This document shows, piece after piece, positions 1 to 64,000 of a DNA stretch of 64,000 nt (the first letter of the stretch is position 1; each line of letters starts with the position of its first letter). Below the pieces are notes generated by a model. That model saw nothing but the letters and a program-made list of their open reading frames with translations. It was not told the DNA's origin and did no database searches. A program made the position numbers and the translations under genes. This DNA comes from Paraspadella gotoi (taxonomy: Eukaryota > Animalia > Chaetognatha), in assembly GCA_051294375.1 (NCBI GenBank), contig CM119266.1:11881180-11945179 (forward strand). Reading direction: 5' to 3'.

Positions 1-2376
1 CGTCGCACGCGCGCGCTCGGCGAAGCCTCGAGGAAAACGACAGTCTAGAGAAGCCAAAGGAATATCAACAGGCGAACAGCAACGGGGCCCGCGACGATGA
101 GAGGGACGACGACGGCGAAGACGACGATGACGGCGACGGCGCCCCCGACCAGTTCCATCGTTCTCACTGCGTCTTACAAGCGGGCGTCGGCGGCGTCGCG
201 TGTTTTCGTCCGCGAGAGACAACAATAAAACAACAATAAAACAAACAAAAAAACAACACGCCTGCTATTTTTTTTATTGTTTTTAATTTTGTCGAGATAT
301 TCTGCGGGAACATTAGACGAGGTAATTTTTTTTTTTGAAATTTAAAATACTTATTACTTAATTAGCTAAATTTTTAAAAAAAGTACAGGTCGAAATATAA
401 TTTTTTCATGGGTAACTCCTCTTTAATTTTTTATCATAAAAATTAAAAAAATTAAAAAACAACAAATTTACAAAGAAAGTTTAAAATAAATTGATTCCAA
501 GCTTAATGCCTCATTAGTCATTACGAGGGCTTTAATTTCAAATTATCAAATTAAATGACTAATCAAGTTAATATTTTGTAAATTTAAGCAACGACTTTTC
601 TATACTAACAGGAAAAAAAATTGAAACTATAGTTTGTTGCCAATTCGCATCAAATTTGGAGAAATTAAATTAGTTCAACTCATTATTTCAGATGAAACGG
701 ACCCAATTCAAGATCGTGCAAAAAATTCTAGTTTAAAATTCGTTTAATGTTTATTTTCTGTTTTTCTTGGTTGATTTTTTAGTACGTTAGCTATATTTTG
801 TTCCAAAGTTCAAAATTTCTAGTCTCTAGAAAAGAAAATTCCTTTTATCTTTAAATATTTTATTCTTGCGATTCTCACTCCACAAGTCTCTAACTGCTCT
901 AAAAGATAACAAGGAAAAAACCCAAGAGAACACACAGCTTTTTGTCAAAAATGCTTAAAACAAAAACTGTTTTCTTCTTCGTATTATAAACTATTTCGGA
1001 TACAACAACAAATATTTTAAACTAAAAAAAAACAAAACAGTTTTCTCTTCGCGGAATCTCGTTTTAGCTTTGTTTTCTCTTGTTTTGCTTTTACTATGTT
1101 TTTTTCCTCAAAATTGTCGATGTAATTTTATCATGTTTCGGTCCCGACATCCAACGCGACTGAGAAGCGTTAAAACGTCGTCGAAAAATGCAAAAAAAAA
1201 ACAAAAAACAAACTACGCCACGTAAATGTTTTTCAAACCTCGTCACTTTAAGAAATATATAAACGCGTCAACGAAAGCGAAAACCACACCAACCAATCGA
1301 TCAATCGATCAGGATTGGAACGGCAAACTATGCCACTCGAAGCGACGACCACAGTAATATTTCGAGGTGAAAAAAAAAAACGCATCAACGCCGCGTTTCT
1401 TCGCGGCGCCGCATTTAACCGCCCGGCGTCGCATCAACGATTCCGTTCCCGTTTCGGCGTCGATTCTTCATTCTTCTCGGCGTTGTTTTTTTTTNNNNNN
1501 NNNNNNNNNNNNNNNNNNNTTTGTTTGTTGTCCTTCAGTTTTTTCGTTCCCGCCATTTTTTGCCAAAACAATTCTCCCCCCTTTTCTGAAAAAAACAAAA
1601 AAAAAAAAAAAAAAAACAAAAAATGAAAAAAAAACAAAAAAATCGAACGTGTGAAGAAATAAGAATAATATTTTGCGGATTTTATTTTTTTTTTTGCTGG
1701 ACCAAAAACTTCATCTTTCCTTTTTCAGTATTCTGTCGTTGGTCTTTAAATTCTTGGGCAATGAGGTGAGAGTATGTGCGGTGTGATTGCGGTGGGTGCG
1801 GTGTCGGAGGTGGCGTGGCCCTACGGATGTGTTTTGGTTAAATACCTTTACTACTACTACGTATGACTACTTACGTCTAAAAACTATAATTTACTCTAAT
1901 CATCATCAAGGGTTTCTTTGCTCGTGGTATGTTTGTGTGTGTGCCGACTTTGGTGGGGGTTTTGGGTCGGTCTCGGTAGGGGGGTTTATTTCCGTTCGAT
2001 CTAATTACATTCGTGGTGTGAGTGAGGCGTATAGAGTAGGAGATGCTGTGAGGTCGTCGTGGGGGTACGGAGGGAGAGCGAGTGTGCGGTAAATAGATGA
2101 GTGCGATCTCTCTCTTCTCTGGGCGCGGTGGCGGGTGCGGGTGCGTGGGCGGGTGGCGGGGTGGCGTGGGCCTGCTGGCGTGGGGGGGGCTGCTCGTGGG
2201 TGGCGGTGGGGGGGCGGTGGGGCGGTGGGGGGGCGCCTGGGCTTTGTGCGGTGCGTGCGTGCGTGTGCTCTTCTCTGGGCTGACTGGGCGGGTGCGGGGT
2301 GCGGTCGGGTCTCTCTCTTCTCTCTCTCTCTTTCTCTGCTCTCTCTCTTCTCTTCTCTCTCTCTCTCTCTTCTCTC

Positions 2377-2408
<32 letters not shown>

Positions 2409-3815
2409 GCCACTTCATAGGGATGCGAGAGTGCGGGCGGTCGCATCTGGCGCCAGGTGGGGGGATTAGTGTTGCGCGGGAGTGGACGACGACGACGACG
2501 ATGACGACGAAACGAGAATGACGCTAATCATCATAATTTCGTCGTATGTTTTTCCACTTTTTTTTCTCGCGAGATGGCGTCATCAAGGACAGTCGTTTAG
2601 ACGATAAATCTGATCGCGGANNNNNNNNNNAAGAGACGAAGAAAATGAGGGCGACGGATTTGGTCGATGACTCATCGTCAAACTTCTCCACCAGAATCGT
2701 TTTTTTTTTATTCGCGTCGTGATTTCGTGGAGAATTTTATTCTGACTTAAATCGAGTTTACATCCGGTCCGATTTCCGGTTGATTCATATGGTACGACCG
2801 GAAGATATTTATTTTTTGTTTGATACGAGAGAAATTCAATTGTAATGTTAAAGAAATGTCTTTAAAAACTGCAGGAATAATTATTCCCTGGTGGCCCGAT
2901 CAACACAGACGAAATAAAGCTGTCCCATCGTACAAACCTTGAACGAGACGAGTTTTACGCGTGCCTGCCGCCAGAACTATACCTCTTCAGAATATGACCA
3001 TTGATCATTGACTCCTTTGAGGGCGTGCCGGCTGTGCCGCTATGTAACACCAGCCTCCTCAATTCTTGCATTTCTGTTTCACATAATTTATGTTGCCATT
3101 ACTTTTTATCTTCACATTAAGTTGTTCCTTTGTTTCTGTCTCCTTCCTTAACAATCTTCAATCCCCTTTACCTCCTTCCAGAACCCTTCACTATTCTCAC
3201 TATCCTTAGACCTTACCCTCCACGCCCATACCCCGACCTCTCCCTCGTCCACCGAAAAAAAAGTTTCCATTTTCTGCTCAAAATTTGATTTGCGTCTTTT
3301 CCTCGGAGCGGCGTCGTTGTTTGCCTCCTTCCGTCTGCGGCGTCGGCGGCGGTGTCGGCGGTGTTGTCGGCCGCATCGACAGCGGCGTCGGCGCCGTAGG
3401 CGTTGTTTGCCTCGGTCGACCGTGGCGGCGCTCTTTGTCGCCGCTCTTCTTTATCCGCGTCGCCGTAACTTTTCCCGGAACCATTTCCGATGGCACTCTC
3501 GTTCCTTTTAGCGGCGCCGTTATTCGCGAAGGCGTCGTTTTCTTCCCGCTGGCGTCCCTTTCGGGTTTCGGCGTCACCGTCTCACATGCGGGTCTTTCGC
3601 GGCGTCTGAATTACGAAGATCGAAGGGAATTGATCGACGCCGGAGCGACGCGGAGACAGAGCGACGTCCCGCCGAAAATGAATGCCGTCTTTAAGCGACT
3701 ACGACTCTCGACTCCTTCAGAACATTCTTCACTTCCGGCGCCATTTTCCGTTGAGTCTGGCGACGTTGTTATTTCATTAGCTTCGCCGGCATCTGTTTTG
3801 TCTCTCTCTCTCATC

Positions 3816-3883
<68 letters not shown>

Positions 3884-6824
3884 TCTCCTCTCTCTCTTCT
3901 CTCCTCATCTCTATCTTCGGCCATAAAAAAAAAATAAAAAAAAAAACATGCTGACGGCAATTTGCGCCTCCCATCGGTTTCTTTATTCTACCGGAAAGAG
4001 ACGTCCGCTCATTACAGCGCCGTCTTGCCCGGTGCGCCCCTCGTCTTCCCGGGTCCAACTTCGACAAAAAGAACCGCGAAGACTTTAGGATGTCGGGTTC
4101 TAGCCCCGGATGATCGTTATTGTCGTTGTCGTTGTCAGATCCGGGGATTTCGACGCCCGGACGAACCTTGGTTCACGATTGACTGCCATCGCCGACGCGG
4201 CCCCAATTCTGCAATTAGGGCAAGCGGCCTTGGCCTCATTTGGGGCTAAAGACGGAGTCGTTTATTCCTTGTTTCCCGGGCGACGACAACGACGACGAAG
4301 ACGACGAGGACGACGACGAATACTAAAAGCCTCGGAACGGGGAAATCCAGAGAGATTTGGTTCAACGCCATGGGATTTATGGATCCGCAAATAGTCGGTT
4401 CCTTCCTTTTATTCCGGAGGCGTTTGGTCTCTCTCTCTCTCTCTCTTTGGGCAGGAGAAGATGGGATATCGAGAAAGAATGAAAAGAAATGAGCGATTTA
4501 GAAAAAAACAAAAAGAAAAGAAGAAAATTGTTCAAGTTTAGTCTTATCTTTTTACATTTACAAATGTAGAACGAGTTAAAAACTTGGTCGCTGGCTTGAG
4601 GGGAAAGAGGAAGCTGGTTTTACGGCCCTTATCATTTCCATGAAAATAAACAAAGAAGAAAAAAAAAACATCGACGTCGAATGCAAATTCTTTTGTTCTT
4701 TTGTTCCGGTTTTATTGTTTTGGTTTTTGTTCCTCTTCGATTCCGTTTTTGCCGCGGAAGGCCGCTTTTGCAATTCTGATGTCATTGCGAATGAATTTTA
4801 TCTTTTCTCTCTCTCGACGAATCGAATTTTATCTTCCTTATTTAACTTTATGTTTTAAATTTAGATTTTTGTCTGTTTTATCTGTCTAATTCATCCGCCT
4901 AGCTGTTTCTCGTGCTTTCGTCTGACTGTCTATCGTTCGATCCATGTATCACTAGATTTTAAATCATCCCAACCAAGATTTGAATCTCTCAATCCTTAAA
5001 ATTGACGTTCATTTTTTCTCATTTTAAAATAGTTTTTTTGTCAGTTCATATTTTATCCATTCCTCCCTACGTATTTTTTTTCCTCAGTTTAATTTAACGG
5101 CCTCGTTCCCATTTTTTCCATTTTTCGATTAATTTCCAACTTCGATCTTTTTGCGTCGCCTCCATTTCCCTGCTCTTTTGTTTTTTTTCCCTCGTCTCCG
5201 ATTAAATCCAGTTTCATCCTCTCTTCTTCTTTTTCTTTTTCTTTCCTTTTTAGCGGGAGAATCTCCTCTCGTTTTCTCCTTCGCCAACGTCATTATGTTT
5301 TTTTTCTTTCCTTTGCTTTCCTCCGTTTCTCATCAGGTTTCGTTTTTCTTCATTCCTCTTCTTCGATTCTTTATCTTTAACATTCTCTCTCCCGCTATTC
5401 CTATGGGTCTTCCAGATTCCTCCATCCTTTCTTCATCCATCGACGCTTCCTTCATTGTTCTCACGTCCGTTCCACGTTTCTTTGACCAATCTTTATCCCC
5501 CCCCAATCTTTCTTCCTTTTTTATTTCCTCCCTCCCCTTTTCCTCTTCTTTCCTCTCTAGATCCTTCCTCCCTATTTCCTCCCTCGAATCTCCATCCCCG
5601 CTCCTTCAGCAGGTTGCAATTACGCTTTCGCTCACCCGCCTCCGCCGCACATTTGCGAGGTCGTTTCTGATTGGCTGCAACTTCTGTTTTTGCGACTCTC
5701 CTTTTTATCTGAGAATGTTCCTTTGTTTACCACAATAAAAAAATCGACGAGAGTTTTAACGATATTGCTTAACATAGTTTCACGAAATTGAATTCAAATC
5801 CGCAAGGAAAGATAAATTTCATAAACGTCGAGCATTGCTTTGCTTTTATTTTTTCGTATTCGCATAACAATTGTCTTTTTCATTGCAATTGGGATTCGCC
5901 GTTTATCAGTTGCTGCCGGGCAGATTGTAAATGGTGACTTTCAATGGACGTCTTGGCTCGCTTTGAAGCAAAATAACAATGACAGAAATAACAATGGCTA
6001 CTACAGTGTTTTTTTTTCTCTTTTTTTTTGTTTTTGGCTTCGTTATACGTTTTGTAAAACTGTCGTTTCCAGTTTTTATGGACTCCATTGTTCCTCGAAT
6101 TTCCCTCTCGGGTTTGACTTTTCATTCTCTGCTTTTCTTTTCCTTTTTTTTTTCTCTACTTTTCTCTTCCTTTATTTTCTCTTTTCTCGCCCCTATTCAC
6201 TTCTGTGTCAGTCACCCAAGGCGTTGTTGATCGTCGCGCCGAAAAATATGCAAAAACTTTTTTTAAAAATATACAGTAATATGCAAACGAAGGTTTTTAC
6301 AATGTCTTTTCCCCGAGTCTAGGATACTTTGGGCTCAGACGGCGTTAGAAATCTCCCAAATAACCTCGAAAAAAAAGAGCGAATAGAATCTTGACTTTTG
6401 TTTTTCACCCACAGTGATTTCTATCGCTATTGTCGCGCCAGTATGGATCCTCACAATGTTCTAAACTAGCGAGTAAACATTCTCTGAACGATTCTCTTCG
6501 CCATTTCTTTAATACATTGTGACCTCCGACCCGGTTGGCTGAAGCCCACAATCCATCTCAATCTCTCTCTCTCTCTCTCATCTCTCTCCCCTCTCTCTCT
6601 CTCTCTATCTCTCTCTCCTCTCTTCTCTCGTCTCGTCTCTCTCGTCTCTCTCTCTTTGCTTCTCTTTCATCTTCTCTCTGCTCGTCCCCTGTGTCGACGT
6701 GGCGCTCGTCTGCCCATCGTCCCTAAGGTTGTTAGCAACTCAAATTCCAATCACAATCCTTCTTCACTTCCGATACTCCCACCATTGCAGCACTCGGACC
6801 TCCCTCTCTCCTCTCTCTCTCCTC

Positions 6825-6860
<36 letters not shown>

Positions 6861-6879
6861 CTCGTCTCTCTCTCTGTCT

Positions 6880-6918
<39 letters not shown>

Positions 6919-8036
6919 TCATTCTCAAATTTCGATTTCCTCTTTTTCTTTTCCACTTCAATTCTCCTTTCTTTCCTTTCCTCACCTTGCTCTCGTTTCC
7001 TCCCTTGCCCTTTCATTCTCGACGCCAATCTCGTTACTCTATTCGTTTCCCGCCTCTTGTCTGTCATCTCTCTTTCTCTCTCTCTCTTCTCTCCTCTCTT
7101 GTCTCTCTCTCTCTCTTTTACGCTCCCGCCTTCTCCTCATCAAATCCCCCGACACAAAGAAATGCGAGAGGCAACAAATACGGTCACGTGATCGGGCACC
7201 GTCCGCGCGCCACTGCGTTTCACATTTCCTCACGCGGCGACGCCAGACTCCCGTCGCGACGGTCGTTCCTCCTTTCCGCTCGATCGAAATTTTTGGCGTC
7301 AAAAAGCGGCGCTCGTTTCGGATCGTAAATCCGCCAGAGTTGCCAGTATACGTTTTTTGGTCCCGCGTCGGGTCAGTTCCCCCGCCCCGGTCCTGCCCTC
7401 AACGCCCCCTCCTCGGAGGACTTCCGCGGTGACGCCGCTAAACGTTCTCTCTTCCGTCTTCTCTATAACTGTCGCACGGGAGAACCTCCCTGGACTCCTA
7501 GGCCCCAGGGAGAACATTCGGTCACTGATTAATGCCAGACTCAGCCCATTTAACTTTTTCTAAATATCAATCTCCTTTGTTTTTCCTTCATCACTCTCTC
7601 ACTAAGAAATTAGGAACTTGAATCAAAAAAAAAAAAAAAAAAAAAATTGTGAAGAATGTTGTTCACGCCAAGACCTCCGCTCCAGCCCTTTCCCTTCGCT
7701 TTCCGCCAACAAATCTCTTCTTTCCTTAACCTTTCTCCTTTTTTTCACCTTCTTTTTTCCTTCTTTTCCGCCATTTTCCTTTTTCCCTTTAATTCCCCAG
7801 TCGATTCGCCTCGATTGCCCAAACGGGAAAATTTGAATGCGAATTAACCGCCCCCGCACACTGAATAAAAAAAACATCATTTTTTCATGAATTTCATATC
7901 AGTTTTTCCTCTCTTCATTTCGTTATGTTTCATCTTATCATATTTAGCTAACTGTCAAAACATACCTGGGGTGAGAGCAAAAACCATATTATTTGGCAGA
8001 AAAATCATGATGATGATTTAAAAAATCCAAATGTCA

Positions 8037-8070
<34 letters not shown>

Positions 8071-8105
8071 CGATGATGATGATGATGATGATATATGATG
8101 GTGAT
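8037..8105 (+). repeat. (ATG)n microsatellite
   Basis: Near-perfect trinucleotide run; it explains the poly-M and poly-I ORFs. Confidence 0.95.
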
Positions 8106-8344
8106 GACGACGACGACCTCTGGAAAGGGAATCGGTTATCTACGACGCCATTTTGGGATCGCGGAATGAGGTTTCTCCGTTTCATTCCTTTCTTCCCGTT
8201 ATTCGTCGTCGTCGTCGTCGTCATCATCGTCGCCATCCATTTTTATATTTGCGGCTTTTTCTCTTCCTGACATCGAATTCCATATCTTAAAGCAAAAATT
8301 TTTATATTTTTTTATTGTAATATTTTTTCGCAGTGTTATACTTA

Positions 8345-9065
8345 TTTTTATCGAGCCTACCGGCAAAGCCGGTTCAGACTCGATATTGATTCGGGTGAGC
8401 TTCTTTGTGACGTCGTCGTCGTCGTTGTCGTCGTTGTCGTCGGCGTCACGCTGTTTTTATATAAAAACTACTACGCTTTTTTAGATTTGGCTGGGACTTA
8501 CCGTTTTTTTTTAAATAAAAATTAATATGAATTATGATAAAGTTTTACAAAAGAGTGCGATCATAGTAAGTTAAAAATTTAGATATGGCTTCTCATCTTG
8601 AAATAGCTCTGATATTTTCTTATTACATTAGGATTTAAGTATTTTTTGTTTGAATTTCCACTTAATTATGATTTACTGCAATATGCAAATGAGATTATAG
8701 TACTCATTATAATATCCAAATTAGTATATAAAAATGCTTTAATCTTATTTACATATTACAGTATATAATATTGAAGTGAAATTCAAAATTTTTTTAAAAA
8801 TCTATAATAAAAATGGGAAATCAAAGGACCTTTTTAATGCGAAGCTATATGTTAATTTTAATACAAATAAAAATAAAATCTTTTACAAGCTATGATTGAA
8901 AAAAATTTTAACAATTTCCAATTGTAAACAATTGTAACATTTTTTTTCCTTTCTTTTATTTCTTTAAATTATATATGTATTTTTCTTTCTATTTTTGTCA
9001 GTTGCTGCCTCTTCTGAACCTTTTAAAAACGAGTTCAGGCTCTGCAGTGATTATATAACTGCCTT
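8345..9065 (+). mobile_element. Helentron/DINE-1-like non-autonomous element with an internal AT-rich palindrome
   Basis: 5' T-run, inverted repeat TATCGAG/CTCGATA enclosing the hairpin ACCGGC-AAA-GCCGGT, then a (CGT)n microsatellite. The 3' end repeats GTTCAGGCTC followed by the stem-loop GCAGT..ACTGC. Diverged inverted arms ~8560-8897 are centred near 8720. Confidence 0.55.
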
Positions 9066-9115
9066 CCAGCGGCTGTCCAGCTTGACTTGACAGGCGTTAA
9101 GTCAAGTCAAGTTAC

Positions 9116-9285
9116 CTTTGTCCGCACCTTCATCATGACCATCGTCAGCGATGTTGTTCAGTAATGATATTCGTATTGGCCGCTTGTCGGAGTCGTTATT
9201 GCCATAATCGTCTCCGTCGACGTCGTCGTCGTCGTCGTCGTAGTTGGCAAGCGCAGAATCCAACGGAGCATCGTATTTCCCGCAA
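9116..9285 (-). CDS. Candidate exon, Asp-rich peptide
   Basis: Poly-T tract + AG acceptor (9287-9286) and AAG|GTAACT donor (9116/9115) bracket 170 nt. One frame is fully open (CGKYDAPLDSALANYDDDDDDVDGDDYGNNDSDKRPIRISLLNNIADDGHDEGADK), but it is partly a GAC microsatellite. Confidence 0.25.
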
Positions 9286-10147
9286 CTTAAAAAAAAAAAA
9301 AGCACGAGAGCGAGAATGACGGCCTTGTATGTTTATACGTTTACAATGTTGAATGTTTATATTAAGTCGGTGGGATTAATGGATTTCGATTTAATAAAAG
9401 TGCGTCATCAACTTCACCGCGTCCGTTGTCGCGAGGCTGTTATCGACAGCGTCGCTTCCATCTCGTCGCCGAAAATCGTCGTTCTCGTCGTCGTCGTTCG
9501 TCTTCGTTTTTCCGGCGCAGAAAATCCCCGGGGATTCTCTCGTCCTTCCCTCGGCGGGGAACGAAGCTCCGCCATATTTCATTGCGAAGGGCGAAGGGAA
9601 GGAGTTTTTTTTTTTTTTTTTTTGGGGGGGAAGGGAGGGGTGGATGAGGTTTTTGGGGGTTTTTGGGGGGGGTGGGGGGGGGGGGGGTTCCCGTTCGCCA
9701 GGTTTCGAGCTGTAGTATGTTGGGAGAAACTAAATTAAGGTAGATTATACTGTGCTTTAAGATGCCGCCGAATATTAAACCAATCGCTCTTCTTATTCAA
9801 AAAAATATTGGCTTAAATTCGGATTCAAGATGGCGGAGTTTGGTTTATTCAGAGTTCCCGAGTTTCCGGATTACGGCCGCCGTCAGCTCCCCCCCCCCGT
9901 CTTCCCCCCCGATGTATGAAAAGAAGGAAAACATGAAAAAGAGGAGGAAACGCTGTAAAAACCTTTAAAGGAAAAATAATAAAAAGGAAAAATAGTACAG
10001 GGTTCGAACTTAAAACATACATAATTAATATTTCCCTGGATGATTTGTACTGAATGATATATCAGAAAAATTTAGTTTTATCAATTATTTGATTGATCAT
10101 TTTACTTAATGTTTAGCTTATGTCAGCTACTCATTTATGAAGTATAC

Positions 10148-10285
10148 CTTCCTTTGTACCCTTTCAAAGATGAGTAGCCGATATGAAAAAGTCTTTACAT
10201 TCTTGGTACCGCCGTATATTAAATAAAGGGCGGAGAGTGACATAATTCTTTCAGCAGGCTTTCGCCATTTATATTCACTTATATA
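10148..10285 (-). CDS. Candidate downstream exon of the lectin-like gene
   Basis: After a 64-nt intron (10349-10286, ends TTCTAG) the phase-0 frame stays open: YISEYKWRKPAERIMSLSALYLIYGGTKNVKTFSYRLLIFERVQRK, then a possible donor AAG|GTATAC. Confidence 0.35.
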
Positions 10286-10349
10286 CTAGAACATGGTATA
10301 TAGTGACTGAATTTATGAGCTCACTCTCATTGAATATTGACAAGATTAC

Positions 10350-10594
10350 CTGACAAACGAGGCCCATCATGGCCGTCGATAACTTTTCATAGTCGTGCCA
10401 GAAATTGCACGTTTCCTCTCTTCCATCTGCCAAGCGGTTCCACTCATCGTCGTCAAGAGTCGTGATCTTTATGGACGAATCGGAAATAACCGCGTTCCTC
10501 GTCTCCGACACTAAAGCGCAATACGGTCTGGAATAGTGATGACTCGTCCACCATCTGGGAGACGTTTGCCAAGTAAAGATGTTAATAGGAGTCA
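10350..10594 (-). CDS. Internal exon of a probable divergent C-type lectin-like gene
   Basis: Acceptor AATAG at 10596-10595 and donor CAG|GTAATC at 10350/10349. Open frame TPINIFTWQTSPRWWTSHHYSRPYCALVSETRNAVISDSSIKITTLDDDEWNRLADGREETCNFWHDYEKLSTAMMGLVCQ shows the W..P / C / W..C / VCQ pattern of the C-terminal half of a C-type lectin-like domain. The family call is pattern recognition only. Confidence 0.5.
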
Positions 10595-10950
10595 CTATTT
10601 TGTAAAAGAAGTTAAGCGTTTTTATTTTTATTTCTTACCTAGTTTGTCTGCCAGTATATTTCAGTTGCATCACAAGCACTTGACTTTTTCACTAAAACGT
10701 CAAATGTTTTGCATAAAGGTTACAACCAATTTTAAAATGTTTGATAAAAATCTCTTTGTCTACAAAAAATTACAAGAAATATAAAGCGAACCAATACGTT
10801 TATCATACATGCAAACAAGAGCAGAGGAAAGGAATAGATTTAAGGTGAGATCACAATTTTGACAAAAGGGCTTTAGAGGTTCGTCCTTTTAGCTTCGAGC
10901 GTCATAACGCATTAAGAGTAAGACAGACAAAAGGCACAAAGAAAATAGAG

Positions 10951-11015
<65 letters not shown>

Positions 11016-11709
11016 TAGATATATATATTTAGAAATATTACATAAGAGGAAAGAGTTCCTTGTTATGTTTTCTATCATAATGTTTGTATTTTTCAGTACT
11101 TTCAATTAGATTTGCCTCTAATTAGATTTGCCTCCGTTTATTCCATTAATCACTCTGGCCCCCTCTCTCTCTCCCTCTCTCCCTCTCTCCCTCTCCAATT
11201 TTCGAGGATCGACACCCTCTGGTTTTTTTCCTTTTTACAACATTTTCCATCTCCCGTCTCAATCCTCCTTTTTAACGATTAATCCTTCCTTTCAACCCGC
11301 TCTCTCTCTCTCTCTCTCTCTCTCTCNNNNNNNNNNNNNNNNNNNNNNNNNCTCCTCTCCTCCTTCTCTCCTCATCTTCTCCTCTCTCTCTCTCTCTCGT
11401 CTCTCTCCTTCTCTCTCTTTCTCCTCTCTTCCACTTCGAGTATCGGAAATCCATTCCATTCGGCCACGCCCACCGAAACGTCGTGATGACCGTTCGCACG
11501 AGGAGAAAAAGGAGGGAATCTATTCATTAATTATTCTTCTTTTTATCGTTTTCTGTCTAAATACGGAATTTTCGTTTCCGCTCGCGGCTGTGACTCGCTT
11601 TTGCTCTCATCTCCACTCTTTAATGTTTTTGTTTCAGTGATTCATTTCTCTCCACGACATCTTCTCTTCTCTCTCTCGCTATTTCACTCTCTCTCTCTTC
11701 TCTCTCTCT

Positions 11710-11761
<52 letters not shown>

Positions 11762-12675
11762 CTTCTCTCTCTCTCGTCTCTCTCTCTCTATCTCGTTTCC
11801 CCAAGAATCCTCCACCAAATGTACGGCCTACGATAAACGGAAGCGCCTCACATTTCCGCGACAATAATCTCCTCCGGTTTTGTGGCCTCTAGTCTTCCCG
11901 TTCTCCTACCCGTTCTCTCACGAATCTCCTTCCGTTTCTCCATTCTTCCCCGTATCGAGAGGACACTTATAGCGGAGTCGCTCAGTTCGTCTGTACTGCG
12001 GTCGTTTGCCGAATTTCAGAGTCACTATCGACGATGGAAAGATGGCATAGGACGGATGGATTATGCTCTTTGATGGAATCCGCTTCTTTTCTTTCCTTTC
12101 TTGTAACCTTTGCACCTTCTACTGAATGTACTCTTTGACAAAATTACTTTCTTCATATTGTAATCATCCGCCCTTCATTCTCTCTCTTTTTTATAGTTAT
12201 ATAGTAATTTTATAGTTATAGTTTTAAAAGAAACGTTAGATTGTTGAATAAAATTGAAACAATTGAAGTAATTTCAAATTTGTAATTGCAAGAGCGCACT
12301 TTAATTTACTCCATTAATTATATCAAATGTTTTTTATTTCGTCATTCCCACCGAGAAGGTTTCTTTCTTTTTAATCTTCCTTCTTCCTTGCCCCTTAACG
12401 ACTTACCTCTCTTTTCTCTTTCACATCGAGATATAAACTTAAAAAGCAATATTCCCAAATCGTCCATCGCGCAATAAACTCCCCTTCGTGCGCCTCGCCC
12501 ACCTCAAATCCCGCAAATCTTTTCCGTCTCGTTTAAACTTACCTTTCTTCGCCTCGTTCGAATCCCCGGCGTCGATTACCCTTTTATAGTTCATATGCGC
12601 TGCCAGTCGGGCCGACCTCGACGGGGTTTCTCTAGGCCTGTCTCGGTTCCCCGTCCTTTCCTTGTTTCTTCTCTC

Positions 12676-12729
<54 letters not shown>

Positions 12730-12871
12730 CTCTCCTCCTCTCTCTCTGCTCTCTCTCTCTCTCTCTTCTCTCGGCTGTTACCATTCAACCTTTTTCGCAT
12801 ACAGCGTTTTCACTTCTCCGGCGTCTCTCCTCTTATCTCTTTGGCCTCATCCACTCGCACTGAGAGAGGGG

Positions 12872-12908
<37 letters not shown>

Positions 12909-12909
12909 G

Positions 12910-12958
<49 letters not shown>

Positions 12959-14247
12959 AATCTTACCTAGAGACCGCGCAAACGTCTCACTCCATCACGA
13001 TCACCCCGAGCTTGAAATGCACTCGACTCATCCTTTCTCGCCGGACACACCGCGTCTTAAACTCACTCGAACGTGAACCCTTGGCAGAAATTGATTCGTC
13101 TTCTCCTGGGTCCACCTCCATCGACGCCTAGCATGACCCTATTCGCCTCTTACCATCAGAATGTCCTCTCTATCCATCAAAATCCCCCCAACGTCATTTC
13201 CGCAAATCCAGCCTTCTCCCTTTTTATTCATTACTCATACCTTTAAAGCCTTAAGTCGTTCTCTCTCACGACTCATACCTCGGGCAGTTTTCTCCAATGA
13301 GGTTTTCACAACTCATGAAATTGGTACAACCAATATAAAGAATTATCCATTCGTTTAATTAAATAAGCTATTTTGCCCCCTGACTTGGACAAGCTTTGGT
13401 GGTTTAAGGCCTCTTTCACTCTTACAAGATATTATTTTTTTTTTCTCGAACAGTTCCTCAAAATACTGTTCATTTATTGTTTGTATTAGTTAGATATATT
13501 TTTTTCTGTATATTTTGTCGCTTATTCTTTTTAATACGTTCCTATTTCCTAACATTCTTACGACCTTTCATAAATTTCTATCTTTCATATTATTTTTTAC
13601 CTTCGCACCTTTTTTTATTTCTTTTTCCTTTTCAATTTGACTTCAGATGTCAGCGTCGGTCGTCTCTTTCCTCACTTAATCCCCCAGCACAACTTACCCC
13701 TGAGACAACCAACCCCCCACTCCCCGACCCTTCCCCCTCAATGACCATCGGGATCCAATTTTCACGCGGCATCGCCTCTTCTCCGACGACGTCGTTCGTC
13801 GTTCGTCTCTTCTCCTTTCCGAAGATGTCGTTTTTTTCGAGAAGCTTCGCCCGGGTTTTAGACAAAAGACAAACGGCCGAACACGTTGTTTACAAGGCCC
13901 AGCGATGGAGAGGAGAAAGAGAGAGGAGAAGCTTGTTAACAATTATAGAGGATAAAATATAAGAAGAATGATATTAGTATAAAATTATTAAATTTTTCTG
14001 TTTACCCATAATTGATCAAATTTGTATGATTATTATGAAAGTTCACCATTCTATCGCCTCCACCGTCGACTCGTATGAAAACAAATCTAGAAATGTTAAG
14101 AAAGAGGTAAAAAGGCGAGCAATATTGCGCAGTGGATGTTGGAATAACGCCAGAGAGAGGGGAAAAAGAGGAGAGAGAGAGAGAGAAGAGAGGAGAGATG
14201 AGAGAGAGAGAAGAAGAGGAGAGAGAGAGAGTAAGGTGAGTGAGAGT

Positions 14248-14603
14248 AAAACAAGAACGGTAATTCCAATGTGTTGCGCCGCAGTGACTTTATTTTTATG
14301 ATCACATGAATATGACATGACATGACTAAAAAAACTTTTTTTGCTGTGTATTTATGACATGCACTGCATCAAAATTCTGTCTTTCATTCTTTATAGGTTA
14401 AGGAATTCCTGAAGGCTGTGCGAGCAGTCCCTTAGATTTGAGGTTTTTCATCTTAACAAATGAGCAACCAAACTATAGACAAATTGTATGCATTTTTAAC
14501 TTAAGTGGGGAAAGACCGACGGACAGACATACCGACGGACCGACAAACCGACAGGAAAGTGACTTATAGAGTTTCTCGCGAGTACTCGCGGCGGAACTAA
14601 AAA
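14248..14603 (-). mobile_element. Helentron/DINE-like short element, family 2
   Basis: Reverse-complement homolog of 42110-42411, sharing CGCGAGTACTCGCG, CCGACGGAC repeats, ATGCATTTTTAAC and GAACGGTAATTC..ATGTGTTGCG. Confidence 0.65.
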
Positions 14604-14704
14604 AAAATACAGAAAAGGGGGTTAATGGGAAGGAATGGAACGATAAGAAATCGAGAAAGGGCAAGAGTGGGGTGGGGGGTCCAGTCGTTCTCGCTCGGTA
14701 TCGA

Positions 14705-15165
14705 GCCCTGTAATATTTTCCATCATCACCCTACTAAGCTCTAAATAGTGTAGTTGTTCTGGCTCGGTAGCAAGGCCCTGTGATATTTCGGTCATCCACT
14801 CTATTAAGCTCTTATAGTGAAGTCGTTCTGGCTTGGTAGCAAAGCCCTGTGATATTTTCCATCATGCACCTACTAAGCTCTATAGTGTAGTTTTCTGGCT
14901 TGGTAGCGAAGCCCTGTGATATTTTCCATCATCCACCCTACTAAGCTCTAATAGTGTAGTTGTTCCAGCTTGGTAGGAAGGCCCTGTGATATTTGCCATC
15001 ATCCACGCCTACTAAACTCTTATAGTGTAGTTGTTCTTGACTTGGTAGCGAGGCCCTTTTATTTTTTACTGTCATTCTCCCCACTAAGCTCATATAGTGT
15101 TAGTCGTTCTGCCTTGGTAGAGAGCCTTGTGATATTTTCCGTCATCCACCCTACTAAGCTCTTAA
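14705..15165 (+). repeat. ~70-bp minisatellite, ~6.5 units
   Basis: Unit GCCCTGTGATATTTTCCATCATCCACCCTACTAAGCTCTAATAGTGTAGTTGTTCTGGCTTGGTAGCAAG, starting at 14705, 14775, 14844, 14911, 14981, 15053 and 15124. Confidence 0.95.
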
Positions 15166-15629
15166 TCGTTGGGGTGGCGAATTGGGGTAGAGAGAAAGGG
15201 GGAAAGAAGACGATTGTGTTTATAGGATTACAAAAAAAAAAAGAAAAGGAAAAAGACGTTGGAAGTTGATACTCGGAAGGGGAACGAAAAGGAAAAAAAA
15301 ACTCGTTTTTATTTCTTTTTTATTCGACTTTAGTGGAAATTACATCATTGATTTTCCGTCGAAAAAATCGTCGGCGCCATCTTTTTGAATAGGGACGACG
15401 ACGATGAGAACGATGACGACGATAACGACGCCTGCTGCGTGAAGCTAATGATTTCCTTTTTGAATGTAGTTATTTAAGACCACTCAAGTCTCGTGAAGCT
15501 AAAGAAATACAAAAAGAATTATATTTCAGACGGTAAAAATTTATTTATACACAAGAGAGTGAAGAGCAGGAGAATCTTGATCTCAATTCGGTTTGTAAAC
15601 TTTGACTAAAGTAAAACGCTCAAATACGA

Positions 15630-16035
15630 TGAGAAAGACGACGACGACGACGACGACGACGACGCAGACGAGAACGACGATATTGACGACGAAGGAAACC
15701 ACGAAACAACAACGACGACTTCGACGAAAACGACGGCGAAGACGACGACGACGAAACGACGACGATTACAAAGTCGCAGATGACAAAGGTGATATGAACG
15801 ACGACGACAACAAATAACACGACGAAAATGACGACGACGTCGATGACAAAAACCAAGATACGACGACGACGACGAAGCAACGACAACTCTACAAAGTCGC
15901 AGCTGACAAAAGAGTTGATGTAAACGTCAACGACAAACGAAATAACACGACACAAAAAATGACGACGACTACGACAAAAAATCAAGAAACAAACGACGAC
16001 GACGACGACGAAACAACGACGATGACGACGTCGAA
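15630..16035 (+). repeat. Degenerate (GAC/ACG)n-rich compound microsatellite (duplicate at ~22515-22900)
   Basis: Runs of GACGACGAC with a partial higher-order repeat (ACAAAGTCGCAG..TGACAAA..AAATAACACGAC occurs twice). Confidence 0.85.
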
Positions 16036-16530
16036 ATCTAAAGGTAAATCCTCCTGTCAAAGAAACCCTCCTCCCCTCGAGCCAAAGAAATATCGTCGAC
16101 GCGTAACGCTCTCCTCGGAGCCGTAATCTCTCCGTCGAAACCAGGGGGCGCCAACGAAGTCGCGGCCGCTAACTGTGCCGTCAGGTGGCGAAAGATGGCA
16201 ACAGATGGCGTCGATTGACGGGAAATGGCGACGACGATATGATGACACGATTGTTACACGACGAGGACGATGGCGGCTTTCGTTGAGTTCGTCCCGCATT
16301 TATGAAGACGATCTGACAAAAACGACAATGACGATAAACCACGACGACGAAGGCGACGACAGCGAAGACGATAATAACACTACGACAACGACGACAACGA
16401 CGACCAAAGCGAATCTCACGTCGCGACTCTTGACGTTTGACCGAAAAGGTCGACGTTTTCGTCAGGACGCGAGATTTCGCTGTCGAGGATGCATATTTCC
16501 GGTTCCTCTCTCTCTCTCCTCTCTCTCTCT

Positions 16531-16570
<40 letters not shown>

Positions 16571-19500
16571 TCTCTCCTCTCTCTCTCTCTCTTTTTTCTC
16601 TTGTCTTTTCTCTCTTTCCTACCACCTTCATTTTTTCCTCCAGTCCCAATTCTCATTCTTAAGAATCTAAATTCATCTCCACCACTCCCTCCCACTCCTC
16701 AGCTAAAGATTTTTTCGTCACCCTAGGGTCAATTCCTCAATCCTTTATTCTCCCCCGTTCGCGTTTTTCCATCCACCCATTTGGACTCCCAAGTCCGCGT
16801 TCGAATCCGCGGGACGCGCCGGCGTTATTCTCGTCGCCTTCGAAAACGCGAGTCGACACTTTTCTCCGTTTTAGATCTCCTGGCCGAGTCGTCGTTGTGT
16901 TGTTGTCTTGTTGTTATCGGTAGGAGTCCGTCTTTAGTTATTTTGGGAAAAAGTCCTTTCCTGCTTCTCGGATGCTTGGACAACGCGAGTCGAGGGACTC
17001 AACATAAGAGGAAGGAAAAAAAAGGCAACACATGACGAGTTCTTTCTTTTCACAACTTTTTTTTTGTTTTCTCAATATGTTTTCCCCGTTTTGTTTTTTT
17101 TTTCGTGTTTATTCATGTTTTCTCTTCTTTTTCTTCCTCCTCTTATCCACTTTCCTTTCCTCCCTTATCCATCAACTTCTTCTCGCGTTTCTCATTTTCT
17201 TTTTTACTCTTCGCCGACAGGTGGTTCCATTTCTTTAGAGATGGGCAAGATGACTGCGTCCTCTGATTCGAGAGTTCGGTGGACTCCCTGTGAGTCATTG
17301 CCTGCTAACACTACGTCGTCACTTGCCCCTAGAGATTTTCCGTGCGTAGACTGGATCTTTTCCATGACCGAGTACTGCGCCCTCTCCGGTAGCTTGATCC
17401 GAATCCGTCAAGGAACATGGTTTTGTCTTTGGAAACATACCTGGTCCAGCACAGATCAAGGGGAAGTATTATATAGAACTATCATCGAAGGAGTCAAATA
17501 TTACGCTCTGTATATCGGACTCACTTTAGGTTACCCGTACCCTGGGGCGCCTGGGTCTGGCGCTCCAGATACCATTCAAGTCCAGAAGGGTCGCATTCCA
17601 CTGGCGCCAAGCGTTGGGTCATCCCGCAACCCAGTGCCCCGAAGGCACGGTCCGTACGGATGTACTTATATCTACAAGCTATGAAGAAGAGATGTGAACG
17701 TGCGTTGTGAAGCGGGATTCATTTCATCTCATCTCTCTTCGCTTGGCGCCCTCGCGATCATTGCTTTTCCAAATACTCTCGTTTGCCCGATCTTAATACC
17801 TTACTTTGTTTTTTTCACAACATATTGTATCTGTCAAGATCTTTATAAGTTTGGTTCCCCGCTGTGTTGTTTCCGCCTTGTTTCGTAAATCAAATTCCAC
17901 CAGTTTTCTTTTAAATATCTCCGTTTCCCTGTTGTTCCTCGGATATCCAATGCCGTCTCCTACTCATTATTTTCTCTCCTTTTACCCCTCTCCGCAATTG
18001 TTCCCGTCGTAATTTAAGACTTCCGAGTCTTTCACCAATCGCCCACATCGAGAGAATTTACCAAGTCGGATATTACTCTCTCTTCCACTTCGAAAGTATC
18101 GGAAATCCGATTCCATTCGGCCACGCCCACCGAAACGTCGTGATGACCCGTTCGCCCGAGGAGAAAAAGGAGGGAATCTATTCATTAATTATTCTTCTTT
18201 TTATCGTTTTCTGTCTAAATAGCGGGAATTTCTGTTTTTCCGCTCGCGGCTGTGACTCGCTTTTGCTCTCACTCTNNNNNNNNNNNNNNNNNNNNNNNNN
18301 NNNNNNNNNNNNNNNNNNNNNNNNNNNNNNNNNNNNNNNNNNNNNNNNNNNNNNNNNNNNNNNNNNNNNNNNNNNNNNNNNNNNNNNNNNNNNNNNNNNN
18401 NNNNNNNNNNNNNNNNNNNNNNNNNNNNNNNNNNNNNNNNNNNNNNNNNNNNNNNNNNNNNNNNNNNNNNNNNNNNNNNNNNNNNNNNNNNNNNNNNNNN
18501 NNNNNNNNNNNNNNNNNNNNNNNNNNNNNNNNNNNNNNNNNNNNNNNNNNNNNNNNNNNNNNNNNNNNNNNNNNNNNNNNNNNNNNNNNNNNNNNNNNNN
18601 NNNNNNNNNNNNNNNNNNNNNNNNNNNNNNNNNNNNNNNNNNNNNNNNNNNNNNNNNNNNNNNNNNNNNNNNNNNNNNNNNNNNNNNNNNNNNNNNNNNN
18701 NNNNNNNNNNNNNNNNNNNNNNNNNNNNNNNNNNNNNNNNNNNNNNNNNNNNNNNNNNNNNNNNNNNNNNNNNNNNNNNNNNNNNNNNNNNNNNNNNNNN
18801 NNNNNNNNNNNNNNNNNNNNNNNNNNNNNNGTACGGCCTACGATAAACGGAAGCGCCTCACATTTCCGCCGACAATAATCTCCTCCGGTTTTGTGGCCTG
18901 AGTTCTTCCCGTTCTCCTACCCGTTCTCTCACCGAATCTCCTTCCGGTTCTCCCAGTTCTCCCCGTATCGAGAGGACGACCTTTATAGCGGAGTCGCTCA
19001 GTTCGTCTGTACTGCGGTCGTTTTGCCGAATTTCCAAGAGTCACTTATCGACGATGGAAAGATGGACGGATGGACGGATGGATTCTGCCTCTTTGATGGA
19101 ATCCGCTTCGTTTTCTTTTCCTTTTCTCGTAACCTTTGCACCTTCTACTGAATGTACTCTTTGACAAAATTACTTTCTTCATTATTGTAATCATCCGCTC
19201 CTTCATTCTCTCTCTTTTTTATAGTTATATAGTAATTGTTATAGTTATAGTTTTAAAGAGAAAGCGTTAGATTGTTGAATAAAATTGAAACAATTGAAGT
19301 AATTTCAAATTTGTAATTTGCAAGAGCGCACTTTAATTTACTCCATTAAGTTATATTCAAATGTTTTTTATTTCGTCATTCCCACCGAGAAGTTTCTTTT
19401 TCTTTTTAATCTTCTTCTTCCTTGCCCCTTAACCGACCTTACCTCTCTTATTCTCTCTTTTCACATCGAGATATAAACTTAAAAAGCAAATATTCCCAAA

Positions 19501-19710
19501 TCGTCCATCGCGCAATAAACTCCCCTTCGTGCGCCTCGCCCACCTCAAATCCCGCAAGTCGTTTTCCGTCTCGTTTGGCGAAACTTACCTTTTCTTCGCC
19601 TCGTTCGAATCCCCGGCGTCGATTTTACCTTTTTATAGTTCATATGCGCTGCCAGGTCGGGCCGACCTCGACGGGGTTTCGTCTAGGCCTGTCTCGGTTC
19701 CCCGTCTTCC

Positions 19711-19798
<88 letters not shown>

Positions 19799-21050
19799 TT
19801 CTCATCTTACCTAGAGACCGGCGCCAAACGTCTCACTCCATCACGATCACCCCGAGCTTGAAATGCAACTCGACTCATTCCTTTCTCGCCGGGACACACC
19901 GCGTCTTAAACTCACTCGAACGTGAACCCTTGGCAGAAATTGATTCGTCTTCATCCCTGGGTCCACCTCCATCGACCCTAGCAATGACCCTATTCGCCTC
20001 TTATCCATCAGAATGTCCTCTCTATCCATCAAAATCCCTCAACGTCATTTCCGCAAATCCAGCCTTCTCCCTTTTTATTCATTACTCATAACCTTTAAAG
20101 CCTTAAGTCGTTCTCTCTCACGACTCATACCTCCGGGGGCAGTTTTTCTCCAATGGAAGTTTTCACTAACTCATGAAATTGGTACAACCAATATAAGAAT
20201 TATCCATTCGTTTAATAAATAAGCTATTTTGCCCCTGACTTTGGACAAGCTTTGGTGGTTTAAGGCCTCTTTCACTCTTACAAGATATTATTTTTTTTTC
20301 TCGAACAGTTCCTCAAAATACTGTTCATTTATTGTTTGTATTAGTAGATATATATTTTCTGTATATTTTGTCGCTTATTTCTTTTTTAATACGTTCCTAT
20401 TTCCTAACATTCTTACGACCTTTCATAATTTCTCAGTTCTTTCATATTATTTTTTCTACCTTCGCACCTTTTTTATTTTCTTTTTTCCTTTTCAATTTGA
20501 CTTCAGATGTCAGCGTCGGTCGTCTCTTTCCTCACTTAATCCCCCAGCACAACTTACCCCTGAGACAACCAACCCCCCACTCCCCGACCCTTCCCCCTCA
20601 ATGACCATCGGGATCCAATTTCACGCGGCATCGCCTCTTCTCCGACGACGTCGTTCGTCGTTCGTCTTTCTCCTTTCCGAAAGATGTCGGTTTTCGAGAA
20701 GCTTCGCCCGGGTTTTAGACAAAAGACAAACGGCCGAACACGTTGTTTACAAGGCAGCGATGGAGAGGAGAAAGAGAGGGAGAGAGCCTTGTTTAAACAT
20801 ATTATAGGAGGATAAAATATAAGAAGAATGATATTACGTATAAAATTATTAAATTTCTTGTTTACCATAATGTATCAAAATTTGTATGATAATTATGAAA
20901 GTTCACGATCCTATCGCCTCCACCGTCGACTCGTATGAAAACAAATCTAGAAATGTTAAAAGAGTAATGTGCATAATAACGCGAAATGAAAAAAAAAATG
21001 TGCGAGCAATATTGCGCAGTGGATGTTGGTAATAACGCCAGAGAGAGGGG

Positions 21051-21108
<58 letters not shown>

Positions 21109-21120
21109 AGTGAGTGAGAG

Positions 21121-21480
21121 TAAAACAAGAACGGTAATTCCAATGTGTTGCGCCGCAGTGACTTTATTTTTATGATCACATGATATGACATGACATGACT
21201 AAAAAACTTTTTTTGCCTGTGTATTTATGACATGCACTGCATCAAAATTCTGTCTTTCATTCTTTATAGTTTTAGGAATTCCTGAAGGCTGTGCGAGCAG
21301 TCCCTTAGATTTGAGGTTTTTTCTATCTTAACAAATGAGCAACCAACTATAGACAAATTGTATGCATTTTTAACTTAAGTGGGAAAGACCGACGGACAGA
21401 CATACCGACGGACCGACAAACCGACAGAAAAGTGACTTATAGAGTTTCTCCGCGAGTACTCGCGGCGGAACTAAAAAAAA
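21121..21480 (-). mobile_element. Helentron/DINE-like short element, family 2 (copy inside the large duplication)
   Basis: Near-identical to 14248-14603. Confidence 0.6.
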
Positions 21481-21580
21481 TACAGAAAAGGGGGTTAATG
21501 GGAAGGAATGGAACCGATAAGAAATCGAGAAAAGGGCAAGAGTGGGGTGGGGGGTCCAGTCGTTCTCGCTCGGTATCGAG

Positions 21581-22042
21581 GCCCTGTAATATTTTCCATC
21601 ATCCACCCTACTAAGCTCTAATAGTGTAGTTGTTCTGGCTCGGTAGCAAGGCCCTGTGATATTTTCGGTCATCCACTCTATTAAGCTCTTATAGTGAAGT
21701 CGTTCTGGCTTGGTAGCAAAGCCCTGTGATATTTTCCATCATGCACCCTACTAAGCTCTTATAGTGTAGTTGTTCTGGCTTGGTAGCGAGACCCTGTGAT
21801 ATTTTCCATCATCCACCCTACTAAGCTCTAATAGTGTAGTTGTTCCAGCTTGGTAGGAAGGCCCTGTGATATTTGCCATCATCCACCCTACTAAGCTCTT
21901 ATAGTGTAGTTGTTCTGACTTGGTAGCGAGGCCCTTTTATTTTTTACTGTCATCCTCCCCACTAAGCTCATATAGTGTAGTCGTTCTGCCTTGGTAGAGA
22001 GCCTTGTGATATTTTCCGTCATCCACCCTACTAAGCTCTTAT
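21581..22042 (+). repeat. ~70-bp minisatellite (duplicate copy)
   Basis: Same unit as 14705-15165, inside copy 2 of the large duplication. Confidence 0.95.
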
Positions 22043-23368
22043 CGTGGGGTGGCGATTGGGGGTAGAAGAGAAAGGGGGAAAGAGAGACGATTGTGTTTAT
22101 AGGATTACAAAAAAAAAAAGAAAAGGAAAAAGACGTTGGAAGTTGATACTCGGAAGTGGGAAGAAGAAGGAAAAAAAAACTCGTTTTTTATTTCCTTTTT
22201 TATTCGACTTTAGTGGAAATTACATCATTGATTTTCCGTCGAAAAAAATCGTCGGCGCCATCTTTTGAATAGGGGGACGACGACGATGAGAACGATGACG
22301 ACGATAACGACGCCTGCTGCGTGAAGCTAATGATTTCCTTTTGAATGTAAGTAATTTAAGACCACTCAAGTCTCGTGAAGCTAAAGAAATACAAAAAGAA
22401 TTATATTCAGACGGTAAAAATTTATTTATACACAAGAAGTAAGAGCAGGAGAATCTTGATCTCAATTCGGTTGTAAACTTTGACTAAAAGTAAAACGCTC
22501 AAATTACGATGAGAAAGACGACGACGACGACGACGACGACGCAGACGAGAACGACGATATTGACGACGAAGGAAACCACGAAACAACAACGACGACTTCG
22601 ACGAAAACGACGGCGAAGACGACGACGACGAAACGACGACGATTACAAAGTCGCAGATGACAAAGGTGATATGAACGACGACGACAACAAATAACACGAC
22701 GAAAATGATGACGACGTCGATGACAAAAACCAAGATACGACGACGACGACGAAGCAACGACAACTCTACAAAGTCGCAGCTGACAAAGGTGATGTAAACG
22801 TCAACGACAACAAATAACACGACAAAAATGACGACGACTACGACAAAAAATCAAGAAACAACGACGACGACGACGAAACAACGACGATGACGACGTCGAA
22901 TCTAAAGGTAAATCCTCCTGTCAAAGAAACCCTCTCCCCTCGAGCCAAAGAAATATCGTCGACGCGTAACGCTCTCCTCGGAGCCGTAAATCTCTCCGTC
23001 GAAACCAGGTGGCGCCAACGAAGTCGCGGCCGCGTAACTGTGCCGTCAGGTGGCGAAAGATGGCAACAGATGGCGTCGATTGACGGGAATGGCGACGACG
23101 ATGATGACGACGATTGTTACACGACGAGGACGATGGCGGCTTTCGTTGAGTTCGTCCCGCATTTTATGAAGACGATCTTGACAAAAACGACAATGACGAT
23201 AACCACGACGACGAAGGCGACGACAGCGAAGACGATAATAACGACGACAACGACGACAACGACGACCAAGAGCGAATCTCACGTCGCGACTCTTGACGTT
23301 TGACCGAAAAGGTCGACGTTTTCGTCCAGACGCGAGATTTCGCTGTCGAGGATGCATATTTCCGGTTC

Positions 23369-23452
<84 letters not shown>

Positions 23453-24739
23453 TTTTTCTCTTGTCTTTTTCTCTCTTCCTATCCACCTTCATTTTTTCCC
23501 AGTCCCAATTCTCATCTTAGAAATCTAAAATTTCATCTCCACCCCCCTCCCACTCCTCGCTAAAATTTTCGTCACCCTCAGGGTCAATTCTCAATCTTTA
23601 TTCTCCCCCGTCGCGTTTTTCCATCCACCATTGTGACTCCCAAGGTCGCGCGTTCGAATCCCGGGACGCGCGCGTTTATTCTCGCGCCTTCGAAAACGCG
23701 AGGTCGCAACTTTTCTCCGTTTTAGATCTCCCTGGCCGAGTCGTCGTTGTTGTTGTTGTCGTTGTTGTTATCGTAGGAGTCCGTCTTAGTTATTTTGGGA
23801 AAAAGTCTTTCCTCTTCTCGATGCTTGCAACGCGAGTCGAGGGACTCAACATAAGAGGAAGGGAAAAAAAGGCAACCATGACTGATTGTTTTCTTTTCCT
23901 TTTACAACTTTTTTTTTGTTTTCTCAATATGTTTTCCCCGTTTTTTTTTTGTGGTTTATTCATGTTTTTCTCTTCTTTTTCTTTCCTCCCTTTCCGACTT
24001 TCCTTTCCTCCCTTCATCCATCAAGACTTCTTCTCGCGTTTCTCATTTTCTTTTTTACTCTTCGCCGACAAGGTGGTTTCCATTTCTTTTTTTCTTCTCC
24101 TCTTCATTCCTCCTTTCTCCCTCTACTTCTTCGTCCTCCCCAAATTTCCCCTCCCTCTCCCTCTCCCCCAACCTCCTTGGTCCAGCCAACAAAAAAAAAG
24201 TCAAAGCCTTTACGATCCCCACTTAGACCGGGGCGTCGCGCCAAAAATCGCGTCATCCCCTTTCTTCCGTTTTTTCGATGCCCAACGCGTCGTCGTTCGT
24301 AACTCCCCCGCGGTCTCCGAGGCTCCCTAAGCCTGTTACGCGACTGGGTTCGCAGCCGAGAATCCCGCGCCGCCCCTGCGGGGTCGAGAGGGGGTCAAGC
24401 CCTTGTGTCTCCCCCGTTCCCCCCCCCCAGCTCTGGCGGCGACGAGCGGAATAAGAATCGCGACCGGGGAAAACGATTTTGGGTCGGAGGCGATGAAACG
24501 AATTCTCCACAGATTTGGCCACACCGAGGTGTGGGTTGTCCACACTGACCTGACTCGTTTAAATACTCGGCCTTTACAGTATCAATTTGATCCAATTATT
24601 TTTTTTTTAGACTGGAACATTTTTCGCGTAGCCATGGTTAGTGGTTATCTTTATAANNNNNNNNNNNNNNNNNNNNNNNNNATTGTATTATAAAATTTCT
24701 AAACCAATATACTAGGATAACAATCTTTATTCCTCCTCC

Positions 24740-24858
24740 TCTTCCCGCTTCCCTTCCCCTTCCCTTCCCTTCCCTCCTTTCTCCACTTCCCCTTCCCCTT
24801 CCCCTTCCCTTCCCCTTCCCCTTCCCCTTTCCCCTTACCCTTCCCTTACCCCCTTTCC
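24740..24858 (+). repeat. (CCCCTT)n-like simple repeat
   Basis: Tandem CCCCTT/CCCTT units; the minus strand is G-rich. Confidence 0.9.
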
Positions 24859-24997
24859 CAACCACCATTCGCCACCTCGCGGATATTTTTTGTTAAACGA
24901 GGAGCATTAAACCTTTTATTCATTTTTTATTTTTGTACTCTGCCGCCATTTTCAGCACAATTTCTCTCTCTCTCTCTCTCTCCTCTCTTCCATCCTC

Positions 24998-25044
<47 letters not shown>

Positions 25045-25072
25045 CCCTCTCTTTCCCCTCCTCTCTTTTTCA

Positions 25073-25488
25073 CTCGTGATTATGCGTTCTTTTTACGATC
25101 GATCCTCTTTCTGGGGCATTCGGCGTTGTTCCATTTTCACTTAGCGGTTTTTTAGCTACAATTCAACCGTTCAACGTAAAAAAAAGAAAAAAATGTCACG
25201 TTTAAATTAAGTTACTAAAAATAATGAAATTCCATAATGGCAAGGTTTATGCGAAATGACTTGTTCCCATTCAGAACCTTTCATCTTTCGCCTATCACTA
25301 AAACACTCGGTCTTACAGGCGGGACAATGGGCAATAGCTTACTTTCAAGCAACCACTGCGTGATACTTTTCCTTCCCGACGATCAACTCATAATTTTGCG
25401 CGATTCCGCAGTCGCAGGGAAAAATGGCAGTCGCTCCCGACCACTTTTTCTTTAACGATGCCATAATCCAATTTCTCTCTCTTTTTTT
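25073..25488 (+). repeat. ~415-bp direct duplication (partner 26324-26742)
   Basis: Colinear from CTCGTG.TTATGCG.TCTTTT to TTAACGATGCCATAA..ATTTCTCTCTCTTTTT, with indel-type differences. Confidence 0.9.
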
Positions 25489-25602
25489 TCCTCTCTTCTC
25501 TCTCTCTCTCTACTCTCTCTCTCTCTCTCGTCATCTCTCCTCTCTCTCTTCTTCTCTCTCTCTCTGCTAGGGTTCTTCGTGAAAATGGCTCCGGAGAAAA
25601 TG

Positions 25603-26295
25603 AGCGTCCTGGGGAAAGTTTTCAGAATCGAAATGAACAGCCAATTAATTGACGAACATATGGCGGCCAATGGGGCGACGTCAAGTAGGAGAAGTCATTT
25701 CTGAGAACAGTCACTTCTCGTCCAAGAGATTTTAGGTTGATCGATAAACGAACTTTGATATGTGGGATATCGCATTTAAATGTGAACATGATTATAGATA
25801 ATAATATTATTTTCGTAATCTCAACCATTAGATTATAGATGTTTAAATTAGTTTCATCCCTGTTAAAACGTCTGTTTCAAATTCCTTTTTCTTCAATTTA
25901 TTTTCTGAGGAAAGACTTATTCGCAACGGTAATGTTTATGAGGAAAAGTCCCTGGCCGAATCAGTATTAGAAAAGAAGGAGTAGTAGAACTCGGACCGCG
26001 GAGATGGAACTAAAGGAACGATCATCGGGAGAGAGGGGGGAAGAGAGGATGAGATCGAATTTTTTTTTATCTTTTTAATTTCCTTTTGGCCGCTAAAATT
26101 CCAAAAACCTTTTCCTCGCGGGATTCTTCGTGTTTTCGACGACGGGAGATTTTAATCCTTTTCGCGGAGAGATAAAAGAGGAGAAGAGGAAAATGAGGAA
26201 GAAGAAGACATAAAGAAAGGAAAAGAAAGAAAGAAAAAAGGAGGAAGAAGACAGATTAAGAAACGAAAGTAGGAGGAACAGAGGCGGAAAGAGAA
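25603..26295 (+). repeat. ~700-bp direct duplication (partner ~32978-33715)
   Basis: Colinear from GAGCGTC..GGAAAGTTTTCAGA to GAGGCGG(G)AAAGAGA. The partner has a 25-N gap (33106-33130) where this copy is contiguous. Confidence 0.9.
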
Positions 26296-29200
26296 TCTCT
26301 CTCTTTTTCTCTCTCTCTCTTTCCTCGTGTTATGCGCTCTTTTACGATCGATCCCTCTTCTGGGGCATTCGGCGTTGTTCCATTTTCACTTAGCGGTTTT
26401 TAGCTACAAGTTCAACCGTTCAACATAAAAAAAAGAAAAAGAATGTCACGTTTAAATTAAGTTACTAAAAATAATGAATTCCATAATGGCAATGGTTATG
26501 CGAAATGACATTGTATCCCATTCAGAACCTTTCATCTTTCCGCCTATCACTAAACCACTCGGTCTTCAGGCGGGACAATGGGCAATAGCTTACTTTTCAA
26601 GCAATCCACTGCTTGCTACTTTCTCCTTCCCGACGATCAACTCATAATTGTTGCGCGGATTCCGCAGTCGCAGGAAATAATGGCATCGCGTCTCGGACCA
26701 CTTTTCTTTAACGATGCCATAAATCAATTTCTCTCTCTTTTTATCTCTCTACGAAAAGAATTTATTCATCGTTGTGAAAAAAGTTAGCTCAACGTTCGAA
26801 TAGTGAGAAGTCGCGTTCACCTTTTGTTTATTTTTGGTTTCTTCGCTTTTAAACTTTTTATTAGTCCTACCGTCTACTGATTACGTCACTCCTTGGCTTT
26901 TCGGCAACGTTTGCTTTAGAGGCTTCCAAGTCGCACTCCGAGCCGGGAACCAATAAAACCAGTCTTTCAGGTTCGAGCCAACGATCAGTAAACTCGTCCT
27001 TCTTTATTTTACCGCCGTGTTTCAGTTTTTAACTCTGGAGACTAAGCCGCAAGCTCAATGAACGACCGAATGTGTATATAAAGCCTAAATTTCGTAAAAA
27101 AATGTCAACCGATCAATTCGTCTCCTCTTAGATACGCGCAAAAACAAATCATTCGAGCGAATCAAGCTGAGCCCTATTTTATCAACCACATTTTCCTAAA
27201 CTTTGATTTAGCACTCAAACCAGAATACAACAAAAAACAATCCTTATAAAGTTTTAAGCGGAAAGCTTGGAAGATCAGCCAAAGCACTGTTGGAACGTGT
27301 CAATGTCAATTCGTGTCAGTTTAGTAATCGGGCAGTCCCCGCCATTGCGCATTGTAACTTATCTTGTTGTAACTTGTTCGCTTTCAGTTTGACCATCACA
27401 GTCGAACGAACGTCCTTAGTTATATGTGGTGAGACAGCCTGTACCGTATTCTAATATTTTATATTCTATATCAATAGTTTTCCGCCAGGTATCTATGAAT
27501 GGTCTATCCAAGTCACATAAGAGGATTTTAGCCCGTTTTTCAATTCATGCCATTAGTCTTTATTTCTATTTTAAAGATCGGTTTTCAGTTAAACCAGACA
27601 ACTCCAAGAGGAACGTCTTTGCGCCTAGGACTGGCTCCGAATATTTTCGTATGCGTTGGTTCGGTTTTATATTTATAGTTCCATCTAATTACAATTACAT
27701 GACACTTGGTTGGATTAAAAGGCAAAAAGTTTAAATTAATCAATCTCGTACTTATACGCAAACAACCTCAGAACCTGATAATCCTAATTTTTTTACTCGC
27801 CAATTTCTTCTCAACTCCTAATTCAATTAGTTGACCAAAAACGATTTCACCTAGGCAACCCAGACTTTCTATGTCCATTCAATCATATTTTTCTCTTCTC
27901 TCTCCGCTCTCGCCTTCCCTCTCTCTCCTTTATTTCAAATTGACGACGGAACGCACCAGAATGAATAATAGCGGCTCGTATCAACTTGACATTCATGATT
28001 TTTTCATTCTACGATTCGTCCGGCACGAACACGGATGCTTTGCATGAGAACTTTTCGTCGTATACCTTCAGTTCAGTTTTTTTATACGGAGTTTCGACTT
28101 CGACCCTCCTCCGTATATAAACCCTCGGCCAATGAGAAGCTTCGGCGAGAACACGAGTCGCTCTCCTGTTGGTTCGCAGGGTTGACATGTACTAGGCGAA
28201 GCGAGAGAGAAGAGGGAGAGAGCAGGGATTGAGAGAAGGAGCAAGCCATTCTTTGCAACATCCAAGACATCGTGGCTCCCCTGGCTGTCTCCTCTATGTA
28301 GGCTCCTCTCCCTTCGGTTCGGGTAGACGTGCGTCAACGGCGAACTAACCCTGGCGCGTCATTAGTATTCGCTGTTCGCCGGTCACTTCGCCCTTTTGTC
28401 TGGTCCTCTTTTTTTCGGCGTTCCTCGGTCTCCCGCCCCGCGGCCTCATATTTCCTTCGCTCTGGCTGAATGACAAGGCTCAGAAGTCCTCAGCCTATGC
28501 TCTTGCTCATGAAGCGATCGCTCCGCCCCGGGAACTACTTTGTTTTATGTCGCCGGCGAACGGACGGCTGGAGAATGCGCAGTGTCGTTATGCGGCGTGC
28601 CGATGGTCTCAAGAGCGAAGTCCATCCTGTTACCGTGTTCCGCGATTGAGTTATTAATAATTTCTAACGTTATGAATGAATAATAATGAATTATAATGAT
28701 CATGACGCGGTCGAAGGCTGGATCTGCTTCATTTGCTCGATGTCCTGGTGTGGCGGGAATCGGTCCGTCGCGTGGACTGCGGTTATAGTGGTCAGAAATA
28801 ATGAAGGAGAGCAGAGATTACGAATTTGTGAATACGATACATTCCCAAGTCTCAGAGCGAGATTCGTTCTCTCCGCCCCGCCGCCGACTGCACCCCCCGA
28901 GCATGAAAAATCTCACAACACCTTGAAACATGCAGTGATCTTAACCTGTTGGGTGATCCGGACCCCGCGCGCGATTGTCGAAACAGAATCGATGGGCGAA
29001 ATCACAAACTGACGTTCCGGACTGAATTACGGAAGGATCGCGTGGCTCTACTCTCGTCTCTCTCTCTCTCTCGGTCTCTTCTCTCATCATCCTCTCTCCA
29101 TGATCCTCCTCTTTCTCTCTTTTGTCTCCTCGTGCGATCTCTTCGGAGGGTGCCGGACTGGTCCTCGGATCTCCGACGTCAGTTGACTACTTCCGACTTC

Positions 29201-32195
29201 TCACCCTCAATCAGTTGTATAGAGCTTGCACGATCCCACACGAAGCCTGAATTTTTTTTCTTTTCTCTTTTTTACATCGCATTTTTTTCAACGACCGACT
29301 CGATATTATAATCAATCTTTTGCCTAGCTCTCGGCGAAGTTTTAAAATTGATACTTGAAAATTATCATCTGTTTATCTCCTTTCAAATATCACAAATAGG
29401 CCTTTCATATATCTTATCTACGTGTGAAATGTTTGTGAAAACGAGGTGAATTTCAATGTTTAATAAAACGCGCCTTTCCCCCGGCTTCCCGTCCTCACGC
29501 GAGGCCTTTTTCGAAAACAAGAGAAGGACGATTTGATTTAAATAACTCTAGAGTGCTTTTCACAACTAGAAATATTCTTTTTATTTTCGTATTATATTTT
29601 CTTTTACTTCTTGTTTTCTTGATTTTCCATATCTGTCTGGAGATTTGGATTATACTTTTCCTTTCGAATTGTCTTGCGCGAAATTCTTCATTCGAGAAAA
29701 GTGTTGGTATTTCCACTTCGAAACCCAGGTTTATTTTACTTTTTCTATAATTGTTGAATTTGACTGAGAGGGCCACGTGATAACAGTGCTACCTTGATTC
29801 ACACAGGAATCTTTTTTTCTTTTTCTAGAAATCTTCGGACTACATATTTAATTTTCTGTTAAAGAGAGAACCGCTGCAAACATCGTATTGTCGATTTTAC
29901 ATGGCAGCGTGCGATCTTTATACATATATTTTCGGTAATTCATATAGAAGCTTTTTATGATACCTCTTATCTCACTCCCTTCGGAATGAAATGCGCTAGA
30001 CTAGTTGGATTATCACTGCTTCTTAACTAAAAAACACGCTTTCTTCGCCCCGTGTCCAGCCCCACACCCACTAACTCCTTAACCAACAACCAACAACCCT
30101 TAAATGTATGAAGCACCACCTAATACCATCCACATCTGTAGAAATAGTTCCGCCAACCACTTTTAATATATAGGTACTCATCCTTTTCCTTTTTTTTTCG
30201 TCACACTTTCCATTCTACAACTACTTATCAGTCGAACGCACAGTCACCGACGTTTTAAAAGCTTCAACACCGTAAAATACTCTTCCAAACGCTCTATCTT
30301 CCGATTTCCACATCTCATCTACCGACGCTTGCCTCCACACCTCTAGACAGATTCGGTCGCCCCCTACTTTTCTAAAACCCACCTAATCAATTCTTCGCCG
30401 CATACAGCGTTTCAGGTTCATCCACACTTGGTGTACTTATTATTGTCTTTCTGCTCCAGCAATCGATGCCGATCGAGCCCTTGAAGAAAATGTGAAAGGG
30501 GTGGTAGGCTGATGTTCGTTCGTCTCATCGATTAACCTATTTCGGTTGCGCTCCTTTCGCCATCACTCCTTACCACCTTCTCCGTGCAACACGCAACAGA
30601 CCAACCATCTGCGAATCAAGGAAGCAACGAATACTAAGATGCCTTAGTAAAAAAGAACACGTGATTCACCGTCGTCGTCGTCGTCGTTTCTGCTGATTAT
30701 TTCGTTCGCGACGCCGACGCCAAGAAAAGCCCCTTTCAAATCGAACCAAAGAAACTTTTTTGATTCAGACTCGAATTTAGAGAGAAAAGATTACATTCTT
30801 TAAACCGTAAATCGGACTCTTCACAATCGGGGCCAGGCGTCGAAATCTCATGTGCAGGCGCGCCGTCAAAAGAAAAAAAAAAATTATCGTCAGAACTAGA
30901 AAATATCCGTTTTTATAATTCTCCTTTTTGAGTTTTTTTTTTTTTTCGCTTAATTTCGTTCGTAAATATTAAAAAGTACAGAGAGAATGTGAAACAAGCC
31001 GTCAATCTTCCTCTCGTTCTTCGATCGCCTCGCCCCGTGCAAGGCTATTTTTGAATGTACCACTTATTTGCCTCCGCCCAACTCGCATTTGGCCTCACGT
31101 CGAATTCACTCTTCTCTTCCCCTACTTCCGACCAAAGTTATCCTTTCTGTCCAAGTCTTTTTAATTCGTCCCTTCCAAAAATGTTTAAAAAGTCAACCTT
31201 GCCTTTCGCGAATCCACTCGCGAAAACTTTCTTCAAGTAGCTTTTTTCCTTATGGTGGCCTTTCTTTTGAATTCCCCTGAGCCTAAGGTCTTTTTCTCGG
31301 CCTAACTTTTTCTATTGATGATATCCAAAACAGAAGGAGGGGACCTACAAAAATATTGCCGTTCTAGTGACTGATTGGATTACCAATAACCTCATAACCC
31401 AGAAGAGAGCACGGGCCGAAATGGGTAGACGCGGTCGGTTCACTTTATCACTTAAGGCGGGGTTGATCTTAGTCTTAAACACCTGTGAAATAAGTAAACC
31501 ACAGAAGAGAGTACAATAAAACAGTTCCATAAAGAAAAAAAGAAAAAGAAGAGGATTGGATAACAACAAGCTTCGATAGAGCATGACGATCTATTCTCGA
31601 CCTCCTCGATATCACACTATTCATTATCGGTTCCCATACATCGTCGAATAATAAAAAAAAGGATGCAGTTGCTAAATAGGCAACTGCCGCCTCCCTACGA
31701 ACAACAACATCTGACGAAACAAGCAGCGGCGTCGCACCGAGCAACTGACGATGAGTCCTTCGTCCCGGTGACTGCAAGCGAATCGAGAAAAATCTTCTTC
31801 TCTCGAGAGGAATCAAGTTTCCAAAGATGTACGAGTCTTCGAACCCTCACTACTTAGTCATACCGACGGTGTCCAGCAGGTTTGTGGCTTTTTAAATAGG
31901 CGTGCGATCTCGTGCAGCTCTGGGGGGTCTGGTAGAGTTTGGAAAGGGTGTTGTTTGAACCCGCAGATGTTAAACACGGAATGAAATGGGGCGCTTGTTA
32001 CAAGCCCAGACCTACAGCATATTTCAGTAACGTTTTCTTCACGTCAAGCACACCTGTGGCAAGCTGTGCCTTCTTTTGTCTCTCTTTCTTTTCGACTAAT
32101 CTCTATTTTATCATTTTAATTGTAAAAATTCTCGCTTGAAGTACACCTTGGCATCGCACAGATCATATGTGGCAAGTGCAGGATGAAATTCTAAC

Positions 32196-32339
32196 TTCAC
32201 ACTTCGCATTGTTGAGGGCAAAGAAACTGAAACAATTTGCTGTGAAGTCAAGGATATCGGTCCACATAACGATTCTCATAATTGAATACTTAGAGATTTG
32301 CTAACCCTTCAAGAACATCAATTGAAATTGGAAGTCTAG
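32196..32339 (+). pseudogene. Possible decayed retrotransposon aspartic-protease fragment
   Basis: The frame FTLRIVEGKETETICCEVKDIGPHNDSHN*ILRDLLTLQEHQLKLEV* loosely resembles the C-terminal 'V.DIG..D.ILG.D.L..H' part of Ty3/Gypsy retropepsins. No catalytic D(S/T)G motif was seen. Confidence 0.2.
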
Positions 32340-33859
32340 TTTCGGGGCCTTCTGTGCTGCACCATCATGAGACCCTTCCTCCCTCTCGTAATTTCCGCAA
32401 GTCAGGTTAAGATCCCTGACAATCGCAAGCGTCATGACCCCAAATAAACCGAGCGATGGTAGATTTTGGGTAAACCCCCTTTTCATACTGTCAACGCGAA
32501 ACAGAATCGAGTTTTTTGTCGTCGCCTAGTCTTGGCCCATCTGCATCGTAACAATCGGGTGAATTATGGTGGAGAAAGCTGTTTGAGGAAAGAAATAAAG
32601 AGAGAGAGAGAAAGACAAGAGAGAGAGAGAGAGCAGAGAGAGAGAGAGAGAGATGAGAGAAGAGAAGAGAGAGAGCAGAGAAGAGGAGAGAGACGAGATT
32701 GACGAGAGAGAGAATGAGTTCCGACTCGGTGTCATATAATTCTTTATACCATCTCCTGAGAGAGAGAAAGAGAGAGTCGAGCCCGAGACACGGTGTCATT
32801 AAATCAATCGACTGTTGCCCCTCATCCCGTCTCCACGCAGAGTCGGTGGAGAATGAGCCGGCCGCGAGGACGTTTGTTATCCCTGGCGATCATGAGAACC
32901 TCGAATGAATCAATCACCTCCCTGAGAAAGACGGCCTTCTTTCTCTCCTGGTCTCTCGCTGACACTAATGCTCGAGAGAGCGTCTGGAAAGTTTTCAGAT
33001 CGAATGAAACAATTAATTGCGAACATATGCGGCGAAATGGGTCGACGTCAAGTGAGAAAGTCTATTTCTGAGAAAATCACTTCTCGTCCAAGAGATTTAG
33101 GTGAGNNNNNNNNNNNNNNNNNNNNNNNNNATCGATAAACGAACTTTGATATGTGGATCGCATTTAAATGAGAACCATGATTATAGATAATATATTATTT
33201 TCGTAATCTCACCTTAATTAGTAGATGTTTAAATTAGTTTAATCCCTGTTAAAACTTCTGTTTCAATTATCTTTTTCTTCAAATTTATTTTCTGAGGAAG
33301 AAGACTTATATCGCAACGGTAATGTTTATTGAGGAAAAGTCCCTGGCCGGAATAGTATTAGAAAAGAAGGAAGTTAGTAGAACTCGAGAACCGCGGAGAG
33401 TGGACTAAAAAGGAACGGATCATCGGGAGAGGGAGGGGAAGAGGAGGATGAGGATCGAGATTTTATTTTTATTTTTTTAATTTTCCTTTTGGCCGCTAAA
33501 AATTCCAAAGAACCTTTTTCCTCGCGGAGATTTCTTCGTTTTGCGACGACGGGAGATTTTTAATGCCTTTTCTCGTAAGAGATAAAAAGAGGAGAAGAGG
33601 AAAAATGAGGAAGAAGAAGAATAAAGAAAGGAAAAGAAAAGAAAAGAAAAAAAGGAGGAAGAAGACAGATTAAGAAACGAAAGGTAGGGAGGAAGACAGG
33701 AGGCGGGAAAGAGATTTAAATATTGCCGGAATTAATAACTCTCTCTCTCTCTCTCCTCTCTCCTCTCTCTCTCTCTTCTCTCAGCTCTCTCCTCACGGCA
33801 AACGATTATAGGGTGGGATTAAAGAAGATCTCGATCGACGCTAGCATAGAGATAGGACG

Positions 33860-34838
33860 GAAGAAAGGAGGGAAAGGGTGAAAGGGAGGAAGAGGAAGAA
33901 AGATAAGAAGAGACGAGTTAACACTAATTCTCCCTTCAGACTCCTACATAGGAAGAAGAAGTGAGGAAAGAAGTGGAAGGGGAGGAAGAAAGAAGAAAGC
34001 AGAAGTAAAGAAGACGTAACACGAGTTCCCTAGTCCAATAGAGAAGAAAGGGAGGAAGAAGGTGGAAAGGGAGTAAGAAGAAGAAAGAGAAAATTACAGA
34101 CGTTAACACAATTACTCCCTCAGACTCCAGATAGAAGAGGAAAGGAGGAAAGAAGGTGAAAGGAGGATAGAGGAAGAAGGAAAAGAAGACGTACCGACTC
34201 TCCTCAGCTCCAGCTAGAAGAAGAAAGAGAAAAGAAGTTTGAAAGGGGAAGGAGAAGAAATAAGGAAGTAAGAAGACGGTAACACGAATTCACCCTCAGA
34301 CTTCCAGTAGTGAAAGAGAAGTGGAGGAAAAGAAGGTAGAAGGAGAAGAGGAAGAAGAGAGAAGAGACGTAACGAATCTCCCTCAGGACTCCAGATAGGA
34401 AGAAGACAAGGAGGAAGAAGGTGAAAGGGAGGAAGAGGAAGAAGAGAAGAAAAGAAGACCGGTAACACGAATCTCCCTCAGACTCCAGCATAGGAAGAAG
34501 CAGAGGAAGAGTGAAAGGAGGAAAGGAGAAAGAGAGAAAGAACATAACACGAATCTCCTCAGACTCCAGTAAAAGAGCAAGTTGAGACAGAAGGAAAGGC
34601 GAAGGAAGGAGAAGAGAGAAAGACACGTAATCACGAATCTCATCAGACTCCAGATAGGAGAAGAAAGGAGGAAAGAAGCGTGAAGGAGAAGAGACGAGAG
34701 AAAGAAGAGCGGGTAACAGCATCTCCCGTCGAGACTCCAGATAGGTAGAAAGAAAAGGAGGAGAAGAAGTGGAAAGGGAGGAAGAGGACAGAAAGAAGAA
34801 GAAGACCTGAGTTAACACGAATCCCCTCAGACTCCAGA
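33860..34838 (+). repeat. ~90-bp purine-rich minisatellite, 11 units
   Basis: Core TAACACGAATCTCCCTCAGACTCCAGATA recurs at ~33919, 34017, 34104, 34192, 34280, 34370, 34463, 34545, 34628, 34714 and 34813, separated by homologous GAA/GGA-rich segments. Confidence 0.9.
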
Positions 34839-35451
34839 TTTCTTCCGCTTCGTCCCCTGCTCTGATCGATCTGTCGGGGTCCTGTGACGTCTACGTCCAC
34901 TCGCGATTTTGTGTTTTCTGTCTGTCGTTTGTTGTCGCTGCTTCTCCTCGTCTCTGCTCTCTCTCCTCTCTCTCTCTCTCTTCTCTCGTCTCTGGTCTCT
35001 CTCTCTCTCTCTCTTCACAGAAGGCCATTTTTCTCCTCAGTCTTTCCGCATTGTTTTTTAATTGCCTCTCACTGTCCGGCGGCGCAGGCGCCGAGCGTGC
35101 TAATTTGTCTTCTGCCAGCTGCGCGCTCGTCGGAAACTTCGTCTTTGTTTTTTTACATCTTCTTCTCGTCGTCGTCGTCGTCGTCGTCGTCTGCGTCTCT
35201 CATATAACATTGTTATGGCCTCTCTCCATAATCCATTTTATCATCTTTGTCAATTTTTTCATTTAAATTACCATCGCTGATTCTTAGTGAGTACTCTCTC
35301 TCACTCATCAGACCCGTAATATCACAAAATTATTAAACAGTTACATGAATCATTGTAATTAATATTCATTCTCCGGGTCATATTTCGCAAGCCGTTTTTA
35401 AACTCCGTTTTAATCCTAAACATTATACCATATATACGTCATTATTATAGC

Positions 35452-35521
35452 AGCAGCGTGGCGCAGGGAGCGTTGCTGGGCCTATAACCCACGAGGTCGA
35501 ATGTCGAAACATCCGCTGCTA
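35452..35521 (+). tRNA. Degenerate initiator tRNA-Met-like gene or pseudogene (anticodon reads TAT)
   Basis: AGCAGCGTGGCGCAGGGAGCGTTGCTGGGCCTATAACCCACGAGGTCGAATGTCGAAACATCCGCTGCTA follows the eukaryotic tRNAi-Met pattern: AGCAGCG/CGCTGCT acceptor stem with A1-U72, TGGCGCAG A-box, GGG/CCC anticodon stem and TCGAAAC T-loop. It carries several small indels. Confidence 0.8.
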
Positions 35522-36983
35522 TTCATTTAATAGACACACCTCAATGATATGTGTACTATATTGATAGATATCCTATCTGTTCATGCGTCTAAAATATTGA
35601 TTGTCTTTTAAAAGCCAAAGTGAGAATTCTTAATAGGAGATGGCGAAAAAACATCAGCATTTCAGTAATATCACTTCTACAATTCTTTTTCTCTTCATTC
35701 TATTGTCTTTTTTAATCACGTCGTCTTATTTATCACGTGACCTAATACTCTGCAACGTCGACGACGTCATTTGTATTTCTCAAATGTCGTCGTCTTCATC
35801 GTTGTTGTTCTTGTCGTTGTTGTAATTGTCAACATCATTCCGCCTCTTTTTGACGTGAACGACTTCGATGCTGCCATCTGCGACGAAGACGTCTTTCGCA
35901 ACGTTGAATTTTACGTCCTCGTTATTTTTCGCTGTTTGACGCGTCGGTGGTCTGTCTCCGTCGTTAATTTCTTTCATAATTCGACATTAATCGTCGTTCC
36001 AATTGTGACCGTTCTACCGTTTTACTTTACGGAGTTTTAAGTTCCGTTGTATACAGTTCGAAGAATTGTAGACATCGTCATGATTGACTCCGTTTCATAT
36101 TTTTCATCTGAGGTTAATTTTTTTCATTCCTCCTTCTTTACTGTACTTTCCATCCAAAGGGCGTCTATGAGACGCAGTCCAAATGGCGCGAAACCATCGT
36201 GCATCTTGTATGCTTGACGTCCTCTCCTCAAAGTCTTAATGCGAAGACACTGCGGGGGCGTACAAACCATAAGATATCTTTAGCACCACCGACGCAGCCG
36301 CTTCAGCCGCTTCAGCCGCAGCCGTTGCCGCCAACGCCGGCGTCGCAGCCGCTGCCGCTGGCGATATCCTCGGCGACGCGTCATTTCCTCCACCCACGTA
36401 GCGACGCCGTTGGATCCATCAATGTCGATGAAAGACTCTTTGGTTTTCCAGGCGACGTGGAACTTGATCTAAAAAAAGGCGGTTCGCTTGAAATTAACCG
36501 CCAAAAATGTAATATAATTGAAATTAGTGAATCGCCAGGGTCGATAAAAAACGGGCACCATATATATCCTCTGGCAGCATTAAGGCAGTTATAAGTTAAT
36601 GCGCATTTTGTTAACCAATTTCTTCAAGACTTTCTCTTTTCTTCTCAGTCTTTTAGAGTGGAAGCCCCTAATTAAAACCAGGGGACGTCATTGCGCGTCG
36701 TTCGACTCTCAATAGGCGAACGGGTGGATCGCGTGGGCGTCTTCCGCTCTTTGAATCTGTCATCGATTTTAGTCGACGGCAGAGATTAACCGGTGGGAGG
36801 GAGAGAGGGTATGCAAAGGTGGGGAAGGGGGTGGAGGGAGATGGGGGTAAGGGAGTGGGGTGAGGTAAGTGAGGTTGGGAAAGGGAAGAGGAGAGAGCGT
36901 AGGGTAAGAACGGAAAGGGTTTTTATCGGATCGCCGACTCCTAACGGCGACCGCGAAACTAATACCATAAAAGAAAAGATGGG

Positions 36984-37606
36984 TATATAGTAAGGCGTAG
37001 TGAAAGTTACATACGAAAATTCTAAAAGTCAATTATGAACAACATACCATCAGTGAACATTAATTTGTAAAAAAATTAATTTTATGTTTTTTAATTTCGC
37101 AGTAGGCTATATTTATATATAGTACTATCCTTATAAAATCGAAAAATTTCAAAATAGGCTTTTCTTAATTTTAATTGCAGATTTGAATTCCTCGTCAAAA
37201 GTTGATAAAGAAAATATAAATCATTTTTAAAATTCTTTCATTAAGTGGGTTAAAAATTAAAAAACTATATTTAATATATAAAAAGTTAAATTTCAGTTTA
37301 AAATATAGCTTTTTCTAATTTTTTGACCCACTTAATGAAGGAATTTTTCAAAAAAGAGTTATATTTCTTTTTATCAACTTTTTATGACGAATCTGAATCT
37401 GCAAAAAAATCTTAGAAAAAACTGTTTTGAAATTTTAACATTTATTGGTTTAGTACTAGTATAAATATGGCCTACTGCGTAAATTGTAAAATTTATTATA
37501 AATTTTTTTATTACATAAATGTTCATTAGTATAATGTTGTTCGTTCCTCACTTTTAGAATTTTAATTAAAGTTAAATTTAGAAATTTTACTACGCCTTAG
37601 TATATA
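36984..37606. mobile_element. Foldback/palindromic MITE-like element (~620 bp)
   Basis: Imperfect inverted arms along the whole length: TAAGGCGTAG (36991) vs CTACGCCTTA (37590-37599); CGCAGTAGGC vs GCCTACTGCG; AAAAGTTGATAAA vs TTTATCAACTTTT; TTAAGTGGGT vs ACCCACTTAA. Centre ~37273-37298; TATATA at both flanks. Confidence 0.8.
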
Positions 37607-37974
37607 GTATATGGACCCAAAGAGGAGTAGGGGCAGTTCACGCTGATTTCTGGTTTCGCGGAGGACGTTGAACTCTCTCTCGTTCCGCCGACTTCTCGCA
37701 GAGATGCTAATTCGACGGTGAGGATTTGGCTCTAAGGCGCTGCGGTCACAGACGCGATGTGACTAGATAACAACGGCCAAGTTAAGAGGAGTTGCGGAAG
37801 AATGTTTCGTTTCTAAAATGTTCTATGGAGAAAATGGAATATTGTGCATTCGAACCGTTTATAATATTCTTGAGATACAGACAGACTGACAATTGAAGGA
37901 GGTAGTTCGCGGTGTCAAAATCCGAGTCTCCAGCGTCAAGTCTATTTCGGTGGAAATGATCGTTGGCACGCCTG

Positions 37975-38036
<62 letters not shown>

Positions 38037-38195
38037 AGAATGACGTTGAAAATTGTGACGCTTTTCCACTTTCCAGTCTCGACTTTTTTTCCCGGCTAAA
38101 TTCGACAGCTCAATCTAGTAACCGAAACGGAATTACGAATATCGATCAAGATAACGGAAGGGTTAAGAGAAAAAGAATCTCAATAAGTAAAGGAC

Positions 38196-38224
38196 GCGTG
38201 GGTTCGAATCCACCGCTGCCACCA
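38196..38224 (+). pseudogene. 3' fragment of tRNA-Leu followed by CCA (or a tRNA-Leu primer-binding-site-like sequence on the minus strand)
   Basis: GCGTGGGTTCGAATCCACCGCTGCCA+CCA matches the 3' end of eukaryotic tRNA-Leu (…GCGTGGGTTCGAATCCCACCGCTGCCA) with one base missing. No 5' half is directly adjacent. Confidence 0.65.
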
Positions 38225-38350
38225 CATTTAAGGAAATATTTCAGGGGTGAAATCAATTGAGGTTATATTTCTGAGAATAAAGGTGACGGTGAGACTCACG
38301 CAGAGTCTTGATCAATTCTACTGAAACTAAAACAAGCTAGGTCTATTTAT

Positions 38351-38774
38351 ATGAAATTGTACAACCAATATAAAAATTATCCATTCATTTAATAAATAAG
38401 CTATCTTGCCCCTGACTTTGGACAGGCTTTGGTGGTTTAAGGCCTCCATCACTCTTACAAGATAATGACATAGCAGGTCCCTGCAAGCTTTCAATCAAGA
38501 CTCTCTCACAGTCTCGTTTATTCACTCCCAGAGTACCTGGCTTCCCTATCAATGAAGTGGTATATATTTCAAAGAATGTTTCAATTGTATGAAAAGACCA
38601 CTCCCTTAAGTATTAGATTGGGGAATACTTATTGTACTCCGCACTAACATCAAAATACAAGGAGCTGAATTTTATGAAATTGGTACAACCAATATAAAAA
38701 TTATCCATTCATTTAATAAATAGCTATCTTGCCCCTGACTTTGGACAGGCTTTGGTGGTTTAAGGCCTCCATCA
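38351..38774 (+). repeat. Two direct copies (38351-38464, 38674-38774) of a ~115-bp dispersed repeat also at 13315-13431 and 20173-20287
   Basis: Shared sequence ATGAAATTGGTACAACCAATATAA..TTATCCATTC..GCTAT.TTGCCCCTGACTTTGGACA.GCTTTGGTGGTTTAAGGCCTC. Confidence 0.9.
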
Positions 38775-38994
38775 TATCTAAGATAGAGGATCGGCGACGT
38801 GGGGAGATTTTACAGTTCCAATGATTCTGCAAGCTGATTGGTCGATTCCGGTTCCATGCTTGACCAATCAGGATTCGGCGATTCCATTTCCGCGGAGATC
38901 GCCCGAGTCTAAGATCCGATTTGCTTTTGGTTGCTTGATACCCCTGCGATGATAGAAAAGAAAGGGAAAAAAAAGAAAGAAAGAAAGAAAAATA

Positions 38995-39000
38995 GAAAAA

Positions 39001-39088
<88 letters not shown>

Positions 39089-39090
39089 AA
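38995..39090 (+). repeat. (GAAA)n microsatellite
   Basis: Long perfect tetranucleotide run. Confidence 0.95.
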
Positions 39091-40038
39091 AAACAGTTTG
39101 AGATATGGAGTAAAGAGAGATCAAAGTTCGAAAGAAAATCACAAGGATGAGATTAGAAGCTCAAGGGGAAAAAAAAGAGTCTAAAAGGAAAAGAAAAACC
39201 CAGGGATCAGGTTATGACGACCGCGACGAATCTCGATGGTTTATGTTACAGTAGAGCGTTCGAAAAACAGGAAAATATTGTCATATTTTAAATTTTCTCG
39301 GTTTCCTTTCGACCCTTAAAAAATTAAATGTTCTTTTCTTTCTCGGGTTTGTAACTCACTACTTAGCGGCTTTAATATATTTTTTGGCTGATTCTGGTTT
39401 AGTTTATTTATTTATGTATTTATATGTACATTCCCTTTTTATTTATTACATTTTTTTCTTATTAAGCAAATATGCATCTAAGATTCTCCAAGAATACTGG
39501 TCACACTAACCGTCTTCCTTTCATTCAACTTCATTTGTTGCTTTCGTCTCGCCACATCCCCCCTCAATCCCCACCCACCCCCCCAACTCCCTAAACGCCC
39601 TCCCTCGCTCCACGCCCTTCGTCTCCGTTCAGCCCTCTATCGGCCTCAAAAGGAAACTCGCGGCGACAAAGACGAGAGGGGGCGAAGTCTGCGGAAAAGA
39701 GAGGATTCCCTCTCGAGGGGGATTTTCTCTTTTTAATTTTTTTTCCCTCGTCTCGTCTCTCTTTCTATTTTCTCGCCTCTCTCCAGAGTTCTGCCTTCTC
39801 TAACGGACTAACTAGCTTTTTTTCTAACAGAAAAAAAAACGAGATTTTCTTTTTAGGCACTGTTTTTATTAATTAAACATAAAAAAAGTAAAAAAAGAGA
39901 TACGAAAAAAGCAAAGAAACGGTAAAGAAAAGATAATCTTTAAGATTTTCCTGAGATCTTAGGTTTCCCATCCAAAAAATGGGGAAAAAAAAGAATCGCT
40001 AAAAATAAATTCAAAAAAAGGGGAGTCTTAAAAGTATT

Positions 40039-40502
40039 TTATAGATTGAGAAAAGAACTGGATTCTTTGTACAAACCGACGAAGCGCTTGAAAAGTTTTC
40101 CCGCAAACACGAGTTTGAAAAGAGATTCGTCTGGAAATTCCTTCATCTTCCTCCCATCGTCCTGGATATTCCCCTTGTAGTACATGACGAGCATGTAGAC
40201 GCTTTCCCTCGGCACGCCCATCTTCTCCGCGCACTTGAGCTTGAGATCGAGGATGGTGTCCGACGAAGTCATGGAGAAAGTCAGGTGGAGCCCGGTCTGC
40301 GTGTCCACGTGGAAGTCTCCCTGGCGCACTGGAAATAAAAGATCTTGTTTATTCATCGATTAAAATAAAGAAGGAAAATCTATTAGACATTAGCTTAGGA
40401 TCGGTAGACAGTATTTAACTTACAGTGTTGCTGGTTTTTCTTAGCCTCTGTAAAGTAGAAAAGGACCAGGAATATGACCGTCAATTTTTCAGTGCCTCTC
40501 AT
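40039..40502 (-). CDS. Signal peptide + ubiquitin-like domain protein, paralog B (2 exons, ~122 aa)
   Basis: Exon 1 40502-40424 (MRGTEKLTVIFLVLFYFTEAKKNQQH), donor GTAAGT, 95-nt intron ending TTCCAG, exon 2 40328-40039. The phase-1 join is in frame: LRQGDFHVDTQTGLHLTFSMTSSDTILDLKLKCAEKMGVPRESVYMLVMYYKGNIQDDGRKMKEFPDESLFKLVFAGKLFKRFVGLYKESSSFLNL*. Same intron position and phase as paralog A. Ubiquitin-like motifs include SDTI..K.K...GVP and DGR. AATAAA on the minus strand at ~39870-39865. Confidence 0.88.
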
Positions 40503-41460
40503 CGTACTTTCGATGATGTTTAATTAAAAGATTCAATAAAAATTTAAAAAAAGTCGAATTTGGAGGTGATTTCAATTAATTATTGTAAGGTAGCTTGCAT
40601 TTTTAACATTAAAAAGAAACTTTATTTGTTTATCGATCAATCTTGACGCTTTGACAAATTCAGCAGTTTACTTATTTCTTTAAGAGTGATAAAATATTAT
40701 GTCAATTAAGACACTCGGCTGAATTTAAAAATTTGAGTGGAACCAAAGAGAAAATAAAACGAACGCAGATTTGTTTTAAAAATTGGGCGTGGAAAATGAC
40801 CGTTTTATGTGGATTATTTTTAAACGCTTAGATCGATTGATTTGAAATGTTGTATCAACAATATTGACATCATTTCCTATCAGTAAATGTAAAAATATTT
40901 AAAATAACATTATATACAGCCAGGTAACTTGCCTATCTACTTTATAAAAATATCGCGCTCAGCGTGGCTTCAAGCGTGGCGACGCCGAGCGTAACATCGT
41001 CACGAGGGATTCCACGTGGTGCGTCATTCGATCACGCCCACGCTTACTTTATCGCTTCAAAAATTATACGGCGCCATTTGTTTGTTTTTTTTGAGGGGGT
41101 GGGCCGATAACTAACAAATTGGCGCCCACTAGTGGTCAGCGGTGATGTTCAAGTTACTCTTCATCTCCCTTATCTCCTATAACTCATTTAGGTAATTTGC
41201 GTTGCCACTTACAAAGAGCAACGCGACAATAAATATAAAACAATCTCCCAATAAAAATATATTTTATTTAATTAATGGATGCAATGTGCGTTTCCAGCGT
41301 CTATTTACAACAAGGTATTGTTCTGAGCATAATCGATGGGAGGAAAAGGGGTGGAGGAGGAAGAAGAAGAAAAGCTGATATGAATTCAGGATAACCAATA
41401 ACTGAATAAGGTTCAATAAAGAAATTTCTGTCAAAATCACACAAAAATCTTTGTCTCAAA

Positions 41461-41905
41461 TCAGTTCATATGCTTCTTAGAAAATACGAGTTTGAAAAGA
41501 GCTTGGTCTGGAAATTCCGCCATTTTCTTTTCGTTCTTCATCTTCTCTCCGCCGTAGAAGATCGAGAAATGATCGATCTCCGCGCTTGGCACGCCCATCG
41601 CGTCCGCGCATTTCCGCTTGAGATCGAGGATCGATTCCGACGAAGACATTGACACTTTTAAGTGGAGACCAGTCTCCGTGTCGACGTTGACGGTCATCGT
41701 GCGCACTGAAGACAGTAAATTAAATGATTTTTATGTTTAACATAGGGATTTTATTTTAAATAATTCAAGATACAATCATTATCATCTTATACTCACTCGG
41801 TGGACGATTTTTGGTCGCCTTGACGCAAGAGAAAAGCAGCAGAAATCGGGCCGTCAATATCCGGATTCGACGAGTCAACTGTCTTCTGATGTTATTTCGT
41901 AACAT
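41461..41905 (-). CDS. Signal-peptide-like leader + ubiquitin-like domain protein, paralog A (2 exons, ~117 aa)
   Basis: Exon 1 41905-41797 (ATG, MLRNNIRRQLTRRIRILTARFLLLFSCVKATKNRPP), donor GTGAGT, 91-nt intron ending TTCAG, exon 2 41705-41461. The phase-1 join is in frame: MRTMTVNVDTETGLHLKVSMSSSESILDLKRKCADAMGVPSAEIDHFSIFYGGEKMKNEKKMAEFPDQALFKLVFSKKHMN*. Exon 2 aligns by eye with ubiquitin (VKTLTG / SDTIENVKAKI / GIP / LIFAGK / LHLVL) but has no terminal GG. AATAAA on the minus strand at ~41268-41263. Confidence 0.85.
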
Positions 41906-42109
41906 TATGGCTTTTATGCTTTCATTATTTTGGTGGGTTTTTTGTTTGTTTTTTTTTATACTGTTTTTCTTCAGTTTTTATAGTTCTTATTGCTAAAGAC
42001 GATTTTTTCGTCTGCATGAATGAGAATGCGAATTTTACTAAGCCTATTTTTCTAGTACTATTTCATTCTTTTCTCTCTTTTCCTAAACTTTTCTATTTTT
42101 CCCTTTCAT

Positions 42110-42411
42110 TTTTAGTTACGACGCGAGTACTCGCGGAACAACTCTATAAATCTATAAGTCTATTAGTCACTCTTCAGTCAGTATATCGGTCGGTCGGTCC
42201 GTCGGTTTGTCCCACTTACGTTAAAAATGCATATAATTTGCCTATATTTGATGATTGCTCATTAGTTAAGACAGAAAAAACCTAAAATCTAAATGTCAGC
42301 TAGCGCATGTCATGTCATGTAGCGTCATGTCATGTAATGTCATGTCGCGAAAAATACTCGTGATAAGTCAGTCACTGCGTCGCAACACATTCGAATTACC
42401 GTTCCTGTTTT
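42110..42411 (+). mobile_element. Helentron/DINE-like short element, family 2
   Basis: TTTTAGTT start, perfect palindrome CGCGAGTACTCGCG (42122-42135), (CGGT)n microsatellite and (CATGT)n tract. Homologous in reverse orientation to 14248-14603 and 21121-21480. Confidence 0.65.
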
Positions 42412-45400
42412 CTTAGCTTTACTTATCTCACTTGACTTATCCTCCTTCTTCCTTTCTTTTTCTTCTCGTTTTCCGCCTTTCCCGGACTTTATTCGGGTGT
42501 TTCCCACCTTTCTACATCCCTCTTTTATTTCCCCCTGAAAAAACGTATCCGATTTCGTCACGTGACTCGATTTCGACTCGATGAAGTCACATGACCTCAG
42601 ATTCCTCAGAACTCCTCGATGGCTTTTCCTCTCTAAGCGTCTTCGCCTCTAGGATTTCGCCGAGATTTTCTTCCCCGCGCGCGTGCGAATTGCGCGTAAA
42701 TTCGAGTGCGTGCGACAGTGAGAGCTCGTGCGACCTCGATAGTTTTGTCGAGTAGCCGAGGCGAGATTAAAGAATTAAAGAATCTGGCGCCGGTTAAACG
42801 TTGGGCGTCGCCGTCGGCTTGGAGTCGTGAGGATTTTCATTAAAGAAGGTGAAACGAAGCGAAGGGACGGACGGACAGACGGAAAGCTTTGAATCAGTCT
42901 GTTTACTCAGTTCAAGTTTAAAAGGGAATCGTGACGACGAATTTTTCCTCGCTGTCTGTTTCGGAACAAAACAAAAACAAAACGCAGTTGTTTTTTTTTC
43001 CGTGTACTTATTTTTCGTCGTCTGATCGAGGAGACGAGAGAACCGGTTTCGAAATGGTTTCTCAGTTTTAATTGTTGTCAGAACTCATTCGGATTAAGAT
43101 TGTTTTCGGTCGGTTAGGACTAAGCTCTGACGAAAAAAGCCATAAGTTTTTTTAATATATTCTTTTACCGGCCAATGTAGAATGATGGCAATATTGCTAT
43201 TGTTAAGTTTAAAACAAAATTCGATCAGAAATATAGAAAATATTAACCAAAATCTTCGGAAAATCCACCCTTCTTTGAAAGATTTTCGCCATAGAAGATT
43301 TTTCCCGAATCTGACTCCCGGTTGAAAACTCTTAGAATTCCGATCGTTAGCTTTTACTTTAATTAAAAATTTCACCAAAATGGACTAATTCACTTTACCA
43401 TGATTGTATCATATTAAAATAACTAAATAAAATGTAAAGAAAAATTTTGAGAGCCCTTCAGACATATGGCTATCGGATTCCTGAATTCGAAGTTTATTGT
43501 AAAATCACAACATATGTTAAATGCGTTGACATTGTATTGAAGTTGAGAAATCCCTTTAATTTATATATATAAAAATATAATTTATATATTTATAATTTAT
43601 ATATATAAAAATCTCGTTGAAAATATTTTTCCGAGCGAACCAGTCCATTTGAATCTGATGGTTTGATGTCAAAATGATGCTTATTTGTCAAGAGAAAAAA
43701 AATGCGAGCCCTTCAGATACAACAGGGTCTGAATCGAGTGTTTTTACATCTATTTTTTACCTTAATTTTTCCAAGGGGCGTTTACATTGTTTGGTAGTCA
43801 GATTTTAGCAAAAATCTCCATTGAAAAAGTCTTCCTCGATTTCTAAGAACGACGTAGACTCCTAGGTTGGTTAAGGTTTTTTCGGATAGGTTTTTAGTGC
43901 ATAGAAAACTATTAAGTTAATAATTTTTAAATCAAAATATTCATTAATAAAATCTCAAATTTGGTTTTTGTACCATTCCGAAAAAAAGGGAAATTTTCCG
44001 CTAACAAAAGGGAAAAAGCTACGACATTAGAAATTCTACGACTTTTTTTTTAATCTTTTTTTCTGAAAATAAAACGGTTTATTGCCTGCAGGAAACAGTT
44101 AAAACAACAGAATTCAGTTGAAAAAAAAAGAAGCAAAAGTTGATAAGACAGCGCGCCGATCCGATTACGAAAACGATGAATAAACGAAAAAAACAATTCT
44201 GGGAATTAAGCTTCGAAAAAAAATTTCCGAGAAAAATGGAAATCTGATTGATCGATTGATGCTTTTATCAAGATTTCCACATTTCCTCATCAACAAAGTA
44301 GCTTTATCATAACTGACGTCATTTAAACATAAATATCATTCTATGTATATATATATTTTTAGTCGTAACGCGGAACGAACCTTAAAGCACCCATTCCCTG
44401 GCCAATTTTCGACGCTCGGTATGCATGCTATTCTCCCACTTGGGTCGGAGGCCGAGTCATTCCGGCGCCGCTGCCGCTGCCGCCGCGGACTCCGCTGCCG
44501 CAGCTGCCGACGTCGCCAACGGCGTCGCCTCTCTGAATGCTAAATGCCCTCGGCGCCCTCGCGCTCGGAAATTTCCGTTTTTTTTTTTTCTCCTGTCGCT
44601 CATGGAAAATGGATGTTTGCTTGGTTCTGCTTGTCCATCGGCTCCGATAAAGTGTGCAAATGTTTACTCGCGTTTCCAAGCGATTGAATCCGGCGTTTAA
44701 GAGTCGTACGTCGGCCGGCCGCCGACTTTCGATGAGTCGTGCCGAGTGGGAATTGGGGGGAACTCGAGGGATCGAGAGTTACAATCGGAGAGTTAACAGT
44801 GTAGCAGTGATTCTTTGATTAAAGATCCTAATTATATCTGCAATATAAGAATAATAAAAAGCACAAATAATCGAAAAATGGCGCTTTAAAAAAACTGGGA
44901 CAAAGATATAATTAAAGCGACGAGGCTCTGAGGCTCTCCAAACCAAGACGATGGATTTACTGCATGAGTTAGAATTTTTATTGCAGAGGCTTAAAAGAAT
45001 TTTAAAAAAGTTCTTTAGTCGCGCACTTATTTCCACCAAAATTACATATAGTGTGATATCGTTTTATTTTCGTAAAGTCAACAACCTTTTACAAATTCTC
45101 CTCTTTACCATCCGTGATTCCATTCACCCCTGTCACAAGCGAGAGAAGAGTGAGTTGACGACGGATCTTTAAAGAATCGTCTCACGTCTAAGAACGAAAG
45201 CAGCTTATCGTTATTCTCTCGTTCTTCCCTCGTTCTTCCCTCGTTCTCCTTTTGAACAGTAATCTCCTCATCGTGCGTTCATTTTCATTTATTTACATTC
45301 GTCGGGACTCAAAAGAAAACGAGTCTGTCGAACGAGCTATCGGGCGGTCGGGCGGTCGGGCGGTCGGGCTGGTGAGACGGGCGGCTCCCAAGCGGAGACG

Positions 45401-48204
45401 AACGGGCAGCAACGAGGCAGCGAGACGAAGGCAATTTGCCACGAATCTGCCATCGATTTGCCATTCGTCTTCGGACGAGTGAGTCCGAGCTCCTCAATCC
45501 CTGCTCGTTCCTTTTTTTTTCTACCTCCAGTTTGCTTTTCGTTTTTTTTTTTTTATTTCTCCCAGTTTTTCCTTGCTTATCTTCCTTTTTCTTCATTGGT
45601 TCTTTTTTTTTAAATCCTTTTTTTTTCTTCCATTCATCTCCTCCTTTCATCTCGAAGTCAGTTTGCTTTTCTTTCTCGGCTTTTGCATATTATCCCTGGT
45701 TCTTTTTCATCCTTGATTTCCGATATCATTCTCCTTTTTTTTTTTTAACTTTCCTCTTTCACCGCCTTTTCTCTTTTCCTTTTTGCCTCTTTCTTTTTCC
45801 CTCTCTCTATTTCCTCCCTCTCATCCTTCCCTAATATCCTTTTTTCCTTCTTCCTTCTCTTTCCTTTTCCCCCTCTCATCATTTTCCCCCTTCCCCTTTT
45901 TAAATCTCCGTCGTCTGCTTTCAGAGGATGAGGGACGCAGATTTAATATCATAAAAAATCTAAATCTTTCCATCGGGTCAGACGTCGAGAACGACCCGGG
46001 ATTTTTAAGCTTTTCAATTTTCGGTGATTTAATTTTTTTTTTTTTTTTAAACGATGTCGTAGTTCGGAGATATTTTTGTTTTGGTCGTTTCGTGTTTGTA
46101 TATTTTTTTTTCAGTGTAACAATACTACTACAGCTTCGAACCATAGAATTTTTTTCTCGGCTTTCTGTCGTGAGTTTTTCGTTCTTTGTTTTTGTTTGGC
46201 AGTTGATTTTAAATAATTGAATCTCTGCGATTCTGTTTTCGTCGAATAAAACACTTTTTTTTTAATCAAATATGCGGAAATGTCAAAAAAAAAGAAAAAG
46301 TGATGTCGTTTAAGTTGTCGTTGTCGTCGTCGTCGTCGTCGTGATCGTCGTCGTGATCGTCGTCGTTAAAAACATTCGGGTTGAGTTTACACAAAACGAC
46401 CAAAATTTTTTTAAAAATCCATTTTTCAGTTTTTAACCCCATTTACATTTTTCACGAACCCCATAATATTGCTCACCCATCTCCTTTATTTATGTCTCTT
46501 TTTTATCAAGACTAACCCCGCGCCAAACATCCAGCACGTATCTACAAGAGAAACTTCCGCACCCACAAATCGGCAATCGCACTTATGAAGTCAACCATCT
46601 ACTTTTCCACAAAAACTCTTGTAAGTCTACGAGTGCAAAGTCGATGGCTCAAATTTTTTTCTTGCTTTAACTTACGGTTTACCACGATCAAAAACAACAT
46701 GGATATGTTAAAATATAACTTTTTTATCATTTTAAATTACGTTCAAGAAACAAAAAATGTTATCACACTAAACGCTACAAAATAAAATGTTGCGGGGACA
46801 AAAGTGGCGATCGGGTTGCCCCGCCGGGTCAGACGCCAAGGTCGAACCACTTAGGGTCACGTGGTCGACTCCTTCCGACCGGAAATTGCGCCATCGACGC
46901 AGAAAAAAAAAAGGTTCGTGGTCAATGGGAGCTGAGAAACTCTCTCAGGTTCTCTGGCCGAAAAGAAAGGAGGAAAGAAAAGGAGAGACAGGGTGAAAGA
47001 ATAAAAGACAAAGATCGCTGAGGGCAGCATCTTTTTGAGGCGGAGATCGAAATGGAAACCCTTCTCTACTTTCTCCTTTGTTTTTTTGTCCTTTTCTTTT
47101 TTAAAAAAACATAACTCGTAGTTTAGCAAAGATTTTTTGAGAAGGTCTCCCGGCGATTTCATAATTCAAGATTCTGTTTGCGATTTAACTTAAAACCTTT
47201 TCTTGCGGATGACGCATTTACTTCAAAAATACTTCTTGTCTCCTTCTATGATGTCAATAACAAGCTTTTGTTTCTGCTTTGCTGGTGAGTGATTGCTTGT
47301 TAGTTATTGGAGTCATTCAAACGCCCGTTACATTACAGTCTACAGTCTCTGAATATTTTTCCTAACAGTGGCACGCACAACAGACGCTTCTCAGTCCCTA
47401 TCTCAACAGATCTCCACTCATTAGAGCCTCGCTGAACAGTACTTGCCGCAACCGTCAAAGGTCTTTGCCTGTCGCCTATCGCTTCCTTTCATCCTCTCTT
47501 TTCAAAGTGGATGGAAACCAGAAGTTAATTAAACGTCTGGTTCTACTCTTTAAAAAAAGAAAGAAAAAAACAAAAAAAAACAAAGAAGCTCATTCTTAAT
47601 TTAGAACTATGACTTTGGCGTCGACGTTTCGTCGGTTCCAGATTAAATGGAAAGATATGAGGTAGCTAAGATACTATCGGAGCTAAAAACAGAAGCAAAA
47701 ATAAAAATTCCGTTTTTGAGAATGCAGATGTACGAATTATTTAACTTTAAGCAAGTCTCTTCGTTTTGTATCTGTATATTTTTTTCATAGACTAGCCATT
47801 GGAGCCTAGGAAAGAAAAGGGAAAAAGCAATACAAACAAGAAAAGAAAAAGAGTTAAACGGAAAATTATAAGGATTATTAAAAGGGAGAAAGAGTAAGAA
47901 GAAAGAAAATAGAGAAAAAAAAGGAAATTTGGGACCCCAAAGGTCGTCAAGGTCGAAAGGATGAAAAGAGAAGGAAAAAAATATCCCGGGGTGGTCAAGG
48001 GAAATTATCGACTGGCTCCTCTTTTACTTTCTTTTCTTTTTTTCTCTATTTTTTGGTTTCTCTCTTTTTTCTTTTCCTCCTTTAGATCCTCTCCTTCTTT
48101 TTTTGCCCTCTTCTTCTTCTCGAACGAACTAAACGGTACTAAAACCGCACAGTTGCAAAGAGAGAAGAGCACGTGCGAAAGAGAGAGAGAGAAAGAGAGA
48201 GAGA

Positions 48205-48305
<101 letters not shown>

Positions 48306-50762
48306 AGAGGGAGAGGGAGAGGGAGAGTTGGTGAAATGCGAAAGTGGCTGGACTGTGAACGAAAAAAATGCGAATGTGATAGGAAGGGAAGAAAAAAAAT
48401 AGGAATAAAGAGCGAGTGACTGCGAACATGAGAGAAACGATATGAGCCAGAGTCAATTCTCTTCAGTTCCATTCTTTTGTTTTCAAAAGAAAAAAAAAAG
48501 ATTGCCCTCCCGCAAATATTCCCAGAACGAAACCATAAAAAAGATATTAATGCCGTTCCATCCTTGAAGCCAATAAAAGTCTGGAACGAACAAATTGGAA
48601 CAATTCATTCTGCAATGGATGTCGAAAGCCGAGAAGAAAAAATAAAGCGCTCTTCAAAATTCGAGTCAGATTCGATTTCTGATAAAATTGTAAAACCCGC
48701 GTAGGGAGTGGGGGCCACTGGAGGGGGGGGAGTAAATCATGACGAGAATTCAGTTGAATAAATTAAAATCAACGGTGATGACAGTTAAAGCGTTGTCAGG
48801 GGGAAAAAAAAGAGAGCCGAAAAAAGGGAGCATGTCTTTCAATGAAACGATCATAAAACATTATTTAATAAAATTCAAATAAAAACCGCAAAGAAAAGTT
48901 TGCCTAAAAAAAAAAATTATTCCTCTGGAAACTCATATCCTGGTTCCACCCGCTGTTGGCGAATAAATTTTGCGCGGGAATATCGTCGTTTTCCTTCGCG
49001 CGGATCTCATTGTTCAGACAACGAGGCGCTGCCGCTCAGTTCGCCATCCACCACCCAAAGACTCCGCGGCCGCTAACTCCCTAATCCCCACGCCCCAAAC
49101 GTTCCCCGCCACTTTCTCTCGAACTGTTATTGGTAAAAAGAAGCTCATGGTGAAGACGCAAATCAAACCGCTGGCCGCTGGCTGGTCCGTTTTACAAGCA
49201 AAGTTATGATCATAGAAAAAAAGCACACTACCAATTGTTGGCCATGATTCAAAGTATATAATACTAAAATCTGATTGGGCTAGCTTCATTGCTTTCAAAG
49301 AGAGATCATTTGGAAGATTTTCCACTTCTGACCCATATATCTCAAAAAGTTGACGACTAGAAAAAATTTTGAATGGTGCATCTTGTAGCCCAGGAAAAGG
49401 CGAATTAATGACCATCGTGACAAAACTTTCAATTTCTCAAATTTTATCGTAATGTTTTTTTAAATCGATGGGTCCGTCTCCTGAGTATTAAGAAGTTTGG
49501 GGCAACAATGTTTATGACAGGATTCTCTAATTTCAATTGTCACTATCTTCAAACGTTTGTCCTGATTTCAATGATAACTTAAAACCCGTTACCACCCAAA
49601 GCTATACCCCCGCTACCAAAGCTAGCACCACCGCCACCCAAGCCATCAAAACAACCCCCTCACCCCGCCCCCCTAAACCGCAACTGCCACCCATCACTTT
49701 CCCATGCGACTTCGAGGCAAAGAAAACTGGATGCTCGAATCATAATCGCCTACATATGATTCCTAACGGGAGCCCATCTCATTTTTTTTTCTCTCTCTCT
49801 TTTCCCAAAAACTCGGGAAGTCGTTTTCTTATTTTTTTTTCTTACATTTTTTTCACGTTTTATGTTGTTATGATTGTTGAACTTAAATATATTTCGTCTT
49901 ATTTTTTATCATTATAGTATTAGTATGATAGAACCAAAATTCTTTTAAAAGTTTGTTTGAGTCCGCTTGTTTTAAACTGTTTTATAATTTATTATTTTTA
50001 ATTTTTTTTAAATAATTTTTGAATTCTTCCGCTTGACTTTTATACACCTTTTTAATTCGACTCTTAACTTTCGTGTCTCGACGCGACACTTTGACGAAAA
50101 TCTCACCTTCGCCGCCGCTGGGGTCGCCCTGGGTCGTTGCCGACACCAACGCCGGCGACGAAAAACTGCTGCGGTTTCCGCAGCGGCTGCAGCGGAAATT
50201 CCTCGTATCTGGACGAATTAAAACTTCTCCAAATTTGAAGTTCGAAGACCTCCCCTTGCCTCACCCGTGTTCTTACATTGCCTCACCTTTTCGAAGTTCA
50301 ATCTTGATCCAGTTTTGACATGTAGAGAGATCTTGTTTTTTCAACCGGAAGCGGAGTGGCGATTTTTGAGAAAAGAAACGAAATGAAACTCTGGCTGAGT
50401 CAGTGCTTAATTTTTTGTTCTTTCGGCCAGCCCTTAGAAGAAAGTGCCACGAAAGATCCGGCGCTCCCGAATTACTAACTCGAAATTAAAATAAAGATAG
50501 AAAAACAAAATAATCTGCGATCATGTTTGGTAATTCAATGCCGATGAGTCATTATTTATTTTTCCCCTTTTAAATGAACCTCATTCTCAAATTCGGTTTA
50601 AAGGGGGGGGGCGGGATGGAATGAAAAAAAAAGGAGAAAGGAAAAAAAAAGGGAAATCTTTCTCTGCTTCGTCACGGATCAGAATCAAGTTTCTTTTAGC
50701 AGCTTTGTTCTTTTCTTTGTCTTCGACGGTTAACTTTTAGACAGAGGATGTGAAGAGGTTGC

Positions 50763-50869
<107 letters not shown>

Positions 50870-51130
50870 ATTGCTGCGTCTTCTTCGGGCTCCTAGATAC
50901 ACTCACGCTTCAAGGCCGTAAATTGTTCCCTTATTGTGACATGTACTCTGGGAATCCGAGATGTTTTGGTTATTAAATCGAGTTTCGTTGTTGAAGCGGA
51001 AATGAATCGTCGAATAACGAGAATGACGAAGACGACGACGATGATGACGACGACGAAGTCGACGAAGACGATAATGACGACGATGATGACGAATAAGCCT
51101 TTCTTCGACTCGGGATTTCCTTTCAAAAGC

Positions 51131-51185
<55 letters not shown>

Positions 51186-52561
51186 AAATTTAGATTTCAA
51201 AATTAAATTTTTTTTCTCGCTTCGGGTCACACGAATGGAGATTTTCGAGAAGCTTTAAGGGAGCATCGACCATTAGAGCGATTAACGTCAGTTCAATCGA
51301 AATATAATTGTTATTTGTTACCGCAAAACATAGACCAGATTAATGTACTTCATATAAATTTATACCAATGCCTACTTTTTTATACATTTAAACTAAAATT
51401 TATTTTTTTAAACTATTAAACTCATCTAATTCCGAACATTAATAATTCTTTTCAGATTCTCATCAATAAATGACGAAAATGCGATTTTGATTCGAGGCTC
51501 AACATCAGGCGGCGGCGGCGGCAGCGGCGGCGGCGGCGGCGGCGGCGGCGGCAGACTTGCCGCGACTTCATCCCTTCTCCTTCGGTCTAAGGACCCCGAG
51601 TCTCAAAAGCGAGATCAAAATGATAAAAAGACCCAAAAATGACCCCGAGAAGGAAACAAATACGAAGACACAAAATTGAACCTAAAAATAGAAAAAAAAG
51701 ATGGAAACGACTCAATGTTATGCATGAACAAGTGGCAAATATCAACGATCCATAAAAGTACAAAAATTCCAACGACATCCCATAAAATAAAAACAATACG
51801 TAAAAAACAAACAAAAAAATGACAAGAATGTCGCTATTTGTAAACGCTCATCATCGCAGCCGAAGACTCAAAAAGAAAATCTCGACCTCAAGGTCAAAAA
51901 CTTCGCTTCATGAGCGAAGAAAATTTGCGCTTTTTATGCGCGGGAGTTCTGCGGGTCGTAAATCGCGGAGTCCGGTCGCCCGCGTCTGAATATAATCGAA
52001 AACGCAGAAAAGAATCCAATTGCTTTGGTGGCGCTTTTTTTTTTTTTGCCATCTGAGCGGGGGAAAAAAGCAATGGGTTTTTTATGAGCTCAGTTGCTTT
52101 ATTGTTTGTTTCGATTCGTTGCTTTGTTTGTTTTTTTGTTTTGTTTTTTTACTAATTTTCAGTTTTTTTCTTCTTTGCTTGCTTTCTTTATTTATTCTTT
52201 CTTTGTTTCTTCTTTCTTATTTCTTTTTCTTTTTATTTCAATAGCTTTTTCCTCGTTTCTACCCTCTTTCTTTCGCAACTGTTGAGCGTTTACAACTAAA
52301 TGATTTTGCCGTCAAGTTTCACCCAACCCAAAACAACAGCTGTCGATGCGAAAATTCCTATTTTATTTTACTTTACAAAAGAAAACTCTATTTCTTAAGA
52401 AATTTTTATCTTTATCTAGGCCATGAAAAGCATAAAACGAGATCTGGTTTTTCCCATTATTACCTTTAATTTTTTAAACTATTTTGTGGGAGAATGTTCG
52501 GACCTTTAAGTCGATTTTTAACCCTTCCAAACCTGTAGACATGGTTTGAACAACTAAATAA

Positions 52562-52599
<38 letters not shown>

Positions 52600-52767
52600 A
52601 ATCTATTCGCCTCTCTCCTACGTCGAGTCGTAGGGGTGGCGTTGAATGTCGTCATCGTTTACTCTTTAACTTTTTTTCCGTCATCAGACCTCCCTATATT
52701 TTTCTCCAACTACATCTCTCGCTCCCATATTCACTCTCTCTCTCCTCTCTCTCTCTCCTCCTCTCTC

Positions 52768-52799
<32 letters not shown>

Positions 52800-53383
52800 T
52801 CTTTCTCTCTCTCCTCTCTCTCTCTCTCTCTCCTCTCACTCATTCTCTCCTGTCTCTCTCCTACCTCTCGTCCCGGATACCGATCTCAGTCTGCTTATGA
52901 TTAGTTTTTTCTAATCTTACTATTTTTTATATTTTTAACACAATCCATTCAGTCAACTTCTAATTTCTGAATTTTTTCTCTCAGAGGTTATATGAACAGC
53001 TTTTATCCCATAGAGTTGTTAAAAAAAAGTTACATCGATTTTTTTATCCGTTTTAAGCCGCATAAATTTTTGCGAACAAATTTACATTTGTTTGGAGATT
53101 AAAGTCGAAAAGAATTCATGATGAGAATTACAAATTTTTGCCCTCGTGCTAACTTACCCAAATCAAGCCCAAATCACTCTCCCTGTCTCTCACTCACCCC
53201 CACTTTGTCCCCGCAGAGTTTTTGTCCAATTTCGTCCCTGTCAACTCCCCTCCACTTTTTTTTTCAATTTTTTTCTCTCTTCTTCTCTCTTTCCTCCTTT
53301 GTCTCATTTCAATCTCCCCGGTCTTATCTCTAATTTTTTCTCCTTTCTCATTTTTTCCCCCTCAAAGTCTCTCGCTCTCTCTT

Positions 53384-53454
<71 letters not shown>

Positions 53455-55045
53455 GCTCTCTTTTCATTTCGTACATTCGGTCTGATTCTCGTTTTGTCTG
53501 GCGACAGTCTCCGTCTCACCAGAGTCTCTTTTCCCCCATTTTCCCCCTTTCGCGTCCATCCTTACCCACCTTCCTCCTCTTCCCACCCACCTCCTCTCTC
53601 ACCCCATCTTCCCACCCCACCTCCCTCCCTCACCCTCTCGGTGACAATCTTTCCGACCCGCCTACCTCATTTCTTCTCCATCTTTGCCCCAAATTAATTT
53701 CTGCCTTTAGGCTTCCCAAATCAATTACTTCTCTCTTTTCCGGCGAATCGTTTGCGTTTTGACTCTAATTGCATCAGTTGTTCTTTCGCCCCCGAAACGA
53801 AATAATTCTCATCGTTTCTCTCCGATCCTTTTTCCCCACTTTTTCCCCCTTTGACTGTTTCCTTTTCCCATTAACCCGTCAACTGACCCACTCATTCCCC
53901 ACATCTCCCCTTTTCCTCCCTCCTTCCTCTTTTCTTTAATCCCTCAGTCCCGAACCGCTAGACTCTTATCTCTAAAACGGAAAACTCTCCGCCTCCGTCC
54001 TCAAAAGAACCCAGAACCACTTAAACCACCGCCCCCCACCCCCGATCCCTCTTTAAAAAAACCACCTGTCCACTCTCCACCCTCCCCCCATCCTCCGCAT
54101 TCCTCCGAATCATCTGACTCGATGGCCGTAATATTTGCCGATCATGTGGGGCTTTCGCAGAGTCGAAGCAGGGATTCGTCCTCTCTCCTCTTCTTCTCTC
54201 CTTCTCATCCTCTTTCTCCTCATTTCGTTTATCCTCCTCCTCCTCCTCCTTCCTATTTTCTCCCCCCGCATCTTCCTCCTCCTCCTACTCCTACTCCTCG
54301 TTAACTTACCCAAATTTGGCTGCTGCTCGACCCTGGGCCAGGCATGCGAAAATCCACGAAACAGGTTGTAGCTCTTTTTTTTTTTAAAGGTTCAATTCGC
54401 TGACGGCGAATTACGGACTTTTAATCCTCCGACGTCGTAACCATTTTTTTTTTAAATCGTCTTCGTAAAACCGATCGACGGTTTTTTTTAACTTCATTCT
54501 CACTTTCGCCGTTTTTTTTTTATTTTTTGCTATTATTTAAAAAAGAATTTTTTTTTACATCTCTCTCGCAAAAAAGCTGCATTTTATCGTCAACGTTGCA
54601 TCGTTCGAAAAATCGCGTAGACCATTTTGTCCGTTTTCACGACTTAACGTTTTTTTCACCGGCGAAAATATATTTTTATATCTTACCGTATTTTTACCAA
54701 AATGAGGGACGTCTATTGAAATTTATTTTATTCGGACATTCTTTTCGAACGTTTGTTATGTCGACGACCACAGCGACGAATTAGATTTTAAATGCTCAAT
54801 TTTTTAACCAAAAACTAGTATTTTTCATTTCAAAACATCGCCTTTCTTCGACAATCTGCATATTTCAGCAATTGCCAATCCTACAGTTCCGTTATCAATC
54901 AACGTAAAGCGCATCAAGAACATCCATTCCAATTTACATCAACTCTACTAAGACACTTTGACCGATGGAACCACTTTCACTCGCGCGCCGACGGGCGTCT
55001 TAATTAGGTGTCGTTTCAACTTTTTATTTCTCTTCTTGTGTTTTC

Positions 55046-55086
<41 letters not shown>

Positions 55087-55562
55087 TACCCTAATCGAAT
55101 TAATTCAAAAAGAAAAAGATTGGCGTGAAAAATCTTTAATGCTGACAAATGGTTGCGAGAGGGCGGCGGCAGTGGTGGCGGCGGCGGCGGCACTCCCTTG
55201 GACGATTAATATTTATCGCCAAAGACCTTCTCTCACTTATACATATTTATATATTCTTGAAGACGGATCTTNNNNNNNNNNNNNNNNNNNNNNNNNGCGG
55301 AGAAGACATTTTTTTTGACGGCGGCGCGGAAAGGATTTAGTTAAATTTGTCTCCCTCTCTTTCGCTTCTCTCTCTCCTCCTCTCTCTCCTCTCTCTTTTC
55401 ATTCATGCCCCCATTCTAAAAATAAGCTTCACCCCCAAAAAAAGTGGAGTGAGTGAAGGGGAAGGTTTCTCGCGTCCAAGCCGCCCGAATTGATTGCTCC
55501 TTCCAACAAGATTTCGCTCAATTTCATTCTCGCGCCTCTTCAGATTCAGACTTAGCGGTAAG

Positions 55563-55595
<33 letters not shown>

Positions 55596-55606
55596 CTCTC
55601 TCTCTC

Positions 55607-55637
<31 letters not shown>

Positions 55638-55664
55638 CTGCTCTCTCTCGCTCTCTCTCTCTCT

Positions 55665-56042
55665 CGCTGCTCGCATAATCTTCTCGTACGAAAAAGCGCT
55701 ATACAGCGCAATCTTTCCGACAACTAACAACATAAAATTCCCATTACAAACCTCGAAACCACCAAAATAATAAATGAGCTCAAAAGATAAAAGAAGCCAA
55801 TGAGAAGTTTATTTTCTCTTTGTTTTTAAATCTCCTGCCGATTTCCAGTGCATGCAGAGAGAGACAGACAGAGAGAGAGAGACAGACAGAGAGAGAAGAG
55901 AGAGAGAGAGATGAAGAGAGATGATGGAGAGAGAGAGAGAGAGAGAGATAGAGATGAGACGAGAGAGAGCGGGATGGACGTTTCGGGTTGCGTTCGACCT
56001 TCTTTAGCCCGATGTTTTTGACAAAGATAAATATTTTCGATG
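55665..56042 (+). repeat. Direct duplication (partner ~58105-58710)
   Basis: Colinear from CTCGCATAATC..CTCGTACGAAAA to CGTTTCGGGTTGCG..CGACCTTCTTTAGCC..TTTTTGACAAA. The partner contains a 317-N gap over the GA tract. Confidence 0.9.
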
Positions 56043-57514
56043 ACGATATTCATCTCCCAAATCCTCCGCCCCGCGGGCGGCCTCTGGGCGCGTCCCCAGG
56101 GCCAGACTATTCGCAGGGAGCCAGCAAAAATGTCATTGGAGGGGGCGCCCCCTCTGGATTGCCTCAGGGGCCGCCCAGGGGGGTGATCCCCCTGGGGCCA
56201 AACATTTGTGAGTCTATTAGGGGCCCCCTAATGCTTAGCCCCCTGGGGCCAAAAAAAGTATTCGCCCCTGGGGGTAACCCCTTGGGGAGCAAAAACTTGC
56301 TCCCCCAGGGGCGAGTTAAAGAGAGAGCAAAGTTTAGATGAGAAAAATTACTTTCTGACTATGTTATTATATCTGAGAATATTTCTCCCTGTCTGTTACT
56401 CTCTTCTTTTCTCTTTTCCCTTTTTTTTTTCTCTTCTTTTTCTCCCCCTCTCTTTTCTTCATTCTCCTTCTTCTTTGTCTCTCTCTCTTTTTTTCTTCTT
56501 TTCAAGACTGTTATGTAACTGAATTAAATATACATTTTTCAAAATTATTGTTAACTCATTATTCCATATTTTATCTAAAAATTATAATATTTGTATTTTT
56601 TAATCCCAATTATATATTCCATTAAAAGATATAGAAACAAGTTTTAGCAAACCAATAATGATAGAGGATGTTTAGCCACAAAATTTATGGAGGTACGGGT
56701 AAAAAGCTACATCAGTCATTTAGTCTTTTTTTTTTTCTTTCTTTTTTTATTTTTTTTTTCTTGTCTTTTTTATGTGGACATGAATTACTGATAGGAACTG
56801 ATAGAAGAGACATAATTTTTTAAAAATATTCATAATTTGATGTTTAAAAAGAAATTAAAATAAGATTACCAAACAAATAATGGGCATGACTGACAAAGAC
56901 CTACTTAGTGAATTTTGGAGTCCCCCCAAAAAATAACAATAAAAACTATTCATCAACATAACGAGTTCTTACATCGTTCAAAATAAATTTTTTTTTATTT
57001 AATTTTTGTAATTAATAATCGAGTCAGTTTGTAGAATGCTTAAGAATGAAACTCACGTTGTTAAAAGTAGAGGGCTGACGAGGATTGATGAGAGAGAGTG
57101 AAAAACTTATATATCTAGCTCAATCACATACTTCTACCCACACACAACATTTATTCCAATCCATCTATTTAATCGACGAATAATTGGTTTAATGCTTAAT
57201 ATGGGATGACTTAAAGACTGATATTAATTAATTAATCAATTAATATTTCTTTAATTATTATTTTTTATAAGGTGAATATAAATTAAACCTTCCTACTATT
57301 TATTCTATTATTTAACAATTTCATAGATAATTAAGATAAAATTTGTCCTGGGGAAGAAAAGTGCTGCAAGTGAAAAGTGAGTTTTAAGTTAAAAACAAAA
57401 GTAACTTTTACATGAACATTATTTAAAAAAATTGTTGTTGTATGTACTCTTTTTCTCTTCTTTTTTTTATTTCTATCGGAATAAAATGATTAATTAGCTA
57501 ATTAGTTAAGTGAT

Positions 57515-57965
57515 TGTTGACCAAATTAATTATTTGACCAAATTATCCAAGTTGTCCCAAATATTTAAGTTGACCCAAATTATGCCAAGTTGACCCAAAT
57601 TATGACTGTTGACAAATCTATGCAATGACCAAATCTACTTGCAAGTTGACCAATTATGCGAGTTTGTATTGATATAAAAATGATTAAATTATAAAAGTTT
57701 TACTAAATATAATTTACCAATTATGAAAGTTTATTAAATTATTAAAGTTTACCAAAATTATGAAAGTTAGCAAAATTATGAGGTTAACCAATTACGCAAG
57801 TTAACGTAAAGTATAAAAAAATTACAAAATTATAAAGTTTACCAAATTATAAAAAGTTTACCAAATTTTAAAAGTTGATTAAATTTATCAGTTGACCAAT
57901 TTATGTCAGTTGAACAAATTATGTCATTTGACTAAATTATGCAAGGTGACCAAATTATGCAAGTT
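57515..57965 (+). repeat. Degenerate ~18-21-bp tandem repeat
   Basis: Many diverged units of consensus GTTGACCAAATTATGCAA / AGTTTACCAAATTATAAA. Confidence 0.85.
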
Positions 57966-59016
57966 GGTAGTGGTGCAAGCTATTGTCTGATTGATTAATT
58001 GAAGTGAAAAATATTTTTGTATTTTTATATTTCTTGTAATTGAAAGATGAAAATAGAAAAATAGATAGAGAAAGAGAGAGAGAGAGAGGGAGAGAAAAGA
58101 GAGTCGCTGTCTCGCATAATCTCTCGTACGAAAAGGCTAACGCGCAATCTTTCCACAACTAACAACATTAAAATGCCATCTACAAACTCGAAATCCCACA
58201 AAATAATAAGATGAGCTCAAAAGATAAAAGAAGCAATGAGAGTTTTTTCTCTTGTTTTTAAATCTCTCTCGTTTCCATTGCATGAGAGAGAGACAGACAG
58301 AGAGAGAGAGNNNNNNNNNNNNNNNNNNNNNNNNNNNNNNNNNNNNNNNNNNNNNNNNNNNNNNNNNNNNNNNNNNNNNNNNNNNNNNNNNNNNNNNNNN
58401 NNNNNNNNNNNNNNNNNNNNNNNNNNNNNNNNNNNNNNNNNNNNNNNNNNNNNNNNNNNNNNNNNNNNNNNNNNNNNNNNNNNNNNNNNNNNNNNNNNNN
58501 NNNNNNNNNNNNNNNNNNNNNNNNNNNNNNNNNNNNNNNNNNNNNNNNNNNNNNNNNNNNNNNNNNNNNNNNNNNNNNNNNNNNNNNNNNNNNNNNNNNN
58601 NNNNNNNNNNNNNNNNNNNNNNNNNNNGAGATAGAGAGAGAGAGCGGTGGATCGTTTCGGGTTGCGTCGACCTTCTTTAGCCGAGTTTTTGACAAAATAT
58701 ATTTCGATTGCAACACAATAATAAAATTTAAAAAAAAAAGACCAAAAACAAGACAAAATATAAGAAAAAAAAAACCCCAAAAAATAAAGAAAGAAAAGGA
58801 CCACAAATCTCGCTAAGAGCGAATAAAAATAAATTTCTTTCGAATGAGAAGATAAAAAATAAATAATTAACGAAATAAATGACTGAGCGATGGACTGTAA
58901 ATAACTAGAAGCTAATCCAACCCAAACCCCAACCACACCCCCTCCTCACGAATGCCAACCCCCGAAAAAAAAAAGAACAAAATATGGTGACTTTAATTTG
59001 AAACGAGTTTGATTTC

Positions 59017-59079
<63 letters not shown>

Positions 59080-59519
59080 GACGTTGATGGTTCGGTCGAT
59101 CGAAGACGAAAAGGATCGAGTCCTTGGAAAATTTAACGAGTCAACGACTAAAGTTCACGCGGGATTTGGACGACGGGGAAAGACCCAAAAAAAGTCTCAA
59201 CTCGATATATTAATCACGATCGTCGTCATAGTCGTCGTCGACCTTCGAATTCTCGCCATCTCGACGATCGAATTTTTATTTAAACACGAGATTGTCGACA
59301 AGTCGACAAATCAGACAAATGGCGGTCGTTAAACCAATCAGTAAATTTATACAATTATTGTATCTGTCAAAATTTTTTCCCCAGTTCGCCCATTTCCCAA
59401 CATTAAAGAAAAAAAAACAATATTAGCTAGGGGTGCGGTTGTAAAACAATTTTATGGCCACGCTTTTGCGACTGAGCGATTTATATTAATCATTTGCGCG
59501 GTTAAAAAGTCGGCAATCA

Positions 59520-59646
<127 letters not shown>

Positions 59647-59814
59647 ACCGACAGACCCGCGCTCTCAATCAATTTCCCTCATAATTATCCCGTCGTCGTA
59701 ATTTAATTTCTAGACTGCGAGTCGCGGCGAAGGTTTTGAGCTGTAGCCCAGTTTAGTTTTGTTCTCTTGTTCTCTGGGATTCTTTTTTTTCTCTCTTTTT
59801 CACGGTAACTATTA

Positions 59815-60235
59815 CGATGACGATAATCAACATGATGATGAACGATGATATTCAAGGAGATGATATAATCAAGATGACTATCACAATGACGATGATAATC
59901 AAGATGACGATCGATGATATTCAAGGAGATGATATAATCAAGATGACTCTCACAATGACGATGATAATCAAGATGATGAACGATGATATTCAAGGAGATG
60001 ATATAATCTAGATGACTATCACAATGACGATGATAATCAAGATGACGATCGATGATATTAAAGGAGATGATATAATCAAGATGACTATCACAATGACGAT
60101 AATAATCAAAATGACGATCGATGATATTCAAGGAGATGATATAATCAAGATTACTATCACATTGACGATGATAATCAAGATGACGAACGATGATATTCGA
60201 GGAGATGATATAATCAAGATGACTATCACGATGAC
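59815..60235 (+). repeat. 69-bp minisatellite, 6 units
   Basis: TTCAAGGAGATGATATAATC recurs (with single-base variants) at 59851, 59920, 59989, 60058, 60127 and 60196, an exact 69-nt period. Confidence 0.95.
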
Positions 60236-61464
60236 TATAGCAATTACCATGATTATTACGATAGCTATCACGATGACAATCACGCTGACAATCTCGAAAA
60301 CGTTGTCATCAACAGATTCGCACAACTTTTAAACTCGCTTTTTTAAATAATTCTCCTTTTTTCACACAACAATTGTTTACAGAAAATCTATTCTTTTTTT
60401 TTCTTTCTTTTTTCTTTTTTTTTCGAAAATTTTTACTTTTGTCGACAAACGTATTTTCTTTTTTAATCTTTAACTTTGACTTTGAAAAAATAAATAGAAA
60501 TTTTTCTTCTTAAAAATAACAAACGTTTTCCTCGAACTCATCGTTAAAAAAGTTTGAAATATTTTTATTTTCGTCCCGCGAAAAATCGTGACGAAATAAT
60601 ATAGGAAAATTCTTTTTTTTAGTTAAATTTCATAATTTTTTTTTCTTTTCTTCTGTTTTGATTCTCGAGTCAAGACATTTTCCTTTTCTAGTTTCGGTGA
60701 AAGTTAATCGGGATCAAAACATCGAGGAAAGCAGCTTGATCCGAATAACCGGGATTCTTCCGATTCATTTTCTAATAAAATTCGTTACATCTTCAATTCC
60801 TTTTGTTCCGAACATAAAAAAAAAGAAATCAGTAAGATTTCGACTATAAATTATAACAACCGCGCATTATGGAATTTCTCTATTGCTCCTTTTCATTCGA
60901 AAATTTTTATTCTTAAAAATCGCCTTGTTTCCGCCTCTTTTTTTTAAACTTTTTTAATTTCAATTGAAATTCAGTTAAAATGACACTCTCCGAATCTAAA
61001 AGATAAATAAGAATTTATTTTCTGCGAATAATTTCGAAGCCATAAATTAGGCTCAATGGGCCCAAGAGGCCAATAGCACCCATAAAACAAGTGTTCAGAG
61101 GCCAATGAAACTTAAGGGCATGAGCAGTAACGACTTCATATTTCCCAGCGAAACAACATTTCGTTAATGATTCGAAGAGGAATAAAAAAAAATCACCGCA
61201 ATTAATTCGATCGTCGGGGAAAAATCCCGACAGAAGTAAGTAAGTAAGTAAGTATGAATTCATAGGTCATGGCTTTGATGTTTTGTTTTTCTTCTTCTTC
61301 TTTTTTGTTTTTTTTTTTTTTATTTTTTCTTAACTTTTTTTAACTTTCTTTCGGAGCTATGTCACCTTGAAGACCTAGAATTTTAGCGAACAGAACTCAT
61401 TCAAACAAAGATCGTGTGGTAAACAAATAAAAGAAAAATATTTTTCTCCTCTCTCTCTCTCTCC

Positions 61465-61558
<94 letters not shown>

Positions 61559-62426
61559 AGTAATTTTTCGTAACGCGCCTCAAATCTTAATTCATCCGCT
61601 TCTCCCGCTTCTCCTCGAGATTAACCTCGATGACCCATTTATTATTTCGTTTTTCTGTTTTCTTTTTTTTTTCTTATTCTTCTCATCTTCGATTCTTTTT
61701 TTTTGTTTTTCTGTTTTGGATTTCGAAATTCCGTCCAAAGGTTTTGTTTTTCACACCCACATACATAATCTTGAAACGAGAGAGAGGAATTTATTGTCTC
61801 TCGTAATGTGTTTATTTTTTTTTCGCTGTTTTTGTTTCTACTCGTTTTTTGTTTTGTTTTCGGTCTCTTCTCAATGAATCAATCGAAATCTGTTTGGCGC
61901 TGTCTCTTCCGACAAATATTTTTAACCATAATTATAAATCAAACGATGAAAAAAATTATGCTGTTACATTTGTAATATATAAAATACTAATGGGTAATTA
62001 CCACCGACAACTACGTAGATTGATTTGTTGGCCCTTGTGAAATGCTTACTCTTATTTCAATTTTAAAGTCACAACACATCACGCGACATCAATCCACTCC
62101 ACTCCACTCCACGCCACTCTACGCCACTTCACGCCATTCCACGCCGATCCTCACAGAAAACTCTGACTTTTTCCCTTTTTGTTCTCCAGGTGTTTTGATC
62201 GATTGTTCGTCTCAATTGAAAAATCAGGTCAGGATTTCTCTTTCAATTCAATATTTTTTCTTCCGTTGATTTATCGACGTACAACGATTCCCCTCTGGAG
62301 AAAAAGGGAAAGATAAATCTAAATCTTGCGCTTTTAAATCTGAAAACAAATCTTCGACTTTTTTTCTTATTTTCATTTTCTTAAGGTGAGACCAGATGCA
62401 GGGGAACGTTACCTCCCCTTTTTTCT

Positions 62427-62522
<96 letters not shown>

Positions 62523-63018
62523 ACACACCCCCTCTCTCTCCCTCTCTCTCTCTCCCATCTCTCTCTTTCAAAAACACCACCTTGGTCGGTCTGTGTTTTT
62601 TATCTCGCCAAGGCCGAAGGAAAGAAGAGAAAAGGAGATAAAGAAAAAGAACGAGACAGAGAGAGAGTCATTTCTGCAAATATGATAAGAATGAGTTGAG
62701 AATTTTATGTAAATGGGATCGGCGCTTGAAAATTATTCAACAAGGTGTTCTCTCCTCGCTGGTCGTTGACCAGAGGTCATATTAGGGGGGGACCTGGGGG
62801 AGGGAGACGGCGGCGAATTGCAGTCATTGATCCTGTAACGTAATTTGTATAAAAGTTGAACTCTCACAACATGTAATGATTACTGAATTTCGATAATGAC
62901 AAAATTTAATTTGCTTCTATAAAGGTCAATAACTTCAAGAATCCTCATTATTAAGCGGGAAAGGTAAAAAAGCAATAAAGTAGAATCGAAAGAAAATGTT
63001 AGAAGGTCAGTGACCCAA

Positions 63019-63118
<100 letters not shown>

Positions 63119-64000
63119 CGGCTCTACGGTTCGAAAGACGTCGACACGCCAGGTCGTAATGAAAGAGAAGTGTTGAAAGAGAGAGAGCGAGAGAATGTTT
63201 AGTGTTTACTCGCGGGATTAATCCGGTTTCAGAGAAAAAGTATTCTAAAGTCGCCAGGAAAGAGAATCTGGGTCGTAAGCTGCAGATTCCCGCTTGAAAA
63301 TATTGTTGAAACGAGGTCACGTAAATGGAAGCCGTGAAAGAGCGTGAAAGCACCTAGGGAAGCAGATGCAAGCTTGATAAAACGAGAGGAGCTTTTAAAC
63401 GCCTCTAGCTTGAAAATTTCCTAGAGCCGTTGACCTATGCAAGCTTGAATACATTTGGTCGCCCTTGAAAGCAATAGATAAGAGGACTTGACGATGCTTG
63501 CAAACTATGTACGTGGGGCCGTTACAAACGAATAAAAGAATGGTTAAGTAATAAGTAAGGAGCGGGTCCTCTTTGTGAAACCCCGAGATACGAAAAATTA
63601 AGCTAATTAATGGCATTGAATGGAGTGAAGGCTTTGCAGCCGTTTCCATCGCGACCTTGAAAGTTGTGGAGGAACAAAAACGACGGCGGCTCACAATTAT
63701 TGATTTGCTGGACTCGTCGATGGTGTAACAAAAAGTTCATTTCAGCTGAGCGCCATTTAGTGAGATTGTTCACGGAAACATATTTTTATATGTATGACAT
63801 TTTGTCAAATGAATTTTTTAATATGTTCAAAAAAGAGCTTAATTTAAGGCCGGTACAGATATTTAAAGGTAAAACCCCTAGTGAACCGGACATGGCGTGA
63901 AGACCTTGCTGAGAACCATGTTCGAAAAGAGAGAAAATCACACGAGAAGCTTAAAACTCTCAAAAAACTTGAAAGATAATTAAGTGGTCTCTTTCTCAAT

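Follow-up and report, generated by a model that had tools for sequence, protein, structure and literature searches.

Two spliced genes for highly diverged ubiquitin-family proteins without a Gly-Gly end, one of them with a predicted signal peptide

Two paralogous genes, herein called A and B, lie on the minus strand of the window, that is, the whole 64-kb stretch of DNA that was analyzed. Both have the same layout, consisting of a leader exon, a phase-1 GT–AG intron, and an exon that encodes a ubiquitin-family domain without Gly-Gly. Gene A runs from 41905 to 41461 and encodes 117 amino acids from an ATG at 41905. The coding part of its exon 1 (41797..41905, 109 nt) comprises 36 codons plus 1 nt and encodes a leader with an Arg-rich N terminus, a hydrophobic stretch interrupted by Arg, and a possible V-x-A cleavage site at residues 28–30. 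After the intron (41706..41796, 91 nt) follows exon 2 (41461..41705), in which the domain is trailed by a very short C-terminal end and a TGA stop. Gene B runs from 40502 to 40039 and encodes 122 amino acids from an ATG at 40502. Its exon 1 (40424..40502, 79 nt of coding sequence; 26 codons plus 1 nt) specifies a predicted signal peptide, residues 1–20, and is separated by an intron (40329..40423, 95 nt) from exon 2 (40039..40328), which ends in an 18-residue basic amphipathic tail with a Lys-Arg pair and a TAA stop. These re-derived coordinates agree with the shared two-exon architecture and the 91- and 95-nt phase-1 introns described in an earlier note on this DNA. Candidate regulatory elements, each present as a sequence motif only, are two TATAAAA boxes upstream of gene A (41954..41982, starting at 41982 and 41960) and an AATAAA poly(A) signal downstream of gene B (39865..39870).

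Transcript evidence comes from the assembled contigs of one public run of a single study, X1, whose status as RNA was guessed. Of the sampled words, 0.47 occur in X1, whose contigs were aligned to positions 39200–43000. One contig per gene skips exactly the predicted introns, with 95 nt missing at 40328/40424 and 91 nt at 41705/41797; the skipped segments have CT..AC ends on the plus strand, and 192 (B) and 133 (A) letters align on the short side of the junction. Both genes are transcribed and spliced. The contigs reveal neither strand nor expression level, and their depths of 608.9 (B) and 10.6 (A) are not usable for ranking expression. Depth bins that contain intron are explained by their exon portions alone (220.6 = 608.9 × 46/127), and hence X1 behaves as spliced RNA.

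For gene B, the contig covers the coding part of exon 1 and all of exon 2, stops at 39974 on the downstream side, and is colinear with the genome up to 40615. The transcript 5′ leader (40503..40615), translated in three frames, contains an in-frame stop eight codons upstream of the ATG and inside the contig. Hence, the leader peptide of B is N-terminal in the X1 isoform. At the 5′ edge lies an out-of-frame upstream ORF of nine codons with ATGs at 40609 and 40600. For gene A, the spliced contig spans exon 1 from 41797 to 41929 and covers positions 41487–41705 of exon 2. Its first 64 letters, which adjoin a skipped repeat, are unplaced, and the genomic frame stays open without Met up to 41977; a further coding exon upstream is possible, although the two candidate TATA boxes are located at 41982 and 41960. 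The proposal that the leaders are not internal segments thus holds for B and is left in doubt for A.

The layout of the leaders was judged by our own hydropathy calculation and the −3/−1 rule. In the leader of B, a short basic n-region precedes a hydrophobic core of 11 residues with a Kyte-Doolittle mean of 2.79, and T-x-A follows at residues 18–20; two acidic residues occur among the first 20. Among 552 ATG-started open frames of the window, 21 equal the hydrophobicity of B, and seven, B among them, have the complete signal-peptide layout. The highest 19-residue hydropathy window of B does not exceed 0.92, which makes its leader too short for a membrane anchor; a transmembrane anchor is rejected for both proteins, neither of which has a 19-residue hydrophobic window above 1.15. 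In the leader of A, V-x-A occupies residues 28–30, and an Arg breaks the core, whose 11-residue mean of 1.92 is equalled by 71 of the 552 background frames. The N terminus of A is an Arg-rich stretch of 15 residues; its first 36 residues contain eight Arg, two Lys, and no Asp or Glu, with a helical hydrophobic moment of 1.96 over residues 5–15. An Arg-rich, acid-free, amphipathic make-up is typical of mitochondrial presequences, and the leader of A resembles one; it may have been retargeted or may be decaying. The leader of B, by contrast, appears to be a classical signal peptide that would export the protein, so that the case for secretion, as far as sequence features allow, is good for B and weak for A. 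The two leaders had been described as mutually alignable and as sharing a signal-peptide layout. They do align, and B has the layout, but with the broken core of A they are not equivalent.

Removal of the leaders would yield mature proteins of 87 residues (pI 9.1) for A and 102 residues (pI 9.2) for B, with six to seven residues between the predicted cleavage site and the domain. The mature sequences of A and B contain one Cys, no glycosylation sequon, and no KDEL-type ending. Dibasic pairs occur four times in mature A and three times in mature B, one of the latter being Lys-Arg at residues 107–108 in the amphipathic tail of B (moment 1.75).

The assignment of the domain to the ubiquitin family, as proposed earlier, rests on matches of both exon-2 products to Pfam PF00240, with 25.5 bits for A and 29.5 bits for B against a cut-off of 25.4. 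The score of A drops to 25.1 bits when the entire stop-to-stop frame is scanned. In both proteins the match is limited to model positions 1–57 of 72, and PF00240 is the only family found in the Pfam scan of the two exon-2 products, with no Hub1- or MUB-type family among the matches. Compared with PDB sequences, B matches ubiquitin residues 4–60. Sequence homology to ubiquitin is demonstrable only to about residue 59–60 and is best in the first 39 residues (13–15 matches of 39); identity to ubiquitin is about 30%. In the ESM Atlas, the neighbors are generic ubiquitin-like or unnamed clusters only (0.88–0.93). All ubiquitin strands, strand 1 included, are encoded by exon 2 in both genes; because the complete domain sits in exon 2, the leader is an addition to it. 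Alignment and translation agree with the earlier observation that both proteins lack the Leu-Arg-Gly-Gly terminus: no Gly-Gly follows the last strand in A or B, the Arg-Leu-Arg-Gly-Gly end is missing, and the stop comes 3–18 residues after the domain. In alignment to the ubiquitin unit, L8 is replaced by Glu/Gln, I44 by Phe/Tyr, K48 by Glu/Asn, and K63 by Asp. K6 and K11 are also replaced, and K27, K29, and V70 are retained. The surfaces around L8, I44, and K48, together with the RGG tail, are what E1, deubiquitinases, and ubiquitin receptors recognize. Since these surfaces and the Gly-Gly end are gone, conjugation is excluded and mimicry of ubiquitin is unlikely.

The exon-2 products of A and B are 52% identical over 77 amino acids. 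Over these 77 codons, dN is 0.39 and dS 0.73, giving a dN/dS of 0.53 with a bootstrap interval of 0.26–1.01; 2.6% of 2000 bootstraps reach 1 or more. GC3 is high in both paralogs (0.68 and 0.78), which probably lowers dS, so that the constraint on exon 2 may exceed this estimate. Second codon positions are better conserved than third positions (0.77 versus 0.57), and neither reading frame and none of the four splice sites is disrupted at a dS of ~0.73. The exon-1 DNA of the paralogs aligns with a z of 6.1 (0/300 shuffles), and the last 26 codons of this exon align without gaps at 55% DNA identity (dN 0.51, dS 1.79). Within the leaders, the alignment falls on the hydrophobic core and on the small residues of the cleavage site. 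The introns (z 1.9, 18/300 shuffles) and the UTRs (z −0.8 and −0.3) are not alignable. Because exon 1 is conserved between the paralogs and intron and UTRs are not, the leader is under coding constraint. An assembly duplicate is rejected, as had been argued before, by the 52% protein identity, the dS of ~0.73, and the unalignable UTRs. Selection is real but loose: the intact frames and splice sites and the dN/dS of 0.53 speak for it, and the interval reaching 1.01 limits how strongly the earlier claim of selection can be put. A stops 15 codons before B, and the DNA downstream of its stop resembles B no better than shuffles do (1509/3000), which bears on whether A has lost a B-like tail.

Relatives were sought in protein, metagenome, and viral libraries. 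A word-seeded search with B gave no candidate, and a search with the A + B alignment gave four, none at E ≤ 0.1. A phmmer search over 1.84 billion representatives returned 609 matches at E ≤ 0.001, of which the best 150 all contain 3–12 matched stretches, at 27–36% identity and with 57 bits as the lowest score; the 84.7 bits of A against B stem from a different program (BLAST) and are a rough yardstick beside them. Among metagenome contigs, none of 597 pattern matches was confirmed and a degenerate motif had no match. Two of 92 viral contigs (L001 and L002) passed tblastn with identical coordinates and identity; L001 was rejected as a relative since what matches is no more than a short motif where an unrelated 228-aa ORF begins, which is attributed to chance. 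Thus, no close relative occurs in any library searched, and the pair appears, on this distribution, to be lineage-restricted and fast-evolving, in accordance with the earlier view of a lineage-specific group. The word “family” used there is appropriate insofar as A and B are genuine paralogs. It covers two genes only, with no third paralog within the window.

Structure was modeled for B only. A single-sequence AlphaFold model (pLDDT 54) contains the first hairpin and the helix only, without a β-grasp, and Foldseek found nothing for it at E ≤ 0.001. A second AlphaFold model was built from a 40-row alignment consisting of B, A, and 38 of the 150 best phmmer matches, all of polyubiquitin type. 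It reaches a pLDDT of 84 overall, with 92–97 for exon-2 residues 1–70 and below 50 for residues 80–95, and exhibits a β-grasp, toward which the 38 polyubiquitin-type rows bias it. This model matches ubiquitin with a Foldseek E of 1.3e-7 (rmsd 1.8 over 79 columns) and a ubiquitin variant with a VIA-align Z of 13.0 (rmsd 1.5, 77 aligned), a Z tied with that of SUMO2 and many other UBLs. The model also aligns with Hub1 (Z 12.4, rmsd 1.4, 72 aligned) and with TINCR (Z 12.2, rmsd 1.7, 72 aligned). The β-grasp fold suggested by the earlier note is therefore present, with strong fold matches, in the model biased by ubiquitin rows and absent from the single-sequence model. The alignment columns of the last strand of B held residues of ubiquitin strand 3, and the model still made them the final strand.

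This last strand may be a repeat. The segment past ubiquitin residue ~59–60 scores higher against ubiquitin 38–50 than against the last strand of ubiquitin, with 33 versus 15 for B and 26 versus 11 for A, and shuffles attain those scores against whole ubiquitin in 5/5000 (B) and 29/5000 (A) cases; the pattern was spotted before it was tested, and the two paralogs do not count as independent cases. As a control, 235 non-redundant ubiquitin units were taken from the phmmer matches, and none of them prefers 38–50 (best score 18); this control is lenient, the units having been selected for an end-to-end ubiquitin match. At the DNA level, the internal repeat is borderline (128/3000 and 113/3000). 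The remainder of the B tail was also compared with ubiquitin 49–76, and the similarity is not significant, with shuffles equalling the score in 431/5000 cases. Taken as sequence similarities, these scores are suggestive of a last strand that is a second copy of ubiquitin 38–50, acquired through an internal rearrangement that removed the tail. The conjugation end may have gone in a single event, through tandem repetition or through a deletion that spanned the junction between two polyubiquitin units. If real, replacing the strand in this way would be a route by which conjugation is lost and the fold retained.

Several known systems combine some of these features. BfUbb of Bacteroides fragilis shares 63% identity with human ubiquitin and carries a signal sequence; its C terminus is a Cys, and the terminal glycines are absent (PMC3352274). 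It is described as a secreted intraspecies toxin (PMC5705921) that reportedly targets a periplasmic PPIase (PMC11467351). Like BfUbb, A and B have a single, nonconjugated ubiquitin domain in which the terminal glycines are absent; the leader before it is a predicted signal sequence in B and a weak candidate in A. Unlike BfUbb, they are intron-containing eukaryotic genes whose products are ~30% identical to ubiquitin, have L8 and I44 replaced, and carry no terminal Cys. Among eukaryotes, the cyst-nematode proteins Hs-UBI1 and GrUBCEP12 are secreted, and GrUBCEP12 is processed to free ubiquitin and CEP12 (PMC5632807, PMC4802876). With these UBCEPs (Hs-UBI1, GrUBCEP12, 4G06) the pair shares a ubiquitin-based eukaryotic protein that is predicted to be secreted and, in B, a short C-terminal extension; A and B differ by the absent Gly-Gly, the distance of the domain from ubiquitin, and an extension that occurs in B only. 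Processing of GrUBCEP12 requires the Gly-Gly site. PUBL of the Toxoplasma gondii apicoplast keeps and requires its di-glycine (PMC5487736). As in PUBL, an N-terminal extension is predicted to send a ubiquitin-derived domain into the endomembrane route, but PUBL has a long recessed leader, a di-glycine, and a plastid role, whereas here the domain begins six to seven residues behind the predicted cleavage site. In Crinkler (CRN) proteins, it is strand 1 of the Ubl that is predicted as a signal peptide, and a toxin domain comes after the Ubl (PMC5289972). A and B resemble the CRN header in being eukaryotic proteins with a ubiquitin-like fold and predicted secretion, and differ in that their leader is a separate exon before a complete Ubl and that no toxin domain follows. 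A false signal peptide of the CRN type is rejected, as the leader falls outside the ubiquitin domain.

UBL5/Hub1, the Ubl of TINCR, and the MUBs are small β-grasp proteins that work without Gly-Gly conjugation; they act inside the cell and are not known to carry a signal peptide. The model of B aligns well with UBL5/Hub1 and TINCR, and B differs from them by its predicted signal peptide. Antimicrobial activity has been described for peptides derived from ubiquitin and for an oyster ubiquitin without the glycines (PMC10892293). Two further reports (PMC4435813, PMC4378268) deal with ubiquitin hydrolases that are secreted and have no bearing on the pair. The pair fails a defining feature of every family compared, and its architecture is closest to that of BfUbb. 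In open-licence full texts, no description of a signal-peptide-bearing, glycine-less, divergent ubiquitin-like animal protein was found.

The reading preferred here, to which we give somewhat better than even chances, is that B passes into the ER, loses its leader after Ala20, and leaves the cell as a free basic β-grasp protein of ~100 residues that binds a target noncovalently, plausibly in defence or host manipulation, and that A is a drifting sister copy. Herein, a ubiquitin-derived exon would have been placed behind a signal-peptide exon, and the C-terminal end would likely have been replaced by the repeat of ubiquitin 38–50 that now serves as the last strand. B would enter the ER, be cut after Ala20, and be exported. 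Because the Gly-Gly end for conjugation is missing, it would act extracellularly by noncovalent binding. The β-grasp would provide a stable scaffold with a remodeled surface, most plausibly with a role in conflict, as BfUbb has in bacteria, be it antimicrobial defence or, if the organism is parasitic, action on a host. A, with its drifted leader, would possibly be poorly exported or retargeted. A more far-reaching version, in which an animal lineage built new secreted conflict proteins from ubiquitin as a eukaryotic counterpart of BfUbb, is rather improbable; it would require that a signal-peptide exon was gained, that the 38–50 repeat took the place of the last strand and in the same event removed the tail, and that the copies then split, with B becoming secretory and A going to mitochondria.

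Other explanations account for parts of the same evidence. The Arg-rich, acid-free, amphipathic first 36 residues of A would fit targeting of the leaders to an organelle or membrane, with A in mitochondria, B in the ER lumen, the lysosome, or a membrane, and the domain as a nonconjugated adaptor, and organelle-targeted ubiquitin-like proteins such as PUBL are on record (PMC5487736). Such targeting is nevertheless unlikely: the leader of B is classical in layout and carries two acidic residues in its first 20, a KDEL-type ending and a hydrophobic segment of 19 residues are missing from both proteins, and the parts that align between the paralogs are the core and the small residues at the cleavage site. 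B could also be a carrier-plus-peptide precursor from which a convertase of the secretory pathway, cutting at Lys-Arg, frees an active 14-residue peptide. The pair lies directly past the folded domain, the tail is amphipathic and shows little order in the model (pLDDT below 50), and GrUBCEP12 yields ubiquitin and a 12-residue peptide (PMC5632807). Against this, A has no such tail, two sequences allow no test of tail conservation, and dibasic pairs are frequent in both basic proteins; the precursor is given a small probability.

The earlier note had also listed a decoy among the possible roles, and ubiquitin ancestry combined with a predicted export leader would suit proteins that are delivered to host cells and block E1, deubiquitinases, or ubiquitin receptors. 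BfUbb bound human E1 in vitro (PMC3352274), and ubiquitin extension proteins are among the secreted products of cyst nematodes. However, only 13–15 of 39 positions match ubiquitin in its best region, the residues read by ubiquitin-binding proteins (L8, I44, K48, and the Arg-Leu-Arg-Gly-Gly end) are replaced or absent, and the C-terminal Cys of BfUbb is missing. Hence, a decoy role is disfavored and very improbable. The effector role that the earlier note lists beside it is unsupported. Finally, the genes could be transcribed, nearly functionless derivatives of a polyubiquitin gene that drift toward loss, the leader being hydrophobic by chance. Consistent with this are the dN/dS interval extending to 1.0, the broken core and early stop of A, and relatives that were not found in the libraries searched. 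It is difficult to reconcile with frames and four splice sites that stay intact while introns and UTRs have become unalignable, with second codon positions kept better than third, and with a coding-likeness score that puts the two exons in first and second place among 1084 frames. Loss of function is accordingly rated as having little probability.

Few eukaryotic proteins are as conserved as ubiquitin, whose place of action is the cytosol and the nucleus. The eukaryotic cases found in the literature that are routed by a signal peptide (UBCEPs, PUBL) keep the di-glycine or release near-intact ubiquitin, and a glycine-less secreted ubiquitin has been described for Bacteroides. If B is secreted, the spliced pair, which likely exports a rebuilt, nonconjugatable ubiquitin fold, would be a native eukaryotic instance of this co-option. 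A and B are likely a new, highly diverged eukaryotic variation on the theme of signal peptide plus ubiquitin, a theme with precedents. The weight of this is tempered by those precedents, by there being only two genes, by export being a prediction, and by the doubtful status of A. B is a small protein, and its secretion is readily testable by simple assays.

As for the genomic setting, a Pfam scan of 145 of the 1084 frames of the window gave nothing above the cut-off; no tRNA and no Rfam match at gathering score was found in the window, and one further candidate exon in it has no homologue. The window is rich in repeats and poor in genes, and it stems from a eukaryote with the standard code, probably an invertebrate. 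CpG is not depleted in it, with an observed/expected ratio of 1.25.

The minus-strand ubiquitin-like gene at 41905–41461 (gene A) and its paralog at 40502–40039 (gene B) lie among repeated sequences. An interspersed repeat is located at 42109–42292, approximately 200 bp upstream of gene A. Further copies of it occur in the window at 21305–21477 and 14432–14603 with an identity of 75 to 76%, and many distinct contigs of X1, a public sequencing run presumed to be RNA, map onto the repeat at 42109–42292 with a summed depth of up to 1828. A second repeat is found between the two genes at 40700–40913. It is matched by a 920-nt X1 contig (13 mismatches and three gaps) that continues elsewhere. In addition, an element of ~105 bp is present in four copies with an identity of 92 to 97% (38347–38451, 38670–38774, 13315–13431, and 20173–20287), two of which are located downstream of gene B, spaced by 323 bp.

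At the 5' edge of the X1 contig covering gene B, the minus strand contains an upstream ORF of nine codons with two ATGs (40580–40609). This ORF could dampen translation of gene B, provided that it is part of the mature mRNA.

Part of the window is also duplicated in direct orientation, the copies being ~7 kb apart (period) and 92.5 to 93.5% identical; 12877–17236 pairs with 19718–24089 and 11821–12767 with 18831–19808. This duplication flanks the N gap at 18276–18830, one of eight such gaps in the window, and may be either a segmental duplication of recent origin or an assembly artefact in which two haplotypes were joined in tandem. Self-BLAST offsets further delineate minisatellite arrays at 14683–15164 (period of ~69–70 bp), 21558–22046 (~70 bp), 33850–34839 (~90–96 bp), and 59800–60252 (~69 bp).

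Two other minus-strand segments are potentially coding. The candidate internal exon at 10350–10553, bordered by AG and GT, has a cysteine spacing that we take to be reminiscent of a C-type lectin domain; it found no match in Pfam or in the homologue search. In the open frame of 140 codons at 49017–49436, the middle part is suggestive of an APE endonuclease from a non-LTR retrotransposon that has since decayed, a likeness not confirmed by Pfam.

Searches of the whole window found no tRNA and no Rfam family reaching its gathering score. GA/TC microsatellites are plentiful throughout, and the observed/expected ratio of CpG across the whole window is 1.25, hence showing no depletion.
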